DNA from: Anaerolineae bacterium | GTDB lineage: Bacteria > Chloroflexota > Anaerolineae > J102 | Direction of reading: 5' to 3' | DNA: 64,000 nucleotides | NCBI GenBank assembly: GCA_026991225.1 | Contig: JALXCB010000044.1 | Location: 6,490 to 70,489 of the forward strand | Shown here: one piece after another, positions 1 to 64,000 of the stretch | How positions within the stretch are numbered: the first letter of the stretch is position 1 | Layout: the number at the start of each line of letters is the position of its first letter | Made by a program: the position numbers and the translations under genes | The notes under the pieces: generated by a model | Databases searched by the model: none | What the model was told of the DNA's origin: nothing | The model's input: only the letters and a program-made list of their open reading frames with translations

Positions 1-1299
1 CTGGATGTCGACGCGGGGCGTCTTTATGTGGCCGATGGCGAGGATGGCCTGCGCATCTACGATGTGAGCCAGCCCGATGCGCCCCAGGAGATAGGCCACT
101 GGCCCGCGGTGGGCGTAAGCCGGGATGTCACGGTCGCGGGCGGATACGCCTACGTGGCCGATTTTCATCAAGGGTTGCGGGTGGTGGATGTGAGCGACGC
201 GGCCGCGGCGCAAGAGGTGGCGGCCCTGACCTGGCCGGGCCGGGTGTATGGCGTAGGCAAAGCCCTGCGGCTGCATCGCAGCGGCCAGCGATTGTATGTG
301 GCGTTGCGAGAGGATGGTCTGGCCGTGGTGGATGTCAGCGATCCCGCTTATCCCCAGCCCCTGGGCCGCTGGGGCCAGGGGGAGGATGTGCGGGATGTGA
401 CCATGACCCCTGCGGGCTTGGCCCTGGCCGACCGGAATCGCGGCGTCCATCTGCTGGATGGGAGCGATCCCGCGGCGCTCAGCCGTCTGGGCGGCTACGA
501 GACCCTGGGGTGGGTGTCGGGTGCGATCCTGACCGATGGCGAGGGCGAAGCCGCACCCTATGTCGCCGCGGGCGGGGATGTGAAATCCCTGACCTGGAGC
601 CCGGAAACAGGGTTCCACCTCGTGGGATGGATGACCACGCCCGGCGTCGCCCATGACGTGGCCCTGCTGCCCGCAGGCCACGCAACGAAACTGGCCGTGG
701 CCGATGGCCCGGTGTGGAACGGCCATGATTGGGAGCCGGGCGGCCTGCGGGTGCTGGACGCGGATTCGGGCCAGGAACTCGCCTTTTATGCCAGCCGGGC
801 TCAGGCCGTGGCCGTGACCGTGGCCGGAGAGCGGGTGTATCTGGCTGATGATGCGGACGGCGTGCATGTCTATGAGCGGGCGGGGGATGGGCTGGTGGAA
901 AGCCAATGGCTGGACTGGCCCGGACACATTCGCGACCTAGCGTTCACCTCTCGTGGGGCATGGGTGGCCCTGCCCGGCCAGGGCGTGGTGGAAACCGCGG
1001 CCGATTTGCCGCCCACGTTCCAGGCCCGCTTCCGTTATGATGGCGTGCTGCGGGTGCAGGGGCTGACCGTCAACGGCAGCCAATTGCTGGTGACGGAAAG
1101 CCTGCCCCACGGGGATCCTTTGCTGTGGGGGCGGCGCTTCCCCAGCCGCATCCACGTGCTGGATATCTCGCGTCCGGGGCAGGTTGTGAGCCAGGGCGAG
1201 GCCGCCACGCCGGGCGAAGCCCTGGACCTGACCGTGAGCCGGGGGTTCATCTTCCTGGCCGCCGGCGACGCGGGCCTGCTGGTCTACGCGCCAGAATGA
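1..1299 (+). CDS. LVIVD-repeat beta-propeller protein (5' partial, runs off window start)
   Basis: Open frame from nt 1; repeated motifs YAYVADFHQGLRVVDVSD / LYVALREDGLAVVDVSDP typical of LVIVD (PF08309) repeats. Confidence 0.7.
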   Translation: MDVDAGRLYVADGEDGLRIYDVSQPDAPQEIGHWPAVGVSRDVTVAGGYAYVADFHQGLRVVDVSDAAAAQEVAALTWPGRVYGVGKALRLHRSGQRLYVALREDGLAVVDVSDPAYPQPLGRWGQGEDVRDVTMTPAGLALADRNRGVHLLDGSDPAALSRLGGYETLGWVSGAILTDGEGEAAPYVAAGGDVKSLTWSPETGFHLVGWMTTPGVAHDVALLPAGHATKLAVADGPVWNGHDWEPGGLRVLDADSGQELAFYASRAQAVAVTVAGERVYLADDADGVHVYERAGDGLVESQWLDWPGHIRDLAFTSRGAWVALPGQGVVETAADLPPTFQARFRYDGVLRVQGLTVNGSQLLVTESLPHGDPLLWGRRFPSRIHVLDISRPGQVVSQGEAATPGEALDLTVSRGFIFLAAGDAGLLVYAPE

Positions 1300-1504
1300 A
1301 GCCGGAGGGCCAGAGGTCAGAGCTACAGAGGTCAGAGCCGCAGAAGCCAGAAGGCCAGAGTGCCAGAAGGCCAGAAAGCCAGAGGGACAGAAGGCCAGAG
1401 GCCCGGCCCCCTGAACACTGAAAACTGAACACTGAACACTCCCCCACCTCCCCTGAAACCCCCATTGACAATTAGCCATTGACCATTCCCCAAAGGAGCT
1501 TCCC
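1300..1504. repeat. intergenic cassette: (GGCCAGARG/GTCAGAGGT)n 9-mer minisatellite + CTGAACACTGA heptamer block + (CATTGACAATTAGC)n promoter-proximal repeat
   Basis: About 11 nine-mer units at 1300-1405; heptamer block 1411-1440; about 1.5 units of the TTGACA-containing 14-mer at 1465-1490. Confidence 0.8.
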
Positions 1505-2635
1505 ATGAACCGCACGCATCTCCGCCTCCTCCCTCCCCTGCTGCTAGCCGCGCTGGTGGCCCTCCTCCTGGCCGGGCTGGCCGCGGCGGGCGGACCGGGC
1601 GTCGGGCCCGCGGCCGCGCCTCCCATTCCCGAGACGAACATCACCTTCGACAGCGACGTCCTCTCCGTGGCCGTCCAGGGCAATTACGCATACGTGGGTT
1701 TGGAATCGGGCGTGGTCATCCTGGACATTACCAACCCCCTTCAGCCGGTGCGACGCGGCTTTTTGGACACCAGCGTGGGCTTCCCACCTTATGCCATTAC
1801 TTCTCCACGATACCTTCAAATTGAAGGGGATCTGCTAGTGATCTCGAATGGCTCCCTTATTGCCACAGTCGATGTGAGCGACTCTGACCATCCCACGCTT
1901 CTTTCGCCTTATCAACAGTATACGACTTATGCCGTTCCTTTTAAACTACTCAATCGCTATCTCTATATCGTTGAGACGGGGAAGTTCCATATCTTCGACC
2001 TACACGATCCCACTCAAATACAGGAAATTTATAAGCTTGATGATGAACGCCTTTTCGCTGATATAGATAGTATGGACGCAGAGACACACCCTTTAGATGG
2101 GCGTACCTATGTGTACATGGTTGGGTACTCACTTTGCTCTCCCGCTGGATGCCCTGGGGGCAATTTTTTGATGATGGATGTTACTAACCTGACCAATCCA
2201 CAGATATTACCTCAAGCTATTTCAATCATGGGGGTCTCACCAGCAATCCGAGTGGAGCAAACGTATGCCTACATCATTGATTCTGATTTGACGATTTATG
2301 ACATTTCGGATCCCTCTTCGTTCCAGCTCGCGGGTAACTATTATGAGGACAACGCAATCTTTGTGGGGCTTGAGGTGTCAAACAACAAATTGGCTACGGG
2401 GGACCAATATGGCTCCGTCCTATATCAATTCGACACCACAGATAAAGTACATCCAAAGAAAATAGCTGTTCATAGGAATGTCAACGGATACCCTGATGCA
2501 TTTTCTGTGAACAGTGACTGCGTCTTCATACCAGAAAAGGAACGAGGTCTACACATCCTTTGTGAAGCTCAGCTCCCTCCACACCCCCCCGTCCAGGTCT
2601 GGCTGCCTATGGTGCAGGCCCGGTTTGAGCGATGA
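1505..2635 (+). CDS. secreted LVIVD-repeat protein, tandem paralog 1
   Basis: Signal peptide MNRTHLRLLPPLLLAALVALLLAGLAAAGG; LVIVD-like repeats (YAYVGLESGVVILDITNP); SD AAAGGAG 8 nt upstream of ATG; conserved N- and C-termini shared with the next two genes. Confidence 0.75.
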   Translation: MNRTHLRLLPPLLLAALVALLLAGLAAAGGPGVGPAAAPPIPETNITFDSDVLSVAVQGNYAYVGLESGVVILDITNPLQPVRRGFLDTSVGFPPYAITSPRYLQIEGDLLVISNGSLIATVDVSDSDHPTLLSPYQQYTTYAVPFKLLNRYLYIVETGKFHIFDLHDPTQIQEIYKLDDERLFADIDSMDAETHPLDGRTYVYMVGYSLCSPAGCPGGNFLMMDVTNLTNPQILPQAISIMGVSPAIRVEQTYAYIIDSDLTIYDISDPSSFQLAGNYYEDNAIFVGLEVSNNKLATGDQYGSVLYQFDTTDKVHPKKIAVHRNVNGYPDAFSVNSDCVFIPEKERGLHILCEAQLPPHPPVQVWLPMVQARFER

Positions 2636-2804
2636 AGGCCGGGGCAGAGGTCAGAGGTCAGAGGCCAGAAGGCCAGAGGGCCAGAGGCCCGGCCCCCTGA
2701 ACACTGAAAACTGAACACTGAACACTCCCCCACCTCCCCTGAAACCCCCATTGACAATTAGCCATTGACAATTAGCCATTGACCATTCCCCAAAGGAGCC
2801 TCCC
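2636..2804. repeat. same intergenic cassette, second copy (about 6 nine-mer units, about 2.5 14-mer units)
   Basis: Read directly; same architecture with different unit counts. Confidence 0.8.
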
Positions 2805-3944
2805 ATGAACCGCACGCATCTCCGTTTCCTCCCTCCCCTGCTTTTGGCCGCACTGGTGGCCCTCCTCCTGGCCGGGCTGGCCGCGGCGGGCGGGCCGGGC
2901 GTCGGGCCCGCGGCCGCGCCCCGCCTCGATCCCCCCGCGCCCGTCAACATCACCTTCGACAGCGACGTTTGGAGCGTTGCAGTACAAGAGAACTATGCTT
3001 TCGTAGGACTGGAAAAGGGGGGCGTCATCATCCTCGATATCACCAATCCTCTCCGTCCCACCGTCGTGAGCACGTTCGATGATCCTGATTCCTATGGCTT
3101 GTATTATGTGGATGACCTCTTCCCCAACGGGGATATCCTGGTCATTCCAGTCGGTTCTGTCTTCTATATCGTCGATATCAGCGATATTACCCACCCGTCC
3201 TGGCTCAGTTATCGCCATCCCGCGGCTTACGAACTGAAGGCCATGGCTCTTTACGACCAGCGGGCTTACGGCCTGGGGCCGGATTCCTTCGAGATTTGGG
3301 ACCTCCAGGACCCCTCCTCGCCTCAGTTGTTGTACGGCATGCGGGATCAGTACCACCGCCTCTTTGCGGATATGCAACAGATCGCGGTCGCTCGCAACCC
3401 CGCAGATGGCCGCATCTACGCCTACATGACCGGCGAGCCCCTCTGTTTCCACGACTGCGTAGGCAATGGCCTGGTTTTCATGGATGTCACCGACCCCTCC
3501 CAGCCCCAAGTCGTCTACACTTCAAGGTGGAATGGAGTCACGCTGGCCGCCCAAGAGGAGTATCTCTATTGGAGCGATTCGGATGCCAGTTTGCAAATCC
3601 TTGGTCTTACCGACCCGCGACAACCAGAACTGTTAAGTCGCATCGATTTAGCCGATATTGGCTTTGCGATGGATAGGAAGGGGAATAGGCTTTTCCTTGC
3701 CCTGGCATACGGAGAAGATGGCCAGATCGATGTTATAGATGTGACTAACAAGACGAAGCCCACTTCCATGACAAGGTATGAAGACGTGAAACACGGGAAA
3801 AGTCTATCTCATTCGGATGAAACAGGCTGCCTGTTCGTGGCGGAGCTTAGCCGCGGCCTGCGCATCCTTTGCGACATCAACGCCAATCCGCACCCCCCCG
3901 CCCTGGTCTGGCTGCCTATGGTGCAGGCCCGGTTTGAGCGATGA
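2805..3944 (+). CDS. secreted LVIVD-repeat protein, tandem paralog 2
   Basis: Near-identical signal peptide and C-terminus VWLPMVQARFER to paralog 1; LVIVD repeats. Confidence 0.75.
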   Translation: MNRTHLRFLPPLLLAALVALLLAGLAAAGGPGVGPAAAPRLDPPAPVNITFDSDVWSVAVQENYAFVGLEKGGVIILDITNPLRPTVVSTFDDPDSYGLYYVDDLFPNGDILVIPVGSVFYIVDISDITHPSWLSYRHPAAYELKAMALYDQRAYGLGPDSFEIWDLQDPSSPQLLYGMRDQYHRLFADMQQIAVARNPADGRIYAYMTGEPLCFHDCVGNGLVFMDVTDPSQPQVVYTSRWNGVTLAAQEEYLYWSDSDASLQILGLTDPRQPELLSRIDLADIGFAMDRKGNRLFLALAYGEDGQIDVIDVTNKTKPTSMTRYEDVKHGKSLSHSDETGCLFVAELSRGLRILCDINANPHPPALVWLPMVQARFER

Positions 3945-4183
3945 AGGCAGGAAGGCCAGAGGTCAGAGGTCAGAACCACAGAGGTCAGAGGCCAGAAGGC
4001 CAAAAGGCCAGAAAGCCAGAGGGCCAGAAGGTCAGAGGCCCGGCCCCCTGAACACTGAAAACTGAACACTGAACACTCCCCCACCTCCCCTGAAACCCCC
4101 ATTGACAATTAGCCATTGACAATTAGCCATTGACAATTAGCCATTGACAATTAGCCATTGACCATTCCCCAAAGGAGCCTCCC
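3945..4183. repeat. same intergenic cassette, third copy (about 11 nine-mer units, about 4.5 14-mer units)
   Basis: CATTGACAATTAGC repeated 4 times plus a partial unit at 4100-4165. Confidence 0.8.
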
Positions 4184-5317
4184 ATGAACCGCTCGCATCT
4201 CCGTTTCCTCCCTCCCCTGCTGCTGGCCGCACTGGTGGCCCTCCTCCTGGCCGGGCTGGCCGCGGCGGGCGGGCCGGGCGTCGGGCCTGCGGCCGTCCCC
4301 CGCCTGGATCCCCCCGCGCCCGTCAACATCACCTTCGACAGCGACGTCCTTTCCGTGGCCGTCCAGGGCGATTACGCGTATGTGGGTTTGGAAAAAGCAG
4401 GCGTAGCCGTTCTTGACATTTCCGATCCCTTGCACCCCATTATCATAAGCACCTTCGATGATCCCGATCCTTCCGGGCTGAATTATGTGGATGAGCTCAT
4501 TCCCAATGGGGATATCCTGATCATTCCCTATGGCTCTGTCTTTTACGTCGTCGATATCAGCGACCCCGCTCATCCCGCCTGGCTCAGTTATAGTCATGAT
4601 GCGGCTTACGAACTGAAGGCCATGGCCCTTTACGACCAGCGGGCTTACGGCCTGGGACCGGACTCCTTCGAGATTTGGGACCTCCAGGACCCCTCCTCGC
4701 CCCAGTTGTTGTACAGCATGCGGGATCAGTACCACCGCCTCTTTTCGGATATGCAGCAGATCGCGGTCGCCCGCAACCCCGCAGATGGCCGCATCTACGC
4801 CTACATGACCGGCGAGCCCCTCTGTTTCCACGACTGCATAGGCAATGGCCTGGTTTTCGTGGATGTGACCGACCCCTCCCAGCCCCAAGTCGTCTACACT
4901 TCAAGGTGGAATGGAGTCACGCTGGCCGCCCAAGAGGAGTATCTCTATTGGAGCGATTCGGATGCCAGTTTGCAAATCCTTGGTCTTACCGACCCGCGAC
5001 AACCAGAACTGTTAAGTCGCATCGATTTAGCCGATATTGGCTTTGCGATGGATAGGAAGGGGAATAGGCTTTTCCTTGCCCTGGCATACGGAGAAGATGG
5101 CCAGATCGATGTTATAGATGTGACTAACAAGACGAAGCCCACTTCCATGACAAGGTATGAAGACGTGAAACACGGGAAAAGTCTATCTCATTCGGATGAA
5201 ACAGGCTGCCTGTTCGTGGCGGAGCTTAGCCGCGGCCTGCGCATCCTTTGCGACATCAACGCCAATCCCCAACCCCCCGCCCAGGTCTGGCTGCCCCTAA
5301 TTGGAATCCAGGGATAG
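4184..5317 (+). CDS. secreted LVIVD-repeat protein, tandem paralog 3
   Basis: Same signal peptide; 3' two-thirds almost identical at DNA level to paralog 2 (3296-3944 vs 4675-5270). Confidence 0.75.
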   Translation: MNRSHLRFLPPLLLAALVALLLAGLAAAGGPGVGPAAVPRLDPPAPVNITFDSDVLSVAVQGDYAYVGLEKAGVAVLDISDPLHPIIISTFDDPDPSGLNYVDELIPNGDILIIPYGSVFYVVDISDPAHPAWLSYSHDAAYELKAMALYDQRAYGLGPDSFEIWDLQDPSSPQLLYSMRDQYHRLFSDMQQIAVARNPADGRIYAYMTGEPLCFHDCIGNGLVFVDVTDPSQPQVVYTSRWNGVTLAAQEEYLYWSDSDASLQILGLTDPRQPELLSRIDLADIGFAMDRKGNRLFLALAYGEDGQIDVIDVTNKTKPTSMTRYEDVKHGKSLSHSDETGCLFVAELSRGLRILCDINANPQPPAQVWLPLIGIQG

Positions 5318-5340
5318 CTCATTCTGCCATCAGGAGGTGC

Positions 5341-8300
5341 ATGGTGAACGTCATCCGACAACGTTTGCTCATGGTCATTATGTTGGTCGCGTTGGCAGGC
5401 ATTTTGCTTCATGTGACCGCCAGGTCCAGCGATCTCGCCGTGGCCAGGAACCAGGCCGCGACGCCGCCGACCGCAACCACGCAGCCCAAGCTGAAGGAAT
5501 TCCTCGATGAAGCGCCTTTTCCTCGAATTTATGCTTTCTATCACAACGCGACATCCTGTGTTTCTGGGGGCCAAAAGGCATACTTTGTTGACCAGATGAA
5601 GTATGTCAATGTGGCGGAACTGCACTATCAGTTGGGCGGCGCCAAAACCGAATCCAGTTGGTGGAGATATCGATATTCGAAAATCGATGTCAATGACAAT
5701 GGCAATTGCGATGACCCGGATGACATGCGTGTCGTCGACTGGTTGGAAAAGCAATGGAGAGATATGCCCGCTAACGCCCACGGCGTCTCAATTCCCCACT
5801 ATCAACTGGCGTTTCTGCCTCTTTGGTATTTCAAAGAGGATGATGCCAGTGGTTTCGACGTTATGCACCGCAGAACCATCGATGACTGTGACGCTGCTTA
5901 CACCTTCATTCCTACACCCACCCCTACCCCCACGAATGCAACGCCTCCAACCCCTGGAGGACCGCCCACGTCCACGCCAGTACCCACCGCAACCCCTGAC
6001 GCTGACTATCTTGAGAAACAGGTCTGGGCCTTGCACGCAGCAACGAATGGCGATGTCATGAGATGGCGGGATGGCGCCAATTTGGCGTTAATCAACGTTT
6101 ACGCAGGCACGCCCATTGCGACTTCGGTGGTCATCCGTTGCGACACCCGCATTACCGAAGGACTGATCCCGGCAGAAACACCGGCGCCGCGCACCTATCA
6201 CGAATGGATGCCACTGTGGGTGGATGCCCGCATCGGCGAAACGCAGTTGGATAACGACCCAAATGAAATCAATCCATGGGATGGCATCCGCATCGACTCT
6301 CAGGCCAATCTCTTCTCCTGGGCCAGGCAAGCGGATTTCGATCTCGATGGACATCTCGATATACGGAAAGAAGAGAGTGGTGGATATGACGACAAGAATG
6401 ATACAGCTTTTGGGCGCCATTATCTCGATGATCTCTATCAGCAGGGAGTGGACAAGCTATTCCAAAACATCTATCAATATCATCCTGGCGAATGGCTCAT
6501 GGGAGGCAATGACGCCTGGCATCCCAATGGGAGCAGCCCCGATGACCCCTCTGGCTTTGGCGAACTGCCTAACATGCATTTCACTATCGCTGAAAACTGG
6601 ACGAAGGATTGGGGGAGTAATGGGCAGTACCATTTTATGCGCTGGCCCAATCCCGATGACGGAGGTTATTCTTCCAACGTAACATTCAGCAAAGCCGTTC
6701 GCATCTGGGACAACTGGGCCCATCACGGAAACGGTCGCAAAGGCTATGTCATTCTATCGAAATGTGACGATGCAGCGAATGATTGCTTGTCCCTTCCCAG
6801 CCAGACCGATGAGACAACCTATGGCTGGGATGATATGCACCGGGAATTCCGCTTCAGCCTGGCTGCGGCGCTGATGCTGGATGCATATCATGCGTTTACG
6901 GGCGCGGGCTATGACATGACGCCCTACTGGTACGACGAGTACGCGGTCATTTGGGATGACAGCAAAGCCCAAGCCGCCCGCACCAACGATGAAAAAGCCA
7001 AAGGCATTGGCTGGCTGGGATATCCGATTTCTGCTCCTTTAGAAGTGGACAGTAGCGGACATGTAACGGGTGTCAACTTGTGTTCGGCAATTGATGGCTG
7101 GCGCAAGGCAACGCCTACTCCCACGCCCGCTCCCGGTGAGACTCCGACACCTAAACCTGCAACAGCCTGGATTCGTTACTTCGAGCATGGCGTGGCCATT
7201 TTGAATCCATCCTCCAATGATATTACAGTGGAGTTGGACCCAAACACGACATATTACCGTATTCAGTGTTCCAGTGGAGGCGGCTCAACGGTTAACGCCG
7301 AGGTTGATTGCCACACCAATAACGGCCAGCCAGTGGACAACCATCAGGTGACGGTTGAGGCGCACGATGGTCTGCTCTTGTATGGCGAAGCGAATCAAAC
7401 GGATAAAATCGCCATTAGCGCATCGCAATATGACATCCAATATTGGGAGGGGCCGGAGTTATTGATCGATGACCGGGGCGAACAAACATGGCAATGGGGC
7501 AATAGAACGGACGAGACCAGTCCCACCATCAGCATCGCGAACGATGAACTGCGCGAGGTGGTTTCCGGCAGGTTGATTTTTCACATCAACGACCCCGATT
7601 TGCAAATGGATATCAAAAATGGAGACATTGTCGACGCCTTTTTGAGCTTACGAACAGATGCCAATCTCAATGACGCATCCATGTGGCTTATCGCTCAAAA
7701 ATCCGCCGAAGACGCTGAGGAGAATTTTCAGAAAATCTTATGGATTGATCCCAATCTGCAGGGACAGGGATGGCATCGCTCACCATCATTGCGAGAGGCT
7801 TTGATCGAGCTTGCCGACCAATCTGGATGGAATGGTCATGTCGAATTTTTCCTTGTTCCCACAGCCTTCAACCACCAATTGGTCTTCGACGCTTACGATA
7901 AAGCAGTGACGAACGCCCCTACACTGGTGATTCTCCGGAAAAAAGTGAGAAGCACCCCATGCGTTACGGAGAATACAACGGGGCCTTATCAGGCCACCTA
8001 CCAACACGGCGTCAACGGCTACTATGGCGGCGAGGACACTTACATCGTCACCACCGACTGGGAGCCCCCCACCACCCACGACACCTTCCCCGCGCTCTAC
8101 ATCCGCGTCAACTACCCCAACGAGCAAATTCACTCCTCCCTCATCCGTTTCAACAACGCCACGCTCCCCGCCGGTGCGGAGATCGTCAAGGCCCAGCTCG
8201 ACATGTTCTACGCTGGGCAATCGGTCAATGGCGGCGACCTCACCGCCTATGTGGCCTACACCAAAGAGCCCTGGAAAGCCTCCGAGACCACCTGGGTCAA

Positions 8301-8574
8301 CTTCCAGACTTCCCTCTACTGGAATGCTACAGGCGTGAAGGGCGTGGACGACCGGGATCCCCACGTCTATGTCCTGCCCGTCAACTACCAGCAAGTGGGC
8401 AACTGGCTCAGCTTCAACGTCACCCAGGTGGTGAAGGACACGCCGGGGGATGATTACGATTTCTTCTTCTACGGCTCCTTCGACGGCGTCAACAAGAACA
8501 TCTACTTCCATTCCAACGACTACTGGAAGGCGAGCGAGCGGCCCAAGCTCACCATCTGGTATCGGATGCCGTAA
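5341..8574 (+). CDS. large N-terminally anchored extracellular protein of unknown function with Pro/Thr-rich linkers (possibly carbohydrate-active)
   Basis: ATG at 5341 preceded by AGGAGG; N-terminal TM helix; PTPTPTPTNATPPTPGG and TPTPTPAPGETPTPKP linkers; no family recognised by eye. ORF-track start at 5248 overlaps the upstream gene and is less likely. Confidence 0.6.
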   Translation: MVNVIRQRLLMVIMLVALAGILLHVTARSSDLAVARNQAATPPTATTQPKLKEFLDEAPFPRIYAFYHNATSCVSGGQKAYFVDQMKYVNVAELHYQLGGAKTESSWWRYRYSKIDVNDNGNCDDPDDMRVVDWLEKQWRDMPANAHGVSIPHYQLAFLPLWYFKEDDASGFDVMHRRTIDDCDAAYTFIPTPTPTPTNATPPTPGGPPTSTPVPTATPDADYLEKQVWALHAATNGDVMRWRDGANLALINVYAGTPIATSVVIRCDTRITEGLIPAETPAPRTYHEWMPLWVDARIGETQLDNDPNEINPWDGIRIDSQANLFSWARQADFDLDGHLDIRKEESGGYDDKNDTAFGRHYLDDLYQQGVDKLFQNIYQYHPGEWLMGGNDAWHPNGSSPDDPSGFGELPNMHFTIAENWTKDWGSNGQYHFMRWPNPDDGGYSSNVTFSKAVRIWDNWAHHGNGRKGYVILSKCDDAANDCLSLPSQTDETTYGWDDMHREFRFSLAAALMLDAYHAFTGAGYDMTPYWYDEYAVIWDDSKAQAARTNDEKAKGIGWLGYPISAPLEVDSSGHVTGVNLCSAIDGWRKATPTPTPAPGETPTPKPATAWIRYFEHGVAILNPSSNDITVELDPNTTYYRIQCSSGGGSTVNAEVDCHTNNGQPVDNHQVTVEAHDGLLLYGEANQTDKIAISASQYDIQYWEGPELLIDDRGEQTWQWGNRTDETSPTISIANDELREVVSGRLIFHINDPDLQMDIKNGDIVDAFLSLRTDANLNDASMWLIAQKSAEDAEENFQKILWIDPNLQGQGWHRSPSLREALIELADQSGWNGHVEFFLVPTAFNHQLVFDAYDKAVTNAPTLVILRKKVRSTPCVTENTTGPYQATYQHGVNGYYGGEDTYIVTTDWEPPTTHDTFPALYIRVNYPNEQIHSSLIRFNNATLPAGAEIVKAQLDMFYAGQSVNGGDLTAYVAYTKEPWKASETTWVNFQTSLYWNATGVKGVDDRDPHVYVLPVNYQQVGNWLSFNVTQVVKDTPGDDYDFFFYGSFDGVNKNIYFHSNDYWKASERPKLTIWYRMP

Positions 8575-8595
8575 AAACGCCTGTTGCGAGGTAAC

Positions 8596-8735
8596 TACCT
8601 TGACAATGTCACATTACGTCATTCCGAGGGAGCGAAGCGACCGAGGAATCTAGCCCGCAGGGCGCTTCGCTAGATTCCTCCGCCCTTCGGTCGTCGGAAT
8701 GACGTGCTTGGAGGTAATTTGACATTGTCGAACTA
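8596..8735. repeat. large imperfect palindrome / stem-loop downstream of the 1108-aa gene
   Basis: Arms GGTAACTACCTTGACAATGTCACATTACGTCATTCCG and its imperfect reverse complement flank an internally palindromic loop (GAGGAATCTAGC...GCTAGATTCCTC). Confidence 0.6.
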
Positions 8736-8744
8736 CTCAGGTGT

Positions 8745-8949
8745 CGCCACCACTTTTTGCCGCGAAGACACGAAGGAAACGAGGGCGCAAAGTCATCCAA
8801 AAAAGGTAACTGCTAAGGTAGTTGGCCCCAATCGCCCCTTTTTTGCCACGAAGACACGAAGGAAACGAAGGCGCGAAGTCATTCAAAAAAGATTTTATCC
8901 GTGTTTCCTCGTATCCGTGTCGAGTGAACAGGGCTACGTTAGCAGTTAT
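8745..8949. mobile_element. MITE-A variant copy (8806-8949) preceded by a partial tandem half-copy (8745-8805)
   Basis: GTAACTGCTAAGGT ... ACGTTAGCAGTTAT; internal sequence matches the outer element at 24178; lies between convergent gene ends. Confidence 0.7.
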
Positions 8950-8953
8950 AGTT

Positions 8954-9496
8954 TCATGTTGCTGACTGCGCGCCATAATGAAACGCGCCGGGAAAATCTT
9001 CGGCAACTTGTTTCTGCTTGCCGATCCACGTTTCGATATCGAGACGAATCACGGCTGTGATCTTCAGGTCTTCGGGTTGGGCGGGAAGGTAATCCGCGTC
9101 TGGTTGCAAATGGGGCGCGTACTTGTCCATGATCATCTGCAAGGCCCGTGCCGCTTCCTCCCCCTCCACCAGGCTCGCCCGCCCGAACAGCATGACGCTG
9201 GCGTATTCCACGCTGAAATTCAGCGCCCGTTTCGCGGGCAGCAACCGGCCCATGCGGAAGACCGTGGCCGACGCCTTGGGATGGTTCCGGGCCAGCGCCG
9301 CGGTGCGCCCCTGGTTGGTGGCGTGGATGTACACCACGCGCCGGGCTTCGTCAAAGGCATACAGCGTGGGGAAGAGAAAGGGCTGATCGTCCTGGCAAAA
9401 GCCCAGCGTGATCACGGCTTCCTCACGCAAAAAATCGGTGATCCAGGCGTCATCGGTGATGGCCCGGTCCTTGCGTCGAATGTTGGTCAGACTCAT
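8954..9496 (-). CDS. pyridoxamine 5'-phosphate oxidase-family FMN-binding protein
   Basis: ~180 aa [33 protein letters not shown]...; PNPOx-like split-barrel pattern; start ATG overlaps pdxT stop (ATGA). Confidence 0.7.
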
Positions 9497-10101
9497 GCTG
9501 TTTGCACCATGTGGAGGAAGTAGCGGTGGAAGCGGAGGTCGTCGCTGAGTTCGGGGTGGAAGGCGGTGCCCAGGAGATGGCCTTGTCGTACGGCCACAAT
9601 GGGCCCGTTCTCGGGCAGTCGGGCCAGCACCTGCACCTCCGGCCCGACTTCGACCACCGCGGGGGCGCGGATGAAGATGGCGTGGAAGGGGCCGTCGGGG
9701 TCTTCGGGGCGGGCGACTTCGGCCAGCGCGGGCACGTCCAGATCGGCTTCGAAGCTGTCCACCTGCCGCCCGAAAAAATTCCGATCTACGGTAATGTCCA
9801 GCCCGCCGATGAGGGGCTGCCCGCCCTTCTTCTGCCGCACGGCCCGATTCGCCAGCAGGATGAGGCCGGCGCAGGTGCCCCAGGCTGGCTTCTGACGGGT
9901 GAAAGCCTTCAGCGGCTCCAGCAGACCGAAGGATTCGGCCAGCTTGCCCATGGTGGTGGACTCGCCGCCAGGGATGATGAGCGCGTCCAAATCGTCGAGA
10001 TGCTCGGGCAGACGCACCTCGGGCGCGTCCACGCCCAGGGCTTGGAGCTTGAGGATATGTTCTCGAAACGCCCCTTGCAGGGCCAAAACGCCGATTTTCA
10101 T
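9493..10101 (-). CDS. pdxT: pyridoxal 5'-phosphate synthase glutaminase subunit PdxT
   Basis: [16 protein letters not shown]...[10 protein letters not shown]...GTCAG; class I glutamine amidotransferase of PdxT type. Confidence 0.9.
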
Positions 10102-10150
10102 AGGCTAAACGTCCTCTTGCATCGGAAATGATAACGGAGTAAAATGTGGT

Positions 10151-10390
10151 ATGACCATCGTCACATGGCATGAAATGAAACAATCTTTTAGAAAATATCT
10201 GCAACGAGTCAAACAGGGGGAAACGTTGCTGGTGGTGGAGGACGGACGCCCCGTAGCCGAAATGCGGCCCGTTGTGGAGGATGAAGCGCGCCTGAGGCCC
10301 TTCGGATTATGCGCTGGCGAATTCCATGTGCCTGACGATTTCGATAAACCACTTCCTGAAGAAGTCCTCGCATTATTTGAAGGGCGATGA
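10151..10390 (+). CDS. type II antitoxin (Phd/YefM-like, VapB partner)
   Basis: 79 aa, MTIVTWHEMKQSFRKYLQRVKQGETLLVVEDGRPVAEM; 4-bp overlap with the downstream PIN toxin. Confidence 0.6.
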   Translation: MTIVTWHEMKQSFRKYLQRVKQGETLLVVEDGRPVAEMRPVVEDEARLRPFGLCAGEFHVPDDFDKPLPEEVLALFEGR

Positions 10391-10791
10391 GGTTATTACT
10401 CGACACCCACATCTTTCTGTGGTACATCGCCGGCGAAAGGAAGATCAGCGAATCGATCCTTGCCATGATCCGTGATCCGGACAATCAGGTGTATCTGAGT
10501 GTGATTTCGGAGTGGGAAATCATCATCAAGCATCAGTTGGGACGGCTTCCTTTGCCTGCATCACCCGGCGTCTACATTCCTGCACAACGTCGCAGACACC
10601 GCATTGACGTCCTATCGCTGGATGAGGATGCAGTGAGTGCATTGGGGGAATTACCCGCAATTCATCGCGATCCATTTGATCGCATGTTAATCAGTCAGGC
10701 AATGTATCATGGATTGATTCTGGTCACTGTTGATAGAGTCGTCATGAAATATGGGGACGTGATGAACGTGCGGATGCTGTTGGCGAATTGA
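10387..10791 (+). CDS. vapC: PIN-domain toxin VapC
   Basis: MRLLLDTHIFLWY... PIN acidic residues; followed by hairpin plus T-tract terminator. Confidence 0.8.
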   Translation: MRLLLDTHIFLWYIAGERKISESILAMIRDPDNQVYLSVISEWEIIIKHQLGRLPLPASPGVYIPAQRRRHRIDVLSLDEDAVSALGELPAIHRDPFDRMLISQAMYHGLILVTVDRVVMKYGDVMNVRMLLAN

Positions 10792-10795
10792 AAAA

Positions 10796-10838
10796 ACAAG
10801 ACCCCGAAAGACTCCGAGGTCTTGTTTCTTCTTATGCG
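10796..10838 (+). terminator. Rho-independent terminator after vapC
   Basis: AACAAGACCCCGAAAGACTCCGAGGTCTTGTT hairpin followed by TCTTCTT. Confidence 0.7.
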
Positions 10839-10961
10839 TGTCTTTGGGTTGCGGCTTTGCCGCGATACGGACTACGCATCACGCATTACGTTGCCTGGTT
10901 TCCCGCGACAGAATGGCTTGGCTAGGATTTATCACTCCGACGAGCTCCTCTCCATCGCCAC

Positions 10962-11849
10962 TTACCAGCCCCGATACGCGATGCGCTCTTCCTCGGGCAT
11001 GGATTCCACCGTGCGCCCGACCATGGGCTCGCCCAGATTGCGGCTCACCTCGGCCAGGATGGCGGGGTCGCGGTAGTGGGTGACCGCTTTGACGATGGCC
11101 GCGGCCCGCTTGGCGGGATTGCCGCTCTTGAAGATGCCCGAGCCCACGAACACGCCGTCCACGCCCAATTGCATCATCAGGGCCGCGTCCGCGGGCGTGG
11201 CGATGCCGCCCGCCGCAAAATTCACCACGGGCAGCCGTCCCATCTCTGCGGTCAGCTTGACGAGCTGATAGGGCGCGCCGAGGTTTTTGGCGTACGCGTA
11301 CATTTCCTCAGGGGCCATGGTTTGCAGGCGGCGAATTTCGCCCAACACGGCCCGGGCGTGGCGCACGGCCTCGACCACGTCGCCCGTGCCCGCCTCGCCT
11401 TTGGTGCGGATCATGGCCGCGCCTTCGTTGATGCGGCGCAGGGCCTCGCCCAGGTTGCGGCAACCGCACACAAAAGGCACTTTGAAGTCCCATTTGTTGA
11501 TATGGTGCTCCTCGTCGGCCGGGGTCAGCACCTCGCTCTCATCGATGAAGTCCACGCCCAGATACTCCAGGATCTGCGCCTCGACGAAATGGCCGATGCG
11601 CACCTTGGCCATGACGGGAATGGTCACCGCGTCCATGATCTCGAGGATTTTCTCGGGATCGCTCATGCGGGCTACGCCGCCCTCAGCCCGGATGTCGGCC
11701 GGGACGCGCTCCAGCGCCATGACGGCCACCGCGCCCGCCTCTTCGGCGATGCGGGCCTGCTCCGCATTGGTCACATCCATGATCACGCCGCCTTTCAGCA
11801 TCTCGGCCAGGCCCGATTTGACAGTAAATGTGCCGGTAATGGGTTCCAT
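10962..11849 (-). CDS. pdxS: pyridoxal 5'-phosphate synthase lyase subunit PdxS
   Basis: [54 protein letters not shown]...; highly conserved PdxS/SNZ. Confidence 0.95.
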
Positions 11850-12119
11850 AAGTGGATTTTTCCTCCGAATTTTTTATTTAATAGGAATAGCATCTGGGTT
11901 TTGAAGCTGTCCCGCCCACAGGACGAGACCAAAAGCGCTTCTCAACTGACCACTGATTACTGATCACTGGTCACTCCAATTGTACCCCTTTTCCCCGCGT
12001 TTCGTCCAGACGCCAGCAGGAAAAAACGCTCTCATGGATTGTTTTCTTCGGAAATTTCGGGCCTTCCTGTGCTCATGATACAATAATAGGTCTGGAAATC
12101 GGTCGATGCAAGGATTTGC

Positions 12120-15100
12120 ATGAAACGACTGACTGACCAGGCGACTTCACGACTGACCGACCATCCTATGAATCTCCCATCCAAAATCTACCTTCACCGC
12201 CGCCGTCAGGAGCGCCTGCACCGGGCGCAGATGCCCGCGTGGCAGAAACTCCTGGGCGTGGCGGCCATCGCGCTATTCGTCTTCATCACCCTGACCGTTA
12301 CGGCCACAGCCAGCGTTGCCGCGGTCGCGGGCGGCGTCTACTACTATTTCACTCGCAATCTGCCCGATCCCAGCGCCATTGTCACCAAGCAGGAAAACTT
12401 CGAGACGGTCAAGATCTACGACCGCACGGGCAAGGTGCTGCTTTACGAATCCATCGACCCCCGACCCTTCCGCGGCGATCGCACCTACGTCACGCTGGAC
12501 CAGATCAGCCCTTACCTCATCAACGCCACTGTCGCTCTGGAAGACCGATCCTTTTGGGAGAATCCGGGCATCAACCTGCGGGGAATTGGCCGCGCGTTCG
12601 TGCAAAATCTCCAGGGCGGAGCCATTCAGGGCGCGTCCAGCATCACCCAACAGCTTGTCAAAAATGTGATCATCCCGCCTGAAGAGCGCTATCAGCGGTC
12701 CTACACCCGCAAGATCAAAGAGATGCTCATGGCGCTCAAGATCACCCAGAAATATGACAAGACCCAGATTCTGGAGTGGTATCTCAACAACAACTTCTAC
12801 GGCAACTTCAGCTATGGCATCGAATCAGCGGCCCAGACCTATTTCGGGAAACCGGCCAAGGACTTGAATCTGGCCGAGGCGGCCATGCTGGCGGCGCTGC
12901 CCCAGTTTCCGGGCCTGAACCCCATCCAGGCGCCCGAGGACGCGAAGCGTCGGCAGCGCAAGGTGCTGCAGGCCATGGTCGAAGCAGGGTATATCACCCA
13001 GGAGCAGGCGGATGAGGCGTATGCCCAGGAGCTGGATGTGCGGGAATCCGCGCTGGAGCGCTTCGACAACGACATCGCGCCCCACTTCGCGCTTTACGTC
13101 CTCGACCAGCTCAAGAAGGAATTCAACACGCCCGAAGACCCCTACTTCATCTGGCGCAACGGCCTCACCGTGCGCACCACGCTGGATGTGGATATCCAGC
13201 ATTATGTGACCTGCGTAGCCCGACAGCGCGTCGCCCATCTCGCCCACGAAGACCCCACCATCCCCGGCTGTCCCGATCTCGATCCCGAGCCCTTCCTGCA
13301 AAGCGGCAAGCACAGCAAGATCGACCACAATGTCAGCAACGCCGCCGTGGTGGTGCTGGCCCCGAAGACGGGGGAGATTTTGTCCATGCTGGGGTCGCTG
13401 GATTACAACAATCGGGAGATCGACGGCGAGGTGAATATCGCCCTGGCCGACCGCCAGCCCGGTTCCTCCTTCAAGCCCATCACCTACCTCACCGGCTTCA
13501 GCCAGGGGTTGACCGCAGCCACCGTGGCCTGGGACGTGCGCCAGGTCTTCCCTGATGCGGTGGAGCCTTACACGCCCGAGAATTACGACCGCAAGTATCA
13601 CGGCCCCGTGCCCCTGCGCGTCGCCCTCCAGCGCTCCTACAACATCCCCGCGGTGTGGGTGATGAGCCAGGTCGGGGTAAAGAACGTCGTGAATATGGCC
13701 CATCGCCTGGGCGTCACCAGCCTGAACAAGGACTACTACGGCCTCAGCCTCACCCTGGGCGGGGGCGAAGTCAAGCTGCTGGATATGGCCTACGTCTTCG
13801 CCACCTTCGCCAACATGGGCGTGATGAAAGGGGAGCCCGTGCTGCCCCAGGACTTGCGTCCGGGCTATCGCACTCTCGATCCTGTCGCCATTTTGGAGGT
13901 GAAGGATCGGGAAGGGAATATCGTGAAGGAATACGAAGGCCCGCAGGAGCAGCGCGTCATCAGCGAGCAGCTTGGCTATCTCCTGGACAACGTGCTCAGC
14001 GACCCCCGGCCTCGTCCGCCCGCATTCGGAACTTTCGCCCAATACCTGGAACTGCCCGACCGCCCCATCATCGCCAAGACGGGCACCACCAACGACTTCC
14101 GCGATGGCTGGACCCTGGGCGCGAGTCCGCAATACGCAGTGGGCGTCTGGGTGGGCAACGCCGACAATACGCCCATGGAGAGCACGTCGGGCTCGGTGGG
14201 CGCGTCCCCCATCTTCCACGACATCATGGCTTATCTTCACAAGGACAAGCCCGTGGAGAAGTGGGAGGAGCCCGATGGCTTCGTGCGCCGCACCGTCTGC
14301 TACGAGAGCGGCCTGCTCGCCACCGATATCTGCCCGCGCCGTTACACTGAAATCTTCATCGACGGCACCGAGCCCAAGGAGTACGACAACTTCTGGCAGG
14401 TGTTCGAGGTGAACAAGCTGAACGGCAAACTGGCCACCCCATACACCCCGCCCGATCTGATCGAACGCCGCGTCTATCCCGTCTTCCCGCCTGTGGCCAA
14501 GGATTGGGCGCAAGAGCAGGCGGAGTTGGGCAAGATTCAGCTTCCGCCGACGGAATACGACGACACCTTCGGGCCCGTTTTCACCGACGAAGAGGTGGCT
14601 ATCGCCAAGCCCGCGCCTTTCAGCTATATCAAGGGTCAGGTGGAAATCTGGGGCAACGCCCGCAGCGGCGACTTCCGTCTCTACCAGCTTCACTTCGGGC
14701 AGGGCTTGCAGCCCCAGACATGGACCCAGATCGGCCCCGACCATTACAACCAGGTGGACAAGGGCGTGCTCGAGTATTGGGATGTCTCGGGCCTGAGCGG
14801 GCCTTACACCCTGCGCCTTTCCGTGGTCGAAAACAGCGGCAATGTACGCCAGGTGGCCATACCCATCACCGTGGATAACACCCCGCCCACCGTCGTGCTC
14901 AGCACCCCCGAAAATGGGAAAGTGTATGTGAAAGAGGACGATGAGTGGGTGAATATCAACGCCCTGGCCACCGACGACTGGGCCATGGACCGGGTGGTGT
15001 TCTATCTCGATGACACGCCGCTCATCACCACCACGGTCTCGCCTTACAGCGCCAAATGGACCATCACCATGTCGGACACAGTGCCCACGCTGGACATGGA

Positions 15101-15458
15101 GCCCATCACCGCCCGCGTGCCCATCACGCAACCCGACGGCACGGTCACGTACGAACAACGTCCCATCAGCACGGTCGAGGCCGATCCCGACGATCCCAAT
15201 CGCATCATTCTTACTGCCACCAACGGTTTCGGCATCATCCACGACACCAAAGGTTACACCGAAACGCACGTCATCAAGGCCGTGGCCTACGACGTGGCCG
15301 GAAACAAGGCCGAAAGCCAGCCCGTGCGCATCTTCGTCATCCACAAGGAAGGCAAAGGTCCCAAGCCGCGCGGGCAGGAAGGCCGCCTCCCCGATCTGGA
15401 TGACCCCACCCGTTACGCTCTCCGCCCCATTGTATCATGGAACGAACGGCATCTTTGA
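12120..15458 (+). CDS. bifunctional class A penicillin-binding protein (PBP1A: GT51 transglycosylase + transpeptidase) with long C-terminal Ig-like extension
   Basis: GT51 motifs ALEDRSFWENPGIN, SSITQQLVKN; transpeptidase SSFKP (SxxK) and KTGTT; ~400-aa C-terminal extension. Confidence 0.9.
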   Translation: MKRLTDQATSRLTDHPMNLPSKIYLHRRRQERLHRAQMPAWQKLLGVAAIALFVFITLTVTATASVAAVAGGVYYYFTRNLPDPSAIVTKQENFETVKIYDRTGKVLLYESIDPRPFRGDRTYVTLDQISPYLINATVALEDRSFWENPGINLRGIGRAFVQNLQGGAIQGASSITQQLVKNVIIPPEERYQRSYTRKIKEMLMALKITQKYDKTQILEWYLNNNFYGNFSYGIESAAQTYFGKPAKDLNLAEAAMLAALPQFPGLNPIQAPEDAKRRQRKVLQAMVEAGYITQEQADEAYAQELDVRESALERFDNDIAPHFALYVLDQLKKEFNTPEDPYFIWRNGLTVRTTLDVDIQHYVTCVARQRVAHLAHEDPTIPGCPDLDPEPFLQSGKHSKIDHNVSNAAVVVLAPKTGEILSMLGSLDYNNREIDGEVNIALADRQPGSSFKPITYLTGFSQGLTAATVAWDVRQVFPDAVEPYTPENYDRKYHGPVPLRVALQRSYNIPAVWVMSQVGVKNVVNMAHRLGVTSLNKDYYGLSLTLGGGEVKLLDMAYVFATFANMGVMKGEPVLPQDLRPGYRTLDPVAILEVKDREGNIVKEYEGPQEQRVISEQLGYLLDNVLSDPRPRPPAFGTFAQYLELPDRPIIAKTGTTNDFRDGWTLGASPQYAVGVWVGNADNTPMESTSGSVGASPIFHDIMAYLHKDKPVEKWEEPDGFVRRTVCYESGLLATDICPRRYTEIFIDGTEPKEYDNFWQVFEVNKLNGKLATPYTPPDLIERRVYPVFPPVAKDWAQEQAELGKIQLPPTEYDDTFGPVFTDEEVAIAKPAPFSYIKGQVEIWGNARSGDFRLYQLHFGQGLQPQTWTQIGPDHYNQVDKGVLEYWDVSGLSGPYTLRLSVVENSGNVRQVAIPITVDNTPPTVVLSTPENGKVYVKEDDEWVNINALATDDWAMDRVVFYLDDTPLITTTVSPYSAKWTITMSDTVPTLDMEPITARVPITQPDGTVTYEQRPISTVEADPDDPNRIILTATNGFGIIHDTKGYTETHVIKAVAYDVAGNKAESQPVRIFVIHKEGKGPKPRGQEGRLPDLDDPTRYALRPIVSWNERHL

Positions 15459-15808
15459 TGCATACGCCATCGGCGATACCCTTTCTGGATGAAATCGTCG
15501 CCCGATTAGAAAGCATCGATCCAGAGAAAATCATCCTTTTCGGCAGCCAGGCGGAAGGTCGCGCCGACCCATGGAGCGATTTGGACCTGATTGTTGTGAC
15601 AAGCGACGACCGAATGCCTGCTACGTATCGGGAGAAAGAAGAAATTTACCTGCAAGTCTCGCGCCTGATTCGAGACATCCGACAGAAAATCCCCATCGAT
15701 CTCATCGTGCACACCCGGCCCATGCATGAGCGCTTTCTCACCATGAACAGTCTCTTCGCACAAGAAGTCCGGGAAAGAGGCCTGGTGCTCTATGAAAAAG
15801 ACCACTGA
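15458..15808 (+). CDS. minimal nucleotidyltransferase (MNT) antitoxin-type protein
   Basis: LFGSQAEGRADPWSDLDLIVV nucleotidyltransferase motif; ATG overlaps PBP stop (TGATG). ORF-track alternative start 15437. Confidence 0.75.
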   Translation: MHTPSAIPFLDEIVARLESIDPEKIILFGSQAEGRADPWSDLDLIVVTSDDRMPATYREKEEIYLQVSRLIRDIRQKIPIDLIVHTRPMHERFLTMNSLFAQEVRERGLVLYEKDH

Positions 15809-16187
15809 AGAATGGCTGGCCAAGGCCGCGGAAGACCTTTTGGCTGCGGAACTCCTGCTATCGCAATGGGAACTGACCAATATCGTGGCTTTTCATGCGC
15901 AGCAAACGGTTGAAAAGGCGTTCAAAGCCGCGATTGAAGAACTGGAACTTGGTCTAATTCGCACCCACAGTCTGACGCGACTCTACCAGCTCATCGAATC
16001 AGAATTTCCCGTAGTTGATGACCCTGACATGTTAGACCGTCTTGATGCGGTTTACATTGAGGCGCGCTATCCCAGCGAGCTTGGCCTGATCCCATCGGGC
16101 AAACCAACCAGTGAGGAAGCGGCTGCTTTTCATGCGTTTGCCACCCGTGTTTTGAAGCAGATTCAAACAGCCCTGACCCAACGCTAA
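15792..16187 (+). CDS. HEPN-domain protein (partner of MNT)
   Basis: 131 aa helical protein with GLIRTHSL HEPN-like motif; overlaps MNT gene end. Confidence 0.75.
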   Translation: MKKTTEEWLAKAAEDLLAAELLLSQWELTNIVAFHAQQTVEKAFKAAIEELELGLIRTHSLTRLYQLIESEFPVVDDPDMLDRLDAVYIEARYPSELGLIPSGKPTSEEAAAFHAFATRVLKQIQTALTQR

Positions 16188-16193
16188 TTTCTC

Positions 16194-16970
16194 ATGCCTC
16201 ACATTCTCATCACCAATGACGACGGCGTACACTCGCCCGGCCTGCTGGCCCTGGCCCAGGCCCTGTGCGACCTCGGTCAGGTCAGCATCCTCGCGCCCGA
16301 CCGCAACTGGTCGGTCACGGGCCACAACAAGACCCTGCACAAACCCCTGCGGGTCTGGCCCGTCACCCTGGACGACGGCAGCCAGGCCCTGACTACTGAC
16401 GGCGGCCCCTCCGACAGCGTGGCCCTGGCCGCGATGGGCGTCGTGGACCTGCCCATCGATCTGGTGGCCTCAGGCATTAACACTCGCCCCAACCTGGGCG
16501 ACGATATCACCTACTCGGGCACGGTGGCCGCGGCCATGGAAGCCGCCATCTTCGGCATCCCCGCCATGGCCATTTCTCAGGAAGAAGGCGAGCCCCGGCG
16601 CTGGGAGACCGCGGCCCGCGCGGCCGCCATCATCGCCCGCAAGATGCTCGCCAACGGCGGCATGCCCAAGGGAACCCTGCTCAACGTCAACGTTCCCAAC
16701 CTGCCCTGGGACGAGATCAAGGGATTCGAGGTCACCCGGCTGGGCCAGCGACGCTACCATGACGAGCTCATCGTGCGCCACGACCCCGGCGGCAGACCCT
16801 ATTACTGGATCGGCGGCGGGCCTCCCTCCAGCGTGCTGGAGCCTGGAACCGACGTCCACGCCCTGGCCCACGGCTTCATCTCCGTCACCCCCCTCAGCCT
16901 CGACATGACCCACGACGCCTTCCTTACCACCCTCCGCCAGTGGTTCGAGCCGTCTCTTACAAATCCTTGA
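16194..16970 (+). CDS. surE: 5'/3'-nucleotidase SurE
   Basis: MPHILITNDDGVHSPGL N-terminus diagnostic for SurE. Confidence 0.9.
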   Translation: MPHILITNDDGVHSPGLLALAQALCDLGQVSILAPDRNWSVTGHNKTLHKPLRVWPVTLDDGSQALTTDGGPSDSVALAAMGVVDLPIDLVASGINTRPNLGDDITYSGTVAAAMEAAIFGIPAMAISQEEGEPRRWETAARAAAIIARKMLANGGMPKGTLLNVNVPNLPWDEIKGFEVTRLGQRRYHDELIVRHDPGGRPYYWIGGGPPSSVLEPGTDVHALAHGFISVTPLSLDMTHDAFLTTLRQWFEPSLTNP

Positions 16971-17190
16971 GCAATTGCTGAAACGCCTCGGGTGTGAGCT
17001 CTATCTCGCGCAAAATCTCACGGATGAGCGGTCGCGCCAGGTCTCTACCGCGATGATGAGGCAAGGTCGTTGTGCGGCCATCTGGATGGCGATAAAATGC
17101 ATGGCTGCCTCGCTGCCTGACCTTTTCAAATCCGAGCCGGAACAACAGTTTTTCCATCGTCTTTGCATCGACGATCGGCAACCGAGTCAC
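16957..17190 (-). CDS. hicA: HicA-family toxin (mRNA interferase)
   Basis: 77 aa, KLLFRLGFEKVRQRGSHAFYRHPDGRTTTLPHH; YcfA/HicA pattern. Confidence 0.8.
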   Translation of the reverse strand: MTRLPIVDAKTMEKLLFRLGFEKVRQRGSHAFYRHPDGRTTTLPHHRGRDLARPLIREILREIELTPEAFQQLLKDL

Positions 17191-17408
17191 CCTGCCACCT
17201 CGATCTGCTGAATGCCCACAAATTGCGGCATGATTTCCAGAATATCCTCTTGTTCTTCCAGACAGAGTTCAAGAACCTCTTTCAGGTTCCTTTGTAATTC
17301 GTCAAGCGTCGCGCCCTGAGTATGCGCGCCAGGAATGCCAGGCACGATGCCAACATAGAGTCTGGTGTCTGGATCGTATTCGATATATGCTGTAAAGACT
17401 TTCATCAT
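17187..17408 (-). CDS. hicB: HicB-family antitoxin
   Basis: 73 aa UPF0150-like; 4-bp overlap with hicA. Confidence 0.75.
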   Translation of the reverse strand: MMKVFTAYIEYDPDTRLYVGIVPGIPGAHTQGATLDELQRNLKEVLELCLEEQEDILEIMPQFVGIQQIEVAG

Positions 17409-17496
17409 TCACCTCCACTTCAATTATGCCCGAACCAGGCGGTTGATGCAATCCCCACACTGAACACTCCCTCACTGATCACTGATTACTGAATCC

Positions 17497-18384
17497 ATGT
17501 CCTTCCGCCCCCTCTTCTCCCGCGACCGTCTCTGGGCCAGTTTGCTCACACTGGCCCTCATCGCGTTGGCCCTCATCGCGCTGCGCGCGATGGCTGCGCG
17601 GCCTGTTGGTCCGGGCACAGTCCTCCTGGGCGGGTTTGCGCTGATCCTGGGCGGACTTAGTCTGCTGTTGATCTACCGCCTGTGGGCGCTGCATACGCTG
17701 GATTATTGGGTGCAGCGAGACGCCATCCATATCCTCTGGAATGGCGAGGAAGCCATCGTGCCTTTGGATCATGTCCAACGCGTGGAGCGAGGCGACGGCC
17801 TGGACCTGAAACCGAACTGGTTGCACTGGCCCGAACCGTGGATCGGCTACGATGCCGACGCCCGCATTCTCGCCTACGCTTCCCAACCGCCTGAACGCAG
17901 CCTCATCATCGTCACTGACGAGGAGAACTACCTGATCTCGCCCGACGATCCCGACGCGTTCATTGCCGCTTTCGAGGAGCGCCGCGACTTCGGCCCGGCC
18001 CGCAAGCTGAAACCCGTCATCTATCTCGCCCCCTGGCGACAGCATTGGCTGCTACGCGACCGTGTGGCGCAACTGCTGCTCTTTGGCGGGCTCGCCCTGG
18101 GCCTTGTTCTGCTGGCCTACGTCACCTGGCGCTATCCTCAACTGCCCGAGACCATCGCCCTCCACTTCGATCTGGACGGCAACCCCGACCTCCTTAGCCC
18201 CCGACGTTCCATCTTTCTCATTCCGGGCGTCGCTCTGCTGATTGGCTTTCTCAACGCGGCCATCGGTTACGCATTCTACGCGTATCGACGATTCATCGCC
18301 TATCTTCTCTGGAGCGCGTCGGTGATCTTGCAACTGATGGGCCTCTATATCGCCATGCGCCTCATCAATCTTGCTGTGGGATAG
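17497..18384 (+). CDS. membrane protein with bacterial PH-like N-domain and DUF1648-like C-domain
   Basis: Multiple TM helices; C-terminal RYPQLPETIALHFDLDGNPD resembles DUF1648/SdpI-like proteins. Confidence 0.5.
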   Translation: MSFRPLFSRDRLWASLLTLALIALALIALRAMAARPVGPGTVLLGGFALILGGLSLLLIYRLWALHTLDYWVQRDAIHILWNGEEAIVPLDHVQRVERGDGLDLKPNWLHWPEPWIGYDADARILAYASQPPERSLIIVTDEENYLISPDDPDAFIAAFEERRDFGPARKLKPVIYLAPWRQHWLLRDRVAQLLLFGGLALGLVLLAYVTWRYPQLPETIALHFDLDGNPDLLSPRRSIFLIPGVALLIGFLNAAIGYAFYAYRRFIAYLLWSASVILQLMGLYIAMRLINLAVG

Positions 18385-19249
18385 GTGGATGCCCGCCTGG
18401 CCTTTCACCTCCCTGCTTTTGGGCTTTGCCCTGGCCGCTGTCATCGCCCTGGCCGGGTGGAAGCTGAGGGCGTTGAGCTTCAGCGGCGCGGTGGGGGCCG
18501 TCCTCATCGGCGGCTTCGTCTTCGGTTTCGGCGGCCCCACCTGGGCTGTGCTCCTGGTGGCGTTTTTCGCGGCCAGCAGCCTGCTCAGCCGTCTGGGGCG
18601 GAGCCGCAAGGCCCGGAATCCCCATCTGGAGAAAGCAGGCCCGCGCGATCTGGCCCAAACCCTGGCCAATGGCGGCGTGGCCTTGCTCATGGCTCTGGCC
18701 GTGGGCGCGACGGGCCATGATTCGCCCTGGTATCCCTACTTCGCCCTGGCCTACTTCGGCTCTCTGGCTGCGGCCACGGCCGACACCTGGGCCACGGAGA
18801 TCGGTCTGCTCTCCTCCCAGCGCCCGCGCCTCATCACCACCGGCGAACCCACGCAGCCGGGCGTGTCGGGCGGCGTCACCCGCATGGGGCTGCTGGGCGG
18901 CCTGGCCGGAGGCGCATTCATCGGGATAACCGCGTTCGTCACCATCCAGGCGGCGTCGCTGCTGACCACGGGCGCATGGTTTCTCAGCGATGGATTCCTG
19001 CTCATCACCCTGCCTGTCGCGGGCTTTCTTGCATCTCTATTCGATTCATTTTTGGGCGCAACGGTGCAACGGTTGTATTATTGCGAGCGTTGCCAGACGT
19101 CCACCGAGAAAAAAGTGCATGACTGCGGCCAGACCGCCCGTCCCATCCGCGGTCTCGCCTTCATGAACAACGACATGGTCAATTTCCTGGCAACCTGCGT
19201 CGGAGCCCTCGCCGCTATCTTGCTATCCTACCCCTTCCTGGTTTCATGA
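18371..19249 (+). CDS. DUF92 (TMEM19-like) integral membrane protein
   Basis: Polytopic membrane protein with DUF92-like hydropathy and C-terminal CxxC...C cluster. Confidence 0.65.
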   Translation: MLWDRWMPAWPFTSLLLGFALAAVIALAGWKLRALSFSGAVGAVLIGGFVFGFGGPTWAVLLVAFFAASSLLSRLGRSRKARNPHLEKAGPRDLAQTLANGGVALLMALAVGATGHDSPWYPYFALAYFGSLAAATADTWATEIGLLSSQRPRLITTGEPTQPGVSGGVTRMGLLGGLAGGAFIGITAFVTIQAASLLTTGAWFLSDGFLLITLPVAGFLASLFDSFLGATVQRLYYCERCQTSTEKKVHDCGQTARPIRGLAFMNNDMVNFLATCVGALAAILLSYPFLVS

Positions 19250-20046
19250 CCGAAAACGCTTCCTCTTCTTCCTCTGCATCCCCAAAGCCTTTGCTCAGCA
19301 TCATCATTCCGGCCTATAACGAGGAGCAGCGCCTGCCCGACTCCCTCGATCAGATTGTCGCCTGGTGCGAGACCACGCCTTATGAGGTCGAGGTCATCAT
19401 CGTCGAGAACGGCAGCAGCGACCGCACTACGGAGATCGCGGAAGCGTACGCCCGGAAACACCCCAACATTCGCGTCTTTCATAGCGAAAAGGGCAAGGGT
19501 GCAGCCGTGCGCAAGGGCATCTACGAAGGTCGGGGCGAGTATCTTTTCATGTGCGATTCCGACCTTTCCATGCCCATCTCCGAGGTGGAGAAGTTCCTCC
19601 CGCCTCAGCTCAACGGCTACGATGTCGCCATCGGCAGTCGCGAAGCGCCGGGCGCACAGCGGTTCAATGAGCCCGCTTATCGCCATTTTATGGGCCGCAT
19701 TTTCAATATCATTGTGCGGGTGTTGGCCGTGCCTGGTTTCAGCGATACGCAGGCCGGGTTCAAGATGTTCAAACGGGATGCGGCCATGGATATCTTTCCC
19801 TACCAGACCATCATGGGCTGGACGTTCGACGTGGAGGCCCTTTATATCGCCCTGAAGCAGGGCAAGAAGGTGGTGGAAGTGCCCATCAACTGGTACTTCG
19901 ATGAAGACAGCCGCGTGGATCCCTTGAAAGACACCTGGCGCATGTTCTGGGATGTCATCACCATCCGTCTTAACGACCGGCGCGGCCTATATGACGCCGC
20001 GACTCGCGCCAGGGATGAAGACCGAAGCCCATCTTCTCAGCCATAA
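19246..20046 (+). CDS. family 2 glycosyltransferase (dolichyl/polyprenyl-phosphate glucosyltransferase-like)
   Basis: LSIIIPAYNEE...VEVIIVENGSSD...CDSDLS (DxD). Confidence 0.8.
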   Translation: MTENASSSSSASPKPLLSIIIPAYNEEQRLPDSLDQIVAWCETTPYEVEVIIVENGSSDRTTEIAEAYARKHPNIRVFHSEKGKGAAVRKGIYEGRGEYLFMCDSDLSMPISEVEKFLPPQLNGYDVAIGSREAPGAQRFNEPAYRHFMGRIFNIIVRVLAVPGFSDTQAGFKMFKRDAAMDIFPYQTIMGWTFDVEALYIALKQGKKVVEVPINWYFDEDSRVDPLKDTWRMFWDVITIRLNDRRGLYDAATRARDEDRSPSSQP

Positions 20047-20057
20047 GGTGAACCGAT

Positions 20058-20903
20058 ATGACCAACGATCTCATCAATCAACTGCAAGCCATCGCCCAAC
20101 AGGCCGAGGATGATCCTCGCGCCGCGCGCAAGGCCCTGCGCCGCCTGGCGCCCGCGCTGCCCGAAACCGCAGAAGTGCAGACCGGGCTGGGGTTGACCTA
20201 TCTCGAACTGGGCCAACCTCGCGACGCCATGCGCGCGTTCAAGCGAACGATCCAGCTGGACCCGGACAACGCCACGGCCCGCTACCAACTGGGCCTGTTG
20301 CAATCGGACCAGGGATTGCTGCCTCAGGCCGAGGCCAATTTGCGCGTTGCTGTGGAGGCGGAGCCCGAGAATCCCGACTATCTGTCGGCGCTGGGGTTCA
20401 CCTACTACCGCGCGGGCAAAAATGATCGGGCCATCGAGACCCTGGAGAAGGCGTTGGCTGCGGGCGCGGAGAATGAGAACGCGTTTACTGCCTTGGGCTA
20501 TCTCTATTACGAGGCGGGCGATTTCGCCAAATCTCGGGACGCGTTCTCCCGTCTTCTGGATTTGGATCCCGAGCGGGCGGACGTTTACAACAACCTGGGC
20601 TACCTCGATATCCTCACCGGCGATCTGGATCGAGCGACCGAGGAGCTGACCGCGTGTCTGGAGAAGGACGACAGCTATCTCCGGGCCCGCTACAACCTCG
20701 CTCTGGTCGCGTGGCTGCAAGGCGACCAGGAGAAAGCCATCGATCTCTACAAAGACGCCCGCCGTCAGGACCGCGGAGACGCCGAGCTCCAGCAGCACAT
20801 GGCCGATCTGGACGAGGTGGCGGAACACTACGACGAGGAGAAGGGCCTGGCCGCGCTGAAGAACAAGCTGGCCGTGGCGCTGAAGACTGGACGATTGAAG
20901 TAA
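20058..20903 (+). CDS. TPR-repeat protein
   Basis: Repeated 34-aa TPR units (YQLGLLQ..., LGFTYYRAGKNDRAIE..., LGYLYYEAGDFAKS...). Confidence 0.75.
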   Translation: MTNDLINQLQAIAQQAEDDPRAARKALRRLAPALPETAEVQTGLGLTYLELGQPRDAMRAFKRTIQLDPDNATARYQLGLLQSDQGLLPQAEANLRVAVEAEPENPDYLSALGFTYYRAGKNDRAIETLEKALAAGAENENAFTALGYLYYEAGDFAKSRDAFSRLLDLDPERADVYNNLGYLDILTGDLDRATEELTACLEKDDSYLRARYNLALVAWLQGDQEKAIDLYKDARRQDRGDAELQQHMADLDEVAEHYDEEKGLAALKNKLAVALKTGRLK

Positions 20904-20909
20904 GGCGCA

Positions 20910-21409
20910 TGGAGAAAGAATTCCTGACCTGGCAGGACGTGGACAGGCTGGTGGATGAGCTGTTGCCCCAGATCGCGGGGAAATTCGACGCCATCCTCAT
21001 AGTCACGCGTGGGGGCATCATCCTGGGCGGCATTCTGGCCGAAGCTTTGGACATACGCGATGTGCTCACCGCGGCCGTGGAATTCCCTCGCGACCCGGAA
21101 CTCGAAAAGCTCGCCTGGCCCACCTTCCTCCAATTCCCCAGCGACGCCATCCTGCGCGGCCGCCGCATCCTCATCGTGGATGATGTGTGGGACAGCGGGC
21201 GCACCATCAACACGGTGCGCGGCCGGGTGGAGGCCGCGGGCGGCATGCCCGCCACTTGCGTGCTCCACTATAAGCCGGGCCGCTCCCTCTTCCCCGACCG
21301 CCAGCCCGACTATTACGGCGCGGTCACCAATCGTTGGATCGTCTATCCCTGGGAAATCGACCGCGGCGGGGACTTTGCGGAGTTGATCCCCGATCTCTTT
21401 CTGACGTGA
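20910..21409 (+). CDS. phosphoribosyltransferase-domain protein (purine PRTase-like)
   Basis: ILIVDDVWDSGRTI PRPP-binding motif; start MEKEFLTW at 20910 just after the TPR stop. Confidence 0.7.
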
Positions 21410-21414
21410 GATGA

Positions 21415-21485
21415 CCTTCGGGAGGTGGGCGAGCAGTTTTGGGCTTGACCTGACGGTTTTCGCCCACCTCCCGGAGGTCTGGAGG
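21415..21485. repeat. family-I palindrome (GACCTCCGGGAGGTGG ... CCACCTCCCGGAGGTC)
   Basis: 14-bp perfect arms; related copies at 58752-58830 and partial at 33985-34035. Confidence 0.7.
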
Positions 21486-21500
21486 CAACCGCCGAGCACG

Positions 21501-22325
21501 CTACTCTTCGAGCAGCCTCCTCGTCCCCCGCGCCATGATCCAGTCCACCAGCCAGGGGAAGAGGCGGTCGAGCCGCCAGATCAGCCTGCCCGCCCAACTG
21601 AGGACGACAATGCGGGGGCGTCGCCGCGTCGCCCGCAGGATGGCCTGCGCTGCCTCCTCTGCGGTCTGCGTGCCTGGCGCCCGCCGCTCCTTACCCGGCC
21701 GATTGTGCAGACTGCCCTCTCGAATGACGCCCTTCTGGGCCAACTGCACCCCGCTGGTGAAGTAGGGACACACGGTGACAACGTCGACGCCAGCGGGCTT
21801 GAGCTCCACCCACAGCGCCCGGGCCCACGCGTTCATGGCCGCCTTGGACGCACTGTACACCGAGGCGGTGGGCGTGCCGATGAGTCCGGCCACCGAGGAG
21901 ACGTTGACGATGACCCCGCGGCCGGCTTTGAGATGGGGTAGCGCCGCCCGGGCGCAGTACAACGCTCCGAAGAAGTTGACCTGGAACTGACGCTCCGCGT
22001 CGCCCGGCTGCAAGTGCTCGAACAGGCCGGAGACGACCATGCCCGCGTTGTTCACCAGCGCATCCACGCGGCCGAAATGCGCGGCCGCCTCGGCCACGAA
22101 TCGCTCACACTGGACGGGATCGCTCACGTCGGAGGGGATGGCGATGGCCCACTCGGGCCCGCCAAGCTCCTCGGCCAGGCGGGCAAGGACGTCTGCGGAG
22201 CGGGCGGCCAATGCCACCCGCGCGCCCGCCTCCCGAAAGGCGATGGCCGCGGCCCGGCCGATGCCCGTGGACGCGCCGGTGATGAGAATGACCTGGCCGT
22301 CGAAATCCGTCATGGTTTGCGTCAA
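21501..22325 (-). CDS. SDR-family oxidoreductase
   Basis: ILITGASTGIG Rossmann motif; NNAG; YSASK catalytic motif. Confidence 0.85.
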   Translation of the reverse strand: MTQTMTDFDGQVILITGASTGIGRAAAIAFREAGARVALAARSADVLARLAEELGGPEWAIAIPSDVSDPVQCERFVAEAAAHFGRVDALVNNAGMVVSGLFEHLQPGDAERQFQVNFFGALYCARAALPHLKAGRGVIVNVSSVAGLIGTPTASVYSASKAAMNAWARALWVELKPAGVDVVTVCPYFTSGVQLAQKGVIREGSLHNRPGKERRAPGTQTAEEAAQAILRATRRRPRIVVLSWAGRLIWRLDRLFPWLVDWIMARGTRRLLEE

Positions 22326-22636
22326 TGCACCTGGTGGGGATCGAAGCCCATGGGCGGGCGTTTGGGCAGGCCCGACCCCTGCATCTTGATCTCCCCGAAC
22401 CGCTTCTCGTAATTCTGGAGGTTGTGCGTCAGCGCTTGCAGCAGCAGCTTGGCGTGGTAGGGCGTGAGCACGATGCGGGTTTGCACTTGCGCGTGGGGCA
22501 TGTTGGGCATCACATGGGCGAAATCGATGACGATCTCATTGTAATTGTGATGGATGATGGCGAAGTTGCTGTAAATGGGCTTGAGGTCCTTGGGCGCTTC
22601 GATTTTGAGCTGTTTGGGTTGCTCTTGATTCGACAT
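22322..22636 (-). CDS. DUF3467-family small protein
   Basis: MSNQEQPKQLKIEAPKDLKPIYSNFAIIHHNYNEIVIDFAH pattern; the upstream part of the track ORF (22637-22759) lies in a repeat element and is not coding. Confidence 0.6.
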   Translation of the reverse strand: MSNQEQPKQLKIEAPKDLKPIYSNFAIIHHNYNEIVIDFAHVMPNMPHAQVQTRIVLTPYHAKLLLQALTHNLQNYEKRFGEIKMQGSGLPKRPPMGFDPHQVH

Positions 22637-22659
22637 GGTGGCTCCTGTTCCGAAGATAG

Positions 22660-22835
22660 CGTTGCGTTGGTTTGCAAAAGCAACTCGAAGCCCGCGTTGG
22701 GCGAGTCTGCAACGGGCGTGATGCGTGAAAACGTGGAACGTGAGAGCGTTACGCATCACGCATTACGCATCACGTGCTTGGCTTCCCGCGCGGCCCTGGC
22801 CGCGGGGCGTTTTCGTTCGTCTCGGCGAACCGCCG
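22660..22835. repeat. family-B REP-like element (CGTGATGCGTGAAAACGTG...TTACGCATCACG hairpin core with GGCCGCGrGGCGTTTTCGTTCG tail)
   Basis: Homologous copies at about 24525-24665 (inverted), 42083-42240, 42425-42525 (inverted), 43720-43830, 45035-45180, 57060-57215; degenerate variants at 10860-10930, 38870-38990, 63120-63195. Confidence 0.75.
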
Positions 22836-22984
22836 CTGTGAATTGCGTCATTCCGCCTCTGATTGTCCATCCCTTGCCTTGAAATGTCAAGGCGGGATGA
22901 TCCGAGTTTCCAGTGAATGGAGACTGGCTTACCGAACGTTGTCAGATCATGCTTTCTGTGCTATGATCCATCTGTATTCATTGT

Positions 22985-23012
22985 TTCATTCATTCATTCA
23001 TTCATCCCATTT
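22985..23012. repeat. (CATT)n tetranucleotide microsatellite in an AT-rich promoter region
   Basis: TTCATTCATTCATTCATTCATCC, about 45 bp upstream of a TTGACA and about 80 bp upstream of the PIN/TRAM gene. Confidence 0.6.
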
Positions 23013-23080
23013 ATTCTTCATCATTCCGAGCTGCCGTTTGGCAACAGCTCATTGACAACGCCATAGGAGGTCTTATCCTC

Positions 23081-24181
23081 GTGTTCGATCGGATTTTTCG
23101 CATCCTTGGACTTATCGTTTTCGCCATCATCGGATGGGAGATCGGCGTCATCATGACGGGCGTCTCGAATCCCCTGCAGGACCTGGAATCGCTGAAGTAT
23201 GTGGCGCCTTTGACGTTGGTTGGGGCCGTGGTGGGGTGGATCATCGCTCCCTGGATTACAACCCGCCCCGCGCGTTACGCCATTCGGGTGGTGCGGCAGA
23301 TACCCATCGAGGAAGTCATCGCCGGCAGCATCGGCCTGATCCTGGGCCTGATCGTCTCCGCGCTGGTGGCCATCCCCCTGGCCAAACTGCCCCCGCCCTT
23401 CGGGCCGATTCTGCCCTTCATCGCCAGCATTGTCTTCGGCTACCTGGGCGCGCTCATCCTGGTGTTGCGCCGGGATGATCTGGTGAAGCTGTTCCGTTCC
23501 TTCCAGAAAGAGCGCGGCGATCAGGCCGTGACGACGGAGGATGCGGTCGCACCCGCTCCCTCCCCTCTGCCCCCCGGCCCGACGCCCTTGCTCCTCGACA
23601 CCAGCGTCATCATCGACGGCCGCATCCTGGACGTGGCCAAAACCGGATTCCTTCCCGGCCCCTTGCTGGTCCCCCGCTTCGTCCTCTCCGAACTCCAATA
23701 TATCGCAGATTCCTCCGACGCCCTGCGGCGGGCCCGCGGGCGCCGGGGACTTCAGGTGCTGGATGATCTCCAGAAGCTGGACAGTCCCAGGCTGGAGATT
23801 GTGGACCTGGACGCGCCCGACGTGAAGGAGGTGGATGAGAAGCTCATGGCCCTGGCCCGTCAATATGGCATCGGCATCGTCACCAACGACTACAACCTCA
23901 ACCGGGTGGCTGCTCTCCAGGGCGTGAAGGTGCTCAACCTGAACGATCTCGCCAACGCGGTGAAAGCCATCTACCTGCCGGGCGAGCATCTGCGCCTGCG
24001 CATCATCCAGGAGGGCAAGGAGCCCGACCAGGGGGTGGGCTATCTGGAAGATGGCACCATGGTGGTCGTCGAGCGCGGCCGCGACCTCATCGGCCAGGAG
24101 GTGGAGCTGGAGGTGACCAAAGCCTTGCAGACCAGCGCCGGGCGCATGATCTTCGCCGCGCCCGTGCGAGATTCCGAGTAA
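23081..24181 (+). CDS. PIN/TRAM-domain protein (YacL-like)
   Basis: N-terminal TM helices, central PIN domain, C-terminal TRAM-like domain; stop codon lies inside the inserted MITE. Confidence 0.75.
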
Positions 24182-24471
24182 CCGCTAACGTAGCCCTGTT
24201 CACTCGACACGGATACGAGGAAACACGGATAAAATCTTTTTTTGTAACTGCTAACGTACCCCGGTTAACAAACCACAAAGGGCACAAAGGCGCCAAGAAC
24301 ACGAAGAAAAAAATGTATAAATTCCCCTTTGTGCCTTTGTGTCTTCGTGTTCTTAGTGGTTTTCGGGTGATGACCTTAGTAGTTACCTTTTTAAATGACT
24401 TCGCGCCTTCGTTTCCTTCGTGCCTTCGTGGCAAAAGAGGGGCTACTGGGGCCAACTACCTTAGCAGTTAC
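24178..24471. mobile_element. composite MITE-A: outer variant copy (TSD GATTCCGA) carrying a nested MITE-A (24244-24386)
   Basis: Outer TIRs GTAACCGCTAACGT / ACCTTAGCAGTTAC with TSD 24170-24177 = 24472-24479; inner element has its own TIRs and a degenerate CTTTTT flanking repeat; the outer body matches the copy at 8806-8949. Confidence 0.75.
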
Positions 24472-24714
24472 GATTCCGAATCCAATTTCCACGGCCGGTA
24501 GCGCGCAAAGCCGGCGATACGAGCAACGGCTCGCCGATGCGAACGAAAACGCCTCGCGGCCAAGTCGGCGCGGGAAGCCAAGCACGTAATGCGTGATGCG
24601 TAACGATCTCACGTTTCACGTTTTCACGCATCACGTCCGTAGCAGACTCGCCCAACCTCGTCCTGGCGTTCCTCAATCCTAATCCTGATCCTACTCCTAT
24701 TTATCAAAGCAGCC

Positions 24715-26115
24715 ATGACCCTCAAAGTCTACAACACCCTCACTCGCCAAAAAGAAATCTTCGAGCCCCTGGAACCGGGCGTCGTGCGCATGTATGTGTG
24801 CGGCCCGACGGTCTACTCGGACGCGCACATCGGCCACGCCATGTCGGCCATCGTGTTCGATGTCATCCGCCGCTATCTGGAATACAAAGGCTACAAAGTC
24901 ATCCACGTCATGAACTTCACCGACGTGGACGACAAGATCATCAACAAGGCCCGAGAGCTGGGCGTGGACCCCTTCGAGCTGGCCAACGGCTACATCGAGA
25001 AATTCCTGGAGCAGATGGACGCGCTCCATGTGGAGCGGCCTACGGTCATGCCGCGGGTGTCAGGCACGATTGACGAGATCATCGCCATGGTGCAGGACCT
25101 CATCGACAAAGGCTATGCCTACGAGGTGGATGGCAACGTCTTCTTCCGGGTGCGCAAGGATGAGGATTACGGCAAGCTCAGCCGCCGCAAGCTGGATGAG
25201 ACCATGCGCGGGGATCGGGAGAAGTACGCCGAGGAGTTGAAGGAAGACCCCCTGGACTTCGCCCTGTGGAAGGCGCAGAAATCGCCCGACGAGCCCGCCT
25301 GGGACAGCCCCTGGGGCAAAGGCCGCCCCGGCTGGCATATCGAATGCTCGGCCATGGTGCGCAAACACCTGGGCCCGACCATCGACATTCACGGCGGCGG
25401 CAACGACCTCATCTTCCCCCATCACGAAAACGAGATCGCGCAAAGCGAAAGCTGCAACGACGCGCCCCTGGCCAAATACTGGCTGCACAACGGCATGGTC
25501 GTCCTCAGCGGCGAGAAAATGTCCAAATCCCTGGGCAACCTCATCACCATCGACGAATTTCTGGCCGAACATGACGCGGACGTCTTCCGGCTGCTGGTGC
25601 TGGGCTCCCACTATCGCAAGCCCCTGGTCTATGACGATCACGTGGTGGCGCAGGCCGAAAAGGCTTATCAGCGCCTGCTGGGCGCCCTGCGCCCGCCCAC
25701 GGGCGACAAAACCGAAGGCCCGGACGCGGAGGCGCTGTTGGAGGCCGCGCGCGTCGCCAGGGAGCGCTTCGAGGCGGCCATGGACGACGATTTCAACACC
25801 GCGGCCGCGCTGGGCCACATCTTCGATCTGGTGAAGGCCATCAATACGGCTCGGGATGCGGGCGTGGGCGGCGAGCCCTTCGCCCAGGCCCAGGCCGTGC
25901 TGAAAGAACTGGCGGGCGTGCTGGGGTTGCGTTTGCAGCCCAGGGAAAGCGCGCGGTCGGACGCGGCGCCTTTCATCGATCTGCTGGTGGAGGTGCGGAG
26001 CGAGTTGCGCAAGGCCCGGCAATGGGCTTTGGCCGACATGATCCGCGACCGCCTGGCCGAGTTGGGCGTGGTATTGGAAGACACCCGCGAAGGCACGACA
26101 TGGTCGTGGAAGTAG
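24715..26115 (+). CDS. cysS: cysteine--tRNA ligase
   Basis: [14 protein letters not shown] (HIGH) and KMSKSLGN motifs. Confidence 0.95.
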
Positions 26116-26243
26116 TCTTTATCCAATTGGGGGAACGCTGATGCCGCAGATGGAATGGATGAACTCAGATAAGCATTGAGGGAGTCATCTGCGAAAATCT
26201 GCGTCGCATCAGCGTTCATCAGCGTTCTCATTTCAAACATTTC

Positions 26244-27062
26244 ATGCCCAAATCCCATCGGAAGTCGCGGCCGACGGGCGGCCAACTGCCCAAACGCCCG
26301 CGGGGCGACTTGCTTTACGGGCGCAACGCCGTGCGCGAGGCCCTGCGCGCGGGCCGACGCCATTTCCACGACCTCTACCTGGCCCAGGGCGTCAAGGAAA
26401 GCCCGGTCATCCGCGATATCCAGGCCCTGGCCCGGCAGCGCGGCTTGCCCGTGCAGCGTCTCGACCGCCGCGTGCTGGACGCCTGGCTGGAGGGAGCGAA
26501 TCATCAGGGCGTGGCCTTGCGCGCGGGCGGATACCCCTACGTCGAACCTGATGCCATGCTCGCTCACGCCGCGTCGCTGAACGAGCCCCCCTTCCTGCTC
26601 CTCCTGGACCGGGTGCAGGACCCGCAGAACCTGGGCTCCCTCTTCCGGGCGGCGGAAGCCTTTGGCGTGCATGGGGTCATCCTGCCCAAACGCCGGGCCG
26701 CGCACATCACCCCCGCGGTGGTCAACGCCTCGGCCGGCGCGGTGGAGCACCTGCGGGTGGGGCTGGTCACCAACCTGGTGCAGGCGATGAAGGCGCTGAA
26801 GGACGCGGGGTTGTGGATCGCGGGCCTGGAGGCCCGGGAGGACGCCGTAAGTCTGGATGAAATCGACCTGCGCGGGCCTCTGGCCGTGGTGGTGGGCTCC
26901 GAAGGCTTTGGCCTCTCCCGCCTGACGGCCGAGACCTGCGACTGGCTGGTGAAGCTGCCCATGCGCGGGCGCATCAACTCCCTCAACGCGGCCGTGGCCG
27001 GCTCCATCTTCCTGTTCTGGGCCATGAAGGCTCGCAAAGTTACACAGAGCTCACAGAGCTGA
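26244..27062 (+). CDS. rlmB: SpoU/TrmH-family rRNA 2'-O-methyltransferase (RlmB-like)
   Basis: GRNAVREALRAG N-terminus, C-terminal SPOUT knot motifs. Confidence 0.8.
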   Translation: MPKSHRKSRPTGGQLPKRPRGDLLYGRNAVREALRAGRRHFHDLYLAQGVKESPVIRDIQALARQRGLPVQRLDRRVLDAWLEGANHQGVALRAGGYPYVEPDAMLAHAASLNEPPFLLLLDRVQDPQNLGSLFRAAEAFGVHGVILPKRRAAHITPAVVNASAGAVEHLRVGLVTNLVQAMKALKDAGLWIAGLEAREDAVSLDEIDLRGPLAVVVGSEGFGLSRLTAETCDWLVKLPMRGRINSLNAAVAGSIFLFWAMKARKVTQSSQS

Positions 27063-27268
27063 TTTGGAGCTTCGCAGAGCTTACAGAGATTCATGGATCT
27101 TCGGCCCGGCCATCGACTCAGGCCGGGAGCCTCGCTGGTGGCATTTCCGCTATCGCCAGGGCGTCATCGAAAACTGGGAGGATCGCCCCCTGCCCGCATG
27201 GGTGCGGTTGGGCGGTCGGCTGGCCTGTTGCCGAAATCGGGCGTGAGGCCGCCAAGGCTTCAGGGCGA

Positions 27269-27297
27269 TTTGACAGGGGCGATGAAACCTGTTACAG
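27269..27297 (+). promoter_or_regulatory. sigma70-like promoter of csp
   Basis: TTGACA-17 nt-TACAGT about 145 nt upstream of the csp ATG. Confidence 0.5.
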
Positions 27298-27335
27298 TGT
27301 GTCTCGTAGGCCAACAAGCGCATCTGTCTCAAGTA

Positions 27336-27372
27336 GCAGTCGCCGCAGTTTGGGCGACTGTTTTTTGTTTCA
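27336..27372 (+). promoter_or_regulatory. terminator-like hairpin plus U-tract inside the csp 5' UTR
   Basis: CAGTCGCCGCAGTTTGGGCGACTG followed by TTTTTTGTTT. Confidence 0.45.
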
Positions 27373-27439
27373 GGAGTCATCGGGCCTACGGCAACAATTC
27401 TTTTCCCCAGTTTCACCTTATAGGAGTTAATGTAACACC

Positions 27440-27649
27440 ATGTCTGCACGAGAACAAGGCACCGTCAAATGGTTCAACGCCAGCAAAGGCTACGGCTTCA
27501 TCGCTCGCGATGATGGCGAAGACGTCTTCGTCCACTTCTCCGCTATCCAGATGGATGGCTTCCGCACCCTGGAAGAGGGACAGCGCGTCGAGTTTTCCGT
27601 CGAGAGCGGCCCCAAAGGGCTCCAGGCCCGCGACGTCACCGCCATCTAA
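27440..27649 (+). CDS. csp: cold-shock protein (CspA family)
   Basis: [36 protein letters not shown]; SD TAGGAG; long structured 5' UTR. Confidence 0.95.
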
Positions 27650-27681
27650 ACTAAACGCATTTTGAAATCAGGTGTTTTCGG

Positions 27682-27836
27682 GTAACTGCTAACGTACTTG
27701 ACTTTAGACCGCCAAAAGCCACGAAGGCTCGAAGTTTTTCGAAGCCACGAAGGAAAAAATAAAGAAAAATACGTCGTGCCTTCGCTTTTCTTCGTGTCTT
27801 CGTGGCAAAAAGTGGTCGCGATACCTTAGTAGTTAC
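27682..27836. mobile_element. MITE-A copy (155 bp) with 8-bp TSD GTTTTCGG, inserted in a family-E repeat
   Basis: TIRs GTAACTGCTAACGT / ACCTTAGTAGTTAC; direct repeat 27674-27681 = 27837-27844; the uninterrupted family-E copy at 60293-60475 (reverse complement) has a single GTTTTCGG at this point. Confidence 0.85.
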
Positions 27837-28117
27837 GTTTTCGGCCTTGGCCACCCGGAGCTGAAACTCCGGGCTACGAAACGACGCCGGGTGAACCCGG
27901 CTTTCCGCGGCGCGCGACATGCGCCGTAGCCCCATTGATGGGGCGTCGTTATTAGCCCGCAGGTGAACCTCGGGCGGCGGTGCGGCCAGAGAATCGCCTT
28001 TCATGGATGATCCAATGCAAATCAAAAGCCTTGGTTTCAATTTGCTTTCAGTTTAATGCGTTGAATGCAGACGGATGCCTCACTCGATAGCATCCATTTA
28101 TCTGCTATCATCACGCG

Positions 28118-28152
28118 AAAAGCGCGAGGGTTTCGGCCCTCGCGTTTTTTGA
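28118..28152 (+). terminator. Rho-independent terminator downstream of csp and the family-E repeat
   Basis: AAAAGCGCGAGGGTTTCGGCCCTCGCGTTTTTTGA. Confidence 0.6.
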
Positions 28153-28277
28153 TCTGGTGCACAGCAAACGCGGGGCGATTTCTGGAGCGTCGTCTTTCGA
28201 GAATTGGCGCGACATCGTGTAGAATGAACATGATAGCAAGAGAACCCCCTCTGTCTTCACGTTTCGGGAGGTCAGTC

Positions 28278-29963
28278 ATGCCTTTGTTCAATGAGGAACA
28301 TCTTCAGCGCCTGAGCCAGACGCTCAATCGCTGGAAGGAAACAACCCTGCGCAAGACCCTGGAGAGGCGGCCCGAGCGGTTGAAAAAATTCATGACCACC
28401 TCGTCTCGCCCGGTCAATCGGCTTTACACGCCGCTGGATATCGCGGATTTCGATTACGAGCGGGCGTTGGGAATGCCGGGCGAGTATCCTTTCACTCGGG
28501 GCGTGCACAGCACCATGTATCGGGGGCGCTTGTGGACCATGCGCATGTTTGCGGGGTTCGGCACGGCGGAGGAGACCAATCAGCGTTTCAAATATCTGCT
28601 GGAACAGGGCCAGACGGGCCTTTCCGTGGCTTTCGACATGCCCACCCTCTACGGCTACGACACCGACGCGCCCGAGGCCATTGGCGAATTCGGCAAATGC
28701 GGCGTGGCCATCTCCTCCCTGGCCGATATGGAATTGCTGTTCGATGGCATCCCCATGGGCGAAGTCAGCACCTCCATGACCATCAACTCGCCCGCGGCCA
28801 TCATCTGGGCCATGTATATCGTGGCCGCGGAGAAGCAGGGCTACGACCGCCGCATCCTGCGGGGCACCATCCAGAACGACATCCTCAAGGAATTCATCGC
28901 CCAGAAGGAGTTCATCTTCCCGCCCGATCCCTCCATGCGGCTGGTCACCGACACCATCGAGTTCGGGACCCGCGAGATGCCTTACTGGAACACCATCAGC
29001 ATCAGCGGCTATCATATCCGCGAAGCGGGGGCCACCGCAGCCCAAGAGCTGGCCTTCACCCTGGCCGACGGTTTCGCCTATGTGGAGGCGGCGCTGGAGC
29101 GGGGATTGGATATCGACGCCTTCGCGCCCCGGCTCTCCTTCTTCTTCAATGTCCATAACGACTTCTTCGAGGAGATCGCCAAATTCCGGGCCGCGCGACG
29201 CATCTGGGCCCGGGCCATGAAGGAGAAGTATGGCGCCAAGAACCCGCGCTCCTGGATGCTGCGCACCCACGCCCAGACCTCGGGCGCATCCCTCACCGCG
29301 CAGCAGCCCGAAAACAACATCGTGCGGGTGGCGATTCAGGCCCTGGCCGCGGTGCTGGGCGGCACGCAGAGCCTGCACACCAACAGCATGGATGAGGCCC
29401 TGGCCCTGCCCAGCGAAAAGGCGGTGACTATCGCCTTGCGCACCCAGCAGATCATCGCCCACGAATCGGGCGTGGCCAACACGGTCGACCCCCTGGCGGG
29501 CTCCTACTACATCGAGAAACTGACCGACGAGATGGAAGCGGACGCCAATCGTTATTTCCAGGCCATTGACGCCATGGGCGGCGTCATCCGCGGCATCGAA
29601 TCGGGTTACTTCCAGCGCGAGCTGGCCGAATCCGCCTACCGTTATCAGATGGAGATCGACAATCGGGAGCGGATCGTGGTCGGCGTGAACGAGTATGTGG
29701 CCGAGGAGCCGCTGGAGATTCCGCTGCTGGAAATGGACCCCGAAGGCTACGACCGTCAGGTGGCCCGGCTGAACCGGGTGCGGGCGGAGCGAGACAACGC
29801 CGCGGTGGAAAAAGCCCTGCGCGAGCTGGAGGACGCGGCTCGCGGCGACGAGAACCTCATGGTTCCCATCATCGAGGCGGTGCGGGCCTACGCCACCCTG
29901 GGCGAGATGATGGGCGTCTTCCGCAAAGTCTTCGGCGAATACCACGAGCCTGTGTTCTTCTAA
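28278..29963 (+). CDS. mcmA: methylmalonyl-CoA mutase, catalytic (large) subunit, split form lacking the B12 domain
   Basis: [61 protein letters not shown]; ATG 28278 with GGGAGG SD. Confidence 0.9.
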
Positions 29964-30013
29964 TGGACATGGTGCAATCTTTGTAGTACAATTGTATTGC
30001 AAAGAGGTGCAAA

Positions 30014-30313
30014 ATGACCGAGTTCATCACGACAAATATCCGTCTTCCAGTACAATTGCATCGCGAGCTAAAACGTCGCGCGGCGGAGGAGAACAAAAGC
30101 ATGGCGCAAGTGTTGCGCGAGGCTGCGGTGCAATACATCGCGTCAGCCAAAACTTCCAATCACGAGGAGATGGAAGCAAGAGATGATGATCCTTTGTGGC
30201 TGATCGGGACTGATCCTGTGGATCTGGGGGTGACGGATGCTTCCGTGAACCACGATGTCTATCTTTATGGTCCGCTTTCGGATTCGGCCAAAGCTGAGAT
30301 CACAGAAAAATGA
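30014..30313 (+). CDS. ribbon-helix-helix-type antitoxin (VapB-like)
   Basis: NIRLPVQLHRELKRRAAEENKSMAQVLREAAVQY RHH pattern; 4-bp overlap with PIN gene. Confidence 0.55.
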   Translation: MTEFITTNIRLPVQLHRELKRRAAEENKSMAQVLREAAVQYIASAKTSNHEEMEARDDDPLWLIGTDPVDLGVTDASVNHDVYLYGPLSDSAKAEITEK

Positions 30314-30729
30314 GACCCCTTTTCGTTGATACCGCAGCCTGGTTGGCATTGGAATCTCGAAGGGATCAATACCATGATGTCGCCTTTGCGTTTGCACAAA
30401 ATCAGGCACGAGCATTTCAATGGGTCACGACGAATTGGATATTATCCGAAACCGTGACGATGCTACGCAGACGCGCCAACCATGCCATTGCCGTCCGTTT
30501 TATGGAGCGAGTGCGCGCAAGTAAACGATTGCAGATTGTACGTATTGAGCCTCCCCACGAGGAAAGAGCCTGGGTAATTTTCAAGCGTTATGCCGACAAA
30601 GACTTTGGATTTGTGGATTGCACCAGCTTTGCCGTTATGGAGACCTTTGGCATTGCCGAGGCCTTTTCGTTTGACCATCATTTCCGGCAATTTGGATTTC
30701 AAACGCTTCCCCTTCATGCGTTGAGGTAA
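30310..30729 (+). CDS. vapC: PIN-domain toxin VapC
   Basis: [23 protein letters not shown]...; stop 2 nt before the start of the MCM B12 subunit. Confidence 0.75.
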
Positions 30730-30731
30730 TC

Positions 30732-31136
30732 ATGGATAGAAAAGTACGCGTCTTAGTCGCCAAACCGGGCCTGGACGGCCACGATCGCGGGGCCAAGGTC
30801 ATCGCCCGGGCCCTGCGCGACGCGGGCTACGAAGTCATCTACACCGGCATCCGCCAGACGCCCGAGATGATCGCGGAGGCCGCGCTGCAAGAGGACGTGG
30901 ACGTGGTGGGCCTCTCCATCCTTTCGGGCGCGCACATGGCCCTGGTGCCTCGCGTTATCGAGGAGCTGCGGCGGTTGGGCATGGAGGATGTGGTCGTGCT
31001 GGTGGGCGGCATCATCCCCGATGAGGATGTGCCCGCGCTGCTGGATATGGGCGTGGCGGGCGTCTTCGGCCCCGGCACCCTCACCTCCGAGATCGTGGAA
31101 ACCATCGAGAACGCCCTCGGCCGCGAATTGGCGTAA
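30732..31136 (+). CDS. mcmB: methylmalonyl-CoA mutase B12-binding (small) subunit
   Basis: [33 protein letters not shown]; DxHxxG cobalamin-binding motif. Confidence 0.85.
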
Positions 31137-31152
31137 GGATGTTGGATGGCAG

Positions 31153-31190
31153 TCACCACTGATTACTGAACACTGAACACTGATTACTTT
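31153..31190 (+). promoter_or_regulatory. CACTGA(W)TA heptamer array immediately 5' of the meaB start codon
   Basis: CACCACTGATTACTGAACACTGAACACTGATTACTTTCA-ATG; similar arrays at 1411-1440, 2695-2726, 4048-4077, 11942-11977, 17455-17493, 48757-48800. Confidence 0.5.
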
Positions 31191-31192
31191 CA

Positions 31193-32215
31193 ATGACCCC
31201 ATCCACCGTCCCCGAACTCGTCGACGCCCTGCTCGCGGGCAACCGTCGCGCCCTGGCCCGCGTCATCTCCCATATCGAAAACAACACCGACCTGGCCCGA
31301 CCTCTCCTGGCCGCGCTCTATCCCAGGGCGGGGCGGGCGCACATCATCGGCGTCACCGGCTCTCCCGGCACGGGCAAATCCACCCTGGTCAACGTCCTGG
31401 CCGGGGTCTATCGCCAGCGCGACCTCACCGTGGGCGTCATCGCCATCGACCCCACCAGCCCCTTCAGCGGCGGCGCCCTGCTGGGCGACCGGGTGCGGAT
31501 GCGCGATCTGGCGGGGGATCCAGGCGTATTCATTCGATCCATGGCCACGCGCGGCAGTCTGGGCGGGCTGGCCCAGGCCACCGCGGACGTGATCATGGTG
31601 CTGGACGCGGCCGGCTTCGACCGCATCATCATCGAGACGGTGGGCGTGGGGCAGAGCGAAGTGGAGATCGCCAGCGCCGCCTACACCACCGTCGTGGTGG
31701 AAGCCCCCGGCCTGGGGGATGAAGTCCAGGCCATCAAGGCAGGCGTGCTGGAGATCGCGGATATCTTCGCCGTGAACAAGGCGGACCGGGAGGGCGTGGA
31801 CCGCACGGTCATGGCCCTGAAAATGATGCTCAGCCTGGGCGCGCCCGAGAAGTTCCAGGTGATGCATCATGGCCGGATGCTGCCCGTGGAGATTCCCCAG
31901 GCCCGGACGGAGTCCCATGCCTGGACGCCTCCCATCATCAAGACCATCGCCGTCTCGGGCGAAGGCGCGGTCGAACTGGCCGACGCCATCGAGAATCACC
32001 GCCTCTATCTGGAGCAGAGCGGCGGTCGGGTGTTGCGAGATCGACTGCGGGCCGCCACCGAGCTGCGCATGATTTTGCGCGATTACCTGCTGGAAAAACT
32101 CCTGGCCCGCACGCCCGAAGACGTGCTGAAACAGACCATCGACGCCGTCGCCCGCCGTGAGATCGATCCCTACACCGCGGTGCAACAGTTGGTCGATCAA
32201 GTTCGTAACTGCTAA
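31193..32215 (+). CDS. meaB: methylmalonyl-CoA mutase-associated GTPase MeaB/ArgK
   Basis: GVTGSPGTGKSTLVNVL P-loop; last three codons and stop lie inside a MITE. Confidence 0.9.
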   Translation: MTPSTVPELVDALLAGNRRALARVISHIENNTDLARPLLAALYPRAGRAHIIGVTGSPGTGKSTLVNVLAGVYRQRDLTVGVIAIDPTSPFSGGALLGDRVRMRDLAGDPGVFIRSMATRGSLGGLAQATADVIMVLDAAGFDRIIIETVGVGQSEVEIASAAYTTVVVEAPGLGDEVQAIKAGVLEIADIFAVNKADREGVDRTVMALKMMLSLGAPEKFQVMHHGRMLPVEIPQARTESHAWTPPIIKTIAVSGEGAVELADAIENHRLYLEQSGGRVLRDRLRAATELRMILRDYLLEKLLARTPEDVLKQTIDAVARREIDPYTAVQQLVDQVRNC

Positions 32216-32358
32216 GGTCGCGCCGCCGCTTTTTGCCACGAAGACACGAAGAAAACAAAGGCACGACGTATTTTTCTTTATTTTTTCCTTCGTGGCTTCG
32301 AAAAACTTCGAGCCTTCGTGGCTTCTTGTGGCCTTAAGTCGAGTACGTTAGCAGTTAC
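32205..32358. mobile_element. MITE-A copy with TSD TCAAGTTC, inserted in the last codons of meaB
   Basis: TIRs GTAACTGCTAAGGT / ACGTTAGCAGTTAC; TSD 32197-32204 = 32359-32366; meaB stop TAA lies in the TIR. Confidence 0.85.
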
Positions 32359-32393
32359 TCAAGTTCACTGAACACGGACACGGAGGATCCCCC

Positions 32394-33362
32394 ATGGCCG
32401 AAGGGCTGTATGGCGAACTCGCCGTTGTGAGCGGGTCCTGCCATCCTCAACTCGCCGAAGAGATCTGCGACTATCTGCGCATCCGGCCCACGCCCATGCG
32501 CATTCGCAAATTCCCCAACGAAAATATCTTCGTGCAGATCAAACAGAGCGTTCGGGGCAAAGACGTGTTTCTGATCCAGCCGTTGGGGCGCCCCGTGAAT
32601 GATATGGTCATGGAGTTGCTCATCGCCATCGACGCTCTCCATCGGGACAGCGCCGGGCGCATCACGGCGGTCGTGCCCTACTACGCTTATGGCCGCACTG
32701 ATAAGAAAGATCAGCCCCGCGTGCCCATCACCGCCCGTTTGCTGGCCGACCTGATCACCGTGGCCGGAGCCGACCGCTTCCTCACCATCGACCTCCACGC
32801 CGGGCAGATCCAGGGCTTCTTCACCATTCCCACCGACGAACTCACCGCCCGCTACCTGTTCATCGACTACGTGCGCATGAACAAGCTCACGAACCACGCC
32901 GTGGTCGTGGCGCCCGACGTGGGCGCGGTGCGGCGGGCCCGCAACTTCGCCCACGCCCTCAACCTGCCCCTGGCCATCATCGAAAAACGGCGCAGTCTGG
33001 ATGGCAGCAAGACGGAAATGTACAATCTCATCGGCGAGGTGGCGGGCATGACCTGTATGCTCATCGATGACGAGATCGATACGGCGGGCACGCTGACCCA
33101 GGCCGCCTATTTCATCAAGGAGGCGGGGGCCACCGACGTCATCGCCTTCGCCACCCACGCGGTCTTCTCCGACCCCGCGGCCGAGCGCCTGGGGGATGCG
33201 CCCATCGATCGTCTGGTGGTCACCAATTCCCTGCCCATCCCGCCCGAAAAACGGGAGCGCATCGGCCCTAAACTGGATATCCTCAGCGTGGGGCCGTTGC
33301 TGGGCGAGACCATCCGCCGCATCCACCTGGGCGTCAGCGTGGGCGCGATGTTTCAAGAGTGA
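32394..33362 (+). CDS. prs: ribose-phosphate pyrophosphokinase
   Basis: Prs N-terminal pattern and PRPP-binding loop DDEIDTAGT. Confidence 0.9.
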   Translation: MAEGLYGELAVVSGSCHPQLAEEICDYLRIRPTPMRIRKFPNENIFVQIKQSVRGKDVFLIQPLGRPVNDMVMELLIAIDALHRDSAGRITAVVPYYAYGRTDKKDQPRVPITARLLADLITVAGADRFLTIDLHAGQIQGFFTIPTDELTARYLFIDYVRMNKLTNHAVVVAPDVGAVRRARNFAHALNLPLAIIEKRRSLDGSKTEMYNLIGEVAGMTCMLIDDEIDTAGTLTQAAYFIKEAGATDVIAFATHAVFSDPAAERLGDAPIDRLVVTNSLPIPPEKRERIGPKLDILSVGPLLGETIRRIHLGVSVGAMFQE

Positions 33363-33400
33363 GGAATGGGATTAGGATCAGGATCAGGTTTGGGATTGCG

Positions 33401-33982
33401 ATGAGCGCACATGAGGCCCTGTTCGCCCGCATCCACATTTCGCCCGAAGCGCTGGCCCGCTCGCCCGGGCATGTGAGCGAACGTTTCGCTACGGGCGTGG
33501 CGGCCATGCAGGCCACTCTGGCCTATCTGCGTCCCCTGCCCCCGACGTTGGTGCAGCGCTGGCTGGCGCAGGAGCGTGGCCATATCGTCATCGACGCCTC
33601 GCAGCACAGGTTCGAGCCGGGATCGTGCGCTTTTCGGGGACGATGGTTGGAGGATGTGGCCTGGGTGAAGCTGGCGTTGTTGGTGGATGATCCCATCCGT
33701 TTTCTCACGCCCGTGGGCGCGCTCATCGCCCATCTCATCGGGTGGGGAGAGAGGGGCGGGCGCAGTGACCAGGCCTGGGAGGATTTTCGTCGCGGGGTGT
33801 GGTCTGGGTTCGAGGCGGGCTACGGGCGCAGTGACGCGGCCCGGTGCGATGTGGACGCCTATCTGGCTGAAGGAATCGCCTGGTATCTCGCGGATCGTCG
33901 GAATCTGAACGTCGCCAATCCCCGGCTGGAGAAGCTGCTGCGGGCCACGGTCTTCAACAACGCCTGGTATTCATCGGTTTAG
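33401..33982 (+). CDS. hypothetical protein
   Basis: ORF only; start chosen at MSAHE; no recognisable family. Confidence 0.4.
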   Translation: MSAHEALFARIHISPEALARSPGHVSERFATGVAAMQATLAYLRPLPPTLVQRWLAQERGHIVIDASQHRFEPGSCAFRGRWLEDVAWVKLALLVDDPIRFLTPVGALIAHLIGWGERGGRSDQAWEDFRRGVWSGFEAGYGRSDAARCDVDAYLAEGIAWYLADRRNLNVANPRLEKLLRATVFNNAWYSSV

Positions 33983-33992
33983 AGTCTGCTTT

Positions 33993-35435
33993 TTGACCTC
34001 CGGGAGGTGGACGAACGCCGGAGGTCTGGAGATAAACGCTTTGTCCTCCCGCCGAGCTTATCTCATCCTCTTCCTCACCGCCCTGGCCCTGCGCCTGGGC
34101 TTTCTTGCATGGAACTGGGGCGCCGCGCCCGATTGGAATATCGATGCGCTGGGGTATCATCAACTGGCAGTAAACCTGTTGCAGCGTGGGGTTTTCTCGC
34201 TGAACACCGAGCCGCCCTTCCTGCCCGACGGCATCCGCACGCCCGGCTATCCCATCTTTCTGGCCCTGATCTACGCCCTGACGGGCGTCGCGCCCCGCGT
34301 GGTTCTGATCCTCCAGGCCCTTTTGGATTCCCTGACGGTTGTGATCGTCATAGATTTGACCCGACGGCTGTCCGGTTCACGGGGGATGGCCTGGCTGGCG
34401 GGGCTGCTCTACGCGTTTCTGCCCCTGGCCTGGCGCTACGCGGCCGAGCTTTACGTGGAAAGCTTCCTGGCCTTCTGGCTCACCCTCACTTTCTGGCTGG
34501 CACTTTGGGTCGTGCAGGCGTCGGGGCGGAGGCGGATGGGAAGCGCGGCGGCGCTGGGCGCGGTCGCGGGCGTGAGCCTGCTGGTCAAGCCCAATGTGAT
34601 GCTTCTGCCCCTTTTCATCGCCGCCATCCTGCTGGCCCATCGCCTCTATCGCCAAACGCTGATCTTTGCCGCGGCCTTTGCACTTGTGCTGACGCCCTGG
34701 GTGGCGCGCAACGCCCTCGTCTTTGGTCATCCCACCCTGTCTATGGCTTTCATGAACAACCTGGCCCGGGTGAGCGCGCCCGCGACCCTGGCCCAGGCCC
34801 GGGGCGAGACCATCGCACCCTGGACCCCGCGTTGGGAGGCGTTATTCAACCAGGTGGCGGATGCCGCTGCGCGGGAAAATCCCACCCTGTTCGCTGCGCC
34901 TGAGGCGTCTCTCACGCCCCGGCAGGCATATCAACGTCAGGCCGCGCTGGCGGACGCGGCCAAAGCCGTCATCCGGGCGCATCCCCAGGCGTTTGTGGTC
35001 AGCTATCTGGCAGGGGCGTTGGGCGGCTGGACGCCTTTGGAGCAGCGATTCTGGTATGCGCGGCTCACGGGTAAGGGCTGGGAGGCTACATTCCCCGACG
35101 GTATTATCTATCACCTGATGACGCGAGGCTGGAAGCAGACGCCCGTTCTGGCCCTGGCGCTGTTCCTTTTCTTCCTGACCTGGCAGCTTGTTCGGGTGAC
35201 GATGGCCGCGTGGGGCGTCGTGCGGCTCTATCCCCGCGACCGAGCCTTTGTCATAGCCGCGGCCCTGTTCATCCTCAATGTGACAGCGTTGCCCGGGCCC
35301 ATCGCCTACGACCGCTTTCACATGCCCGTCATGCCCCTGCTGCATGTGTTCATAGCCGCGGGACTGGTGGGGTTGGCCCATCGCGCCATGATGCGGCCAA
35401 TTCCTTCCTCTCCCACGCCTGATACGCGTCCATGA
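33993..35435 (+). CDS. GT39/GT83-like integral-membrane glycosyltransferase (PMT_2/ArnT-like)
   Basis: Polytopic N-region typical of the family; true start uncertain because the annotated ATG sits in a palindromic repeat. Confidence 0.7.
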   Translation: MTSGRWTNAGGLEINALSSRRAYLILFLTALALRLGFLAWNWGAAPDWNIDALGYHQLAVNLLQRGVFSLNTEPPFLPDGIRTPGYPIFLALIYALTGVAPRVVLILQALLDSLTVVIVIDLTRRLSGSRGMAWLAGLLYAFLPLAWRYAAELYVESFLAFWLTLTFWLALWVVQASGRRRMGSAAALGAVAGVSLLVKPNVMLLPLFIAAILLAHRLYRQTLIFAAAFALVLTPWVARNALVFGHPTLSMAFMNNLARVSAPATLAQARGETIAPWTPRWEALFNQVADAAARENPTLFAAPEASLTPRQAYQRQAALADAAKAVIRAHPQAFVVSYLAGALGGWTPLEQRFWYARLTGKGWEATFPDGIIYHLMTRGWKQTPVLALALFLFFLTWQLVRVTMAAWGVVRLYPRDRAFVIAAALFILNVTALPGPIAYDRFHMPVMPLLHVFIAAGLVGLAHRAMMRPIPSSPTPDTRP

Positions 35436-36210
35436 GTCGCCGGGTGATGGGCCCGGGCGGGCCGATCTCGATATCCCCCACGCGGCGCACAGGCAGGACG
35501 CCGCGGCGCGTGGAGGTGAGAAAGGCTTCCTGCCAGCGAGGGATGTCGGCCGCGGGGAGAGGGCGGCGCTGGAAGGGGATGCTTAGATCCTGAGCCAGGG
35601 CCATCACCCGCCGCATGACCGTGCCCTCCAGCACGACGCCCAACGGCGGTGCGGCCAGCACGCCGTCCTGCACGATGAACACGTTGCAATTGGAGCCTTC
35701 GGTCACGTTGCCGTCCCGATCCACCAGCAGGGCGTCGTGCACGCCCGCGGCTTTAGCCGCCTTGCGGGCCAGACCGGGCACCAGGGTGTTGAAGGATTTG
35801 ACCAGGGGCATGGCCCGTTCGCCATGATAGAGGATGACGGGCACGCCCTGGGCGTATTCTTCGGGCGTGGGCGCGGCATAGCTCATCTCGTAGAGAAACA
35901 CGTCCGCATAACCGTTGCCCAGGTCCATGACCAGCACCCGCACCAGGCCATCGGGCGCGTTGGCCTCGACCACCTGTTGCGCCCAGGCGATCAGCTCATC
36001 CATGCCGGGCTGCAAGCGCAATTGCGCCCCCGCCACCGACTGGAACAGACGCTCCAGGTGCTCGTGCAGGGCCACATAACACCCGCTTTTCACCAGGATG
36101 GTCTCATACACGCCCAGCGCGCCCACCAATGAGGGCGTGTAAACCGGGAAACAGGCTTGCTCTTTGGAGATGATCTGGCCGTTGTGGATGACGCGTTCGT
36201 AGATGGACAT
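35350..36210 (-). CDS. class IV aminotransferase (branched-chain/D-amino acid/ADC lyase family)
   Basis: Fold-type IV PLP pattern (VDRDGNVTEGSNCNVFIV, LEGTVMRRV). Confidence 0.8.
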   Translation of the reverse strand: MSIYERVIHNGQIISKEQACFPVYTPSLVGALGVYETILVKSGCYVALHEHLERLFQSVAGAQLRLQPGMDELIAWAQQVVEANAPDGLVRVLVMDLGNGYADVFLYEMSYAAPTPEEYAQGVPVILYHGERAMPLVKSFNTLVPGLARKAAKAAGVHDALLVDRDGNVTEGSNCNVFIVQDGVLAAPPLGVVLEGTVMRRVMALAQDLSIPFQRRPLPAADIPRWQEAFLTSTRRGVLPVRRVGDIEIGPPGPITRRLMDAYQAWERKELAASWRDGPTPPVPRL

Positions 36211-36505
36211 GGTAGTATTCGGGGAGAAGGATGGGAATGGTTGCCCGCTTCGCTGGTGCGAGAAGCCGAGGACGTGACGAGTTATGCGTGATGCGGAAGT
36301 GCCTCACGGATTACGGGTGGCGGCAGTCGGTAACCCAGTAGACCAGGAAACCAGAAAACCGGGAAACCGGGCCACCTTCCTGGGCTACTGGGCTACTGGT
36401 TTCCTGGTTTACTACCTTTATTTTCAAATCAGAAAATTGCGCTCAGGCTTTGAAATCATTATACTGCTACCCGATAGAAATCTTCCAATCCCCCTCGGAG
36501 CGACC

Positions 36506-37381
36506 ATGACAAACGACCTCAAAGGCACAGGCGCAGCGCAGCGCCCCATCTGGGAAAAGTACCTGACTGATTACAACGAAGGGCTGGGGCTGGTGTATGA
36601 GCGTTTCGTGCTCAATGATTTTCTGGAGGAGCTTCGTCAGAGATTCGGCATTGAGACCGTGCTGGAAGCGCCCATCTACGGCATGGCGGGCGTGACCGGC
36701 ATCAACAGCGTCATGCTGGCCCGGCAGGGCGCCCGCGTGACCCTGGTGGATGACATCCCCGATCGGGCCGAGGCCGTGAGGCGCATCTGGGACGAGCTGG
36801 GGCTGGAACCCGACATCCACGTCATCCCGCCCGACGGCTGGGGCCAGCTTCCCTTCGCAGATAGCAGCTTCGATTTGACCTGGAATTGGGCGGCGCTGTG
36901 GTATCTGCCCGACCCCGCGGCCCTGCTGCGGGAACTGGTCCGCACCAGCCGCAAGCTCGTGTTCGTGGCCATGCCCAACAACCTGCAGGCGGGCTACTGG
37001 ATGCGTAAATACGTCCTGGACAAAGACTTCTTCGACACCGTGGACGAGCGCTGGGTGGATATCGACCGCATCCGCTGGCATTTGCGCAACGAGGGCGTGG
37101 AGATCATCGCTCAGGGCGTGCTGGACGCGCCTCCCTGGCCCGATACGGTCATGCCCGCGAACGAGGTGTTGCAGCGCTTGGGCGTCCGCAGCGAAAAGCT
37201 GGAGGATCAGTTCACGGGCGACAGTTGGGAATGGAACACGATGGCCTATTACCTGGGCGAACAACCCGACCTCTACGACCGGGTGATCAAATACGCCTGG
37301 CTGGATCACGCCCGCCTGCCCTGGCGATTGAAATCAGTGTGGGCGCATCACCGCTGGCTGTTGGGCCGGGTGGATGGATGA
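36506..37381 (+). CDS. class I SAM-dependent methyltransferase
   Basis: VLEAPIYGMAGVTGINSVMLARQGARVTLVDD Rossmann SAM motif; start MTNDLKG at 36506 (the upstream ORF part is a repeat). Confidence 0.7.
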   Translation: MTNDLKGTGAAQRPIWEKYLTDYNEGLGLVYERFVLNDFLEELRQRFGIETVLEAPIYGMAGVTGINSVMLARQGARVTLVDDIPDRAEAVRRIWDELGLEPDIHVIPPDGWGQLPFADSSFDLTWNWAALWYLPDPAALLRELVRTSRKLVFVAMPNNLQAGYWMRKYVLDKDFFDTVDERWVDIDRIRWHLRNEGVEIIAQGVLDAPPWPDTVMPANEVLQRLGVRSEKLEDQFTGDSWEWNTMAYYLGEQPDLYDRVIKYAWLDHARLPWRLKSVWAHHRWLLGRVDG

Positions 37382-37403
37382 ACGCAACAAGGAGCAATGA
37401 CCT

Positions 37404-38846
37404 ATGAGCCCATCTCGCGTCTATTCTTTTGCCGATTTCCGAGCGCGTTACCCCGATTGTGAAGAATTCATGTTGCTGAGCGATCTGCGCAGGCAGGAGT
37501 ACAAGCGGCTGGACCAGCAGGGGCACGTGTATCTGGACTATACGGGCGGGGGGCTGTATCCCGACCGACTGGTGCAGGAACATGCCGAGTTTCTGCGTCA
37601 TGTCGTGTTGGGCAATCCGCACTCCCAAAACCCGACCTCGCTGGCTTCCACCCATCTCATGCAGCAGGCTCGCGAGGACGTGCTGCGCTATTTTCGAGCG
37701 GACCCCGACGAATACACTGTCATCTTCACCGCCAACGCCAGCGCCGCGCTGAAACTGGTGGGCGAGAGCTACCCCTTCCAACCGGGCAGCCACTTCTGCC
37801 TGGTGGCGGACAATCACAACTCGGTGCAGGGCATCCGCGAATTCGCCCGCCACAAAGGCGCGCACATCACCTATGTCCCTCTCGATCCCCGCACCCTCCG
37901 TTGTCCCGATCTTCGGCCCTATCTCGAACACTGGGATGAAACCAAGCCCAACCTCTTCGCTCTGCCCGCCCAATCCAACTTCTCGGGCGTGCAGCACCCG
38001 CTGGCGGCCATCGAGCTGGCCCATGGTCTGGGGTATGACGTCATTCTCGACGCGGCCGCGTTCGTGCCAACCAACCGTCTCGACCTGAGCCAGGTCCATC
38101 CTGATTTCGTACCCATCTCCTTCTACAAAATGTTCGGGTATCCCACGGGAGTGGGCGCGCTGTTGGCTCGGCGGGAGACTCTGCGCAAACTGGTTCGACC
38201 CTGGTTCGGCGGCGGCACGGTGCGCCTCGTCTCCACCCGCGCCGACCTGCACATCCTGGCCGAGGATCACGAAGCTTTCGAGGATGGCACGCCCAACTAT
38301 CTCAGCTTTCCCGCCATCAGCATGGGCCTGCGCCTGATGGAAGAGCTGGATGTGGACCGCATCCATCGCTGGGTCATGGCGCTGACCGGCTATCTGCTGG
38401 AGGAGATGCAGGCGCTCAGGCACAGCAATGGCGCCCCCCTCGTGCGCATCTACGGCCCCACCAACACTACGTCCCGCGGAGGCACCATCGCCTTCAATCT
38501 GGTGGATCCGGAGGGCGAGTTCTTCCCCTATCAACTTGTGGAAGCCGAGGCCAATGAGCGTACCATCTCCATTCGGGCGGGGTGTTTTTGCAATCCCGGC
38601 GCGGGCGAATTCAGCCTGGATATCTCCGCCGAGGATGTGCGACGCTGTGTGAAGCAGGCCACGATGGATGGGGTTTTCGACGTGAACCTGTATCACGAGT
38701 GCCTGGGCAGCAAGCCCAGCGGCGCGGTGCGGGCCTCCCTGGGCATGGTCACCAGCTTCGAAGATATCGTCCGTTTCCTGACCTTCCTCACCTCTTATCT
38801 CGACCGCAAGGCCCCTCCCGCGCCCCGCGCAAACCCCAATTGTTAA
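37404..38846 (+). CDS. class V aminotransferase-fold PLP enzyme (MOCOS N-domain/cysteine desulfurase-like)
   Basis: YLDYTGGG...FTANASAALKLVGES...FYKMFGYPTGVGAL PLP-lysine region. Confidence 0.75.
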   Translation: MSPSRVYSFADFRARYPDCEEFMLLSDLRRQEYKRLDQQGHVYLDYTGGGLYPDRLVQEHAEFLRHVVLGNPHSQNPTSLASTHLMQQAREDVLRYFRADPDEYTVIFTANASAALKLVGESYPFQPGSHFCLVADNHNSVQGIREFARHKGAHITYVPLDPRTLRCPDLRPYLEHWDETKPNLFALPAQSNFSGVQHPLAAIELAHGLGYDVILDAAAFVPTNRLDLSQVHPDFVPISFYKMFGYPTGVGALLARRETLRKLVRPWFGGGTVRLVSTRADLHILAEDHEAFEDGTPNYLSFPAISMGLRLMEELDVDRIHRWVMALTGYLLEEMQALRHSNGAPLVRIYGPTNTTSRGGTIAFNLVDPEGEFFPYQLVEAEANERTISIRAGCFCNPGAGEFSLDISAEDVRRCVKQATMDGVFDVNLYHECLGSKPSGAVRASLGMVTSFEDIVRFLTFLTSYLDRKAPPAPRANPNC

Positions 38847-39231
38847 CGGTTTTGAAAAATAACTTCGCGTTCGTTTACACAAGCAACTCAAAGCCAACGT
38901 TGGGCGAGTCTGCTACGGGCGTCAAACGTCATACGTAAAACGTCAGGACATGACGCATGACGTTTGACGCTGACCGACTGACAAAACGTTGCCTATGCGT
39001 TTGCCGTGTCCCTTTGCCCCCTCCCCGGCCCTTATATGATAAAGCGGGGTGAGGATATATGATAACCGTGTCATATAACTCATCTCCCCCGATACTCGCT
39101 CCGTTCGTGTTCGAGAGAAGGGGACGCCCGAAGCCAGTCAGTTTTCACGAAATAAGCGCTTCTTACCGGGCGAAAACATGTCCCCTGCCCTTCGCTCCTT
39201 TTGACCTCGCTACGTTGGTAGCTACGCCTGC

Positions 39232-40521
39232 TCACTCCATGCGAGGCAGGAACTGGCGGTAATCCAGCGCCGGGGCGCGGTCCTGCGCCAGGCCCAGGAA
39301 GGGCGTCTGTTCAAAGTCGGGGAAGACCTCGTCCAATTGGGCGTTGAGCAGCCGTTTCTGCACGATCTCGCTGAGTACGGTGCGATAGTCGGTGGTGATG
39401 GCCAGGTCGCCCCGGTCGAGATGCTCTTCCTCCAGGCCCGGCCAATCGCCATACACCCGGCCGCCGTTGACGCCCCCGCCCAAAAGGAACATGACGTTGC
39501 CGTGGCCGTGATCCGTGCCCTGGCTGGCGTTCTCCTGCACCCGCCGCCCGAACTCGCTCATGGTCACCAGGGTGATGCGGTGGAAATCGTCCTGCATATC
39601 GGTGTAGAACGCGTTCAGGCCCGCGGCCAGCTCCGCCAGCAGATCCGCCATAGCGCCCTCAACGCTCCCCTCCTCCGCGTGGGTGTCCCATCCCCCCAGG
39701 TCGATGCAGGCCACCTCCAGGCCCATGTCCGCCCGGATGATCTGCGCGATCTGCTTCAAGCCCAGGCCGAAGAAATCCTCGCCATAGTCCGCGCCGTGCT
39801 GCGGTTCATATTGCGAAGGGTCCGCGGCTTCCAGGAAATCGAAGGCGTGGAACACCTGCTGGCCCTCCTGGTCGATCCAGTCATCGCCCAGGTAGAGGCT
39901 TTGCAAGGTCTGCTGCACCCGTGCGATCTCTCGCTCGTCGCCGTTGAGGTGGAAATCCGCGATGGATTTGAGGGCCAGGGCGGGGATAGGCCCGTGCAGG
40001 GAGGTCTGCAAGATGTTGCCCATGCCCACGGCCCGGAAGGGTGAGTCGTTTTGCGTGGTCATGCTGGCCAGATGCCGGGCCAGCCAGCCGGAGGAAATGG
40101 TTTTGTTGCCAGGGACGCCCCGCTCCATGAAGTCTTGCGCGTCGAAATGGGAACGGGAGGGGTCGGGGGAGCCAGATGCGTGGACGAAGGCCAGGTCGCC
40201 CTCGTCATAGATGTCCTTCAGCGGCTCCAGCGCGGGATGCAGGCCGAAAAAGCCGTCCAGGTCGATGGCGCCGTTGGGCTGATCGGGGTCGGGGATGCGG
40301 ATGGTGGGGCGCAGGTCGTGATAGCGGGTCTCGGCGTGGGGCGTGACGGCGTTGAGGCCATCCATAGCCCCGCGCAGGAAGATGCAGATGAGGATGTCGC
40401 CGGCGGGCCCGCCCGCGGCCGGGCGAAAGGCCATGCGCGGCATCCAGGCGGGGCGGTTGATGACGCCTGTCAGCGCGGTGAGGCCGGAAAGTTTGAGGAA
40501 ATTGCGTCGCGTCAGGTTCAT
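39232..40521 (-). CDS. DUF1501 protein with twin-arginine signal
   Basis: MNLTRRNFLKLSGLTAL Tat motif; DUF1501 pattern (GGWDTH..., GTDHGHG). Confidence 0.8.
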   Translation of the reverse strand: MNLTRRNFLKLSGLTALTGVINRPAWMPRMAFRPAAGGPAGDILICIFLRGAMDGLNAVTPHAETRYHDLRPTIRIPDPDQPNGAIDLDGFFGLHPALEPLKDIYDEGDLAFVHASGSPDPSRSHFDAQDFMERGVPGNKTISSGWLARHLASMTTQNDSPFRAVGMGNILQTSLHGPIPALALKSIADFHLNGDEREIARVQQTLQSLYLGDDWIDQEGQQVFHAFDFLEAADPSQYEPQHGADYGEDFFGLGLKQIAQIIRADMGLEVACIDLGGWDTHAEEGSVEGAMADLLAELAAGLNAFYTDMQDDFHRITLVTMSEFGRRVQENASQGTDHGHGNVMFLLGGGVNGGRVYGDWPGLEEEHLDRGDLAITTDYRTVLSEIVQKRLLNAQLDEVFPDFEQTPFLGLAQDRAPALDYRQFLPRME

Positions 40522-40538
40522 GAGTCGGCTCCTTGGGA

Positions 40539-42059
40539 TTATCGCCATTGGAAGTAGGGGGAATCGAGGAGCAGGGCCACGAGTTCGGGCACGCGGCGGG
40601 CGTGGTCGGGGTCGTCGATGTCGAAGCCCTGGCCGTCGTGGGTGAGATAGGCCAGCAACTGCGCCCGGTCCTCGGCGTCGATGGAGTGATGCAACACCAG
40701 GTCGATGAAGAAGTCCAGGGTCTCCTCGGCGGTGGCGCCGCCCCCCAATTCGGTCTTGAATCGATCCCAGGGGATCTGCACGCCCGGCGCCCGGCCCTCG
40801 GCCAGGGCCAGCCCGATGTTCCAGCGGGCCAGCAGGGCGTTGGTGTTCAGCCAGGAGGCCGCGTCGTCGGGGTAGCCGTCGGGGGTGGGCCATCCAAACA
40901 GGGGCTGGTCCATCAGGGCCAGGGCCCGGGTCAGCGTCACCCCGCGGGCGTTGGGGATTTCCAGGGTGCGCACGGCCGCGGCGATGAGGTCAAGGGGGCG
41001 GCGCAGTTTCCGCCCCGCGCTGGCCAGGAAGTCTTCGTGGGTGAAGATGGTGCGCAGCACGGCCCGGATGTCGCCGTCGGTGTCGCGGAAGGTCTGCGCC
41101 GCGGCGCTCACCACGTCCTCGGGCGGCTCGTCGGCCACGAAACGGATGCAGAGACGATGCGCTACATAACGGCTGGTGGATTCGTGGCTGGCCAGCATGT
41201 CCAGGGCCTCTTCCCCCTCTTCTTCTCCTCGACCGGCGGGGAAGTCCTGGTTCAGAAAGGTCTTCGCCTCCCAGTCATGGCGGTTGCGGGCAAAGAGAAA
41301 TCTCCCGGTGCGCCGGTCGACCGTCCAGCCGGTGAGGATGCGGGCCAGCTCCTTCACGTCGGTTTCGGTGTAGCCGCCGTCCACGCCCAGGGTGTGTAGT
41401 TCCATGATCTCCCGGGCGTAGTTTTCGTTGGGAGCCTCGGCGCTGCTGCGGGCGTTGTCCAGATAGAGCAGCATGGCGGGGCTGTGCGCATCGGCGCCCA
41501 GGATGTCGCGGAAGGGGGCCAGCGCGTAGGCGCGCATCACCTCCCGGTCTTCGACGGTTTTCATAATGCGCACGGGCCCGTCGCCCCAATAGACGGAGAA
41601 ATGATTGCTCCAGTAATCCACCATCACCTGGAATAACTGACGGCGGCTGTACACCGCCCGCTCCATGGTCGCGCCCCCCAGGTCCCGGCGGATGCGGGCG
41701 AAGTCGTCCAGGGCTTGTAGCTCGAGCGGGTTCATGGTCAGGGTGTCGTAGCGGCGGGCGATGCGGTCTTCCAGGGCGCTGTCGTCGATGGCGTCGGGAT
41801 CGAGCTGCTCATCCAGCCAGGCGTCCACGCCCATGCGCCGCACGCGCGCCAGCTCCGCTCGCGTGGGTCCGAAGCTGGCCCGGCGCAGCAGATGCAGCGC
41901 GGGATCCATCTGGACCGCGGCCGCGGAGCCGCGCCAGCGGATGGCGGGGCGGGGGCGCGCGGGCCGGGCGAGGGCCTCCCGCCCGCCCGCGGCGGCCATC
42001 CCCACGGCCAGGGCCGTCAGTCCGCCCGCCTTGAAAAAGTCTCGTCGCGTCAGTGACAT
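40539..42059 (-). CDS. DUF1800 protein with twin-arginine signal
   Basis: MSLTRRDFFKAGGLTALA; canonical partner of DUF1501. Confidence 0.8.
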   Translation of the reverse strand: MSLTRRDFFKAGGLTALAVGMAAAGGREALARPARPRPAIRWRGSAAAVQMDPALHLLRRASFGPTRAELARVRRMGVDAWLDEQLDPDAIDDSALEDRIARRYDTLTMNPLELQALDDFARIRRDLGGATMERAVYSRRQLFQVMVDYWSNHFSVYWGDGPVRIMKTVEDREVMRAYALAPFRDILGADAHSPAMLLYLDNARSSAEAPNENYAREIMELHTLGVDGGYTETDVKELARILTGWTVDRRTGRFLFARNRHDWEAKTFLNQDFPAGRGEEEGEEALDMLASHESTSRYVAHRLCIRFVADEPPEDVVSAAAQTFRDTDGDIRAVLRTIFTHEDFLASAGRKLRRPLDLIAAAVRTLEIPNARGVTLTRALALMDQPLFGWPTPDGYPDDAASWLNTNALLARWNIGLALAEGRAPGVQIPWDRFKTELGGGATAEETLDFFIDLVLHHSIDAEDRAQLLAYLTHDGQGFDIDDPDHARRVPELVALLLDSPYFQWR

Positions 42060-42316
42060 AGCGTCCTCCTGTTTCGGAAGTGGCGTTGCGTTGGTTTACA
42101 AAAGCAACTCGAAGCCCGCGTTGCGCGAGTCTGCAGCGGACGTGATGCGTGAAAACGTGAAACGTGAGAGCATTACGCATCACGCATTACGTGATTGACT
42201 TCCCGCGCCAACCTGGCCGCGAGGCGTTTTCTGCATCCCAGGATACCCCCCAACCATTCACAAAATGTGATGCGAATGTAAAAAATGTGTCATCCCCCGC
42301 CGCCCAACGGACAAAG

Positions 42317-42390
42317 TGGGGCCCCTCGGGCTTGAACCGAGAACCGGCGGTTTATGAGACCGCTGCTCTAACCACTTGAGCTAGGGCCCC
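42317..42390 (-). tRNA. tRNA-Met (anticodon CAT)
   Basis: Reverse complement folds as cloverleaf: acceptor GGGGCCC/GGGCCCC, anticodon loop CTCATAA, T-loop TTCAAGC; CCA not encoded. Confidence 0.85.
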
Positions 42391-42576
42391 CTATGTGGTT
42401 GCACGCCCCATCGAAAAAACGCTTTGTTGGCGCGGGAAGCCGCGTCGTGAAACGTGATGCGTGATGCGTAACGTTATCACGTTTCACGCATTACGTTTCA
42501 CGTGAGTTGCCGCCTCGGCCAACTTTGGCTTGACGAACCTTTCGCCATCTGCGCCAACGCGCTATCTTCAAAGAAG

Positions 42577-42647
42577 AGCGGGCAACGGGATTCGAACCCG
42601 TGACGAGAGCTTGGAAGGCTCTAGTGTTACCACTACACCATGCCCGC
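42577..42647 (-). tRNA. tRNA-Gly (anticodon TCC)
   Basis: Acceptor GCGGGCA/TGCCCGC, anticodon stem AGAGC/GCTCT with loop CTTCCAA, T-arm GGGTTCGAATCCC. Confidence 0.85.
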
Positions 42648-42792
42648 GCGGAAAACAGTCATCCGTGATGGACATAGAAATTCTACACAGGATCGCGGGA
42701 AATGACAAGTCGAGAAGGAGCACAGATCACAATCTCCCTTCTCTGTGTTCTCTGTGCGATCTCAGTGAACTCGGTGTTCCTCTTTCAAAAAA

Positions 42793-42866
42793 GTCGGGGA
42801 GGCCGGATTCGAACCGACGACCTCTTGGACCCAAACCAAGCGCGCTACCGAACTGCGCTACTCCCC
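42793..42866 (-). tRNA. tRNA-Pro (anticodon TGG)
   Basis: Acceptor CGGGGAG/CTCCCCG, anticodon stem CTTGG/CCAAG loop TTTGGGT, T-arm GTCGGTTCGAATCCGGC. Confidence 0.85.
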
Positions 42867-42872
42867 GATGGG

Positions 42873-43001
42873 AGTAACTGCTAACGTACTCGACTTCAGG
42901 CCACAAGAAGCCACGAAGGGGAAAATAAAGAAAAATACGTCGTGCCTTCGTTTTCTTCGTGTCTTCGTGGCAAAAAGCGGCGGTGCGACCTTAGCAGTTA
43001 C
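42873..43001. mobile_element. MITE-A short variant (129 bp) with TSD CGATGGGA, 6 nt from the tRNA-Pro 5' end
   Basis: TIRs GTAACTGCTAACGT / ACCTTAGCAGTTAC; TSD 42865-42872 = 43002-43009. Confidence 0.85.
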
Positions 43002-43080
43002 CGATGGGATAAGTATAGCGAGATTTGGCCGCAGGGTCAAGGAAAATGGGAAAATGTGAACGGGACGGCGGGGGAAAGTT

Positions 43081-43656
43081 GTGGCAATGGCGGGGAAAGC
43101 GATAAAATTAGCGGTTGTGTCAGGCTCCCCAACGCCATCCCGGATCATGGAGACTTCCCCTTTGATTGCCCGCATCGCCACGAGAACGTCCGTCAACCCC
43201 AAGGAACTCGAACGCTTCATCAAGTTCGCCATCGTGGGGGCCATTGGCGCGGTGGTGGATTTCGTCGTGCTCAATATCATGAAGATCATCTTCGAGCGGA
43301 TGGGGTTGGGCGTGGGATGGCATATCGGGCTGGACCCCAACCAGATTCAGCTCATCGCCGCCAACACCATCTCCTTCACCACCGCGGTCATCAGCAACTT
43401 CACCTGGAACCGCCTGTGGACTTTCCCCGAATCGCGCGACAGGCCCATCATTCCCCAACTGCTGCAATTCGCCACGGTCAACGTCATCGGGCTGGTCATC
43501 AACACCTTCATCCTGGTGTTCATGGACCACTACGTGTTCAGCCAGTTCTTCGACCACCGCATCAGCTACAACCTGGCCAAAGCCTTCGCCATCGGCGTCG
43601 TGCTGTTCTGGAATTTCGGGGTCAACCGCATCTGGACGTACAAAGGCATTGAATAA
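43081..43656 (+). CDS. GtrA-family membrane protein
   Basis: ERFIKFAIVGAIGAVVDFVVLNIMKIIF GtrA signature; four TM helices; start may be downstream. Confidence 0.7.
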   Translation: MAMAGKAIKLAVVSGSPTPSRIMETSPLIARIATRTSVNPKELERFIKFAIVGAIGAVVDFVVLNIMKIIFERMGLGVGWHIGLDPNQIQLIAANTISFTTAVISNFTWNRLWTFPESRDRPIIPQLLQFATVNVIGLVINTFILVFMDHYVFSQFFDHRISYNLAKAFAIGVVLFWNFGVNRIWTYKGIE

Positions 43657-43855
43657 TCTCTGGAAGTTGTCATTTGGAATGAAAAGCGCGCGCCAGCAAG
43701 ATGGGCGCGGGCAGCCAAAGCCGTGAAACGTCATGCGTGATGCGTGACCATCTCACGCGTCACGATTTCACGCATCACGCCCGTTGCCGCCTCGCCCAAC
43801 GTCAGCCTGGCGGGCCTTTCGCAGACGGCGCCAACGCTCTGGACGAAACAGCACC

Positions 43856-44992
43856 ATGAAGATCGCCATCGATTACACGCCCGCGGCGTTGCAAGGCGCG
43901 GGGATTGGCCGCTACACCCGGGGGCTGGTGGATGCGCTTCTGCCTTTGTTGGGGGAGGATGACCAACTGACGCTGCTGTACCCGCGCGGGGATGCGCCCT
44001 TCGCCCGCGCGTCCTGGCCCGAGCGCGTACGCGTGCGCCGCCTGCCCCTGCCCGACCGCTGGCAGACCATCCTCTGGCATCGGCTGCGCGCGCCCCTGCC
44101 GGTGGACTGGTGGACGGGCGACGTGGATATCTTCCACGCGCCCAACTTCCTGCTGCCGCCTGTGCGCCGGGCCAAAACCCTGCTCACTATCCACGACCTA
44201 GCCTTCATGGTGCGGCCGCAGTACGCCTTTCCCGACCTGCGCCGCTTTCTGGAAAAGGCCGCGCCCCGCTCCATCGCCCGCGCCGACCATATCCTGGCCG
44301 ACTCCGAGGCCAGCCGTCAGGACGCCATCCGCCTGTTCGGGTTGGAGCCGCAGCGGGTGACGGTGGTGGGCGCGGGGGTGGAGCCCCGCTTCCGGCCCCT
44401 GCCGCCCGAAGAGACCGCAGCGGTGCGGGGGAAGTACGGCCTGGACGGGCCCTTCGTCCTCTCGGTGAGCACCATCGAGCCCCGCAAAAATTTCGACGGG
44501 CTGGTGCGGGCCTTCGCCCAGGCCCGACGGGAGGCCCGTTTCCCCCATCATCTCGTCATTGCCGGGGGCAAAGGCTGGCTCTACGAGCCGGTCTTTCGGG
44601 CAGTGGAGGAGGAAAACGCGGGGGATATCGTTCACTTTTTGGGATTCGTTCCGGACGAAGACCTGCCCGCGCTGTACAACCTGGCCGAGCTGTTCGCTTT
44701 TCCAAGCCATTACGAGGGCTTTGGCCTGCCCGTATTGGAAGCGCTGGCCTGCGGAACCGCGGTGATCTGCACCGACGTCAGCAGTCTGCCCGAGATCGCG
44801 GGCGATGCGGCCCTGCTCATCCCGGCCGACGATCACGACGCCCTGGTTGTGGGCCTCCTCCGCCTGCTCACCGACGCCGACGCGCGGGACGAGTTGGCCG
44901 CCCGCGGGCCTGCCCGGGCTGCTCACTTCACATGGGACGCGGCCGCGCGCCGCTTGTGGGACGCCTATCGGGCCGTGATTGGATTGCGTTGA
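43856..44992 (+). CDS. GT4 (group 1) glycosyltransferase
   Basis: MKIAIDYTP...; C-terminal EGFGLPVLEALACGTAVICTD motif. Confidence 0.85.
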   Translation: MKIAIDYTPAALQGAGIGRYTRGLVDALLPLLGEDDQLTLLYPRGDAPFARASWPERVRVRRLPLPDRWQTILWHRLRAPLPVDWWTGDVDIFHAPNFLLPPVRRAKTLLTIHDLAFMVRPQYAFPDLRRFLEKAAPRSIARADHILADSEASRQDAIRLFGLEPQRVTVVGAGVEPRFRPLPPEETAAVRGKYGLDGPFVLSVSTIEPRKNFDGLVRAFAQARREARFPHHLVIAGGKGWLYEPVFRAVEEENAGDIVHFLGFVPDEDLPALYNLAELFAFPSHYEGFGLPVLEALACGTAVICTDVSSLPEIAGDAALLIPADDHDALVVGLLRLLTDADARDELAARGPARAAHFTWDAAARRLWDAYRAVIGLR

Positions 44993-45224
44993 AGATGGAG
45001 TGATCGCTGGTCGTTGAAGGATCGCCAGGATTACGTTGGCCGAGGCGGCAACGGGCGTGATGCGTGAAAACGTGATACGTGAGGTCTTCACGCATCACGC
45101 ATGACGTTTCACGTCCTTGGGTTCCCGCGCCACACGGGCCGCGAGGCATTTTCATCGGTATGGGCGAGCTTTCGCCTGTGTCGACCGATTTGTAAGCGGA
45201 TGCGTCCCAAATTATTGGCAGACA

Positions 45225-45360
45225 TTTACCGAGTAAACTCGGGCTCTTTAGGCGCTTCGCGCCAGTGGTCGCCCTTCGGCGACCATTTGTTGGCATAATT
45301 CTGGACGGCGTAGACCGTCCACTGGCCGCAGGCCTGAAGAGTTCGACTTCAGTCGGCTGG
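45225..45360. repeat. family-F repeat (CGAGTAAACTCGGGCTCTTTAGGCGCTTCGCGCC...GTCCACTGGCCGCAGGCCTG...)
   Basis: Second copy at 62770-63100 interrupted by a MITE-A. Confidence 0.7.
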
Positions 45361-45516
45361 ATGACGCCAAATTCCTGGGACGCACCCTTTGTAAGCTCCC
45401 TTATTGCGAGGTTCTCGATTCCTTGTTAAACTTAAAGGCGGCGCGTCTGCACGCGCCTCTCCAATGAGACCATTTCCATCCCCCTTTCATCAATCACTAC
45501 AAGGAGTGACAAAATC

Positions 45517-46209
<693 letters not shown>

Positions 46210-46240
46210 CGCCCGACCTGACAGGTCGCCACCCTTTCAT

Positions 46241-46285
46241 ACCAAAAACGCCCGGTTCGCAGCACCGCGTTCCGGGCGTTTTGCA
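46241..46285. terminator. bidirectional terminator between convergent sodA and moeA
   Basis: AAAAACGCCCGGTTCGCAGCACCGCGTTCCGGGCGTTTTG, symmetric A/T flanks. Confidence 0.65.
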
Positions 46286-46320
46286 TGGCGATGGTCGCCA
46301 GCGACCTGTCAGGTCACCGG

Positions 46321-47565
46321 TCACGCGACCTCCGGCCAATCCAGCATCATCACCTTGACGGGGAAATTGGGCGGCGTGCTGTTCAGCTCCTCGGAGATGA
46401 TAGCCAGGCCGTCGGCACGCACCATGGACAGCAGGATGCCCGAGCCCTGGTCGCCCGTGAGATGCGCGTAAGTCTGACCATCTTTCTCCTCCAGCCACAC
46501 CCGCAGGTAATGCCGGCGATTGTCCTTGCGCTTCACCGGTTCCACCAGGATGGCGTCGATGACCGGTTTTTCCAGCTTCTTCTTGCCCAGCATGGTGAGG
46601 ATGGCGGGGCGGGCGAAGAGTTCGAAGGAGATCATGGAAGAGACGGGATTGCCGGGCAGCCCCAGCAAAGGGACGCCCTGGATGACGCCGAAGGCCATGG
46701 GCTTGCCGGGTTTCATGCGCGCCCGCCAGAAGCGCATCTCCCCCTCAGAGGCCAGCACCTTCTTCACCACGTCGAAATCGCCCATGGAGACGCCCCCCGA
46801 CGTGAGGATGAAATCCACGCCCAGGGCCAGCGCCTCGCGGATTTTGTCGGTCAGGGCCTCGATGGTGTCGGGCGCGATGCCCAGACGCACGGGCTCGCCG
46901 CCATATTTGAGGATGAGCGCCGAGACCGAATAGCCGTTGGCGTCCCGGATCTTGCCCGGCCGCCAGGGTTCGGTCACGTCGATGACCTCATCCCCCGTGG
47001 AAAGCACCGCCACCCGCGGGCGTCGATACACCTGCACCGTGGGCCGCCCCAACGCGGCCAGCATCCCGATCTCTTGCGGGCGCAGCACGGTCCCCTTCGC
47101 CAGCACGAGCTGCCCTTTCCGTACGTCCTCGCCCGCGTGGCGCACGTTCTTCCATTGGGGATAGGGCTTGAACAGAATGACCTCATCCCCGTCAACTTCC
47201 ACCTGTTCGAAAGGCGCCACCGCGTCGGCGCCTTCGGGCATGGGCGCGCCCGTCATGATGCGCACCGCTTCGCCCGGTTGCACGGGCCGATCCAGCACAT
47301 AGCCTGCGGCCAGGTCCGCCACCACTTTCAGGCGGACGGGCGTCGCCTCGGATGCGTTCTTCGTGTCCTCAGAGCGCACCGCGTACCCGTCCATGGCCGT
47401 GTTCGCCAGGGGCGGAATGTCCATGTCCGAATACACGTCTTCGGCCAGGACGCGGTCCAGCGCTTCGAGGATGGGAAGCGTCTCCGGCTCCAGGGGCCCG
47501 AAGTGGGCCAGGATGCGCGATCGCGCTTCTTCCACCGAAAGCATGGGATATTCGTCGTATTTCAT
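46321..47565 (-). CDS. moeA: molybdopterin molybdotransferase MoeA
   Basis: MoeA N-domain; GGVSMGDFD motif; start MKYDEY with GGAGGA SD. Confidence 0.85.
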   Translation of the reverse strand: MKYDEYPMLSVEEARSRILAHFGPLEPETLPILEALDRVLAEDVYSDMDIPPLANTAMDGYAVRSEDTKNASEATPVRLKVVADLAAGYVLDRPVQPGEAVRIMTGAPMPEGADAVAPFEQVEVDGDEVILFKPYPQWKNVRHAGEDVRKGQLVLAKGTVLRPQEIGMLAALGRPTVQVYRRPRVAVLSTGDEVIDVTEPWRPGKIRDANGYSVSALILKYGGEPVRLGIAPDTIEALTDKIREALALGVDFILTSGGVSMGDFDVVKKVLASEGEMRFWRARMKPGKPMAFGVIQGVPLLGLPGNPVSSMISFELFARPAILTMLGKKKLEKPVIDAILVEPVKRKDNRRHYLRVWLEEKDGQTYAHLTGDQGSGILLSMVRADGLAIISEELNSTPPNFPVKVMMLDWPEVA

Positions 47566-47643
47566 CGTCGTCCTCCGTGATTGGCGTATTTCAGACCCCA
47601 ATCATATCACAACTCATCCCGGAATGTTGAAAATGCACAACGC

Positions 47644-48614
47644 TTACAGCTCGACTTCCATCCCCAGCCCCATCGCCTCCGCCCGGGCCAGGACCTGCGC
47701 CGCCGCGGCCGCGTCCTGCACCGCCAGCCCCACGCTCTTGAACAGAGTGATCTCCTCCTCCGACTCCCGGCCAGAAATCTGGCCCAAAAGCAACTGCCCC
47801 AGCGTTCCCGTCACCCGATCGAAGGAATAGAGGCCCGCGCGCACCGGCTTGATCAGATCCCCCGCCTCGTGGGCCGCGGCCATGACGTCATCCACATACA
47901 CCTTCGCCCGCATGATGGTCGACGCGGGGGCTTCCTGCATGTCGCGGGTGTAGGCTCCCACCAGATTGATATGCGCGCCGGGAGCCACGTCCGCATCCAG
48001 AAACACGGGCGTCGTGCTGTCGGTGGCCGCTGTGATGATATCCGCGCCCTGCACTGCCTCTCGCACGTCCACTGCCCGGGCGTTGACGCCCTCCTGACGT
48101 AGTCGCTCGGCCAGGCGCGCCGCGCTCGCCCCGCTTTTGCTGGCGATGCGCACTTCGAAGATCTCCCGCACGGCCAGCACGGCCCGGGCCTGATCATACG
48201 CCTGGCCCCCAGCGCCGATGAGCGCGAAGACCTGCGCCCGGGGGCGAGCCAGCAAGTCGGTGGCCAGACCGCTGGCCGCGCCCGTGCGGATGGCGGTGAG
48301 GGACGCACCCTCCAGCAGCGCCCGGGGCTGGCCCGTGTCCGGGTCCAGCGCGATGACCAGGCCGTGGATCGCGGGCAGGCCGCGGGCGGGGTTGCCGGGG
48401 AAGACGGAAACGATCTTCTCGGTCAGGGCGCGGCTTTCGGGGAGATACGCGGGCATGAACAGACTGACCCCCGCGTCGGCGCTGATGACCAGACGTTGGG
48501 GCGATTGCGCCTGCCCGCGGGCGAGTTGGGCGAAGGCCTGGCGCATGGCGTCGATGGCCTCGGGCATGGGCAGGGCCTGGCGCACGTCGTCGGCGGTGAG
48601 AATGCGTAGTTTCA
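47644..48614 (-). CDS. ornithine cyclodeaminase/mu-crystallin family protein
   Basis: MKLRILTADDVRQALPMPEAIDAMRQAF...IGAGGQA Rossmann motif. Confidence 0.8.
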
Positions 48615-48804
48615 TGGCAATTTTTTCTCCGAATTCGGGATTGCGTCTTTTTGACATTATAAGCGATTCTGAAAAGAACGGAGAATGCGCCATCTTATAA
48701 AAACAACTGGACAATTGAATCGATTGCGGGTATGATCCCAAGGCTGGATCATTCACCTGAACACTGATTACTGAACACTGCACACTGATTTCTCAACGCC
48801 AACC

Positions 48805-49575
48805 ATGTCCCAACCCTCGATCATCGTCACCGGCGCGTCGCGCGGCCTGGGCCGCGCCATCGCCCTGGAACTGGCCCGCATGGGCGCGGCCGTCACCCTC
48901 AACGCCCGCTCGCAAGACGCTCTGGCCCGCGTTCGGGAGGAGATCGAAGCGATGGGCGGTCGGGCTGAGCTCCTGGCCGGGGATGTGAGCCAGCCCGACG
49001 TGGCCGAGCGCCTGATCGCGGCCGCGGTCCTGGCGTTCGGGCGTCTCGACGCGGTGATCAACAACGCGGCCATCCTCGATCCCCTGGCCCGCATCGCGGA
49101 CAGCGACCCCTTCGAGTGGCAGCGCAATCTCCAGATCAACGTCGTCGGCCCCTACCTGGTCACGCAGGCGGCGCTGCCCCACCTGCGCCGCGCGCCCCAG
49201 GGCCGGGTGATCAACGTCTCCAGCGGCGCGGCCGTGCGAGCCACCGCGGGCTGGTCCGCCTATTGCAGCAGCAAGGCGGCGCTGAACATGTTCACCGCGG
49301 TGCTGGCCGAGGAGGAGCCGGAGGTCATGGCCCTGACCGTGCGCCCGGGCATGGTGGATACGGCCATGCAGGCCGAGCTGCGGGCGCAGGGAGACCGGGC
49401 CATGAAACCCGAGGTCTATCGGCGTTTCATCGACCATCATCAACGCGGAGAACTCTTGCCGCCCGAGCTGCCGGGCCACGCTCTGGCGGCGCTGGCGCTG
49501 AAAGCGCCCCTGAGCTGGTCCGGCCGTTTTATCTCGTGGAATGACCCCAAGGTTGAAGCGCTACTCCGAAAATAG
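48805..49575 (+). CDS. SDR-family oxidoreductase
   Basis: IVTGASRGLGRAIA, NNAA, YCSSK motifs. Confidence 0.85.
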   Translation: MSQPSIIVTGASRGLGRAIALELARMGAAVTLNARSQDALARVREEIEAMGGRAELLAGDVSQPDVAERLIAAAVLAFGRLDAVINNAAILDPLARIADSDPFEWQRNLQINVVGPYLVTQAALPHLRRAPQGRVINVSSGAAVRATAGWSAYCSSKAALNMFTAVLAEEEPEVMALTVRPGMVDTAMQAELRAQGDRAMKPEVYRRFIDHHQRGELLPPELPGHALAALALKAPLSWSGRFISWNDPKVEALLRK

Positions 49576-49577
49576 AT

Positions 49578-49680
49578 TTGGGAAACCGGGAAACCGGTAG
49601 ACCAGTAGACCGGGTTGAGCGAGTTGGCCCGGTTTACTGGTTTACTGGTTTCCCTGGTTTACGAGTTTACCGGGATACTG
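49578..49680. repeat. family-D palindromic repeat (CCGGTAGACCAGTAGACCGG ... CCGGTTTACTGGTTTACTGG)
   Basis: Copies at 36325-36420, 52165-52262, 58930-59005, partial 60278-60302. Confidence 0.7.
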
Positions 49681-49717
49681 GCCGCGAGGCGTTTTCGTTC
49701 TCGCGTCGCCCGCTTTA

Positions 49718-52105
49718 TCAATACCGCAATTTGGGCTTGAGCTCGATGGGATCGCCCACGGGATTCCCGGCGGGATCGAGCAATTGCAGTGAGAGGCGGT
49801 GATGCCGGCCCGTGGCCCGTTCGGGCGGCAGGGGGATGGCGTGCTCGCCGCGCCAGGGCAGGTCCGGCAGCCATTGGCTGGTGGGATAGCCCGGCCCGGC
49901 CAGGGGATAGCGTCCCAGTGCCGCGTCATCCATGCGGAATTCGAATTGATAATCGCCGTCAGGCGGCTCCAGCGCCTGCCAGAAGGTGGTGAGATGCAGG
50001 ATATCGCCCGGCTGCAGGGGCGTGTCGGGCGCATGAGCGAAGCCCTGCTTATAGCGGTCGTGCCCCAGAAAGCGGAAGGGGCCGCGGACTTCGTCCGCAG
50101 GATAGCGGATGGAGAGGATGGCCAGGGGCGGCGCTTCCGCGGGCGGAACGATGGTCACATCCCCCAACAACAGATAGTTGCCCTGCGCGCCTTCGCCCGA
50201 GACCGGCAGCCGCGCCCCCGTAGCCGCGTCATACACCGCCAGGATGAGGGGATAGCCGCCCGGCGGCGTAGCCAGAGGGATGGCCAGGCCATAGCCATCC
50301 TCGACGGTCTCGCCCGGTCGCCAGGAAGTGGTGGGGCGAGCGCCGCCGTTGGGCTCGCTGTCCACCTGCGCCACCACTTGATTGGCCGGGTCCAGCAATT
50401 GCAGGGTGATCTTGTAGCGAGTCTCCAAAGGCGCGGTCGCCAGCCAGGCTAACCGCACCTGGGCGATATCTCCCGGCTGCAAGGAGTCTGAGCTGTATCC
50501 TGCGGCCTCCAACAGAATGTTCTCGCCAAAGTGCACGGGTTGGTCAAAGGGAATGAGTTCGGGCGGGGGGGCGGCGCTGTACGCCACGAAACGCAGCCGT
50601 CCCACCCAGGCGTCCCAGGCCTTGAACGCGTGCTGGCCCAGATAGCGCTCGATGAAACCATCCGGGTCGGCCTGTTCTGTGGCCCAATAGATGGCGAAGA
50701 TGCGATGCGCCCGCGCCAGAATGGCGTCGAGCTGCGCTTGCGTCCGGGCCTTGTCCATGGGACGGGTCTCGGGCAGAGGATAGACGGGCGCGGGCCCGTG
50801 GTCGTACTCGCTGAACGCGTCGATCTGGCCCGGCGCCACCAGAATGATGGCGTCGTCAGGCCCGGCCACGGCCTTGAGATAGGCGGCGATGCCGCGATAA
50901 TCGTCCCGTGCCACCGCCGGGTCATGATAATAATGGTTGAGGGAGGGGATCGCGGGCAGGGCCAGCGCCAGCACGAAGATGGGCGTCAGCGTATAGGCCC
51001 GGATGGTCGCCCAATCCCGCTGCTCCCCGCGCATGACGATGCGGGGACGGTGCAGGGAGGGGATGCCCACCGCATCCAGCCCAAGGGCCAGGAGCAGCAG
51101 ATAGGCGGGCAGAGCCAGAATCAGGAATTTGAAGAAGGTGGGGGTGAACGCGCCCGAGATCATCATAGCCGCGATGGGCAGCAACAGCCACAGCATGGGC
51201 AGCGTCAGCCGGGCCCAGGTCATGCGTTTGCGACGCCACTGCCGCCACACGCCCCAGCCGATGAGAGCCGCCGCGAACAGAGCCGCGACCATCTGCGCCA
51301 GGGGATGGATGGGGCAGGGAATGGGGCCGCAGGTGAAGAGCTGGAAGGTCGCGGCCAGGGCCTGCATCCCATTGAGCGTCACTTCGGGCCGGGGCCAGAC
51401 CGCGAGCTGGCGCAGGGCGATGGGCAGCCAGGGCAGGAACAGCAGCGCCACCACTCCTTGCAGGATAGCCCAATACAGCAGATGCAGCCCCTTGCGCCTC
51501 ACCTTCCCGTTGGAAACAATCAGCCAGATCAAAAAGACCGCGTTCAGGGTGACGAGATGGATGGGGAAAGCGTAGTGCGTGTAGAGGCCCAGGGTGGCGA
51601 AAAACAGGTAGAACAGCGAGGCGGCGACGGGCGGCCATTTGCCCGACTCAGGCGCATCCTGCACCCAATGCAGAAAGGCCCAGGCGCTGAACACGCCCGC
51701 CAGCGCCAAAAGCTGATACATGCGCGCTTCCTGGCTGTAATAAATGAGGAAGGGATTGATGGCGGCCAGCAACGCGGCCAGCAGCCCCGTGCGCTTGTTC
51801 TTCAGCATCGCCCCCGCCAGATACACTCCCAGCACGACGATCACCCCCAGCGTGGCGGAGAGGCTGCGCGCGCCCTTCTCATCCAATCCAAAAACGCTCC
51901 CCCAGACTTTGAGCAGCAGATAATAGGCCGGCGGATGGATATCCGCGGCCGCGGCCTGGAGAATATTGCCCGTCGATTCCCGGGCCAACACCACCGAATT
52001 GCCTTCATCCGCCCAGAAACTCTGACCGTCCAGCAGATAAAACCGCAACGCCGCGGCCAGCAGCAGGATCAGCAGCAAGATCAGGAGGGGGAGCGCTCGC
52101 TTCAT
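49718..52105 (-). CDS. large GT39/ArnT-like membrane glycosyltransferase with C-terminal extracytoplasmic domain
   Basis: N-terminal polytopic region with ArnT/PMT_2 motifs (FWADEGNSVVLARE..., NPFLIYYSQEARMYQL); ~450-aa soluble C-domain. Confidence 0.7.
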   Translation of the reverse strand: MKRALPLLILLLILLLAAALRFYLLDGQSFWADEGNSVVLARESTGNILQAAAADIHPPAYYLLLKVWGSVFGLDEKGARSLSATLGVIVVLGVYLAGAMLKNKRTGLLAALLAAINPFLIYYSQEARMYQLLALAGVFSAWAFLHWVQDAPESGKWPPVAASLFYLFFATLGLYTHYAFPIHLVTLNAVFLIWLIVSNGKVRRKGLHLLYWAILQGVVALLFLPWLPIALRQLAVWPRPEVTLNGMQALAATFQLFTCGPIPCPIHPLAQMVAALFAAALIGWGVWRQWRRKRMTWARLTLPMLWLLLPIAAMMISGAFTPTFFKFLILALPAYLLLLALGLDAVGIPSLHRPRIVMRGEQRDWATIRAYTLTPIFVLALALPAIPSLNHYYHDPAVARDDYRGIAAYLKAVAGPDDAIILVAPGQIDAFSEYDHGPAPVYPLPETRPMDKARTQAQLDAILARAHRIFAIYWATEQADPDGFIERYLGQHAFKAWDAWVGRLRFVAYSAAPPPELIPFDQPVHFGENILLEAAGYSSDSLQPGDIAQVRLAWLATAPLETRYKITLQLLDPANQVVAQVDSEPNGGARPTTSWRPGETVEDGYGLAIPLATPPGGYPLILAVYDAATGARLPVSGEGAQGNYLLLGDVTIVPPAEAPPLAILSIRYPADEVRGPFRFLGHDRYKQGFAHAPDTPLQPGDILHLTTFWQALEPPDGDYQFEFRMDDAALGRYPLAGPGYPTSQWLPDLPWRGEHAIPLPPERATGRHHRLSLQLLDPAGNPVGDPIELKPKLRY

Positions 52106-52382
52106 GAATGGATATTATCGAACCAGAGGGGGCGATCACGCAAATCTGCGTTGAAAATAGAGTTTGGTAAACCGGGAAACCGGTAGACCAGTAGACCGGG
52201 AGGGTGAGCGAATCGGCCCGGTTTCCCTGGTTTCCTGGTTTACCGGTTTACGGGGCTACGTAGCCCGCCATTTTCATCCGTATCGGCAAGCGATCGGTCG
52301 TGTCGCCTGCGTTGAAAACAGGATTAGAGAACGCGGATGACGCAGATTGAAACGGATGAGCGCTGATAATAAAGAAAAAATC

Positions 52383-52535
52383 GTAACTACTAACGTACTC
52401 GATTTCAGGCCTCGAAAAGCCACGAAGGCTCGAAGTTTTTCGAAGACACGAAGGAAAAATAAAGGAAAAACTTCGTGCCTTCGTTTTTCTTCGTATCTTC
52501 GTGGCAAAAAGCGGTGGCGAGACCTTAGTAGTTAC
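52383..52535. mobile_element. MITE-A copy with TSD AAAAAATC, inserted in a family-C repeat
   Basis: TIRs GTAACTACTAACGT / ACCTTAGTAGTTAC; TSD 52375-52382 = 52536-52543. Confidence 0.85.
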
Positions 52536-52738
52536 AAAAAATCTGTGAAAATCATCTGCGAAAATCAGCGTCGCATCCGCATTATCAGCGTTCTCCTTTT
52601 CATCCGTATCGGCGAGCTGTCGCTCGGGCCGAGTGCGTTGAAGATAGAAGGGCAGGCTTGCGACGTTGGCGGGCGGCTTTGTACAATAGCGAAGACATTT
52701 CCAACCCCTCATTCCCTATCCAGACACGCCAACATCCC

Positions 52739-53989
52739 ATGCAATTCTCCAAACTCGGACAGAAATTCACGGCCCATTCGGGCATCATGCAACTCATGGC
52801 CGACCTGGGCGAGGCGCTGAACAGCGACCAACCCATGATCATGCTGGGCGGCGGCAATCCCGCCAAGATCCCCCAGGTGCAACAGGTGTTGCGCCAGCGC
52901 ACCTACGACATCCTGCTGGATGAAGCCCGCTTCGACAGCATCATCGGCGATTACGCGCCGCCCGCAGGCAATTTCGCCTTTCGCAAGGCCATGGCAGACC
53001 TGCTGCGTCGGGAATTCGGCTGGAAGCTGGGGCCGGAGAACATCGCCCTCACCAACGGCAGCCAGACCGCATTCTTCTACCTGTTCAATCTCTTCGGCGG
53101 CGAAACGCCCGATGGCGGCTTCCGTCGCATTCTCCTGCCTCTCACCCCCGAATACATCGGCTATGCCGATGCGGGCGTGGCCGAGGACCTCTTCGTCTCC
53201 GCCAAACCCAGCATCGAATATCTGGACGACGTGCTCTACAAATACCACGTGGATTTCGCCCATCTGGACGTGGGCGATGACATTGCGGCCATCTGCGTCT
53301 CCCGCCCCACGAATCCCACGGGCAACGTGCTCACCGACAAGGAAATGGCGCATCTCGCCCAGATTGCTCGCGAGCATGACATCCCCCTGATCATCGACGG
53401 GGCCTACGGCACGCCCTTCCCCAACATCATCTTCACCCAGGCCCAACCCCTGTGGGATGACCATATCGTACTGCTGCTCAGCCTCTCCAAGCTGGGGATG
53501 CCGGGCGCGCGCACCGGCATCGTCGTGGCCAATGAGACCATCGTCCAGGCCATTGCCAGCATGAACGCCATCGCCAGCCTGGCGCCGGGCAACATCGGCG
53601 CGGGCATCGCCCAGGATATGGCCCGCACGGGCGAACTCATCCGTCTGGGTCAGGAGGTGGTGGGGCCTTACTACCGGGCCATGGCCCAGAAGACGCTGGG
53701 CTGGTTCGCCGAGGCCATGGGCGATACGCCCTACCGCATCCACAAGCCCGAAGGTGCATTCTTCCTGTGGGTGTGGTTCCCCGACCTGCCCATCACCAGC
53801 GCCGAGCTCTACGCCCGCCTCAAAGACCGGGGCGTCATCGTCGTGCCCGGCCACTACTTCTTCCCCGGCCTGAAGGAGGACTGGCGGCATCGCTATGAAT
53901 GCCTGCGGGTGAGCTACGCCCAGCCGGATGACGTGGTGCGGCGGGGCGTCGCCATCATCGCCGAGGAAGCGCGGCGGGCCTATGAGTAG
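52739..53989 (+). CDS. class I/II PLP aminotransferase (valine-pyruvate/alanine aminotransferase-like)
   Basis: [17 protein letters not shown]-lysine; start MQFSK at 52739. Confidence 0.8.
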
Positions 53990-54995
53990 CCCCACCCCTC
54001 TGCAAAAAGCCTGGCTGGCCCGGCTGCGGCCCGAACTGCCCCGCTACTTCCCCGACGCCCGCGGGCATCTCGACCTGCGCATCGCGGGCCCGCCCGAACT
54101 GCGCACAAACTCCCGACTCTTCCCCTTCACCCTCCTGGAAGACGGCCTGCCCCGGGCCGAGATCCTGGTGAAAGCGCCCCAGGGCCGCAAGGCCGCGAAT
54201 GTGCGCCTGGCATTCGAGGCCTACCGGCTGCTGAACAGGCGCCTGGCGGACGATCCCGATCTGGCCGCGCCCGAGGCGTTGGACGCGTGGGAGGATCCCC
54301 CCGCCCTGATCATGATCCGGGCCGAGGGCGATCCTCTCTACCTGCGCCTGCGTGATTGCCGCAACTGGGCTGGCGAGGCGGGCTGTCAGCTGGCCCAGAA
54401 CTTCGTGAAGCAGGCGGGGCGCTGGCTGGCCCGGCTGCACGACACGCGCCCGCCCGACTGGTCCCGGCCCGCGCCCGCGCCCCTGGCCCGGCTGGACGAT
54501 TGGCTGAACACGCTCCGGGCCCATGGCATCGATCCTCTGGAAGAGAAGCGCATTCGCGATCGAACGCGCATTCTGGCCGACGCCCCGCCATCTGGGGCAG
54601 CCCCCCTGCATGGGGACTTCACCCTGCGCAATGTGCTTTGCAGGCTGCCCCAGCATATCACCGTCCTCGACACGGAGCTGGCGCAACACGGCGACCCCGC
54701 GGCCGATATCGGCTGGTTCCTGGCGGCGCTGCACGCCATCGACAAATGGCAGATCGTGGGCGGGGAGATGGTCTACACCCGCGCGGTCATCCGCCAGACC
54801 GAAAACGCGTTCCTGCAAGGGTATGAGTCGGTGCGCCCGCTGCCGCCGAAGGAGATCATCCGGGCCTACACGACCCTACGGCTGACGGAACGCTGGGCGG
54901 AGTTTGTGGAGCGGGAGAAGCAGCGCGACATCGCGGGGCTGCGCACCTTCGTCATCCGCCGCATCAATCAGCATTTCGTGCGGGCGATGGGTTGA
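53982..54995 (+). CDS. phosphotransferase-family protein (APH/choline kinase fold)
   Basis: [11 protein letters not shown] (HGD) and [18 protein letters not shown] motifs; ATG overlaps the upstream stop. Confidence 0.65.
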
Positions 54996-55019
54996 GGGCG
55001 TCCTTGAGATCGGGGTGGG

Positions 55020-55115
55020 CGTTCCGAAAAGAAAAAAGCTGTGAAAATCATCTGCGAAAATCAGCGTCGTATCCGCGTCATCTGCGTTCCCATTTTCATC
55101 CGTATCGGCGAGCTT
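55020..55115. repeat. family-C repeat (GAAAATCATCTGCGAAAATCAGCGTCG...CCATTTTCATCCGTATCGGCGAGCT)
   Basis: Copies at 52536-52625, 26150-26230 (partial), inverted partial at 52262-52375; shares the ...TTTTCrTyCGTATCGGCGAGCT module with family B. Confidence 0.7.
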
Positions 55116-55244
55116 TCGTTCCACCTTAAATTGCAGACGCCTCAAATCCAACTTGACGAATCTTCGAGAACCGTTTATCATATCCCCTCATTATCTTGAA
55201 TTCTTTACACAAAAAGGATTTTCACAACAGGTTCTTTTGAAGGG

Positions 55245-55742
55245 ATGGCATCAATGTCGTTTCAACACAAACTGGATAAGATCGATTTCAAAATCCTGGA
55301 CATTCTGCAACGAGAAGGGCGCATCAGTAACGCAGAACTGGCGCGGCGCATCGACCTCTCACAACCCGCCACCCACGCCCGCCTCAAGCGGCTGGAGCAA
55401 AGCGGCATCATCCACGCCTACATGGCGGTGCTGGATCGGGAGAAGCTGGGGTTCGAAATGCTGTGCTTCGTCCATGTCACCCTGGAAAAACACCAACCCG
55501 ATTGGGTGAAGACCTTCCATGAGCGGGTGACGGAGATGCCCGAGGTTGTGGAATGCTATCACGTCACGGGCGACTTCGATTATCTCCTCAAAGTCGTCAT
55601 GCACCAGCGACGCGACCTGGAAGATTTTCTGGTGGATAAACTCTCGCGCATTCCCGGAGTGGGACGGGTGCACACCAGCGTCGTGCTGCGCGAGGTCAAA
55701 GAGACAAACGTTTTGCCCATCCTTCCCGAACAAGAAACCTAG
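55245..55742 (+). CDS. lrp: Lrp/AsnC-family transcriptional regulator
   Basis: LDKIDFKILDILQREGRISNAELARRIDLSQPATHARLKRLEQSGII HTH plus RAM domain. Confidence 0.85.
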   Translation: MASMSFQHKLDKIDFKILDILQREGRISNAELARRIDLSQPATHARLKRLEQSGIIHAYMAVLDREKLGFEMLCFVHVTLEKHQPDWVKTFHERVTEMPEVVECYHVTGDFDYLLKVVMHQRRDLEDFLVDKLSRIPGVGRVHTSVVLREVKETNVLPILPEQET

Positions 55743-55783
55743 CGGGCGACGGGGGCGCGGGGCCGTCCGCCGCCCGCCTTCGA

Positions 55784-57013
55784 TTACGCGCCAAAACGTT
55801 TCAGCCGGTCGGCGTAGCCCAGCGCCCAGGGGATGATCTCCGTGGCGTGGAAGACGCCCATAGCGCCGCCCTCGCTGGCCCGCTCCCCGAACGTGGTAAC
55901 GGAATCCTGCATCACGTTCGGGCCCCAGAACAGGGTGGGCACAGGGTGGTAGGAGTGGGCGCGCAGCTTGGCGGGCGTGCTGTGGTCGCCTGTGACGATG
56001 AGCACGCTGGGGCCAAGGGCCAGAATGTCAGGGATGACCGCGTCCACGGCCTCGATCTCGTGGACCTTGGCGTCGAAGTTGCCATCCTCGCCGTAGCTGT
56101 CGGTCTTCTTGATATGGACGAAGAAGAAGTCGTACTCGTCCCACACCGCTTTCAGCGCCGCGACTTCATGGTGAGGCCGGTCGCCCTCGAAATCGATGAC
56201 GGTCATGCCCACCAGTTTGGCCACGCCCTTGTACATGGGGTAGACGGCGATGGCCGCGGCATGGAGCTTGAAGATATCCTGGAATTGCGGCAGGCCCGGG
56301 TCTTTGGCAATGCCGCGCAGATTCAGGCTGTTGGCCCGAGGCTCATCGGCCAGCACGGCCCGCGCCTGCTCGATCCACTTGTTGACCAGCGCCGCGGTGC
56401 GGCCTCCCTCGGGCGTGCCGCTGAGGTCCTCCACGGGCAGAGGGGGCTTGCCCGTGACCAGGGGATCGGTCTCGGTGAGTTCGCCGCCCAGGCCCTCGCC
56501 GCGGAAGACCACCGCGAATCGGTGCTCCTTCACCGGCAACACAAACACCTGGACGCCATCCTCGGCCAGACTCGTGTTCTCTTGCAATTTCTTGGTGAGA
56601 CGGATGCACTCCTCTGTGGGAATGCGCCCGGCGCGGCGGTCTACGATGAGGCCGTTCTCATCCACTGTGGCGAAATTGCCGCGGGCGGCCAGATCGTTGG
56701 GACCGAGGTCGAAGCCGATGCCCAACGCCTCCAGCACGCCCCGCCCGATCTCATACTGCACGGGATCGTAGCTGAACAGGGCCAGATGCGCGGGGCCGGA
56801 GCCGGGTGCAATGCCCGGACGCACGGGGATGGATCGGCCGCTGCTGCCCTCCCGGGCCAGACGATCGAGGTTGGGCGTGTACGCAGCCTCCAGCTCGGTC
56901 AGGCCGTTGGGCTTCATGGGCAGACCGCCCAGTCCGTCCATCACCAGCAGGACGATTTTGTTGTCGTTTTTTTCAGCGAGTTCTTCGTAGACTTTGTGAG
57001 CCGTGATGACCAT
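55784..57013 (-). CDS. apgM: cofactor-independent phosphoglycerate mutase, archaeal type
   Basis: VLLVMDGLGG metalloenzyme pattern; ~409 aa ApgM-like. Confidence 0.85.
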   Translation of the reverse strand: MVITAHKVYEELAEKNDNKIVLLVMDGLGGLPMKPNGLTELEAAYTPNLDRLAREGSSGRSIPVRPGIAPGSGPAHLALFSYDPVQYEIGRGVLEALGIGFDLGPNDLAARGNFATVDENGLIVDRRAGRIPTEECIRLTKKLQENTSLAEDGVQVFVLPVKEHRFAVVFRGEGLGGELTETDPLVTGKPPLPVEDLSGTPEGGRTAALVNKWIEQARAVLADEPRANSLNLRGIAKDPGLPQFQDIFKLHAAAIAVYPMYKGVAKLVGMTVIDFEGDRPHHEVAALKAVWDEYDFFFVHIKKTDSYGEDGNFDAKVHEIEAVDAVIPDILALGPSVLIVTGDHSTPAKLRAHSYHPVPTLFWGPNVMQDSVTTFGERASEGGAMGVFHATEIIPWALGYADRLKRFGA

Positions 57014-57282
57014 GTTGGCCTCCTGCTTTGAAAATAGGATTCGGATTGAGGATCGTCAGGACAACGTTGAGCGAGCCTGCAACGGACGTGATGCGTGAAA
57101 ACGTGAAACGTGAAGGCCTTACGCATCACGCATTACGTTTCACGGGCCGGCTTCCTGCGCGGCCCTGGCCGCGATGCGTTTTCGTTCGTATCGGCGAGCT
57201 TTGGATCAGGGTGCTCGCTTCAAAGAAAAAGGGGATGGCAGCAAACGGCGACCATCCCCTGAGTCAGCGATAGAACGGCGGA

Positions 57283-58389
57283 TCAAACGATCGCCATTTC
57301 GGTATTGGGATCGAACAGGTGCATGTTGGCCATGTTGACCACCAGATCGATGGGCTGGCCGGGCACGGCTCGGGTGCGAGGATCGACGCGGGCAATGAAC
57401 TGCTTGCCGCCCGTCAAGGCGTAGACGAAGATCTCATTCCCCATGAGCTCGAAGAAGTCCACCTCGGCTTTGAGGGGCGCCGCCACGATGTCGGGCGGGG
57501 TGTAGTTCGCTGCGTGGATATCTTCGGGCCGGATGCCGAAGATGAACTGCTGCCCCTTGTACTTGCGCACCCGATCCGCGATTTCGGCAGGCACCTCCAG
57601 GCGGAAGGAGCCGCCATCCACAAACACCTTCTTGGTGTCCTGCTCCTCCACCAGAGTAACGTCGAAGAAATTCATGCTGGGGCTGCCGATGAAGCCCGCC
57701 ACGAAGACATTGGCCGGGTGATTGTAAAGCACCTGGGGTGCATCCACCTGTTGAAGGATGCCGTCGCGCAGCACGGCGATGCGGTCAGCCATGGTCATGG
57801 CCTCCACCTGGTCGTGAGTCACATAGATGAAGGTGGCGCCCAGGCGTTTGTGCAGGCGGGTGAGGTTGGCGCGGGTCTCGACGCGCAATTTCGCATCCAG
57901 GTTGGAAAGGGGCTCGTCCAAAAGGAAGACCTTGGGATTGCGGACGATGGCACGGCCCAGAGCGACGCGCTGACGCTGGCCGCCGGAGAGGGCCTTGGGC
58001 TTGCGGTCCAGCAAATTGCTGATGCCAAGCAGCTCCGCGGCCTCCTTCACCTTCTGATCGATCTCCTTCTTGGGCACCTTGCGCAGCTTCAGACCGAACG
58101 CCATGTTGTCGTAGACGGTCATGTGCGGATAAAGCGCGTAGGATTGGAACACCATGGCGATGTCCCGGTCTTTGGGCGGCACATCGTTCACGATCTTGTC
58201 ATCGATCTTGATGATGCCCTCGGTGATCTCCTCCAGCCCCGCCAACAGCCGCAGAGAGGTCGATTTACCGCACCCGGAGGGGCCGACGTACACCATGAAT
58301 TCCTTGTCATTGATATGCAACGTGAGGTCGTTGACGGCGACGACATCGCCCCAACGCTTGGTTACATGCTCATAATCAACGCTGGCCAT
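57283..58389 (-). CDS. ABC transporter ATP-binding protein (MalK/UgpC sugar-import family)
   Basis: Walker A GPSGCGKST, signature LSGGQRQRVALGRAI, C-terminal TOBE-like domain; no adjacent permease or SBP genes. Confidence 0.9.
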   Translation of the reverse strand: MASVDYEHVTKRWGDVVAVNDLTLHINDKEFMVYVGPSGCGKSTSLRLLAGLEEITEGIIKIDDKIVNDVPPKDRDIAMVFQSYALYPHMTVYDNMAFGLKLRKVPKKEIDQKVKEAAELLGISNLLDRKPKALSGGQRQRVALGRAIVRNPKVFLLDEPLSNLDAKLRVETRANLTRLHKRLGATFIYVTHDQVEAMTMADRIAVLRDGILQQVDAPQVLYNHPANVFVAGFIGSPSMNFFDVTLVEEQDTKKVFVDGGSFRLEVPAEIADRVRKYKGQQFIFGIRPEDIHAANYTPPDIVAAPLKAEVDFFELMGNEIFVYALTGGKQFIARVDPRTRAVPGQPIDLVVNMANMHLFDPNTEMAIV

Positions 58390-59063
58390 GAAAAATCTCC
58401 TTTGTGAGATGGAAGACGCCGTCTATCAGCAGAACTGTTCGGTCGTCAGGTCAGGGCCGGACGCCAGAGGACGGAGCTACTCACCCCGGCTCCCCTGTGG
58501 CCTTTGCGTCCTTGGCTTGTCTGCCTGCGGGCATATCCGCCAACACCGCCTGATAAACGCGTCCGAAGGTCGAAAGATGGTTGGGGAAATGGGAAAACTG
58601 GGAATTCGCGGGAACTTTCTCCGATAATCACCTCCTTTGCAGAACGTGAACGGAAGGAACGTCACAATGTCGACATTATAACGAAGGCGCCCGGCATCCG
58701 TCAAATCGACTTCATCCCCGCCATCCTCGCAGGAAGCATGGGTGTGTCCTTTTTTGGCAGACCTCCGGGAGGTGGCGCTAAACGCTTCGTTTTGCCCCAA
58801 ACCCTGTCGCCACCTCCCGGAGGTCGTCTGCGTCGCCAAATTTCTGGGACGCACCCGGAAGCATCCCTCCCTTGCCCGGCGAGGATGCGATTGCTACAAT
58901 ACAATGACGCAACGACACGACATGGCAAGCTGGGAAGCCAGTAAACCTGGAAACCGGAAAACCTGTAGACCAGGGAAGGCTGCTCGCCTGGTTTCCCGGT
59001 CGACGGATCCACCGGCTTACCGGCCCGCCATCTTCCATATTCCCCATCTCGACCTGACCTCCC

Positions 59064-59486
59064 ATGTGGATTCAAAAGACCATTCATTTGCGCCCGCGAC
59101 CCCGCGGATTCCATCTCATCACCGACGACATTCTGCGGGAAACGCCCGAAATCCGGGAGATTCGCGTGGGCATCATGCACATCTTCATCCAGCACACCTC
59201 CGCCTCCCTGGCCCTGAACGAGAACGCGGACCCCACCGTGCGGGCCGACCTGGAAGCGCACTTCAACAGGCATCTGGCTCCGCCCGACATGCCCTACTTC
59301 CGCCACACCTACGAAGGCCCGGATGACATGCCCGCGCACATCAAAAGCGTGCTCATCGGCAGCTCCCTCACCATCCCCATCACGAACGGGCGTTTGAATC
59401 TGGGAACCTGGCAGGGCGTCTATCTGGGCGAGCATCGGGATCGGGCCCGCGGCCGTCGCCTGGTCGTCACCATCTTTGGAGATTGA
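59064..59486 (+). CDS. yjbQ: YjbQ/UPF0047-family protein
   Basis: HLITDDILRET...HTSASLALNENADPTVRADLE...GTWQGVYLGEHR. Confidence 0.85.
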   Translation: MWIQKTIHLRPRPRGFHLITDDILRETPEIREIRVGIMHIFIQHTSASLALNENADPTVRADLEAHFNRHLAPPDMPYFRHTYEGPDDMPAHIKSVLIGSSLTIPITNGRLNLGTWQGVYLGEHRDRARGRRLVVTIFGD

Positions 59487-59544
59487 CTCTCGACTTTCTT
59501 TTCGCTCCTCCTCCTCCCTGTGGTATACTTTCCCCCGAACTTAT

Positions 59545-59697
59545 GTAACTACTAAGGTCGCGACACCACTTTTTGCCACGAAGACACGAAGAGAACGAAG
59601 GAGCGAAGCCTTCTTCTTTATTTTTCCTTCGTGTCTTCGTAAAACTTCGAGCCTTCGTGGCTTCTTACGACCTAAAGTCGAGTACGTTGGCAGTTAC
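59545..59697. mobile_element. MITE-A copy 30 bp upstream of the SH3-protein gene
   Basis: TIRs GTAACTACTAAGGT / ACGTTGGCAGTTAC; imperfect flanking repeat GAACTTAT / GAACTATC. Confidence 0.75.
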
Positions 59698-59726
59698 GAA
59701 CTATCCTTGTTCCCCCATAAACTTCT

Positions 59727-60275
59727 ATGAAAGAGCGACGCTACCAGCCTCGACGACGACAACAGCGCCCCCGATCTCCATGGGCGGCGTTGCTTATTCC
59801 CTTTCTGGCGATCCTGATCACGGGCGGGCTGTTCTACGTGCTGGCGACTATGCTGGGCGGCGGCGTCATTCCCACGCCCACGCCCACCGTGGCCACGGGC
59901 GAAGTGGCGCAAGGGCTACCCACGCCCACGCCCGCGGAGCCGACCCCCACGCCCACGCCTGTGGAGCCGACCCCCACGCCCACCCCTGAGCCGCCCACGC
60001 CCACGCCCACGCCTCCTCCTGATGTGCTGCAAGTGGGCGGCAAGGCCACGGTCAACGCGGAAGCGGGCCTGCGCGTGCGCAGCGGCCCCGGCACCAGCTT
60101 CGACCTGGTCATCACCCTGCCCTACGGCATGGTGGTCGATATCGTGGGCGGGCCCGAGCGCGCCGATAGCTACACCTGGTGGCAGATCGAATTCTCCACG
60201 CCCGACGGCGAGAAGCAACAGGGTTGGGTCGCAGGCGACTTCCTGGACCCGGGCGTGCAGAATTACAATCAGTAA
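59727..60275 (+). CDS. membrane-anchored SH3b-domain protein with Pro/Thr linker
   Basis: N-terminal TM helix, PTPTPT-rich linker, C-terminal bacterial SH3 fold (GLRVRSGPGTSFDLVITLPYGMVVDIV...WWQIEF). Confidence 0.7.
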   Translation: MKERRYQPRRRQQRPRSPWAALLIPFLAILITGGLFYVLATMLGGGVIPTPTPTVATGEVAQGLPTPTPAEPTPTPTPVEPTPTPTPEPPTPTPTPPPDVLQVGGKATVNAEAGLRVRSGPGTSFDLVITLPYGMVVDIVGGPERADSYTWWQIEFSTPDGEKQQGWVAGDFLDPGVQNYNQ

Positions 60276-60292
60276 TTGGAAGCCAGTAGACC

Positions 60293-60475
60293 CGTAGACC
60301 AGCCGCCGCCCGCAGGTGAACCTGCGGGCTAAAAACGACGCCCCATAAATGGGGCTATGGCGCATGTCGCGCGCCGCGGGAAGCCGGGTTCACCCGGCGT
60401 CGTTTCGTAGCCCGGAGCTTCAGCTCCGGGTGGCCGAGGCCGAAAACACCTGATTTCAAAATGCGTTTAGTTTAA
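60293..60475. repeat. family-E repeat (~180 bp, internal hairpins CCGGAGCTGAAGCTCCGG and CCCGCAGGTGAACCTGCGGG)
   Basis: Second copy at 27650-28000 in opposite orientation, interrupted by a MITE-A. Confidence 0.75.
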
Positions 60476-60489
60476 CTCACAAGCCCGTC

Positions 60490-61506
60490 TCACGACCTGC
60501 TACCCGTCACCCTTTTCCGCATATTCACCAGCACCACAAAGGGTTTGAAACCAAAATCGTACAGGGCCTCGATCGCGGGTTGTTGGTAGTCGTAGAGGAT
60601 GGCGTTGACGGGGCGGTCGGGATACGCCTGGAGATAGCGCAGGGCCCGGGCCAGGAGCGGCCTGCTCCACGCCTCGCGCAGGTCGGGATGAAGGAGAATG
60701 TCGATGCGATGCTCGTTGTAGGTGAGCACGTCCACATCCACCACTCCCGCCAACTCTGACCCCAGGAACAAGCCCCATCGCACCTTGTGCCCCACCCGCA
60801 ACAGGCGGCTCAGACGGCGTTGAATGCCCGAGGAGCTGCTGTTACGGAATCCGGCAGACCGGGTGGGAAGCCACCAGCGCGCGAGTTCGGGCAGCGCCCG
60901 GCTCGACAGATGGCGCACATGCCGCCAGTCCTCATCGCTCAGCAGACGCAGTTCGACATCCTCGGAGGGCAAGGGGATGGCCGGAACGTCGGGGATGAAC
61001 GGGATTTGCAGGCGGTGTTCGACCATGATCTCGGCGAAGCTCAACCGCTGATACATGCCCCGGGCGATGGCGTTATCCTCCCTCACCTGCAACACGGCCC
61101 ACGCCCCGCCCTGCCGGGCGATATAGTCCAGGGTGAGGCGCATGAGCTCGCTGGCGATGCCGCGGCCGCGATAGCCTTTTTTCACCGCCACGTTGGCGAT
61201 GATGTAGCGCGACGGGAACTGGGGGATGCGCTGCACCGTCACATTGCCCACGATCCGGCCATCCTCCACCCACACGAAGCCATTGAGGATGTCGTTGGGG
61301 CGCTGGCCCGGAGGCGCCAACAGGCCCAGCACCGGACTCAGAAACGCTGTCATGCGCAGCTCTCGCAACGCGGCCCAGCCCGCCGCATCCAGCTCCGGCC
61401 CGAACGCCTCCTCGATGAGCGCGGCCACCTGTCGCAGGTCGCGGCGGATATCCAGCGGCCGCGGGCCCGATTCCCCTTTCGCGGCGGTGAGGATCATGCT
61501 CGCCAT
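60490..61506 (-). CDS. GNAT-family N-acetyltransferase (two-domain)
   Basis: IANVAVKKGYRGRGIASELM acetyl-CoA-binding motif. Confidence 0.7.
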   Translation of the reverse strand: MASMILTAAKGESGPRPLDIRRDLRQVAALIEEAFGPELDAAGWAALRELRMTAFLSPVLGLLAPPGQRPNDILNGFVWVEDGRIVGNVTVQRIPQFPSRYIIANVAVKKGYRGRGIASELMRLTLDYIARQGGAWAVLQVREDNAIARGMYQRLSFAEIMVEHRLQIPFIPDVPAIPLPSEDVELRLLSDEDWRHVRHLSSRALPELARWWLPTRSAGFRNSSSSGIQRRLSRLLRVGHKVRWGLFLGSELAGVVDVDVLTYNEHRIDILLHPDLREAWSRPLLARALRYLQAYPDRPVNAILYDYQQPAIEALYDFGFKPFVVLVNMRKRVTGSRS

Positions 61507-61507
61507 G

Positions 61508-62671
61508 TCAGCTTTCGCCTATCAGAATGTGGGTGAGGATGGTGGCGCCCGAGCCGCCGATATTCTGAGTCATGGCGATGTGCGCGTGGTCGAGCTGGTT
61601 CGCGCCCGCCTCGCCCCGCAACTGCATCACCGCCTCCACGATCTGATACACGCCCGTGGCGCCCACGGGATGCCCCCGGGCCTTGAGCCCGCCCATGGTG
61701 TTGATGGGCAGCCGCCCGTCCCGGGCCAGCGCGCCCGACGCGGCCAGCTCCAGAGCCTTACCGCGAGGCGCGAAGCCGCTGGCCTCCAGCGACAGCGCCG
61801 CCATGATGCTGAACGCGTCGTGCAGCTCGAAGAAATCGATATCGTTGGGGGTGACGCCCGCCAGGGTGTAGGCTTTGTGGCTGGAAATGTAGGCGGCCTC
61901 CAGCCACAGCGGGTCGTGACGGTCGTGCACGGCCAGGGTATCGGTAGCGGAAACGGACGCAGCCACCCGCACCAGCCGCTTTCCTCGCCCGAACTCCCGC
62001 GCCTGCTCGTAGGGCATGAGCACCACTGCGGCCGCGCCGTCGCAGATGGGCGAGCTGTCCATGATGTTGATGGGCGGCGCCACAGCCGGGGCTTTTTCGT
62101 AGCGTTCGGGGGTGAGCTTGAGGTGGAACATGGCGTTGGGATTGCCCAACGCGTTCTCGTGAGCGATGATGGGGAAGGGCGCGAAGTCGACCTTGGTCAC
62201 GCCGTATTCATACATATAGCGGCGCATGATCATGGCGTTCAGGGCGACGAAGGTCGCGCCCTCCGCGGCCTCGTAATCCTGATCCGCGGCCATAGCCAGG
62301 CCCGCGGTGGTCTCCGCGGGCAGGGTGTCGGTCATCTTCTCCACCCCGGTCACGATGACCGTATCCGCCATGCCGCTGGCCACGGCCAACACGCCCACGC
62401 GCATGGCCGCCGCGCCCGAAGCGCAGGCCGCCTCGATCTTGGCCGCCTCGATGCCGCGCAGCCCCGTGAAATCCGCGATGAGCGTGGCCAGATGCTCCTG
62501 ACCGCTGAGCTCGCCCGAGAGCATATTGCCCACATAGAGCGCGTCTGCGGTCTCGATGCCCGCGTCCGCCATGGCCGCATGAATCGCGTCATGGCCCAGA
62601 TGGCGCAGGGATTGGTTCCACAACTCGCCCACGGGCGTTTGTCCGATGCCTACGATAGCGACGTCTCTCAT
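61508..62671 (-). CDS. thiolase-domain protein (archaeal-type acetoacetyl-CoA thiolase)
   Basis: MRDVAIVGIGQTP...AACASGAAAMR catalytic Cys region; sits next to HMG-CoA synthase. Confidence 0.85.
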   Translation of the reverse strand: MRDVAIVGIGQTPVGELWNQSLRHLGHDAIHAAMADAGIETADALYVGNMLSGELSGQEHLATLIADFTGLRGIEAAKIEAACASGAAAMRVGVLAVASGMADTVIVTGVEKMTDTLPAETTAGLAMAADQDYEAAEGATFVALNAMIMRRYMYEYGVTKVDFAPFPIIAHENALGNPNAMFHLKLTPERYEKAPAVAPPINIMDSSPICDGAAAVVLMPYEQAREFGRGKRLVRVAASVSATDTLAVHDRHDPLWLEAAYISSHKAYTLAGVTPNDIDFFELHDAFSIMAALSLEASGFAPRGKALELAASGALARDGRLPINTMGGLKARGHPVGATGVYQIVEAVMQLRGEAGANQLDHAHIAMTQNIGGSGATILTHILIGES

Positions 62672-62796
62672 AAAAGCATTGTCCTTTGACTTTGTTGCGT
62701 TTGAATGCACTTGCAAAGGACATCAAACGTCATGCGCTGGTTGACTGACAAATCTTGAGGCTTTCCTTTCCGACCGTATTCACCGAGTAAACTCGG

Positions 62797-62960
62797 GTAA
62801 CTGCTAAGGTATCGCCACCACTTTTTGCCACGAAGACACGAAGAAAAGCCAAGGCACGACGTATTTTTCTTGATTTTTCCTTCGTGTCTTCGAAAAACTT
62901 CGAGCCTTCGTGGCTTTTGGCGGCCTAAAGTCAAGTACGTTAGCAGTTACAAACTCGGGC
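62797..62960. mobile_element. MITE-A copy with TSD AAACTCGG, inserted in a family-F repeat between HMGCS and thiolase
   Basis: TSD 62789-62796 = 62961-62968; the uninterrupted family-F copy at 45225-45360 has a single AAACTCGG. Confidence 0.85.
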
Positions 62961-63195
62961 TCTTTAGGCGCTTCGCGCCTGTGGTCGACCTTCGTCGACC
63001 TGATTTCCATCATGAACATGGACGGCGGAGGCCGTCCACTGGCCGCAGGCCTGGAATGGTACGACTTCAGTCGACAGCATAGGCGACCACAGCAGACCAA
63101 AACGCGTTTTGTCAGCCAATCAGCGTCATGCGTCAAACGTCAAAGAACAGCAACGGAGCGCCTCTGATGACGTTTGACGTTTTACGTTTGACGCC

Positions 63196-64000
63196 TTACT
63201 TCATTTTGATTTTTCCGCGGAAGCGGAGGTAGGTGGCATAGTCGATGACGACCCGCCGGTCGATGTATTGCTTCGTGGTGGGGGCCAGATGACGGCGCTC
63301 CTCGATCTTCTCCGTCACCTCCAGGGAGATGGCGTCGCTGCCCGCGCCCGACCCGAAGGAGACGACCAGGATGCGGTCGCCCGGCTGCGCCTCATCCAGC
63401 ACCGCGGTGAGACCCACCAGCGACGCGCCCGAATAGGTGTTGCCGATGACGCCCGACAGCAGGCCCGTCTCCACCTGCTCCGGCTTGAACCCCAGCATCT
63501 TCGCCGCCCGGCTGGGGAATTTGACGTTGGGCTGGTGCAGGATGACGTAGCGGTAATCGGCCGCGGTGCGGTTCATCTGCTCCATCAGCAGCCTGCCCGC
63601 GGTGACCACGTGCTCGAAATAAGCAGGGTCGCCTGTAAAGCGCATGCCGTGGGAGGGATACTCTGCGCCGGGACGCCGCCAGAAGTCGGGCGTGTCGGTG
63701 ACGTAGGAGAGGGAGCCCTCGAAGCGGGCCAGAGCCTCATGGGCCGGGCCGATGATCAGGGCCGCGCCCCCCGCGGCCGCGGTGTATTCCAGCGCGTCAC
63801 CCGGGCGGCCCTGTGCGGTGTCTGCACCGATGCCCATGGCGTAATCGGCCATGCCCGAGCCCACCAGGCCCACCGCGGCGATGATCGCCTCGGTACCCGC
63901 CTTGCATGCGAACTCCCAGTCACCCGCCTGCAGCAGGGGCACGGCGTCGATGGCCTCGGCCACGATGGTGGAGGTGGGTTTCACTGCGTAGGGGTGGCTT
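63196..64000 (-). CDS. hydroxymethylglutaryl-CoA synthase, archaeal type (N-terminus beyond window end)
   Basis: C-terminal region ...[20 protein letters not shown]...SFGSGAGSD typical of archaeal-type HMGCS; frame stays open to nt 64000. Confidence 0.8.

Follow-up and report, generated by a model that had tools for sequence, protein, structure and literature searches.

The LVIVD-repeat genes at the start of the 64-kb window (the whole stretch of DNA analysed) most probably form one operon, whose spacers are intercistronic leaders composed of lineage-wide repeat arrays and homogenised along with the signal peptide; the arrays do not serve these genes as promoters. We give this reading a probability of about 55 %. 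The operon, from an uncultured hydrothermal-vent Anaerolineae bacterium, would consist of a large LVIVD gene, one to three small secreted LVIVD propeller paralogs and a gene for a large CBM96-domain protein. The number of small paralogs would rise and fall through unequal recombination, gene conversion would keep the leader, the signal peptide and the 3′ end nearly identical, and the propeller cores would represent old, deeply divergent 'cassettes'. The spacer DNA would originate from the intergenic 7-8 nt arrays of the genome, including CTGAnnn/TAACTGA-type heptamers, which would lengthen and shorten by slippage. Transcription would most likely start at a canonical TTGACA/TATAAT promoter before gene 0, outside the window. 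The arrays, if they act at all, would probably do so as a G-poor unstructured RNA leader or as protein-binding sites affecting translation.

The gene cluster and its spacers

The first-pass annotation had described tandem LVIVD paralogs following a partial fourth LVIVD gene, and the ORFs and Pfam searches bear this out, with all four (gene 0 and the three paralogs) matching LVIVD PF08309 at E-values from 1e-18 to 1e-27. The ORF of gene 0 (28..1299, E-value 1.1e-27) is truncated by the window start; the full-length gene encodes 616 aa in related assemblies (99 %-identical protein P0043). Paralog 1 has a GC content of 44-47 % and its exact protein is present in three other assemblies. Each small paralog starts with a hydrophobic N-terminal helix followed by a beta-propeller. 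The CBM96-domain gene (Pfam E-value 3.9e-6) begins 23 nt past paralog 3; it is the conserved final gene of the cluster in relatives, with the same neighbour in L001, L002, L004 and L005. All genes of the cluster lie on the plus strand.

Table 1. Coordinates of genes and repeat modules of the LVIVD cluster in the window.
Feature	Position	Strand	Description
Gene 0, 3′ part	1..1299	+	larger LVIVD-repeat protein, first gene of the cluster
Spacer 1 octamer array	1300..1410	+	imperfect 7-8 nt units GGCCAGAR/GGTCAGA, 12 cores; abuts stop codon
Spacer 1 CTGAACA-type heptamer block	1411..1440	+	4.3 units
Spacer 1 CCATTGA/CAATTAG heptamer-pair array	1462..1487	+	1 full 14-mer and fixed partial copy
Shine-Dalgarno AAGGAG	1493..1498, 2793-2798, 4172-4177	+	read from sequence and alignment
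Paralog 1	1505-2635	+	376 aa; signal-peptide-like N-terminus and LVIVD propeller; 'type A' core
Spacer 2 7-8 nt array	2636..2696	+	6 cores
Spacer 2 CTGAACA heptamer block	2697..2726	+	
Spacer 2 14-mer array	2748..2787	+	2 full and partial copy; TRF 2.9 copies, 96 %
Paralog 2	2805-3944	+	379 aa; 'type C' core
Spacer 3 7-8 nt array	3945..4047	+	11 cores
Spacer 3 CTGAACA heptamer block	4048..4077	+	
Spacer 3 14-mer array	4099..4166	+	4 full and partial copy; TRF 4.9 copies, 98 %
Paralog 3	4184-5317	+	377 aa; 'type C' core
Downstream large gene	5341..8574	+	1077 aa; C-terminal CBM96 domain

The three spacers (205, 169 and 239 nt) could be aligned into three common modules, in agreement with the three-part build ascribed to them. 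The first module was thought to contain about 11, 6 and 11 units of a 9-mer, but its period is 7-8 nt (73-88 % matches in TRF) and we counted 12, 6 and 11 CAGAR cores. The CTGAACA-type heptamer block shows no sequence difference among the spacers. The third module does hold a 14-mer (1, 2 and 4 perfect copies, each time with an invariant partial copy CCATTGACCATT in addition), but the unit is itself a dimer of the related heptamers CCATTGA and CAATTAG, both of which are found elsewhere within mixed heptamer arrays. All of these repeats exceed chance expectation (14-mer, 7 matches against 0.24 expected; CTGAACACTGAA, 13 against 0.12; octamer dimer, 15 against 0.12). The perfect identity of units in the 4.9-copy tract shows a recent expansion, compatible with selection for copy number.

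The Shine-Dalgarno sequence is located 6 nt from the ATG and the leaders of the three paralogs differ chiefly in array length. From the heptamer block through the ATG, the leader contains only 12 % G, it folds no more stably than shuffled sequence (z of -0.56 and -0.58) and has no match in Rfam.

Promoter signals within and upstream of the cluster

The TTGACA carried by the 14-mers is a perfect -35 hexamer, and the spacers had been viewed as promoters with repeated -35 elements, in which 14-mer slippage switches or grades each paralog of a contingency locus. Consensus scans, whose rules may not fit Anaerolineae promoters, recovered no -10 partner 16-18 nt from any TTGACA and no sigma-70-type -35/-10 pair in the spacers. 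Terminator-like sites are also absent from the spacers, as all four such matches fall within coding sequence. Every 14-mer does contain GACAAT, which agrees with the -10 consensus at 4 of 6 positions, and the 14-nt period sets its distance from TTGACA at 10, 24 or 38 nt, never 17. From the consensus scans only, we infer co-transcription of the cluster and the absence of internal promoters; it is still conceivable that GACAAT serves a -10-only promoter, from which transcription in the LVIVD spacers would begin about 28 nt ahead of the ATG.

Slippage as such is plausible in tandem 14-mers this perfect (96-98 % in TRF). Their copy number differs among the paralogs (1, 2, 4), and an orthologous spacer has one copy in the window and two in L042; a signal-peptide-like N-terminus on the products would also suit a contingency locus. 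However, the distance between the last unit and the ATG is invariant. Within the final 60 nt upstream of the ATG the three paralogs differ by a single C/T, and extra 14-mers therefore add TTGACA further upstream and leave the proximal TTGACA unmoved, contrary to the claim that copy number shifts it relative to the start codon. Moreover, the orthologous spacers of L004, L041, L046 and L124 contain (ACTGATR)3-4 in place of the 14-mers, heptamers without any TTGACA, and that of L002 has neither repeat. The distant relative L001 keeps TTGAC in three of its four degenerate units, possibly as a result of selection on this motif. CCATTGA/CAATTAG arrays also precede other, uncharacterised ORFs. The lack of a -10 box, the fixed proximal geometry, the TTGACA-free orthologous spacers and the arrays before other ORFs all argue against slipped-strand promoters, and we consider the contingency-locus model improbable.

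A related arrangement is known from Neisseria nadA, where a TAAA tract lies upstream of the core promoter and both the promoter and the NadR operators have been mapped (PMC2791445). The length of that tract sets the distance between an upstream element and the promoter, as extra 14-mers would for the upstream heptamer block; nothing comparable to the mapped operators and promoter was identified at the LVIVD locus.

Perfect TTGACA and TATAAT boxes are present upstream of gene 0, outside the window, in L042, L120, L124 and L125. The spacer between them includes a G run and measures 15 nt with G7 in L042, 21 nt with G10 in L120, 23 nt with G13 in L124 and 25 nt with G14 in L125. L125 and L120 share an identical promoter and leader sequence of 290 nt apart from this run. 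It is the sole such homopolymer in each of the four loci, and no homopolymer of at least 8 nt occurs in the 64-kb window. A variable tract between perfect boxes is the classic layout of phase variation, which makes the poly-G a candidate phase-variable element and recalls Neisseria porA, fetA and opc, for which PMC2791445 describes homopolymers between -10 and -35 as a mechanism. The whole operon might thus vary in phase through the promoter of gene 0, with the inter-paralog arrays as bystanders, a reading that we regard as possible but do not favour. None of the four observed spacers falls within 16-18 nt, with lengths of 15 and 21-25 nt that are never optimal, and three of the four promoters have an extended -10 (TGATATAAT) that may not need the -35 box. 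The tract lengths come from four related assemblies, and short-read assembly is error-prone for homopolymers. Unlike in Neisseria, the organism is free-living and uncultured, the tract is known from sequence alone, and it is not the repeat to which phase variation had originally been ascribed.

Conserved ends, divergent cores and strain differences

The three paralogs had been reported to share an identical signal peptide, Shine-Dalgarno sequence and C-terminus. Only the AAGGAG is identical throughout: the signal peptides agree at 88-96 % over the first 45 aa, and the C-terminus VWLPMVQARFER is common to paralogs 1 and 2, whereas paralog 3 terminates in VWLPLIGIQG. Across most paralogs, including those of related assemblies, identity over the N-terminal 45 aa is 86-98 % (65-88 % in the more distant L001, L002 and L004), in contrast to the propeller cores with 30-35 % identity only. 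The position following gene 0 is occupied by a type A core in the window and by a type B core in L042 and L046, in flanks with 94.5 % (L042) and 88 % (L046) nucleotide identity to the window. Judged from these comparisons, the cores behave as swappable cassettes that differ between strains.

Paralog 3 is a mosaic with respect to paralog 2. Columns 601-660 and 721-1080 of their alignment are 100 % identical and columns 121-420 only 60-83 %; dS is 1.44 (dN/dS 0.12) over aa 41-145 and 0.049 over aa 146-365. Such a dS contrast is characteristic of mosaic gene conversion under purifying selection, and gene conversion would be our choice for the homogenising process.

Repeat counts were compared among near-identical assemblies. 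Spacer 1 has 12 octamer cores in the window and in L125, 10 in L121, 5 in L120 and at least 15 in L123; spacer 2 has 6 in the window and 7 in L122. The expected strain polymorphism therefore exists for the octamers, whose slippage appears fast enough to separate near-identical strains, but the number of 14-mers is constant in the three strain-level assemblies covering each spacer (the spacer 2 array is unchanged in L120 and L121), a further point against promoter slippage.

Mis-assembled repeats of a metagenome-assembled genome could in principle create the paralog array or the repeat counts: related contigs often end inside spacers (L001, L002, L003, L005, L122, L123), long stretches are 100 % identical between paralogs 2 and 3, and collapsed repeats could produce differences in octamer number. 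However, the order gene 0-paralog 1-paralog 2 recurs with both spacers in independent assemblies from other samples, L120 with 19 mismatches in 3.5 kb and L121 identical save one array, and the indels are whole units (8 and 16 nt, and 55 nt from mixed 7- and 8-nt units). An artefact is thus highly unlikely.

Repeat arrays beyond the locus and in other organisms

The repeat architecture is not specific to the LVIVD locus; it fills intergenic DNA genome-wide, including before housekeeping genes. We found 34 arrays of period 7-8 in the window, compared with about 1 in Markov simulations. Forward-oriented CTGAnnn arrays are located between a B12-binding-domain gene and MeaB (a gap of 56 nt), 1 nt ahead of a DUF1648 gene, and upstream of a PBP gene (12120) and an SDR gene (48805), where a consensus-like promoter, TGGACA-17-TATGAT at 48708-48736, precedes the heptamer array and the ATG. 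This site and the boxes upstream of gene 0 in related assemblies show that consensus promoters are in use in the lineage. In metagenome contigs, CCATTGA/CAATTAG arrays lie ahead of other uncharacterised ORFs, not LVIVD paralogs, and in L029 and L039 they are themselves preceded by octamer arrays.

There is a close likeness to the TAACTGA direct repeats found just upstream of start codons in marine Beggiatoaceae, some Cyanobacteria and Bacteroidetes, for which a translational role was proposed (MacGregor 2015, PMC4679880). Both systems comprise short heptamer arrays (2-6 units) that are intergenic and forward-oriented, lie near the starts of genes unrelated in function and occur as many sets in a genome. 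The CTGAACA/CTGATTA/CTGATCA arrays of the window belong to the same motif class in another register, and the TAACTGA unit itself is present in the orthologous LVIVD spacers of L004, L041, L046 and L124. The host here, in contrast, belongs to Chloroflexota (Anaerolineae), a phylum with 0 occurrences in PMC4679880. The LVIVD spacers also combine several unit families in tandem (octamers, CCATTGA/CAATTAG), and they leave 64-106 nt between the CTGAACA block and the ATG and have a strong Shine-Dalgarno sequence, whereas most Beggiatoaceae sets end a few nt from the start and lack one.

By analogy, an RNA-binding protein or the ribosome could bind the transcribed heptamers, whose number would set a heritable, mutable level of translation or stability for each paralog, a graded 'tuning knob' like the 5′-UTR heptamers of Haemophilus influenzae hmw1A. 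The heptamer arrays are indeed forward-oriented between a promoter-like site and the start codon or between cistrons, the arrangement of the TAACTGA repeats, and it is mainly array length in which the paralogs differ. The transcribed (ATCTTTC)n tract of hmw1A acts post-transcriptionally, through at least 11 perfect units in a mapped 5′-UTR that form a long hairpin cleaved by RNase III (PMC12721329). Like the LVIVD arrays, the hmw1A/hmw2A heptamers precede genes for secreted surface proteins at paralogous loci with different repeat numbers. The LVIVD tracts are short (4 to 9 heptamers), with no predicted structure beyond shuffled sequence (z about -0.6) and no long hmw-like hairpin, and we know them as sequences only; moreover, the array that varies most between strains, that of the octamers, is the farthest from the start codon, and the binding protein is hypothetical. 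We therefore consider such tuning rather unlikely.

Cyanobacterial short tandemly repeated repetitive (STRR) heptamer arrays, reportedly described by Mazel et al. in 1990, are likened to ours by resemblance alone. In both cases, tandem heptamers of several sequence families are distributed over intergenic regions genome-wide. The phylum and the unit sequences differ, and many arrays in this genome occur as inverted pairs or right at gene starts.

Genes of the LVIVD cluster and their spacers

The large gene that heads the cluster (gene 0) and the three small secreted paralogs matched Pfam LVIVD (PF08309) in all four cases, with E-values of 1e-18 to 1e-27, well over the gathering score. In the AlphaFold2 model of paralog 3 (15-sequence alignment, mean pLDDT 81.6), a helix spans residues 5-25 at the N-terminus and is followed by a linker of low confidence and by an all-beta propeller that extends approximately from residue 50 to residue 360. 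The repeat match and the modelled fold together indicate that these are LVIVD-repeat beta-propeller proteins. Foldseek hits of the model in PDB were generic propellers alone (WD40, BamB and designed ones, TM 0.55-0.63) and gave no clue to function. A profile search over the sequences of solved structures resulted in zero matches, and look-ups of the exact proteins of paralog 2, paralog 3 (P0001) and gene 0 of the source contig (P0163) returned no record. LVIVD surface proteins have been treated by Adindla et al. 2004, beyond which our literature searches combining LVIVD with phase variation brought nothing relevant. The C-termini of the paralogs carry the motif P-x-P-P-x-x-V-W-L-P after a conserved Cys, with W, L and P invariant across 15 homologues. 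This motif is missing from gene 0 and might be a sorting or anchoring signal. A long imperfect palindrome of the type CGTCATTCCGAGG...CCTCGGAATGACG lies directly 3' of the CBM96 gene that closes the cluster, and may act as the cluster's terminator region or belong to a different repeat family.

The spacers in front of the three paralogs are 205, 169 and 239 nt long and align as the same modules. The first module begins directly past the upstream stop codon and is a purine-rich imperfect array. The second is the block CTGAACACTGAAAACTGAACACTGAACACT, with CTGAACA repeated 4.3 times per spacer and a C-rich stretch next to it. The third consists of tandem CATTGACAATTAGC units, present in 1, 2 and 4 perfect copies plus one invariant partial copy, and is followed by AAGGAG and the ATG. 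As RNA, the repeat units read (CUGAACA)4 and (CCAUUGACAAUUAG)n. All spacer motifs are far over chance expectation; the repeat pattern reported in the first-pass annotation is real, statistically strong and nearly correctly described. Four details needed amendment, one of which concerns promoter geometry and is given with the promoters below. The unit of the first array, given there as a 9-mer, has an actual period of 7-8 (GGCCAGAR/GGTCAGA) with 12, 6 and 11 cores. The signal peptides of the paralogs, taken as identical, are 88-96 % identical, and the supposedly common C-terminus does not extend to paralog 3, the tail of which differs.

Genes, repeat arrays and promoters discussed here (window positions, or positions within the named related locus)
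Feature	Position	Orientation or context	Details
Gene 0 ORF	28..1299	same strand as the other three; runs past window start	ORF call and Pfam LVIVD
Paralog 1 ORF	1505-2635	same strand, one of four ORFs in 1-5317	ORF call and Pfam LVIVD
Paralog 2 ORF	2805-3944	same strand, one of four ORFs in 1-5317	ORF call and Pfam LVIVD
Paralog 3 ORF	4184-5317	same strand, one of four ORFs in 1-5317	ORF call and Pfam LVIVD
C-terminal motif of paralogs 1, 2, 3	2590-2635; 3899-3944; 5272-5317		
Imperfect palindrome	8590-8720	directly 3' of CBM96 gene	
CTGAnnn array	11946-11975	forward	145 nt before class A penicillin-binding protein (PBP) gene 12120
CTGAnnn array	17475-17495	forward	1 nt before ATG of DUF1648/bPH gene 17497
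CTGAnnn array	31159-31186	forward	within 56-nt gap between B12-binding-domain gene 30732-31136 and MeaB GTPase gene 31193; ends 6 nt before start
CTGAnnn array	48757-48797	forward	before short-chain dehydrogenase (SDR) gene 48805
Promoter-like site	48708-48736	upstream of 48757 array	TGGACA-17-TATGAT, 10/12 matches
Promoter boxes, L042 (sister genome)	314-340	5' of gene 0	perfect TTGACA and TATAAT; G7, spacer 15 nt
Promoter boxes, L120	3787-3819	5' of gene 0	perfect TTGACA and TATAAT; G10, spacer 21 nt
Promoter boxes, L124	5786-5820	5' of gene 0	perfect TTGACA and TATAAT; G13, spacer 23 nt
Promoter boxes, L125	3768-3804	5' of gene 0	perfect TTGACA and TATAAT; G14, spacer 25 nt
Histidine kinase gene and type C paralog, L003	76-2289; 2337-2683		
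Dispersed palindromic element	8806-8949; 24244-24471; 27682-27836; 32205-32358; 42874-43001; ~59545-59697; 62797-62950		
Inverted array pairs	24585-24636; 36342-36399; 38920-38974; 42140-42191; 42453-42503; 43729-43779; 45056-45106; 49580-49681; 52169-52251; 57086-57145; 63168-63199		

Search for promoters in the spacers and upstream of gene 0

The number of 14-mers had been proposed to shift TTGACA relative to the start codon. All three ATGs are preceded by the same 60 nt, and additional 14-mers therefore extend the array upstream without altering the distance from the proximal TTGAC to the start. Scanning 1200-5500 for sigma-70 -35/-10 consensus pairs, we found none in any spacer or outside coding sequence, and an intrinsic-terminator scan of the same region identified no terminator-like hairpin in the spacers. 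Because of the 14-nt period, TTGACA stands 10, 24 or 38 nt from the -10-like GACAAT of later units, never 16-18 nt. In SSR-controlled phase-variable promoters of the porA/opc/hif type, the repeat tract is part of the core promoter and either separates the -35 and -10 boxes or overlaps them; no spacer has this arrangement. RNA folding against shuffled sequence gave no structure signal for spacers 2 and 3 (z -0.58 and -0.56) or for the gene 0 leader (z +0.26). Rfam at E<=1 returned two chance PVX_3 matches within coding sequence and nothing else in 1-9000, and no match in the gene 0 leader of the near-identical assembly L125. The stretch between the heptamer block and the ATG contains 12 % G, a value that would be expected of an unstructured leader. 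One operon with intercistronic leaders explains these observations most economically; internal promoters departing from the consensus rules may also be present in the spacers.

In four metagenome contigs (L009, L024, L029 and L039), arrays of CCATTGA/CAATTAG stop 3-6 nt before an ATG that has no Shine-Dalgarno (SD) sequence, and GACAAT, which matches the -10 consensus in 4/6 positions, takes the position expected of the -10 box for a leaderless mRNA. A TTGACC is situated exactly 17 nt upstream of this GACAAT in L039. Heptamer arrays might supply promoter elements in some genes. As some metagenome arrays end with GACAAT-N3-6-ATG, we considered whether TTGACA could serve as -35 box in a leaderless-mRNA promoter of the LVIVD spacers too and rejected this, because a 28-nt SD-containing stretch follows the last GACAAT and no -35 box is correctly spaced.

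Textbook promoters are in use in this lineage, as perfect TTGACA and TATAAT boxes were found 5' of gene 0 in four related assemblies. Between the two boxes there is a poly-G tract, which was seen in these assemblies and lies outside the window, as the window begins inside gene 0. Homopolymers of 8 or more are absent from the 64-kb window, and the poly-G is the sole one in each of the four loci (L042, L120, L124 and L125). In L125 and L120, 290 nt of promoter and leader are identical apart from the G run. The layout is the same as in porA, fetA and opc, where a homopolymer is known to separate -35 and -10 (PMC2791445). By its sequence, this is a candidate phase-variable operon promoter. Simple on/off switching by the poly-G tract is less easily accommodated, as none of the four spacers is 16-18 nt long and the -10 element has the extended form TGATATAAT in three promoters; homopolymer lengths in assemblies are also uncertain by one or two bases. 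The poly-G in the operon promoter is nevertheless a concrete candidate for phase variation in environmental Chloroflexota. To our knowledge, contingency loci have hardly been examined in this group.

Array copy number and mosaic cores among relatives

The closest species-representative genomes are the Anaerolineae MAGs HyVt-591, T2_metabat1_scaf2bin.155 and T11_maxbin2_scaf2bin.315, and one sample is labelled hydrothermal vent metagenome. The source samples are JGI 3300028400, ENA ERZ23491050, ERZ23491340, ERZ27262687 and ERZ23495249, and SRR4453772 of PRJNA290104. Relatives keep the order of large LVIVD gene, small paralog(s) and CBM96 gene and differ in the number of small paralogs, with one in L042, apparently one in L001, at least two in L002, L041 and L124, and three in the window. 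The repeat module proximal to the start also differs. Two 14-mers are present in L003, L005 and L042, degenerate copies in L001, and neither module in L002, while L004, L041, L046 and L124 have 3-4 ACTGATR heptamers (exact TAACTGA units in another register) and no TTGACA. The proximal module is interchangeable among relatives. L003, from a different metagenome, has a type C paralog that shares the leader module and is located 3' of a GAF-PAS histidine kinase gene; the octamer array in front of this paralog is much longer, with 26 CAGAR-type cores counted over the 420 nt that precede the ATG. The paralog of L004 has an IS3-family transposase directly upstream.

For strain-level comparison we used independent assemblies found by an identical paralog 1 protein (L120, L121 and L122) or through gene 0 (L123 and L125). 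L121 is identical to window 1057-3615 but for a 16-nt deletion and 3 substitutions, all in the octamer array of spacer 1. L122 has one additional octamer in spacer 2 and is otherwise identical across 1.25 kb, and L120 differs by 19 mismatches over 3.5 kb and has an array in spacer 1 that is 55 nt shorter. Spacer 1 contains 12, 12, 10, 5 and at least 15 octamers and spacer 2 contains 6, 6, 6 and 7, in a small sample of short-read assemblies in which tandem arrays can collapse. The number of 14-mers is constant in the three assemblies covering each spacer, and differs in the sister genome L042 (2 versus 1 in the window). Within this sample, repeat number differed between strains for the octamers and not for the 14-mers, and the octamer array beside the upstream stop codon, not the TTGACA array, appears to be hypervariable. 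The octamer arrays, measurably polymorphic between near-identical strains, are usable as strain markers and may act as recombination handles.

The paralogs themselves are mosaic. We compared twelve paralogs. Over their first 45 residues, most pairs share 86-98 % identity, against 65-88 % where the more distant L001, L002 and L004 are involved, but the propeller cores fall into at least three types with a mutual identity of only 30-35 %. In the slot directly behind gene 0, the window encodes a type A core where L042 and L046 encode type B, despite nucleotide identities of 94.5 % and 88 %, respectively, over gene 0, spacer and signal-peptide region. Paralogs 2 and 3 are 100 % identical in alignment columns 601-660 and 721-1080 and 60-83 % identical in columns 121-420. 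The divergent segment has a dS of 1.44 and dN/dS of 0.12, compared with a dS of 0.049 in the similar segment. With saturated dS and a dN/dS this low, the divergent segment is old and constrained, and we rejected diversifying selection on the variable N-terminal blades; the values point to old constrained sequences shuffled by recombination and not to fast diversifying selection. The GC content is 44-55 % in the propeller cores (44-56 % over cores and CBM96 gene, 1650-9000), 65-68 % in gene 0 and the signal-peptide region, and about 61 % in the window. The compositional history of the variable cores differs from that of the conserved ends.

Short tandem arrays in the genome and in described systems

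Using TRF with a threshold of at least 2.5 copies, we detected 34 separate arrays of period 7 or 8 in the 64-kb window, 28 of them outside the LVIVD locus, against about 1 array in first-order Markov simulations. Four CTGAnnn arrays precede other genes, among them the functionally linked pair of B12-binding-domain and MeaB GTPase genes. The housekeeping genes DUF1648, MeaB and SDR behind such arrays have no SD sequence. The array at 48757 would fall in a 5' UTR because of the promoter-like site upstream of it. A metagenome scan for CATTGACAATTAGCCATTGAC recovered 35 contigs, only one of which carries the LVIVD locus (L034 and L121 are one contig). In the others the 14-mer belongs to mixed heptamer arrays (CCATTGA, CAATTAG, CCATTAG, CCATTAA and others), arranged as inverted hairpin pairs or directly 5' of non-LVIVD ORFs with unassigned products. 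In L029 and L039 an octamer array precedes the heptamer array, as in the composite LVIVD spacers. The step from the repeats to repeat-number-controlled promoters of a contingency locus, made in the first-pass annotation, is thus unsupported, because such repeats are a genome-wide intergenic style in the lineage, the TTGACA module is dispensable in orthologues and constant in the three near-identical assemblies covering each spacer, and the promoter geometry is absent.

The closest described phenomenon is that of the TAACTGA direct repeats, found just 5' of start codons in marine Beggiatoaceae, some Cyanobacteria and Bacteroidetes, with a proposed translational role (MacGregor 2015, PMC4679880); that paper does not mention Chloroflexi. 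Those are direct tandem heptamers of 2-6 units, intergenic and forward to the start codon, as are the CTGAACA blocks and the four CTGAnnn arrays, and in both cases many sets per genome precede functionally unrelated genes. The units of the window (CTGAACA, CTGAAAA, CTGATTA and CTGATCA) have only the CTGA core in common with TAACTGA, the exact unit of which occurs in the orthologous spacers with ACTGATR heptamers. TAACTGA repeats end within a few nt of the start and usually lack an SD, a proximity matched by the arrays at 17475 and 31159. The LVIVD spacers differ, as 64-106 nt separate the end of the CTGAACA block from the ATG and the SD AAGGAG is present. Judging from these positions, the CTGAnnn arrays at housekeeping starts appear to extend the Beggiatoaceae phenomenon to an Anaerolineae. 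Our literature searches on Chloroflexi and Anaerolineae yielded no relevant description of heptamer arrays. Cyanobacterial STRR arrays are a further analogue. The heptamer system of hmw1A in H. influenzae is similar to the LVIVD locus in layout but not in RNA structure and tract length (PMC12721329). Its 5'-UTR SSR is transcribed from a mapped promoter, and the analogous array in the window is the one at 48757 with its promoter-like site. The hmw1A repeats form a stable long hairpin, an RNase III substrate, whereas the spacer RNA here is predicted to fold no better than shuffled sequence.

One could combine these layers into a multi-layer variation system of a free-living uncultured vent Anaerolineae. 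The operon would be switched by a hypermutable promoter poly-G, the length of the array leader would tune each paralog, and cores would be exchanged as cassettes via the homogenised leader/signal-peptide and 3' ends. We consider this improbable, with roughly one chance in eight. Should the arrays have no function, the locus would amount to an ordinary gene-family expansion within a repeat-rich genome. The interest of the locus lies in the octamer polymorphism, the cassette-like exchange of cores between homogenised ends, the candidate poly-G promoter tract and the occurrence of TAACTGA/STRR-like arrays in a lineage new for them. Such heptamer and octamer arrays, earlier reported from Beggiatoaceae, Cyanobacteria and Bacteroidetes, are abundant in a vent lineage of Anaerolineae, which offers a new phylum in which to seek the factor creating or reading them.

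Two other kinds of repeats were observed in the window. One is a palindromic element, dispersed and about 130-230 nt long, with GTAACTGCTAACGTA as its terminal inverted repeats (15 matches versus 0 expected). It carries CACGAAG(A/G) octamer arrays inside both arms and looks like an intergenic repeat of the MITE or REP type. Many intergenic regions contain inverted pairs of heptamer or octamer arrays (e.g. ACGTGAA.../...TCACGCA or GGGAAACC.../...GGTTTACT), which could form hairpins made of tandem repeats, and several of these pairs flank three tRNA genes at 42316-42867.

Follow-up and report, generated by a model that had tools for sequence, protein, structure and literature searches.

In Msp2/P44 of Anaplasma, pilE/pilS of Neisseria and babA/babB of Helicobacter, conserved ends enclose a hypervariable centre that is diversified by gene conversion. 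Phase-variable contingency loci carry simple-sequence repeats upstream of surface-protein genes. A further form of variation is found in the replacement flexible islands of aquatic prokaryotes, for which homologous recombination is the route of exchange (Lopez-Perez, Martin-Cuadrado & Rodriguez-Valera 2014, PMC4033161). With regard to base composition, recombining bacterial genes have a higher GC content (Lassalle et al. 2015, PMC4450053), and core genes are GC-richer than accessory genes (Bohlin et al. 2017, PMC5303225). The first proteins in which the LVIVD repeat (PF08309) was recognized were cell-surface proteins (Adindla et al. 2004, PMC2447325).

Here, we describe a locus in a 64,000-nucleotide stretch (the window) of a metagenome-assembled contig from an Anaerolineae bacterium, where three tandem LVIVD genes (par1, par2 and par3) follow a larger LVIVD-repeat gene. 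An original prediction, made from the letters alone, had pointed to a low-GC core inside par1 and had attributed it to cassette-type recombination or to a horizontally acquired segment recombined into a resident gene; as a whole, this interpretation is partly supported. We consider it probable (roughly 0.7) that the low-GC segment forms the variable core of one member in a tandem family of secreted propellers, situated in a hypervariable locus that is diversified by homologous recombination and whose shared modules are more GC-rich through recombination.

The locus resembles replacement flexible islands in its position, which is marked in relatives by the conserved upstream gene while the content differs, in its likely exposed proteins (with a predicted signal peptide or anchor helix and a linker), and in homologous exchange at its borders, where one strain has a divergence step. 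It differs from them in being much smaller (about 6 kb), in having its borders inside genes (the first family gene on the left, a CBM96 protein on the right), in consisting of a tandem family in which the border module recurs at the internal junctions, and in a synteny that does not reach beyond the CBM96 domain on the right. Conserved 5′ and 3′ ends, segmental mosaics and concerted evolution of the 5′ end are shared with Msp2/P44, pilE/pilS and babA/babB; unlike in these systems, every copy is complete, with no silent partial donors in the 64 kb, exchange is observed between genomes and paralogues rather than within a lineage, and the host is a free-living sediment Anaerolineae and not a pathogen. 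As in contingency loci, an octamer array lies upstream of each copy and differs by one unit between near-identical strains, but no consensus promoter was found in the junctions. The relation to GC-biased gene conversion and to the core–accessory GC difference is similarly mixed: shared, recombining sequence is GC-higher than variable sequence, in a synonymous and amino-acid-independent manner, but here the contrast lies within single genes, in sharp GC3 steps from 0.85 to 0.45. Like other LVIVD repeat proteins, the three proteins of the array score well above the Pfam cut-off and are predicted to form beta-propellers of tandem repeats of about 42-47 aa; they differ as members of a subfamily of about 375 aa that has a signal peptide, a linker and a PPxxVWLP tail of its own.

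Table 1. Features of the locus (positions in the 64-kb window)
Position	Strand	Feature	Remarks
1..1299	+	3′ part of larger LVIVD-repeat gene (616 aa in L169)	conserved GC-rich left flank
1300..1504	+	junction module 1, shared intergenic region	octamer and heptamer arrays, CCATTGACAATTAG-type units, ribosome-binding site
1341-1403		octamer array CAGAAGGC, about 8 copies	in junction module 1
1411-1440		heptamer array CTGAACA, 4.3 copies	in junction module 1
1492-1498		AAAGGAG ribosome-binding site	in junction module 1
1505..2635	+	par1 CDS, 376 aa	predicted secreted or membrane-anchored 7-bladed LVIVD beta-propeller
1505..1783	+	conserved high-GC3 5′ module of par1	signal peptide, Pro/Ala linker, first blade; GC3 0.85
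1784..2581	+	low-GC3 variable core of par1	blades 2-7; GC3 0.45; delimited by change points
2582..2635	+	conserved 3′ tail of par1	ends in PPVQVWLPMVQARFER, then stop; GC3 0.82
2636..2804	+	junction module 2	same arrays at other copy numbers
2805..3944	+	par2	mosaic gene
3945..4183	+	junction module 3	12.9 octamer copies, 4.9 14-mer copies
4184..5317	+	par3, last array copy	different tail (ends in WLPLIGIQG, then stop)
5341..8025	+	variable low-GC3 part of 1077-aa secreted protein after the array	start codon inferred from L164 gene call
8026..8574	+	conserved high-GC3 CBM96 domain (Pfam CBM96, aa 929-1103)	right border of variable stretch

The locus and its proteins

The open reading frame of the upstream gene (28-1299) scores 87.7 bits against Pfam LVIVD, has a GC content of 0.69 and a GC3 of 0.79, and the gene is syntenic and 75-98.5% identical in the related loci L001, L003, L005, L006 and L169. 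The three paralogues score 66.5 (par1), 72.2 (par2) and 80.0 bits (par3) against a cut-off of 20.2, and each has its own ribosome-binding site, signal peptide and stop codon. The par3 protein is identical to P0014, and par1 is the most divergent of the three, with amino-acid identities of 47% to par2 and 43% to par3. The family-conserved N-terminus, the conserved C-terminal tail and the AT-rich run quoted for par1 in the original prediction are all present. In 30-codon windows, the 5′ module of par1 is 90-99% identical to some other family member, and the alignments of many loci to par1 stop at 1698-1749; its 3′ end recurs at the end of par2 (2578-2642 versus 3887-3951, 94% identical), and the PPxxVWLP motif of the tail is near-invariant across the family.

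The AlphaFold2 model of par1 (pLDDT 82.4, mostly 85-95 in the core; pTM 0.80) is all-beta, with about 29 strands after residue 41, preceded by an N-terminal helix (residues 10-26) and a disordered linker (residues 27-41). Its top Foldseek matches are generic propellers of 7-8 blades (TM about 0.55), and Foldseek and PDB sequence searches for a specific function returned only generic or designed propellers; the 1077-aa neighbour protein is without a solved relative. The family is confined to a few Anaerolineae assemblies of a narrow uncultured clade, its closest named relatives being Anaerolineae metagenome-assembled genomes and its nearest outside relatives about 25% identical. Three close loci were found in the genome scan and three in the metagenome scan, and none close in viral contigs.

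Up to position 8026, the long protein that follows the array has a GC3 of mostly 0.4-0.85 (typically 0.5-0.65) and is 54-88% identical to its L164 and L165 orthologues; at this point GC3 steps up to 0.80-0.97 and identity to the same orthologues to 0.90-0.97. In both L001 and L005, where identity to the CBM96 segment beyond the step is 91-96%, this segment forms a separate small gene, and right-flank synteny stops at this domain. The core of par1 is the left part of a variable low-GC3 stretch of about 6.3 kb (about 1784-8025), both borders of which lie inside genes.

Base composition of the par1 core

The predicted compositional deviation is real and significant. Positions 1800-2560 have a GC content of 0.449 (44.9%), compared with a mean of 0.611 (sd 0.050) for 760-bp windows across the 64 kb. 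The minimum, 0.447, belongs to the 760-bp window that starts at 1786, and only 0.15% of such windows have a GC content of 0.46 or less, every one of them overlapping the 1800-2560 region. The surrounding DNA had been put at about 65% GC, a figure that applies only to the upstream gene and to the end modules that are shared; par2, par3 and the next gene are at 52-58%. PIN toxin genes account for the remaining low-GC spots of the window.

At the level of codons, GC3 falls from 0.86 in codons 1-66 of par1 to 0.46 in the core, and the tail has a value of 0.64 (N-end versus core, p = 1.8e-9, Fisher's test). In a two-break maximum-likelihood fit, composition changes after codon 93 (nt 1784) and again after codon 359 (nt 2582), with a log-likelihood ratio of 26.9 compared with a maximum of 11.5 in 100 permutations; the successive segments have GC3 values of 0.85, 0.45 and 0.82. 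An amino-acid-driven drop in GC was rejected: in its FYMINK and GARP fractions, the core resembles ordinary genes of this genome, and the contrast therefore resides mainly at synonymous sites. Typical genes in the window have a GC3 of 0.78-0.87, and the low GC of the core matches the genome's own intergenic GC (about 0.52).

A family-wide profile and anciently diverged core types

The DNA available for the family amounts to only 15 genes, all from metagenome assemblies. The high-low-high GC3 profile is present in all 15, which come from several assemblies and represent at least four genomes, with 0.78-0.91 in the N-end, 0.42-0.69 in the core and, in 14 of them, 0.67-0.92 in the C-end (0.35 in P0009). 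Orthologues are thus not uniform in composition along the gene but share the same non-uniform profile. Across 27 independent windows, GC3 follows pairwise identity closely (Spearman rho = 0.89, p = 7e-10). Core GC3 is 0.48 in both par1 and P0001 despite a dS of about 0.8, and polarised core substitutions number 122 AT>GC versus 115 GC>AT, while a GC3 of about 0.5 drifting to 0.85 would, by calculation, produce a roughly 5.7-fold excess of AT>GC. Low GC3 is family-wide, is kept in orthologues and is at compositional equilibrium.

Within a core type, dN/dS is 0.06-0.16. For par1 versus P0001, the ratio is 0.07 in the first half and 0.16 in alignment columns 181-260; beyond these, dS is saturated and the ratio is not computable. 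Wherever dS is measurable, these values indicate purifying selection within the core type. The cores themselves belong to anciently diverged types, with dS saturated between types and divergence at all codon positions. The first half of the par1 core has 79-90% nucleotide identity to P0001/P0004, and the second half reaches only 48-69% to anything. The shared modules are near-identical among copies, and the signal-peptide variant follows the genome and not the core type.

Recombination at the locus

The idea of conserved ends with a replaceable core is borne out by core replacement in two related loci and by segmental mosaics. L005 matches positions 1-1698 with 94.5% identity; there follows a core of a different type that cannot be aligned, after which identity returns, at 96%, over 8134-8570. 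L003 is 88% identical over 2-2125, and at codon 90 (about nt 1772) its mismatch with par1 jumps to 41% from a previous 6%. Among the mosaics, P0004 agrees with P0001 at 99-100% over alignment columns 61-165 and then with L004a at 80-89%, while par2, with a GC3 that ranges from 0.43 to 0.93 along the gene, is closest to P0020 (86-95%) over columns 46-150 and then 96-100% identical to par3, with which it shares an identical run of 401 nt (3489-3889). Along single gene pairs, dS jumps from about 0.1 to saturation. Mosaic breakpoints cluster at the motifs F.I.DLHDPT, DVTDPxxPQ and DG(R/H)TYxYM, and alignment ends cluster at 1698-1772. Overall, the alignments show an exchange of whole cores and of blade blocks, both between paralogues and between genomes, with breakpoints that recur at shared modules and at short conserved blade motifs. 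Some database mosaics could be artefacts, since repeated families may assemble as chimeras in metagenomes.

The content of the locus differs between relatives: L005 has one gene of another core type, L001 combines one family gene with a different gene of 284 aa, and three family genes and the long CBM96 protein make up the locus in the window, with the upstream LVIVD gene and the CBM96 segment being conserved. The same order of upstream gene, par1 and par2 is seen in three independent assemblies (L169 from ENA, L170 from JGI sample 3300028400 and L171 from ENA), which are 98.5-99.4% identical including the flanks and encode an identical par1 protein. The par1 CDS has no mismatch in L171 and L170, and the L170 alignment, which spans 2.5 kb, shows a single mismatch, located in the octamer array upstream. 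Compared with L169, there are 20 mismatches over 1336 nt of the upstream gene (1.5%) but only 2 over about 2100 nt of par1-par2 (0.1%; p = 5e-7), a divergence step that marks a recombination border at the repeat array.

The junctions carry 8.1, 3.6 and 12.9 octamer copies upstream of par1, par2 and par3, respectively. All indels between independent assemblies are of plus or minus 8 bp and fall within the octamer arrays (1354, 1385 and 2670), the one at 2670 distinguishing the window from L171. A promoter and terminator scan of the junctions produced no more matches than shuffled sequence.

Alternative explanations

Taken by itself, the GC-poorest 760 bp of the window, with a GC3 of 0.45 far below that of typical genes, would suggest the entry, by recombination, of a segment from a low-GC donor into a resident GC-rich gene, too recently for its composition to have drifted to that of the host. 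The low identity of the second half of the core to any known sequence agrees with such an event, and there is movement of core blocks between genomes (over columns 91-120, identity between par2 and P0020 is 95%, while the flanks of those genome lineages are about 75% identical). However, the same profile in all 15 family genes, its persistence in par1 and P0001 and the balanced substitutions all speak against it, and core GC equals host intergenic GC. Moreover, a search of 5.8 billion proteins with the core alone, in quest of an outside source, retrieved only family members with the same ends, the whole protein as query likewise led to the family alone, viral contigs held no close relatives, and no integrase or transposase was present among the open reading frames scanned beside the locus. 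A recent low-GC import, the second limb of the original prediction, is largely refuted and most improbable. Its first limb, in the strict sense of classical antigenic variation, would be programmed gene conversion from silent donors into one expression site in a clonal lineage. Conserved ends around a hypervariable centre, segmental mosaics, the identical conversion tract in par2/par3 and upstream repeat arrays of varying copy number are all as expected from it, but tblastn with 26 family proteins across the 64 kb recovered the three full genes, one distant LVIVD gene and nothing else, with no silent donor cassettes and no partial, truncated or promoterless copies, and every copy, in this array as in the related loci examined, is full-length and has a ribosome-binding site and a signal peptide of its own. 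Rapid switching of par1 is not apparent either, since its CDS is unchanged in L171 and L170, and we judge programmed cassette conversion to be very unlikely.

Selection or relaxation on the core itself, without a role for recombination, could act through slow AT-ending codons that serve folding or export, or through weak codon selection. The cores are indeed under purifying selection with a stable GC3, and ordinary-gene GC3 is so much higher than intergenic GC that a coding-specific force must be at work in the genome. It is important to point out, however, that expression level is common along one mRNA, so that gene-level codon selection cannot give a step from 0.85 to 0.45 and back to 0.82; the steps match recombination and conservation boundaries and not the fold (blade 1 is GC3-high, blades 2-7 are low), and an unrelated neighbouring gene couples GC3 to conservation likewise. 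We regard this explanation as unlikely. An assembly chimera, in which shared 5′ and 3′ modules were joined to the core of a GC-poorer organism, comes to mind with a metagenome-assembled contig, and the short-read contigs of the family do break at shared modules and at the par2/par3 identical tract; it is nevertheless extremely improbable. In three independent assemblies, par1 and its flanks are the same, so the join is not an assembly artefact; the par1 model is one continuous, confident propeller, and orthologues in longer contigs have the same profile. Hardly credible, finally, is targeted hypermutation, for example by a diversity-generating retroelement, that would keep the core variable and AT-rich: a hypervariable region in a ligand-binding-type fold would suit it, but positions 1-12000 hold no template-repeat copy of core segments, only paralogue repeats, no reverse transcriptase was found among the scanned subset of the window's open reading frames, including those scanned in the first 19 kb, and the core types diverge at all codon positions with saturated dS while being conserved within type.

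A model for the locus and its implications

Each family gene is made up of three parts: a shared 5′ module (repeat-rich junction, ribosome-binding site, signal peptide, linker and first blade), then the variable core, and lastly a 3′ tail that is again shared. In the explanation that we prefer, a variable core diversified by homologous recombination, the conserved GC-rich ends would act as recombination handles for a swappable core. The locus may behave as a replacement-type flexible island for exposed proteins, with diversity kept by selection, for example through phage or ligand pressure; two observations, the signal peptide and the diversity pattern, suggest surface exposure and selection of this kind.

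Shared modules and the core genome would recombine homologously far more, with GC-biased conversion or more effective selection there, and the divergent cores would stay near an unconstrained, AT-richer baseline. The shared modules may in this way owe their GC enrichment to recombination. Recent conversion alone does not raise GC, because the 401-nt tract sits in a low-GC3 segment, and the dominant force could be selection at the level of codons instead of biased conversion, given that ordinary-gene GC3 (about 0.85) is far above intergenic GC (0.52).

A more elaborate possibility, which we put forward as rather doubtful, is that the array is a putative contingency locus, in which octamer slippage tunes expression, shuffling of blade modules at LVIVD motifs makes new recognition surfaces, and the GC3 steps read out recombination-driven GC enrichment. 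If so, biased gene conversion would become testable within single genes, free of expression-level confounding, and new propeller surfaces would be generated, e.g. for phage evasion or varied ligand binding.

An apparent foreign insert thus turns into a stable, family-wide compositional split along recombination and conservation boundaries inside genes, and it serves as a caution that horizontal transfer should not be called from GC alone. Since expression is equal on both sides of each step, the locus offers a compact case for what keeps GC3 high in GC-rich bacteria. For the Anaerolineae from sediment-type metagenomes, it brings to light a previously undescribed hypervariable family of predicted secreted propellers with repeat-rich junctions.

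A low-GC core inside a continuous propeller gene

Par1, the first of three tandem LVIVD beta-propeller paralogues (par1-par3), carries a pronounced composition step. The original prediction of a low-GC core at 1800-2560 is borne out by sliding-window GC: the segment has 44.9% GC against a 64-kb mean of 61.2% (sd 5.0 points, 760-bp windows), the minimum of the 64 kb (44.7%) is the 760-bp window starting at nt 1786, and all 760-bp windows at or below 46% GC overlap the core region. The conserved ends of par1 and its place in the divergence ranking had also been read correctly. The drop is located at synonymous sites: third-codon-position GC (GC3) falls from 0.86 over codons 1-66 to 0.46 for the core; window genes usually have 0.78-0.87, and the amino-acid make-up of the core resembles that of ordinary genes of the window. 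Maximum-likelihood change points fall after codons 93 (nt 1784) and 359 (nt 2582), separating GC3 values of 0.85, 0.45 and 0.82 (log-likelihood ratio 26.9 versus a permutation maximum of 11.5, n=100; Fisher's test of N-end against core, p = 1.8e-9). The low-GC core is no artefact, and it is not a foreign segment of recent arrival. An identical par1 protein is encoded on three more independently assembled contigs (L169, L170 and L171), where the order upstream gene-par1-par2 is kept at 98.5-99.4% nucleotide identity.

Features of the par1 locus and of other segments discussed in the text
Feature	Position (nt)	Remarks
Octamer array before par1	1341-1403	8.1 copies
14-bp unit array	~1462-1489	~1-2 copies
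par1	1505-2635	ORF, 376 aa; Pfam LVIVD match
Octamer array before par2	2645-2689	3.6 copies
14-bp unit array	2748-2787	2.9 copies
par2	2805-3944	tandem paralogue; Pfam LVIVD match
Octamer array before par3	3943-4040	12.9 copies
14-bp unit array	4099-4166	4.9 copies
par3	4184-5317	tandem paralogue; Pfam LVIVD match
Secreted protein gene	~5341-8574	1077 aa; PT-rich linkers, C-terminal CBM96 domain
52-nt direct repeat, two copies	8754-8805, 8840-8891	92% identical, 86 nt apart
PIN-domain toxin genes	10387-10791, 30310-30729	GC ~0.49-0.52
Nucleotidyltransferase/HEPN pair	15437-16187	GC ~0.49-0.52
DUF1501 gene	39232-40893 (-)	GC3 0.40-0.92 over 100-codon windows

An AlphaFold2 model of par1, made from the family alignment (pLDDT 82.4, pTM 0.80), has an N-terminal helix at residues 10-26, a disordered Pro/Ala linker at 27-41 and then one continuous propeller of ~7 blades, with confidence staying high through the low-GC part. 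Since the model is a single, confident propeller, the core is predicted to be an integral part of the fold rather than an insertion. The solved structures that match it are propellers of a generic kind. The C-terminal motif P-x-P-P-x-x-V-W-L-P-(L/M) is nearly invariant. It lies at 2573-2620 in par1, with equivalents in par2 and par3, and sits 6-9 residues ahead of the stop in all family members; the tail past it differs according to the downstream sequence. No transmembrane segment follows the motif, which may be the closing propeller strand or an unrecognised sorting signal.

Family distribution and age of the core

Only about two dozen relatives exceed 33% identity. Each is ~375 aa long and shares the signal peptide, the linker, blade 1 and the PPxxVWLP tail; beyond the family, identity drops to ~25%. 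Close copies are restricted to a few Anaerolineae metagenome-assembled genomes and metagenomes, and none occurs in viral contigs. A related genome, GCA_054017395.1, has members at no fewer than three separate loci (L163, L164, L166), and partial copies stand where its contigs end. Besides forming tandem arrays, the family is therefore also dispersed.

The low GC3 of the par1 core is family-wide, old and stable. In a codon alignment of the 15 family genes with DNA available, every gene combines an N-end GC3 of 0.78-0.91 with a core GC3 of 0.42-0.69, and C-end values are 0.67-0.92 except in P0009 (0.35). Mean GC3 follows mean pairwise nucleotide identity (Spearman rho 0.89, p = 7e-10, 27 non-overlapping 15-codon windows). 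The orthologues P0001 and P0003 show the same profile as par1 in loci of ~61% GC, and core GC3 is 0.48 in both par1 and P0001 at a dS of ~0.78 in the first core half.

The alternative that the core is a horizontally acquired low-GC segment, as originally suggested, is not supported by these data. A two-state model in which GC3 relaxes from ~0.5 toward 0.85 should give a ~5.7-fold excess of AT>GC changes; outgroup-polarised substitutions are balanced (122 AT>GC versus 115 GC>AT, eleven branches pooled). Among 5.8 billion proteins, a core-only query (266 aa) matched six, all of them family members, and putative intergenic DNA of the window has 52% GC. Because the profile is family-wide and stable over dS, substitutions are balanced, core matches stay within the family and intergenic GC is itself low, the core is not foreign in composition; at synonymous sites it looks like the least-constrained DNA of the same genome. 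The remaining GC minima along the window correspond to PIN toxin genes. Together with the nucleotidyltransferase/HEPN pair, they indicate that accessory genes here are generally GC-poor. Composition may also step within the DUF1501 gene.

Recombination between and within genomes

The family is a recombinational mosaic in which the conserved ends act as crossover sites. Locus L005 is 94.5% identical to 1-1698, continues with a core of another type and resumes at 96% over 8134-8570; L003 aligns to 2-2125 at 88%. Mismatch between par1 and P0003 rises from 6% to 41% at codon 90 (~nt 1772), and many locus alignments stop at 1698-1749, where GC3 begins falling. Family member P0004 matches P0001 at 99-100% over alignment columns 61-165 and then L004a at 80-89%; par2 is P0020-like (86-95%) over columns 46-150 and then par3-like (96-100%); par3 versus P0011 has a dS of ~0.1 to column 250 and is saturated after. 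The best breakpoints recur at F.I.DLHDPT (columns 168-182), DG(R/H)TYxYM (219) and DVTDPxxPQ (245-258). Conserved ends around a replaceable core, as predicted, are supported by the L005 and L003 swaps and by mosaic family members. Of the suggested cassette-type recombination the mosaicism holds; silent or partial donor copies were sought in the 64-kb window and none was found. A diversity-generating retroelement was considered for the locus, and neither a template repeat within 1-12000 nor a reverse transcriptase among the scanned ORFs was found; the ORFs scanned beside it include no integrase or transposase.

The signal-peptide variant (MNRTHLRF.. or MNPRPF..) tracks genome, not core type, which indicates that the shared 5' module (junction, ribosome-binding site, signal peptide, linker and blade 1) is homogenised in each genome. 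The cores are functional and under constraint, as dN/dS among those of one type is 0.06-0.16. Par2 and par3 differ at 23-30% of positions over 2936-3235, are nearly identical from ~3236 on, and share 401 perfectly identical nt (3489-3889 in par2, ~4868-5268 in par3), a recent gene conversion between neighbouring copies. The short-read contigs L169 and L170 end within this tract. L169 differs from the window at 20/1336 positions (1.5%) in the upstream gene (1-1336) versus 2 of ~2100 (0.1%) over nt 1404-3509, a stretch that covers par1 and par2 with the junction between them (Fisher p = 5e-7). The step marks a recent recombination event whose border lies at the repeat array (~1340-1400).

Repeat-rich junctions precede each paralogue. 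Octamers (CAGAAGGC / CCAGARGG) form arrays there, with 14 of 16 window matches in junctions and 0.23 expected by chance. Indels relative to near-identical independent assemblies are each +/-8 bp and all lie in these arrays (1354, 1385, 2670), suggesting slippage and possibly phase-variable expression. A constant (CTGAACA)x4.3 array precedes a 14-bp tandem unit, CCATTGACAATTAG, which includes TTGACA and is followed closely by the AAAGGAG ribosome-binding site. The unit has no consensus -10 box after it, and no consensus promoter was found in the junctions.

A probable hypervariable locus for secreted proteins

The gene after par3 repeats the pattern. From ~5341 to 8025 its GC3 is ~0.5-0.65 and its identity to orthologues 54-88%; at 8026, the start of the CBM96 domain, these step to 0.80-0.97 and 90-97%. 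In round figures, GC3 goes from about 0.55 to 0.9 and conservation from about 0.7 to 0.95. Loci L001, L005 and L006 keep the CBM96 segment and lack most of the long gene; the segment forms a separate small gene in L001 (123 aa) and L005 (182 aa). The par1 core thus makes up the left end of a ~6.3-kb variable low-GC3 stretch (~1784 to 8025), with both borders inside genes, broken by repeated junction modules and one par2/par3 block (GC3 0.8-0.9). The 52-nt direct repeat is intergenic, after the CBM96 gene.

As to the cause of the GC contrast, gene-level expression selection cannot explain the steps, because both sides share one mRNA. The coupling of GC3 to conservation, also in an unrelated neighbour gene, points to a recombination-linked force: shared, frequently recombining sequence would gain GC by GC-biased conversion or by more effective selection. 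The 401-nt tract is identical yet lies in a low-GC3 block, and a single recent conversion therefore does not raise GC. GC-biased conversion has been proposed for bacteria (PMC4450053), and core genes are GC-richer than accessory genes (PMC5303225).

The organisation is like that of replacement flexible genomic islands, which are exchanged by homologous recombination (PMC4033161), but here it operates at the scale of a gene family and with intragenic borders. Overall, the par1 locus is best read as hypervariable, encoding secreted or surface proteins and owing its diversity to homologous recombination, a familiar concept encountered here in Anaerolineae.

Follow-up and report, generated by a model that had tools for sequence, protein, structure and literature searches.

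A dispersed mosaic of hairpin cassettes gained, lost and replaced in the intergenic DNA of an Anaerolineae bacterium

Introduction

A 64,000-nt stretch of DNA from an Anaerolineae bacterium (hereafter the window) contains at 22660-22835 a hairpin-forming element that the original prediction had placed among several small families of modular, REP-like repeats. This locus raises the question of what kind of element the unit is, how far its relatives extend, and by which process such units come and go. The window has a G+C content of about 61% and encodes CysS, Fe/Mn SOD, iPGM, a MalK-type ABC ATPase and three tRNAs, together with further housekeeping genes such as methylmalonyl-CoA mutase with MeaB and PRPP synthetase. 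Closely related DNA is available from several assemblies: in the ENA assembly ERZ23491050, one contig is 100% identical to positions 19322-25636 and a second scaffold is essentially identical over 27782-60356, and three MAG assemblies at NCBI share 99-99.8% identity with the window. One gene of the window shows 84% DNA identity to a contig of 'Anaerolineae bacterium T2_metabat1_scaf2bin.155'. At least one other assembly with the same genes is labelled as a hydrothermal-vent metagenome, and the host is an uncultured Anaerolineae bacterium (Chloroflexota), probably of hydrothermal settings.

Dispersed repeats in the intergenic DNA

The element at 22660-22835 does exist, and its motifs recur far above chance. 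The motif GGCCGCGRGGCGTTTTCGTTCG gave four matches in the window at three or fewer mismatches against 0.01 expected, and the tail TTTTCRTYCGTATCGGCGAGCT gave seven against none expected. An all-vs-all comparison of the intergenic DNA bore out the presence of several small dispersed families, and the claim that they occupy most of this DNA was found to be roughly right: dispersed repeats made up 53% of the 10.3 kb of intergenic DNA, which itself amounts to 16% of the window once gene starts were refined from gene calls on identical contigs. This coverage counts sequence matched either elsewhere in the window or in some 230 kb of non-orthologous DNA of related MAGs, and is a lower bound because the comparison library was small.

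The repeats were recognized neither as local duplications nor as annotated structured RNAs. In a species-representative genome collection, the exact junction motif (defined below), to which the tail belongs, was located at 44 loci, 41 of them in seven Anaerolineae/Caldilineales MAGs; the other three were single matches in coding-dense DNA of unrelated Proteobacteria, at about chance level. An nhmmer profile of the junction detected seven copies in the window and 100 in the window and related loci together. Copies from different genomes were 80-94% identical to those of the window, as similar as one shared conserved gene, and the units are shared across species and dispersed within genomes. With the covariance models of Rfam 15, only three tRNAs of the window passed the gathering score, and nothing relevant appeared up to an E value of 1 in 22600-23100. 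Carriage of the junction by phages was rejected, as the motif had no match in viral contigs.

Anatomy of the units

The element is one of about nine copies of a family that carries the label B from the original prediction (Table 1). Seven copies align across 120-190 nt, and the family also includes those at 42410-42575 (minus strand) and 63115-63199. The boundaries determined here, 22645-22859, are slightly wider than those first proposed. On the strand of the finding, a family-B unit consists, in order, of a left end (LE), a left module with a CGTTG...CAACG stem, a heptamer hairpin, a GC hairpin followed by TTTTC, and a right end (RE). LE is 15 nt long (CTGyTyyGwAAATAG), and RE, of about 35 nt (TTTTCrTyCGTATCGGCGAGC-nnnn-GCTCGTGGCGmCTG), contains a small stem with compensatory changes. 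The stem of the long hairpin is built from tandem heptamers (CGTGATG/ACGTGAA), with CGTGATG CGTGAAA ACGTGAA on one arm and TTACGCA TCACGCA on the other.

Table 1. Hairpin units and MITE-A copies located in the window
Feature	Position	Strand	Remarks
Family-B unit at the finding	22645-22859	+	Based on sequence, alignment and fold; absent in spacers L045-L048, identical in strains of 99% identity
LE of this unit, CTGTTCCGAAGATAG	22645-22660	+
Left module of this unit	22661-22712	+	CGTTG..CAACG stem
Heptamer hairpin of this unit	22716-22775	+
GC hairpin of this unit	22784-22807	+
TTTTC of this unit	22809-22813	+
RE of this unit	to about 22859	+
Family-B unit	24506-24714	-	LE abuts CysS start codon
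Family-B unit	42064-42245	+	LE adjoins RBS of DUF1800 gene; RE cut off after TTTTC
Family-B unit between tRNA-Gly and tRNA-Met	42410-42575	-	LE CTTTGAAGATAG directly after tRNA-Gly 3' end
Family-B unit with junction	44993-45196	+	Downstream of GT4 glycosyltransferase gene
Family-B unit	57023-57229	+	Between iPGM start and MalK terminator
Partial family-B unit (heptamer hairpin and degenerate GC hairpin)	43700-43783	-
Family-B variant with CGTCAAA heptamers	38850-38990	+
CGTCAAA-type heptamer hairpin	63115-63199	+
GGAAACC/GGTAGACC octamer-hairpin unit	49562-49701	+	TAG of its LE is the SDR gene stop codon
GGAAACC-type hairpin unit with full junction	52148-52322	+	Part of 486-nt block absent in L081
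ATCTGCG/ATCAGCG hairpin unit with full junction	52310-52649	+	Split by MITE-A (52383-52535); uninterrupted homolog in L009
ATCTGCG hairpin right arm with RE	55020-55121	+	Three different units in the same slot of L081
ATCTGCG/ATCAGCG-type hairpin	26134-26233	+
GGAAACC-type octamer hairpin in divergent spacer	36318-36413	+	Gene start refined
GGAAACC-type hairpin	58921-59045	+	CGTCAAA-type B unit in the same place of L081
GACCTCCGGGAGGTGG hairpin cassette between LE and shortened RE	21413-21509	-	Strains of 99.8% identity carry two other units here (296 nt)
MITE-A copy in loop of ATCTGCG hairpin	52383-52535	+	Target duplication AAAAAATC
MITE-A copy inside another repeat	62797-62950	+	Target duplication AAACTCGG; uninterrupted host-repeat copy at 45225-45345
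MITE-A copy	59545-59697	+	Site empty in L081; target duplication GAACTnAT
MITE-A copy	27682-27836	+	Target duplication GTTTTCGG
MITE-A-like copy	24180-24471	+	Contains a second MITE-A (24244-24386)

The same LE and RE also bracket other hairpin types, such as those of the GGAAACC/GGTAGACC octamers and of ATCTGCG/ATCAGCG, and units of relatives add CTTTGCG, ACTTGCC, CACGGAT, CGTATTG and more. At the variable core of a unit, then, tandem 7- or 8-mers make up both arms of a long hairpin, and some units add a GC hairpin and TTTTC after it; the GACCTCCGGGAGGTGG hairpin has a second copy at 58760-58825. In head-to-tail arrays, RE overlaps the LE of the next unit in CTG, which yields a conserved 50-nt junction. 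Different families had been predicted to end in one common tail module, and this sharing is real: the tail follows hairpins of the CGTGATG type (22810, 24528 on the minus strand, 45149 and 57179), the GGAAACC type (52271) and the ATCTGCG type (52597 and 55093), and in related MAGs at least eight hairpin types. Its status as a free module did not hold up, the tail being better read as an RE that abuts the LE of the next unit.

Folding and periodicity were then summarized over the 125 nt upstream of 96 junctions. The median minimum free energy was -51.7 kcal/mol with a median z-score of -3.1, and the best autocorrelation lag was 7 nt in 62 and 8 nt in 13 of these sequences. In the 6-bp junction stem, 92% of the cells across 52 distinct junctions were paired and 13 cells carried compensatory double changes, a level of covariation that was reached by none of 500 shuffles. 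The heptamer tracts vary in length, copies differing by whole heptamers (as in a 7-nt gap of the family-B alignment), and small indels between strains fall inside the repeat tracts. These observations indicated that the arms slip. A stem made of one repeated word could pair in several registers, and the hairpin would be expected to survive such slippage.

Turnover of units at orthologous sites

The syntenic DUF3467/PIN-TRAM/CysS loci of relatives were retrieved with the PIN-TRAM protein. The unit at the finding (22649-22859) was missing in four relatives (L045-L048); at the same site, L065 had a decayed copy and L049 a B-like unit, and the surrounding DUF3467 RBS and the PIN-TRAM promoter and leader stayed conserved. 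The PIN-TRAM/CysS spacer measured 548 nt in the window, 82 nt in L045 and 65 nt in L046. Throughout the orthologous spacers compared, from relatives of 75-99.8% identity, units were absent, added or replaced by others, with breakpoints at LE or RE in most cases. This gain, loss and replacement of units at orthologous sites, even between near-identical strains, is what is new here and constitutes our main result; for any single event, the direction (gain or loss) is unpolarised without a phylogeny.

Even strains of 99.8% identity differed, in that 296 nt of two other units took the place of the one cassette at 21415-21509; one breakpoint fell at an LE in which the SDR gene has its stop codon, the other at a degenerate RE. 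The sister strain L081 (about 96% identity) lacked a 486-nt block of two units and a MITE-A, flanked in the window by TGCGTTGAA[A/G]ATAG, and carried one extra unit between window positions 49577 and 49578, flanked by two LE copies. Its slot corresponding to 55033-55091 held three units against half a hairpin in the window, and in two more spacers the cassettes differed between the strains. L089 (97% identity) lacked the B unit at 57025-57213; the flanks of this deletion had diverged and its right edge was not sharp. In the MAG ortholog L022, three B units in inverted orientation were found where the window has one. The modular, combinatorial build that had been proposed for these repeats was thereby seen directly, as strain-level swaps of hairpin cassettes between constant ends. 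Contigs from other assemblies terminate at positions 21510 and 22659-22680, the latter being the edge of the unit at the finding, which indicated that assemblers break at the units and that the MAGs of this lineage are fragmented on assembly by these repeats.

MITE-A insertions

MITE-A is an element of about 155 nt with 14-nt terminal inverted repeats (GTAACTRCTAAsGT), 8-bp target duplications and a core formed by an ACGAAG octamer hairpin. Its predicted nesting within older units was confirmed for the copies at 52383-52535 and 62797-62950, both with 8-bp target duplications, and the suggested chronology of REP-like elements first and MITE-A later holds for those nested copies. MITE-A itself has the terminal inverted repeats and the fixed-length target duplication of classical MITEs. 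The hairpin units differ in this respect, for they are without target duplication, and the 14-17-nt direct repeats that flank them are their own LE copies.

Two further observations concern individual MITE-A copies. The PIN-TRAM stop codon (..GAG TAA, 24176-24186) falls within the opening bases of a terminal repeat of MITE-A (GTAACCGCTAACG), and the C-terminal coding sequence of PIN-TRAM differs from that of relatives without this MITE. At another site, the identity of L085 (GCA_054007015.1) to the window begins exactly at the left end of a MITE-A, 52383; upstream of this position, L085 carries unrelated genes (RtcB with an intein, DUF3179 and PIN); either the DNA was rearranged at the MITE or the assembly is chimeric.

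Units, gene ends and leaders

Among 75 LE motifs, 30 were part of full junctions, eight lay 10-25 nt from an opposite-strand start codon, and ten were situated at same-strand gene ends, where the TAG of LE served as the stop codon in seven. The window contains 11 units in which a hairpin is followed by TTTTC; a comparison of their strands with the refined gene list placed four of them downstream of a gene in the sense direction, four in spacers between divergent genes, and three antisense in spacers between tandem genes. At the loci of related MAGs, orientation was unbiased (15 same/same versus 25 opposite/opposite, from crude gene calls). MalK, the one gene checked, has its own canonical terminator beside a unit, at 57228-57262. 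A scan of the B units flagged one weak terminator-like site at 22793-22808 and predicted no sigma-70-like promoter inside them. Taken together, these tallies, the terminator of MalK and the scan implied that the units are not placed like terminators or promoters.

A reading of the units as intrinsic terminators was accordingly rejected on position and orientation. A promoter reading was also considered, given that 'CTATTTTC' beside RBSs resembled a -10 box, and was discarded when no consistent -35 element was seen by eye at a distance of 16-18 nt. The real PIN-TRAM promoter is located downstream of the unit, at 22939-22967, and is conserved in relatives.

Between this promoter and the start codon lies an (ATTC)n simple repeat (22976-23026), the length of which differs by 4 to 12 nt among strains otherwise 99% identical; it could form a phase-variable PIN-TRAM leader. 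The motif CATTGACAA recurs at 23040-23080, 2748-2787 and 4099-4166, as three to five tandem copies of CCATTGACAATTAG upstream of two LVIVD-repeat paralogs and, with conservation across species, in the form GCTCATTGACAAnnnnATAGGAGG immediately ahead of the PIN-TRAM start. The LVIVD paralogs number four, in tandem (28-1299, 1505-2635, 2805-3944 and 4184-5317; region 28-5317), and their upstream regions are near-identical, with tracts of CAGAGGC/CAGAAGGC 7-8-mers.

Tandem heptamers of the pattern xACTGAx (CACTGAT TACTGAA CACTGAA), arranged as direct and not as inverted repeats, occupy spacers upstream of genes at 31157-31188, 48757-48797, 17454-17504, 11944-11975, 1409-1440, 2695-2726 and 4046-4077. 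Those at 31193, 17497 and 48805 end within a few bases of a start codon, and in related MAGs such tracts follow junctions. They resemble the TAACTGA repeats described upstream of start codons (PMC4679880).

Two additional repeat families of about 120-145 nt comprise several short GC-rich stem-loops, e.g., CCGGGTGAACCCGG and GGTCGCCCTTCGGCGACC. Their copies, at 27837-27980 and 60303-60447 (minus strand), at 45225-45345 and 62780-63060, and at 13480-13700 of L081, are 94% identical and have no Rfam match; they look like a class apart from the periodic hairpins.

In the region 27063-27649, a long ORF (27093-27665) without Pfam match is probably spurious, since gene calls on identical contigs place there a 69-aa cold-shock protein gene (27440-27649), which is preceded by a 377-nt repeat-free spacer. 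The window also harbors toxin-antitoxin-like genes at 10387-10791, 15437-16187 and 30014-30729, namely two PIN genes, of which one has a small partner gene upstream, and a pair of nucleotidyltransferase and HEPN genes, and L081 has an extra HicB-like gene (2793-3029) in its OCD/SDR spacer.

Origin and turnover of the units

The units are dispersed, share one LE/RE frame, are gained, lost and swapped as wholes, and slip in their arms. On this basis, we consider it probable that the unit at 22645-22859 is a member of a lineage-wide superfamily of small, non-coding, non-autonomous cassettes in hydrothermal Anaerolineae, the turnover of which is mostly due to recombination. Short-term changes would arise chiefly when dispersed copies recombine or convert one another, LE and RE acting as homology arms, and deletion between LE direct repeats would provide another route. 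Where LE repeats flank a loss or gain, the event is compatible with recombination or slippage between these repeats, and replacements between constant ends seem best explained by gene conversion from other copies. The first arrival at a naive site with no prior LE, as at 22649 and 57025, would need some insertion activity. Effects on the host would be secondary, and may include RNA or DNA hairpins, occasional weak termination, gene-terminal stop codons derived from LE and, immediately before RBSs, an AU-rich stretch. Against this recombination account, the 15-nt LE is short for RecA-dependent exchange, and primary insertion is without a matching enzyme in the DNA searched.

The search for such an enzyme bears on an alternative that we regard as possible but unlikely, namely that the units are true REP/REPIN-type or IS200/IS605-derived elements whose single-stranded hairpins are moved by a Y1 HUH transposase (RAYT or TnpA) encoded elsewhere; this enzyme would recognize the junction hairpin or the large hairpin and insert without target duplication. 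The hairpin-based, non-coding nature of the units and borders that lack a classical target duplication agree with it, as do the small conserved stem of RE beside a conserved CGTATC, the GTAG within GGTAGACC octamers and within the palindrome GGGCTACGTAGCCC (52255-52268), the CGTC of the CGTCAAA variant, and the report of GTAG-tagged REPs in Chloroflexi (PMC3733652). However, a transposase of any kind was absent from the window, no Y1/RAYT domain being present among its approximately 50 proteins, and a search with Y1 transposase motif patterns found none in 511 kb of related DNA. Likewise, tblastn with approximate queries for IS608 TnpA and E. coli RAYT revealed none in 712 kb of related DNA (best E value 0.21), a weak negative given these queries. 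Moreover, the units lack a tetranucleotide tag at a fixed end, their main hairpins are far longer than REPs, and swaps between constant ends are explained more simply by recombination. A bolder idea, to which we give rather little credence, is that the junction, which combines a covarying 6-bp stem beside CGTATC with the RE/LE overlap in CTG, is the recognition and crossover site of an undescribed dedicated recombination system of Anaerolineae that excises and integrates gene-less hairpin cassettes, probably via circles. If this were true, cassette exchange would be chromosome-wide, following an integron- or RAYT-like logic with a different enzyme, and the periodicity of the stems would be adaptive, allowing hairpins to fold whatever the register.

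Selection at each site could be invoked instead of spread, and the conservation of the junction across species together with its covarying stem could indeed reflect a selected host function rather than selfish spread. That the units are primarily functional RNA or transcription elements (weak terminators or insulators against read-through and antisense transcription, RNase III or mRNA-stabilizing hairpins, or small-RNA genes) nevertheless appears doubtful to us. A strong hairpin followed by TTTTC, the terminator-like site in the unit at the finding, the covarying junction stem and the sense units downstream of some genes (GT4, SDR, APH, CysS and tRNA-Gly) speak for such a role, but just four of the 11 units in the window are of this sense-downstream kind, orientation is unbiased at the MAG loci, and MalK has a terminator of its own. 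The units also have no Rfam match and, for family B, no promoter-like site; they are dispensable in close strains and interchangeable with unrelated hairpin types. A further, very improbable reading is that the units serve as arrays to which a DNA- or RNA-binding protein (a nucleoid protein, or one of the S1/Csp type) binds by reading 7-8-nt repeats, the hairpin being incidental. Such a reader would account for the strict 7/8-nt periodicity of the stems and for the separate, direct xACTGAx tracts right upstream of start codons, whose TAACTGA counterparts have been proposed to bind S1, Csp or CsrA (PMC4679880). The occurrence of many unrelated heptamers in the same slot argues against one sequence-specific reader, though, and since inverted arms are the rule, it is pairing and not sequence that is conserved.

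Several polymorphic sites are already present in public metagenomes, and the units could therefore serve for studying the spread and turnover of hairpin repeats that have no visible transposase. As strain-level markers the units are fast, and they alter gene ends, where LE supplies the stop codon and the last four codons, as well as 5' leaders.

Comparison with known repeat systems

A full-text literature search retrieved no account of the LE/hairpin/RE architecture or of these repeats in Anaerolineae. REP sequences proper are imperfect palindromes of 20-40 nt with GTAG (or CGTC) at one end, and the REPs of a BIME alternate in orientation. The main hairpins described here, with their periodic stems, measure 45-90 nt, and the 16-nt stem of the junction alone falls within the REP range; family B has no fixed tag, GTAG and CGTC being found solely inside the octamers or heptamers of some types; and, although a defined linker is present, the one array examined (L022) consists of three units in the same orientation, head to tail. 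Extragenic location, high copy number and strain-variable clusters are as in REPs. Enterobacterial REPs/BIMEs and Pseudomonas REPINs are likewise extragenic, high-copy, hairpin-forming and non-coding, and form mosaics with conserved linkers that vary between strains and are targets of other mobile elements (PMC3733652, PMC3116915). The likeness to BIMEs drawn in the original prediction therefore stands as a description (mosaic, extragenic, hairpin-forming, with conserved linkers), but membership in REP proper is not supported by hairpin size, tag or orientation. What sets the present units apart is that one 50-nt junction is common to all hairpin types and several species, and that the stems of 45-90 nt are made from tandem 7-8-mers of many sequence types.

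Compared with MITEs, the hairpin units fall outside the class, their 14-17-nt LE direct repeats belonging to the unit itself, and MITE-A falls inside it. As for palindrome-associated elements of the IS200/IS605 kind, hairpins are present and target duplication is absent here, no fixed outside target could be defined, and TnpA was missing from the 712 kb of related DNA searched by tblastn with an approximate query.

Heptamer periodicity has parallels as well. Cyanobacterial STRR heptamer repeats and small dispersed repeats (SDR) were reportedly described by Mazel in 1990 and Elhai in 2008. With these and the TAACTGA repeats, the units share heptamer periodicity, intergenic location, tracts by start codons and nested small elements; those repeats, in contrast, are mainly direct tandem tracts or elements of 21-27 nt, whereas the heptamers described here form both arms of long hairpins between a defined LE and RE. 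The TAACTGA repeats are known upstream of start codons in Beggiatoaceae, Cyanobacteria and Bacteroidetes, Chloroflexota not being among the reported hosts (PMC4679880), and Chloroflexus has heptamer satellites of the form (GATAGRA)n (PMC6749651).

Finally, as an analogy only, integron attC cassettes likewise keep their structure while the hairpin sequence varies, form head-to-tail arrays and are exchanged at conserved junctions. Unlike integrons, the cassettes described here carry no genes, have no integrase or attI nearby and no R'/R'' core consensus, and their sites are scattered over the chromosome instead of being gathered in one array. The units are thus a BIME-like mosaic of non-autonomous hairpin cassettes, a variant of the REP/BIME kind and not a new kind of system.

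Follow-up and report, generated by a model that had tools for sequence, protein, structure and literature searches.

Insertion sequences (IS) of the IS66 family are recognised by an 8-bp duplication of the target together with ends starting with GTAA, and 8-bp duplications as such are produced by several IS families. Canonical IS66 elements, such as ISPsko1 and ISPa75, carry the three genes tnpA, tnpB and tnpC and have termini of the form GTAAGCG... or GTAACCGTCC... (PMC12888890). ISDge4 of Deinococcus geothermalis belongs to the ISBst12 group; it has a single transposase of 449 aa, its transposition has been seen experimentally, and it is delimited by the ends GTGACTACTCAGCA and GTAACTGCTCAGCA with an 8-bp direct repeat CCTCGATG (PMC12898284). 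MITEPsy1 of Pseudomonas syringae is an IS5-like MITE, which duplicates 4 nt at CTAG or YTAA sites and is present in a handful of copies (PMC3189936). Here we describe a family of short repeats, MITE-A, in the whole 64-kb stretch of DNA that was analysed (hereafter the window) and in related genomes. MITE-A is very probably a non-autonomous MITE family on which an IS66 DDE transposase of the ISBst12 group would act in trans.

Searching the window for the terminus GTAACTRCTAASGT with up to two mismatches yielded 19 matches, whereas shuffles give an expectation of 0.19, and these pair up into nine full MITE-A elements and one broken copy. The initial annotation had counted eight copies of 129–165 bp; once the nested copy is included there are nine full elements, which measure 128–155 bp, with a composite of 294 bp. 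All of the copies were found where they had been reported apart from two slips in the coordinates, as one element starts at 42874 (not 42873) and another ends at 62950 (not 62960). A lone degenerate terminus at 39212–39225, whose partner is absent, was rejected as a further element. The GC content of the copies is 43–48% compared to about 60% in the window, of which they make up 2.2%, a density of about one copy per 6.5 kb. The 14-nt termini are complementary in inverted orientation at 13 of 14 positions, the sole mismatch being position 12, at which one end (the A end) carries C and the other (the B end) carries G, and over 37 aligned copies they show little or no variation. Across the family the elements range from 128 to 180 bp and have no capacity to encode a transposase. 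Open reading frames that overlap the copies have no independent support and are spurious, as already suspected in the initial annotation.

The copy at 27682–27836 (plus strand) belongs to the main subfamily, is 155 bp long with 44% GC and runs from its A end, starting with GTAACTGCTAACGT, to its B end, closing with ACCTTAGTAGTTAC; the duplication GTTTTCGG is present on both sides and its host site is another repeat, 33 bp past the stop codon of a cold-shock gene. Four more main-subfamily copies are of similar length. The one at 32205–32358 (minus strand, 154 bp, duplication TCAAGTTC) is inserted 4 nt ahead of the original meaB stop codon, so that the end of MeaB changes from ...DQVH* to ...DQVRNC*. 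The copy at 52383–52535 (plus strand, 153 bp, AAAAAATC) has as its target the T-rich end of a REP-C repeat, the copy at 59545–59697 (minus strand, 153 bp) is flanked by a decayed duplication (GAACTTAT / GAACTATC), and the copy at 62797–62950 (minus strand, 154 bp) by AAACTCGG. A deletion variant of 128 bp at 42874–43001 (plus strand, CGATGGGA), in which two modules of the left arm are gone, is 6 bp away from a tRNA-Pro gene at the 5' end of the latter (42793–42867, minus strand).

The remaining copies are layered. The composite at 24178–24471 (plus strand, duplication GATTCCGA) is an element of the 8806-type subfamily whose central A/T loop contains another, nested copy; this inner element, at 24244–24386 (plus strand, 143 bp), belongs to a CACAAAGG variant subfamily and its duplication agrees at 6 of 8 positions (CTTTTTTT / CTTTTTAA). 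The 8806-type copy at 8806–8949 (minus strand, 144 bp) has one mutated terminus (ATAAC...) and no duplication, and its host is the loop of an older MITE-A copy, which is broken. The B-end half of that older copy is present at 8733–8805 (minus strand) and its first 8 nt (GTAACTAC) at 8591–8598, the two being split by a different MITE (8599–8732) which is inserted at CTAC.

Six copies in the window are flanked by perfect 8-bp target-site duplications (TSDs), whose sequences exactly match those listed by the initial annotation; in the other three the TSD is decayed (59545), agrees at 6 of 8 positions (24244) or is absent (8806). Extending the count to 68 elements, among the matches listed, from the window and five metagenome-assembled genomes (MAGs), the 8-bp TSD is perfect in 44, has one mismatch in nine and two mismatches in seven, and no other TSD length fits.

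Three uninterrupted paralogous sites, which had been reported as empty targets, are all real. Each of the filled sites is another repeat family, an uninterrupted copy of which is present elsewhere in the window with a single 8-mer, in one case with one mismatch. The empty counterpart of the 27682 insertion is at 60440–60447 (minus strand), where a single GTTTTCGG lies within an intact copy of the host repeat (60303–60474), and this filled and empty pair is 94.8% identical over 172 bp across the junction. The target of the 52383 insertion is represented by 55032–55039 (plus strand) in the REP-C copy 55028–55114, which reads AAAAAAGC in place of AAAAAATC (one mismatch), and that of the 62797 insertion by a single AAACTCGG at 45235–45242 (plus strand). 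The host of the nested 24244 copy is in addition 95% identical over 143 bp to the uninterrupted 8806 copy.

To describe target choice, the 44 sites with a perfect TSD were oriented from A to B. The 8-mers are 60% A+T compared to 40.6% in the background, and a run of A4 or T4 is present in 14 of the 44, compared to 3.7% of background 8-mers. The TSD starts with G or C at 75% of the sites, and its second base is A or T at 80%. The surrounding context is symmetric, with G at -2 and C at +2 past the duplication and with A/T-rich positions about 7 nt outside on both sides; such two-fold symmetry is consistent with a transposase multimer that would act on the two strands of bent target DNA. Insertions recur in the A/T loops of older copies and at the T-rich ends of other repeats. 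Surviving insertions are intergenic or lie in the last codons of genes, often inside other repeats or older A/T loops.

A scan of species-representative genomes for paired termini, with a pattern that detects short elements only, gave at least 52 loci, and those listed all come from five MAGs titled 'Anaerolineae bacterium'. Two genes common to the window and these five MAGs are only 74–78% identical in nucleotide sequence, and therefore the organism of the window represents a further, related lineage; the family spans at least six species-level lineages. Clustering separates a main subfamily (forms of 154, 142 and 128 bp), the 8806-type, a 'Y' type with the unrelated core AACCTGACAGGTT, and one singleton. 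The subfamilies are alike in their termini only and their interiors are unrelated. Nested insertions are common, and both orientations occur. We also observed that the two ends of the element are not equivalent, a feature absent from the initial annotation: every one of the 68 elements, among the matches listed, has one C12 end and one G12 end. Lone termini of two kinds in the MAG loci ('X' and 'Y') were considered as IS ends and proved to be further MITE subfamilies; the X ends sit at contig ends, where a G-rich repeat has caused the contigs to break. In about 390 kb of MAG loci, no pair of termini 200–8000 bp apart carries a TSD except for nested MITEs.

No transposase was found in the window by tblastn with IS66-type and DDE_5 transposases, in agreement with the initial annotation, and none is present in the roughly 390 kb of MITE-bearing MAG loci. 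A search outside these genomes started from ISBst12-group elements that could be delimited. The one on pHTA426 of Geobacillus kaustophilus has the ends GTATCTATTCAGCCCA and GTAACTATTCAGCCCG, a TSD GACGAGTT and a transposase of 485 aa with DDE_Tnp_IS66, zf-IS66 and DUF6444 domains. Two metagenomic relatives, of 1598 bp (ends GTAACTGCTCAGCCTG) and 1583 bp (ends GTAACTATTCAGCC, TSD ATAAAAAG; the P0027 element, L066), both have the transposase stop codon within the right end and an IST.(R/K)K motif 78–90 nt inside. The search pattern accordingly consisted of the MITE terminus, 63–93 nt and the reverse complement of the IST.(R/K)K motif, and it had no match in the MITE DNA examined. Scanning the metagenome collection with this pattern gave 17 loci, 7 of which are ISBst12-type IS ends; the other 10 were rejected as chance matches and consist of three distinct AT-rich sequences recurring across samples.

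The initial annotation had envisaged an autonomous parent with the same terminal inverted repeats (TIRs), and IS with an identical 14-nt terminus are indeed present in metagenomes. Two complete ones, on contigs L079 (118–1677) and L082 (99–1658), are each 1560 bp long, have one ORF of 485 aa and carry GTAACTACTAAGGT(AG) on both sides. These two and the IS on L096 (1581 bp), L112 (1578 bp) and L116 (1581 bp) have GTAACTACTAAGGTA as their boundaries and each contain a single ORF of 485–491 aa. Domain scanning of the L079 ORF identified PF03050 (2.5e-45), PF13005 and PF20042, corresponding to the domains DDE_Tnp_IS66, zf-IS66 and DUF6444. This type of IS has a single transposase ORF, without tnpA or tnpB, and the right terminus includes the stop codon of this ORF (CCT TAG). 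The 15-nt ends recur unchanged in relatives at 61–80% amino-acid identity, which are 1578–1581 bp long and one of which lies on a contig of MAG GCA_027029025.1. On L090 an IS is internally deleted, the N-terminal 25 aa being fused to the C-terminal ~65 aa, an intermediate of the sort that gives rise to MITEs.

A transposase of some other family that makes 8-bp duplications (IS256, ISL3, IS6 or IS1595) might be thought to move MITE-A, the likeness to the ISBst12 terminus being a coincidence, as a duplication of 8 bp is made by several IS families and no ISBst12-type gene adjoins any of the MITEs examined. This is hardly credible, however, in view of the 14–15-nt terminus that is identical in five divergent ISBst12-type lineages (61–100% amino-acid identity) and of which the first 9 nt are common to ISDge4 and the P0067 element; a chance 14-mer with the right geometry is expected a few times in the whole collection, and the three distinct ones seen are separate from the IS. 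With high confidence, the putative mobiliser can be named to the level of the ISBst12 group.

Several indirect links connect the sampled IS to the lineage of the window. On L076 an IS end adjoins REP-C at a relative position matching that of the MITE at 52383 in the window, the duplications at these two REP-C sites being GATTTTTC and GATTTTTT. The transposase of L095 (ERZ27262647) falls in the 90% cluster of L079, and this contig shares its ENA assembly series with L002, a contig nearly identical to the window; L116 comes from a MAG of the same accession series. In three MITE A ends positions 15–25 resemble IS left ends, for example AGCCCTGTTCA compared to AGCCCAGTTTA. Past about position 25 the similarity between IS and MITE is not significant, positions 15–60 being mostly within the range of shuffles. 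MITE ends translated in frame with the IS stop codon bear no likeness to transposase C-termini, and CGAA motifs near the IS left ends, at 1–3 per 110 nt, are too weak to link them to the MITE modules. A candidate IS inside a MITE loop on L099 was rejected, its flank being merely T-rich DNA, and none of the IS and MITE contigs examined carries both an IS and MITE-A. G12 is present at both ends of every sampled IS, whereas the A end of the MITE always has C12, so the exact parent is not among them. An 8-bp TSD was found at none of the eight IS contigs that have both flanks, which we assume is probably due to chimeric short-read assembly of a multicopy element. The sampled IS are close autonomous relatives and not a demonstrated parent, and we infer that MITE-A would be mobilised by one of them or by a close relative.

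Comparison with a sister species places the insertions in time. Its genes are 82–84% identical to those of the window in nucleotide sequence, the gene order is the same and the cold-shock protein is identical; two further links to the sampled IS are that REP-C is present there also and that one JGI metagenome (Ga0256835) contains both a contig of the sister species (L106/L121) and the IS of L082. MITE-A termini are absent from 13.4 kb of the sister species on L117 and from L121 and L122, while the window counterpart has four copies. At the meaB–prs junction, the sister contigs L117 and L121 provide an orthologous empty site that is clean at the meaB stop codon, with a gap of 17 nt between the genes. 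Removing the 32205 element and one 8-mer from the window turns the filled allele, which ends ...LVDQVRNC*, into a MeaB ending ...LVDQVH*, followed by the conserved ribosome-binding site GGAGGAT. The divergence from the sister species has clearly been followed by movement of MITE-A. The TSDs, the pairs of filled and empty sites, the absence from the sister species and the autonomous IS with an identical terminus all bear out the earlier proposal of a non-autonomous element that inserts through 8-bp staggered cuts.

The description of the family as active-looking was nevertheless overstated. Main-subfamily copies in the window are only 85–95% identical to each other (5–15% differences), no transposase is present in the window, and near-identical strains share their insertions: at least seven contigs from other samples and MAGs (L001, L002, L104, L107, L108, L118 and L123), 99.5–100% identical to the window, have every comparable insertion in common, within a strain-level overlap of about 13 kb from 64 kb of genome. 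MITE-A appears now to be largely quiescent in the genome of the window. A stronger version, in which the family was spread in the past by an ISBst12-type transposase, has no functional partner left and consists of immobile copies, its active-looking traits being no more than scars in a good state of preservation, is quite possible, though we lean against it. The divergence of the copies, the shared insertions and the lack of a transposase in the window and MAG loci point in that direction, as does the lack of a perfect TSD in 24 of the 68 elements, among the matches listed. However, the TSD remains perfect in two thirds of the cases, the same sample series contain intact IS with MITE-A termini (L095 from ERZ27262647; L116), and a multicopy IS is usually dropped from MAG bins.

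The copies were proposed to fold into a long hairpin, and folding z-scores of -3.3 to -7.5 agree with this, the hairpins being imperfect. The CCACGAAGG / CTTCGTGG modules named in the initial annotation do pair, but in the variant subfamily the two arms are not mirror images. The pairing arises from each module being inverted individually: in the variant subfamily the CACAAAG and CACTAAG modules are each inverted in the right arm while their order is unreversed, and therefore the variable positions mismatch in the hairpin. The hairpin follows from the inverted modules and is not evidence of a conserved RNA. In the main subfamily, where mean column identity is 92%, double-change pairs number 1 compared to 2.3 in shuffles and the covariation score is 0.035 compared to 0.036, so that compensatory change in the hairpin pairs shows no excess over shuffled or slid controls. 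Rfam at the gathering threshold finds three tRNAs in the whole window and nothing else. A structured RNA gene with covariation, which the initial annotation had named as the observation that would speak against a mobile repeat, was rejected on both of these grounds.

It is also quite improbable that elements of mobile origin are now kept by selection for a function of the hairpin in the host, for example as a transcript end or attenuator, as a small RNA or as a protein-binding array of CGAAG modules. The strength of the predicted hairpins would suit such a role, as would the insertions that lie directly after stop codons and in an operon junction. The same may be said of the similarity of the copies, about 88% between species as within a genome (mean identity of main-subfamily copies 0.885 and 0.886, respectively), although two host genes are only 74–78% identical. 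On the other hand, besides the lack of compensatory change, the unmirrored modules and the missing Rfam match, both orientations are found and the corresponding junctions of the sister species lack the elements. In the 9 kb scanned, no promoter- or terminator-like site lies inside the main-subfamily copies, a single weak terminator-like match is present in the nested copy (24281–24294), and the overall counts are not above those of shuffles.

The even similarity of the copies can be viewed in other ways. Genes of the Anaerolineae-like species that bear ~88%-identical MITE-A are themselves only about 75–84% identical, and repeated horizontal transfer of MITE-A could account for this. A rather unlikely possibility is that the inverted modules of CACGAAG type, about one helical turn apart, serve as sites for the transposase or a host protein and thereby keep the family ~88% identical, in which case the C12/G12 asymmetry, invariant in every subfamily, would mark functionally distinct left and right ends in a group of transposons whose mechanism has hardly been studied.

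Mobilisation in trans by an ISBst12-group transposase, which we prefer, would operate as follows. The transposase would recognise termini of about 14–16 bp, namely the A end GTAACTGCTAACGTA, which resembles the IS left end, and the B end GTAACTRCTAAGGT, which is of the IS right-end type, and would insert the element through 8-bp staggered cuts. Preferred targets would be A/T-rich and two-fold symmetric, with G at -2 and C at +2 relative to the duplication. Subfamilies with unrelated interiors, each a long imperfect hairpin, may thus use common termini.

Much of the unusual AT-richer DNA between the genes of this lineage is explained by MITE-A, which also marks spurious ORFs and lies behind contig breaks and small mosaics in the assemblies of related MAGs. 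It further provides about 70 natural insertion sites, putatively of the little-studied single-ORF ISBst12 branch of IS66, which yield a symmetric target consensus, minimal ends of about 14–16 bp and an invariant difference between left and right. Several MITE subfamilies that have only their ends in common would exploit a single lineage of transposases in six or more uncultured species. The general understanding of MITEs is left unchanged.

Being short, non-coding, multicopy and dispersed, with TIRs and a TSD of fixed length, MITE-A belongs with the prokaryotic MITEs. Two other classes of short repeat were considered and rejected. REP/BIME sequences, associated with RAYT (TnpA-REP), are palindromes of 20–40 nt with a GTAG/CGTC head and no TSD, whereas MITE-A is 128–180 bp long with 14-nt TIRs and 8-bp TSDs; palindromic elements of the IS200/IS605 type have subterminal hairpins and neither TIRs nor a TSD, both of which MITE-A has. 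In the open-access literature searched we found no described MITE family tied to IS66/ISBst12, which is weak evidence of absence.

Among the IS, the ISBst12 group starts with GTAACT(G/A)(C/T)T and makes an 8-bp TSD, as does MITE-A. From position 10 onwards the terminus differs, MITE-A having AA(C/G)GT where the characterised ISBst12 group has CAGC(A/C). Members of this group encode one transposase ORF of about 450–490 aa, whereas MITE-A encodes nothing and is about ten times shorter. The IS with the exact MITE-A terminus are, unlike ISDge4, known from metagenome contigs alone. Canonical IS66 elements have in common with MITE-A the GTAA start and with its partner transposase the catalytic DDE_Tnp_IS66 domain (PMC12888890); they differ in having three ORFs in 2.3–3 kb, compared to one ORF in 1.56 kb in the MITE-A-related IS.

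The closest parallel among MITEs is of the MITEPsy1 type (100–230 nt), with which MITE-A shares a short, non-coding body, IS-like TIRs and a TSD of fixed length (PMC3189936). MITEPsy1, whose TIRs resemble those of a resident IS, is mobilised in trans, as MITE-A would be, and both families insert at gene ends and in other mobile elements. MITE-A differs from it in its likeness to IS66/ISBst12, its 8-bp TSD, its density of about one copy per 6.5 kb and its presence in at least six species-level lineages. It is well supported that MITE-A is an ordinary kind of mobile element, one which is unusually dense and comprises several unrelated subfamilies.

The intergenic DNA of the window is a mosaic to which five or more families of small repeats contribute. 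An older, broken copy of MITE-A, the family of short non-coding elements with 8-bp target duplications, is split (8591-8598 and 8733-8805) by a second MITE of about 134 bp at 8599-8732, which is unrelated to MITE-A and has the ends (C)TTGACAATGTCACATT ... AATTTGACATTGTCGAA. The insertion site is a CTAC within the terminal repeat of the older copy. The second MITE or its ends are also present in contigs L003 (about 193), L005 (about 184) and L095 (about 141-1698), and in the last of these they bound an IS of about 1.56 kb encoding a 490-aa DDE_5 (PF13546) transposase. This IS is located at the same CTAC, in the left end of an ISBst12-like IS (an IS66-family element with termini matching MITE-A), and is flanked by a 4-bp duplication.

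The MITE-A copy at 27682 is inserted in a GC-rich repeat of about 170 bp with internal hairpins, whose two copies (27647-27681 plus 27837-27980, and 60303-60474) are 94.8% identical. A further dispersed family is present at 24530-24620, 42155-42231, 22731-22828, 57093-57199, 45062-45107 and 43728-43773, with copies 82-93% identical to each other. REP-C, with the pattern ...CGATACGGATGAAAA.G.GAACGC.GAT...CAGATTTTTT, is common to the window (52536-52625, 55028-55114 and 26185-26229) and the sister species, and is found in the IS-bearing contig L076 (4288-4373) and in the cold-shock-to-mutase spacer of L103 and L106. Its T-rich end has been hit repeatedly by insertions, of MITE-A as well as of the ISBst12-like IS. 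A G-rich repeat with GGGGGAGG...CCTCCCCC hairpins is carried by many MAG contig ends (L003, L004, L005, L032, L041 and L048) and by L015 at 6364-6526, and apparently breaks the MAG assemblies.

An internally deleted ISBst12-like IS (L090, 103-460) possibly represents a transitional form between IS and MITE. Its right end is intact while no left end is recognisable, and a short ORF joins the N-terminal 25 aa of the transposase to its C-terminal ~65 aa. The 99.9% identical contig L002 differs from the window at 15 positions, four of which are clustered within 21 bp (27743-27763) inside MITE-A, where the window resembles its own 32205 copy; this suggests mosaicism in the assembly or an exchange of sequence among copies by gene conversion. 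Tight spacing marks another copy, at 42874: just 6 bp separate it from the 5' end of tRNA-Pro, on the upstream side, in a minus-strand tRNA-Met, tRNA-Gly and tRNA-Pro cluster (42316-42867), so that the tRNA precursor or promoter must accommodate the element.

Among the genes, three tandem ORFs of 376-379 aa (1505-2635, 2805-3944 and 4184-5317) are apparently paralogous, as judged from short exact matches between them. In L120, a strain from a sister sample, the methylmalonyl-CoA mutase gene is separated from the B12-binding gene by a 139-aa PIN-domain gene (3562-3981); at the corresponding position in the window (about 30000-30730) there is instead another short ORF, which is encoded on the other strand. 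The penicillin-binding-protein gene is directly followed by a nucleotidyltransferase and HEPN gene pair (15437-16187; 744-1473 in L001), which looks like a toxin-antitoxin system.
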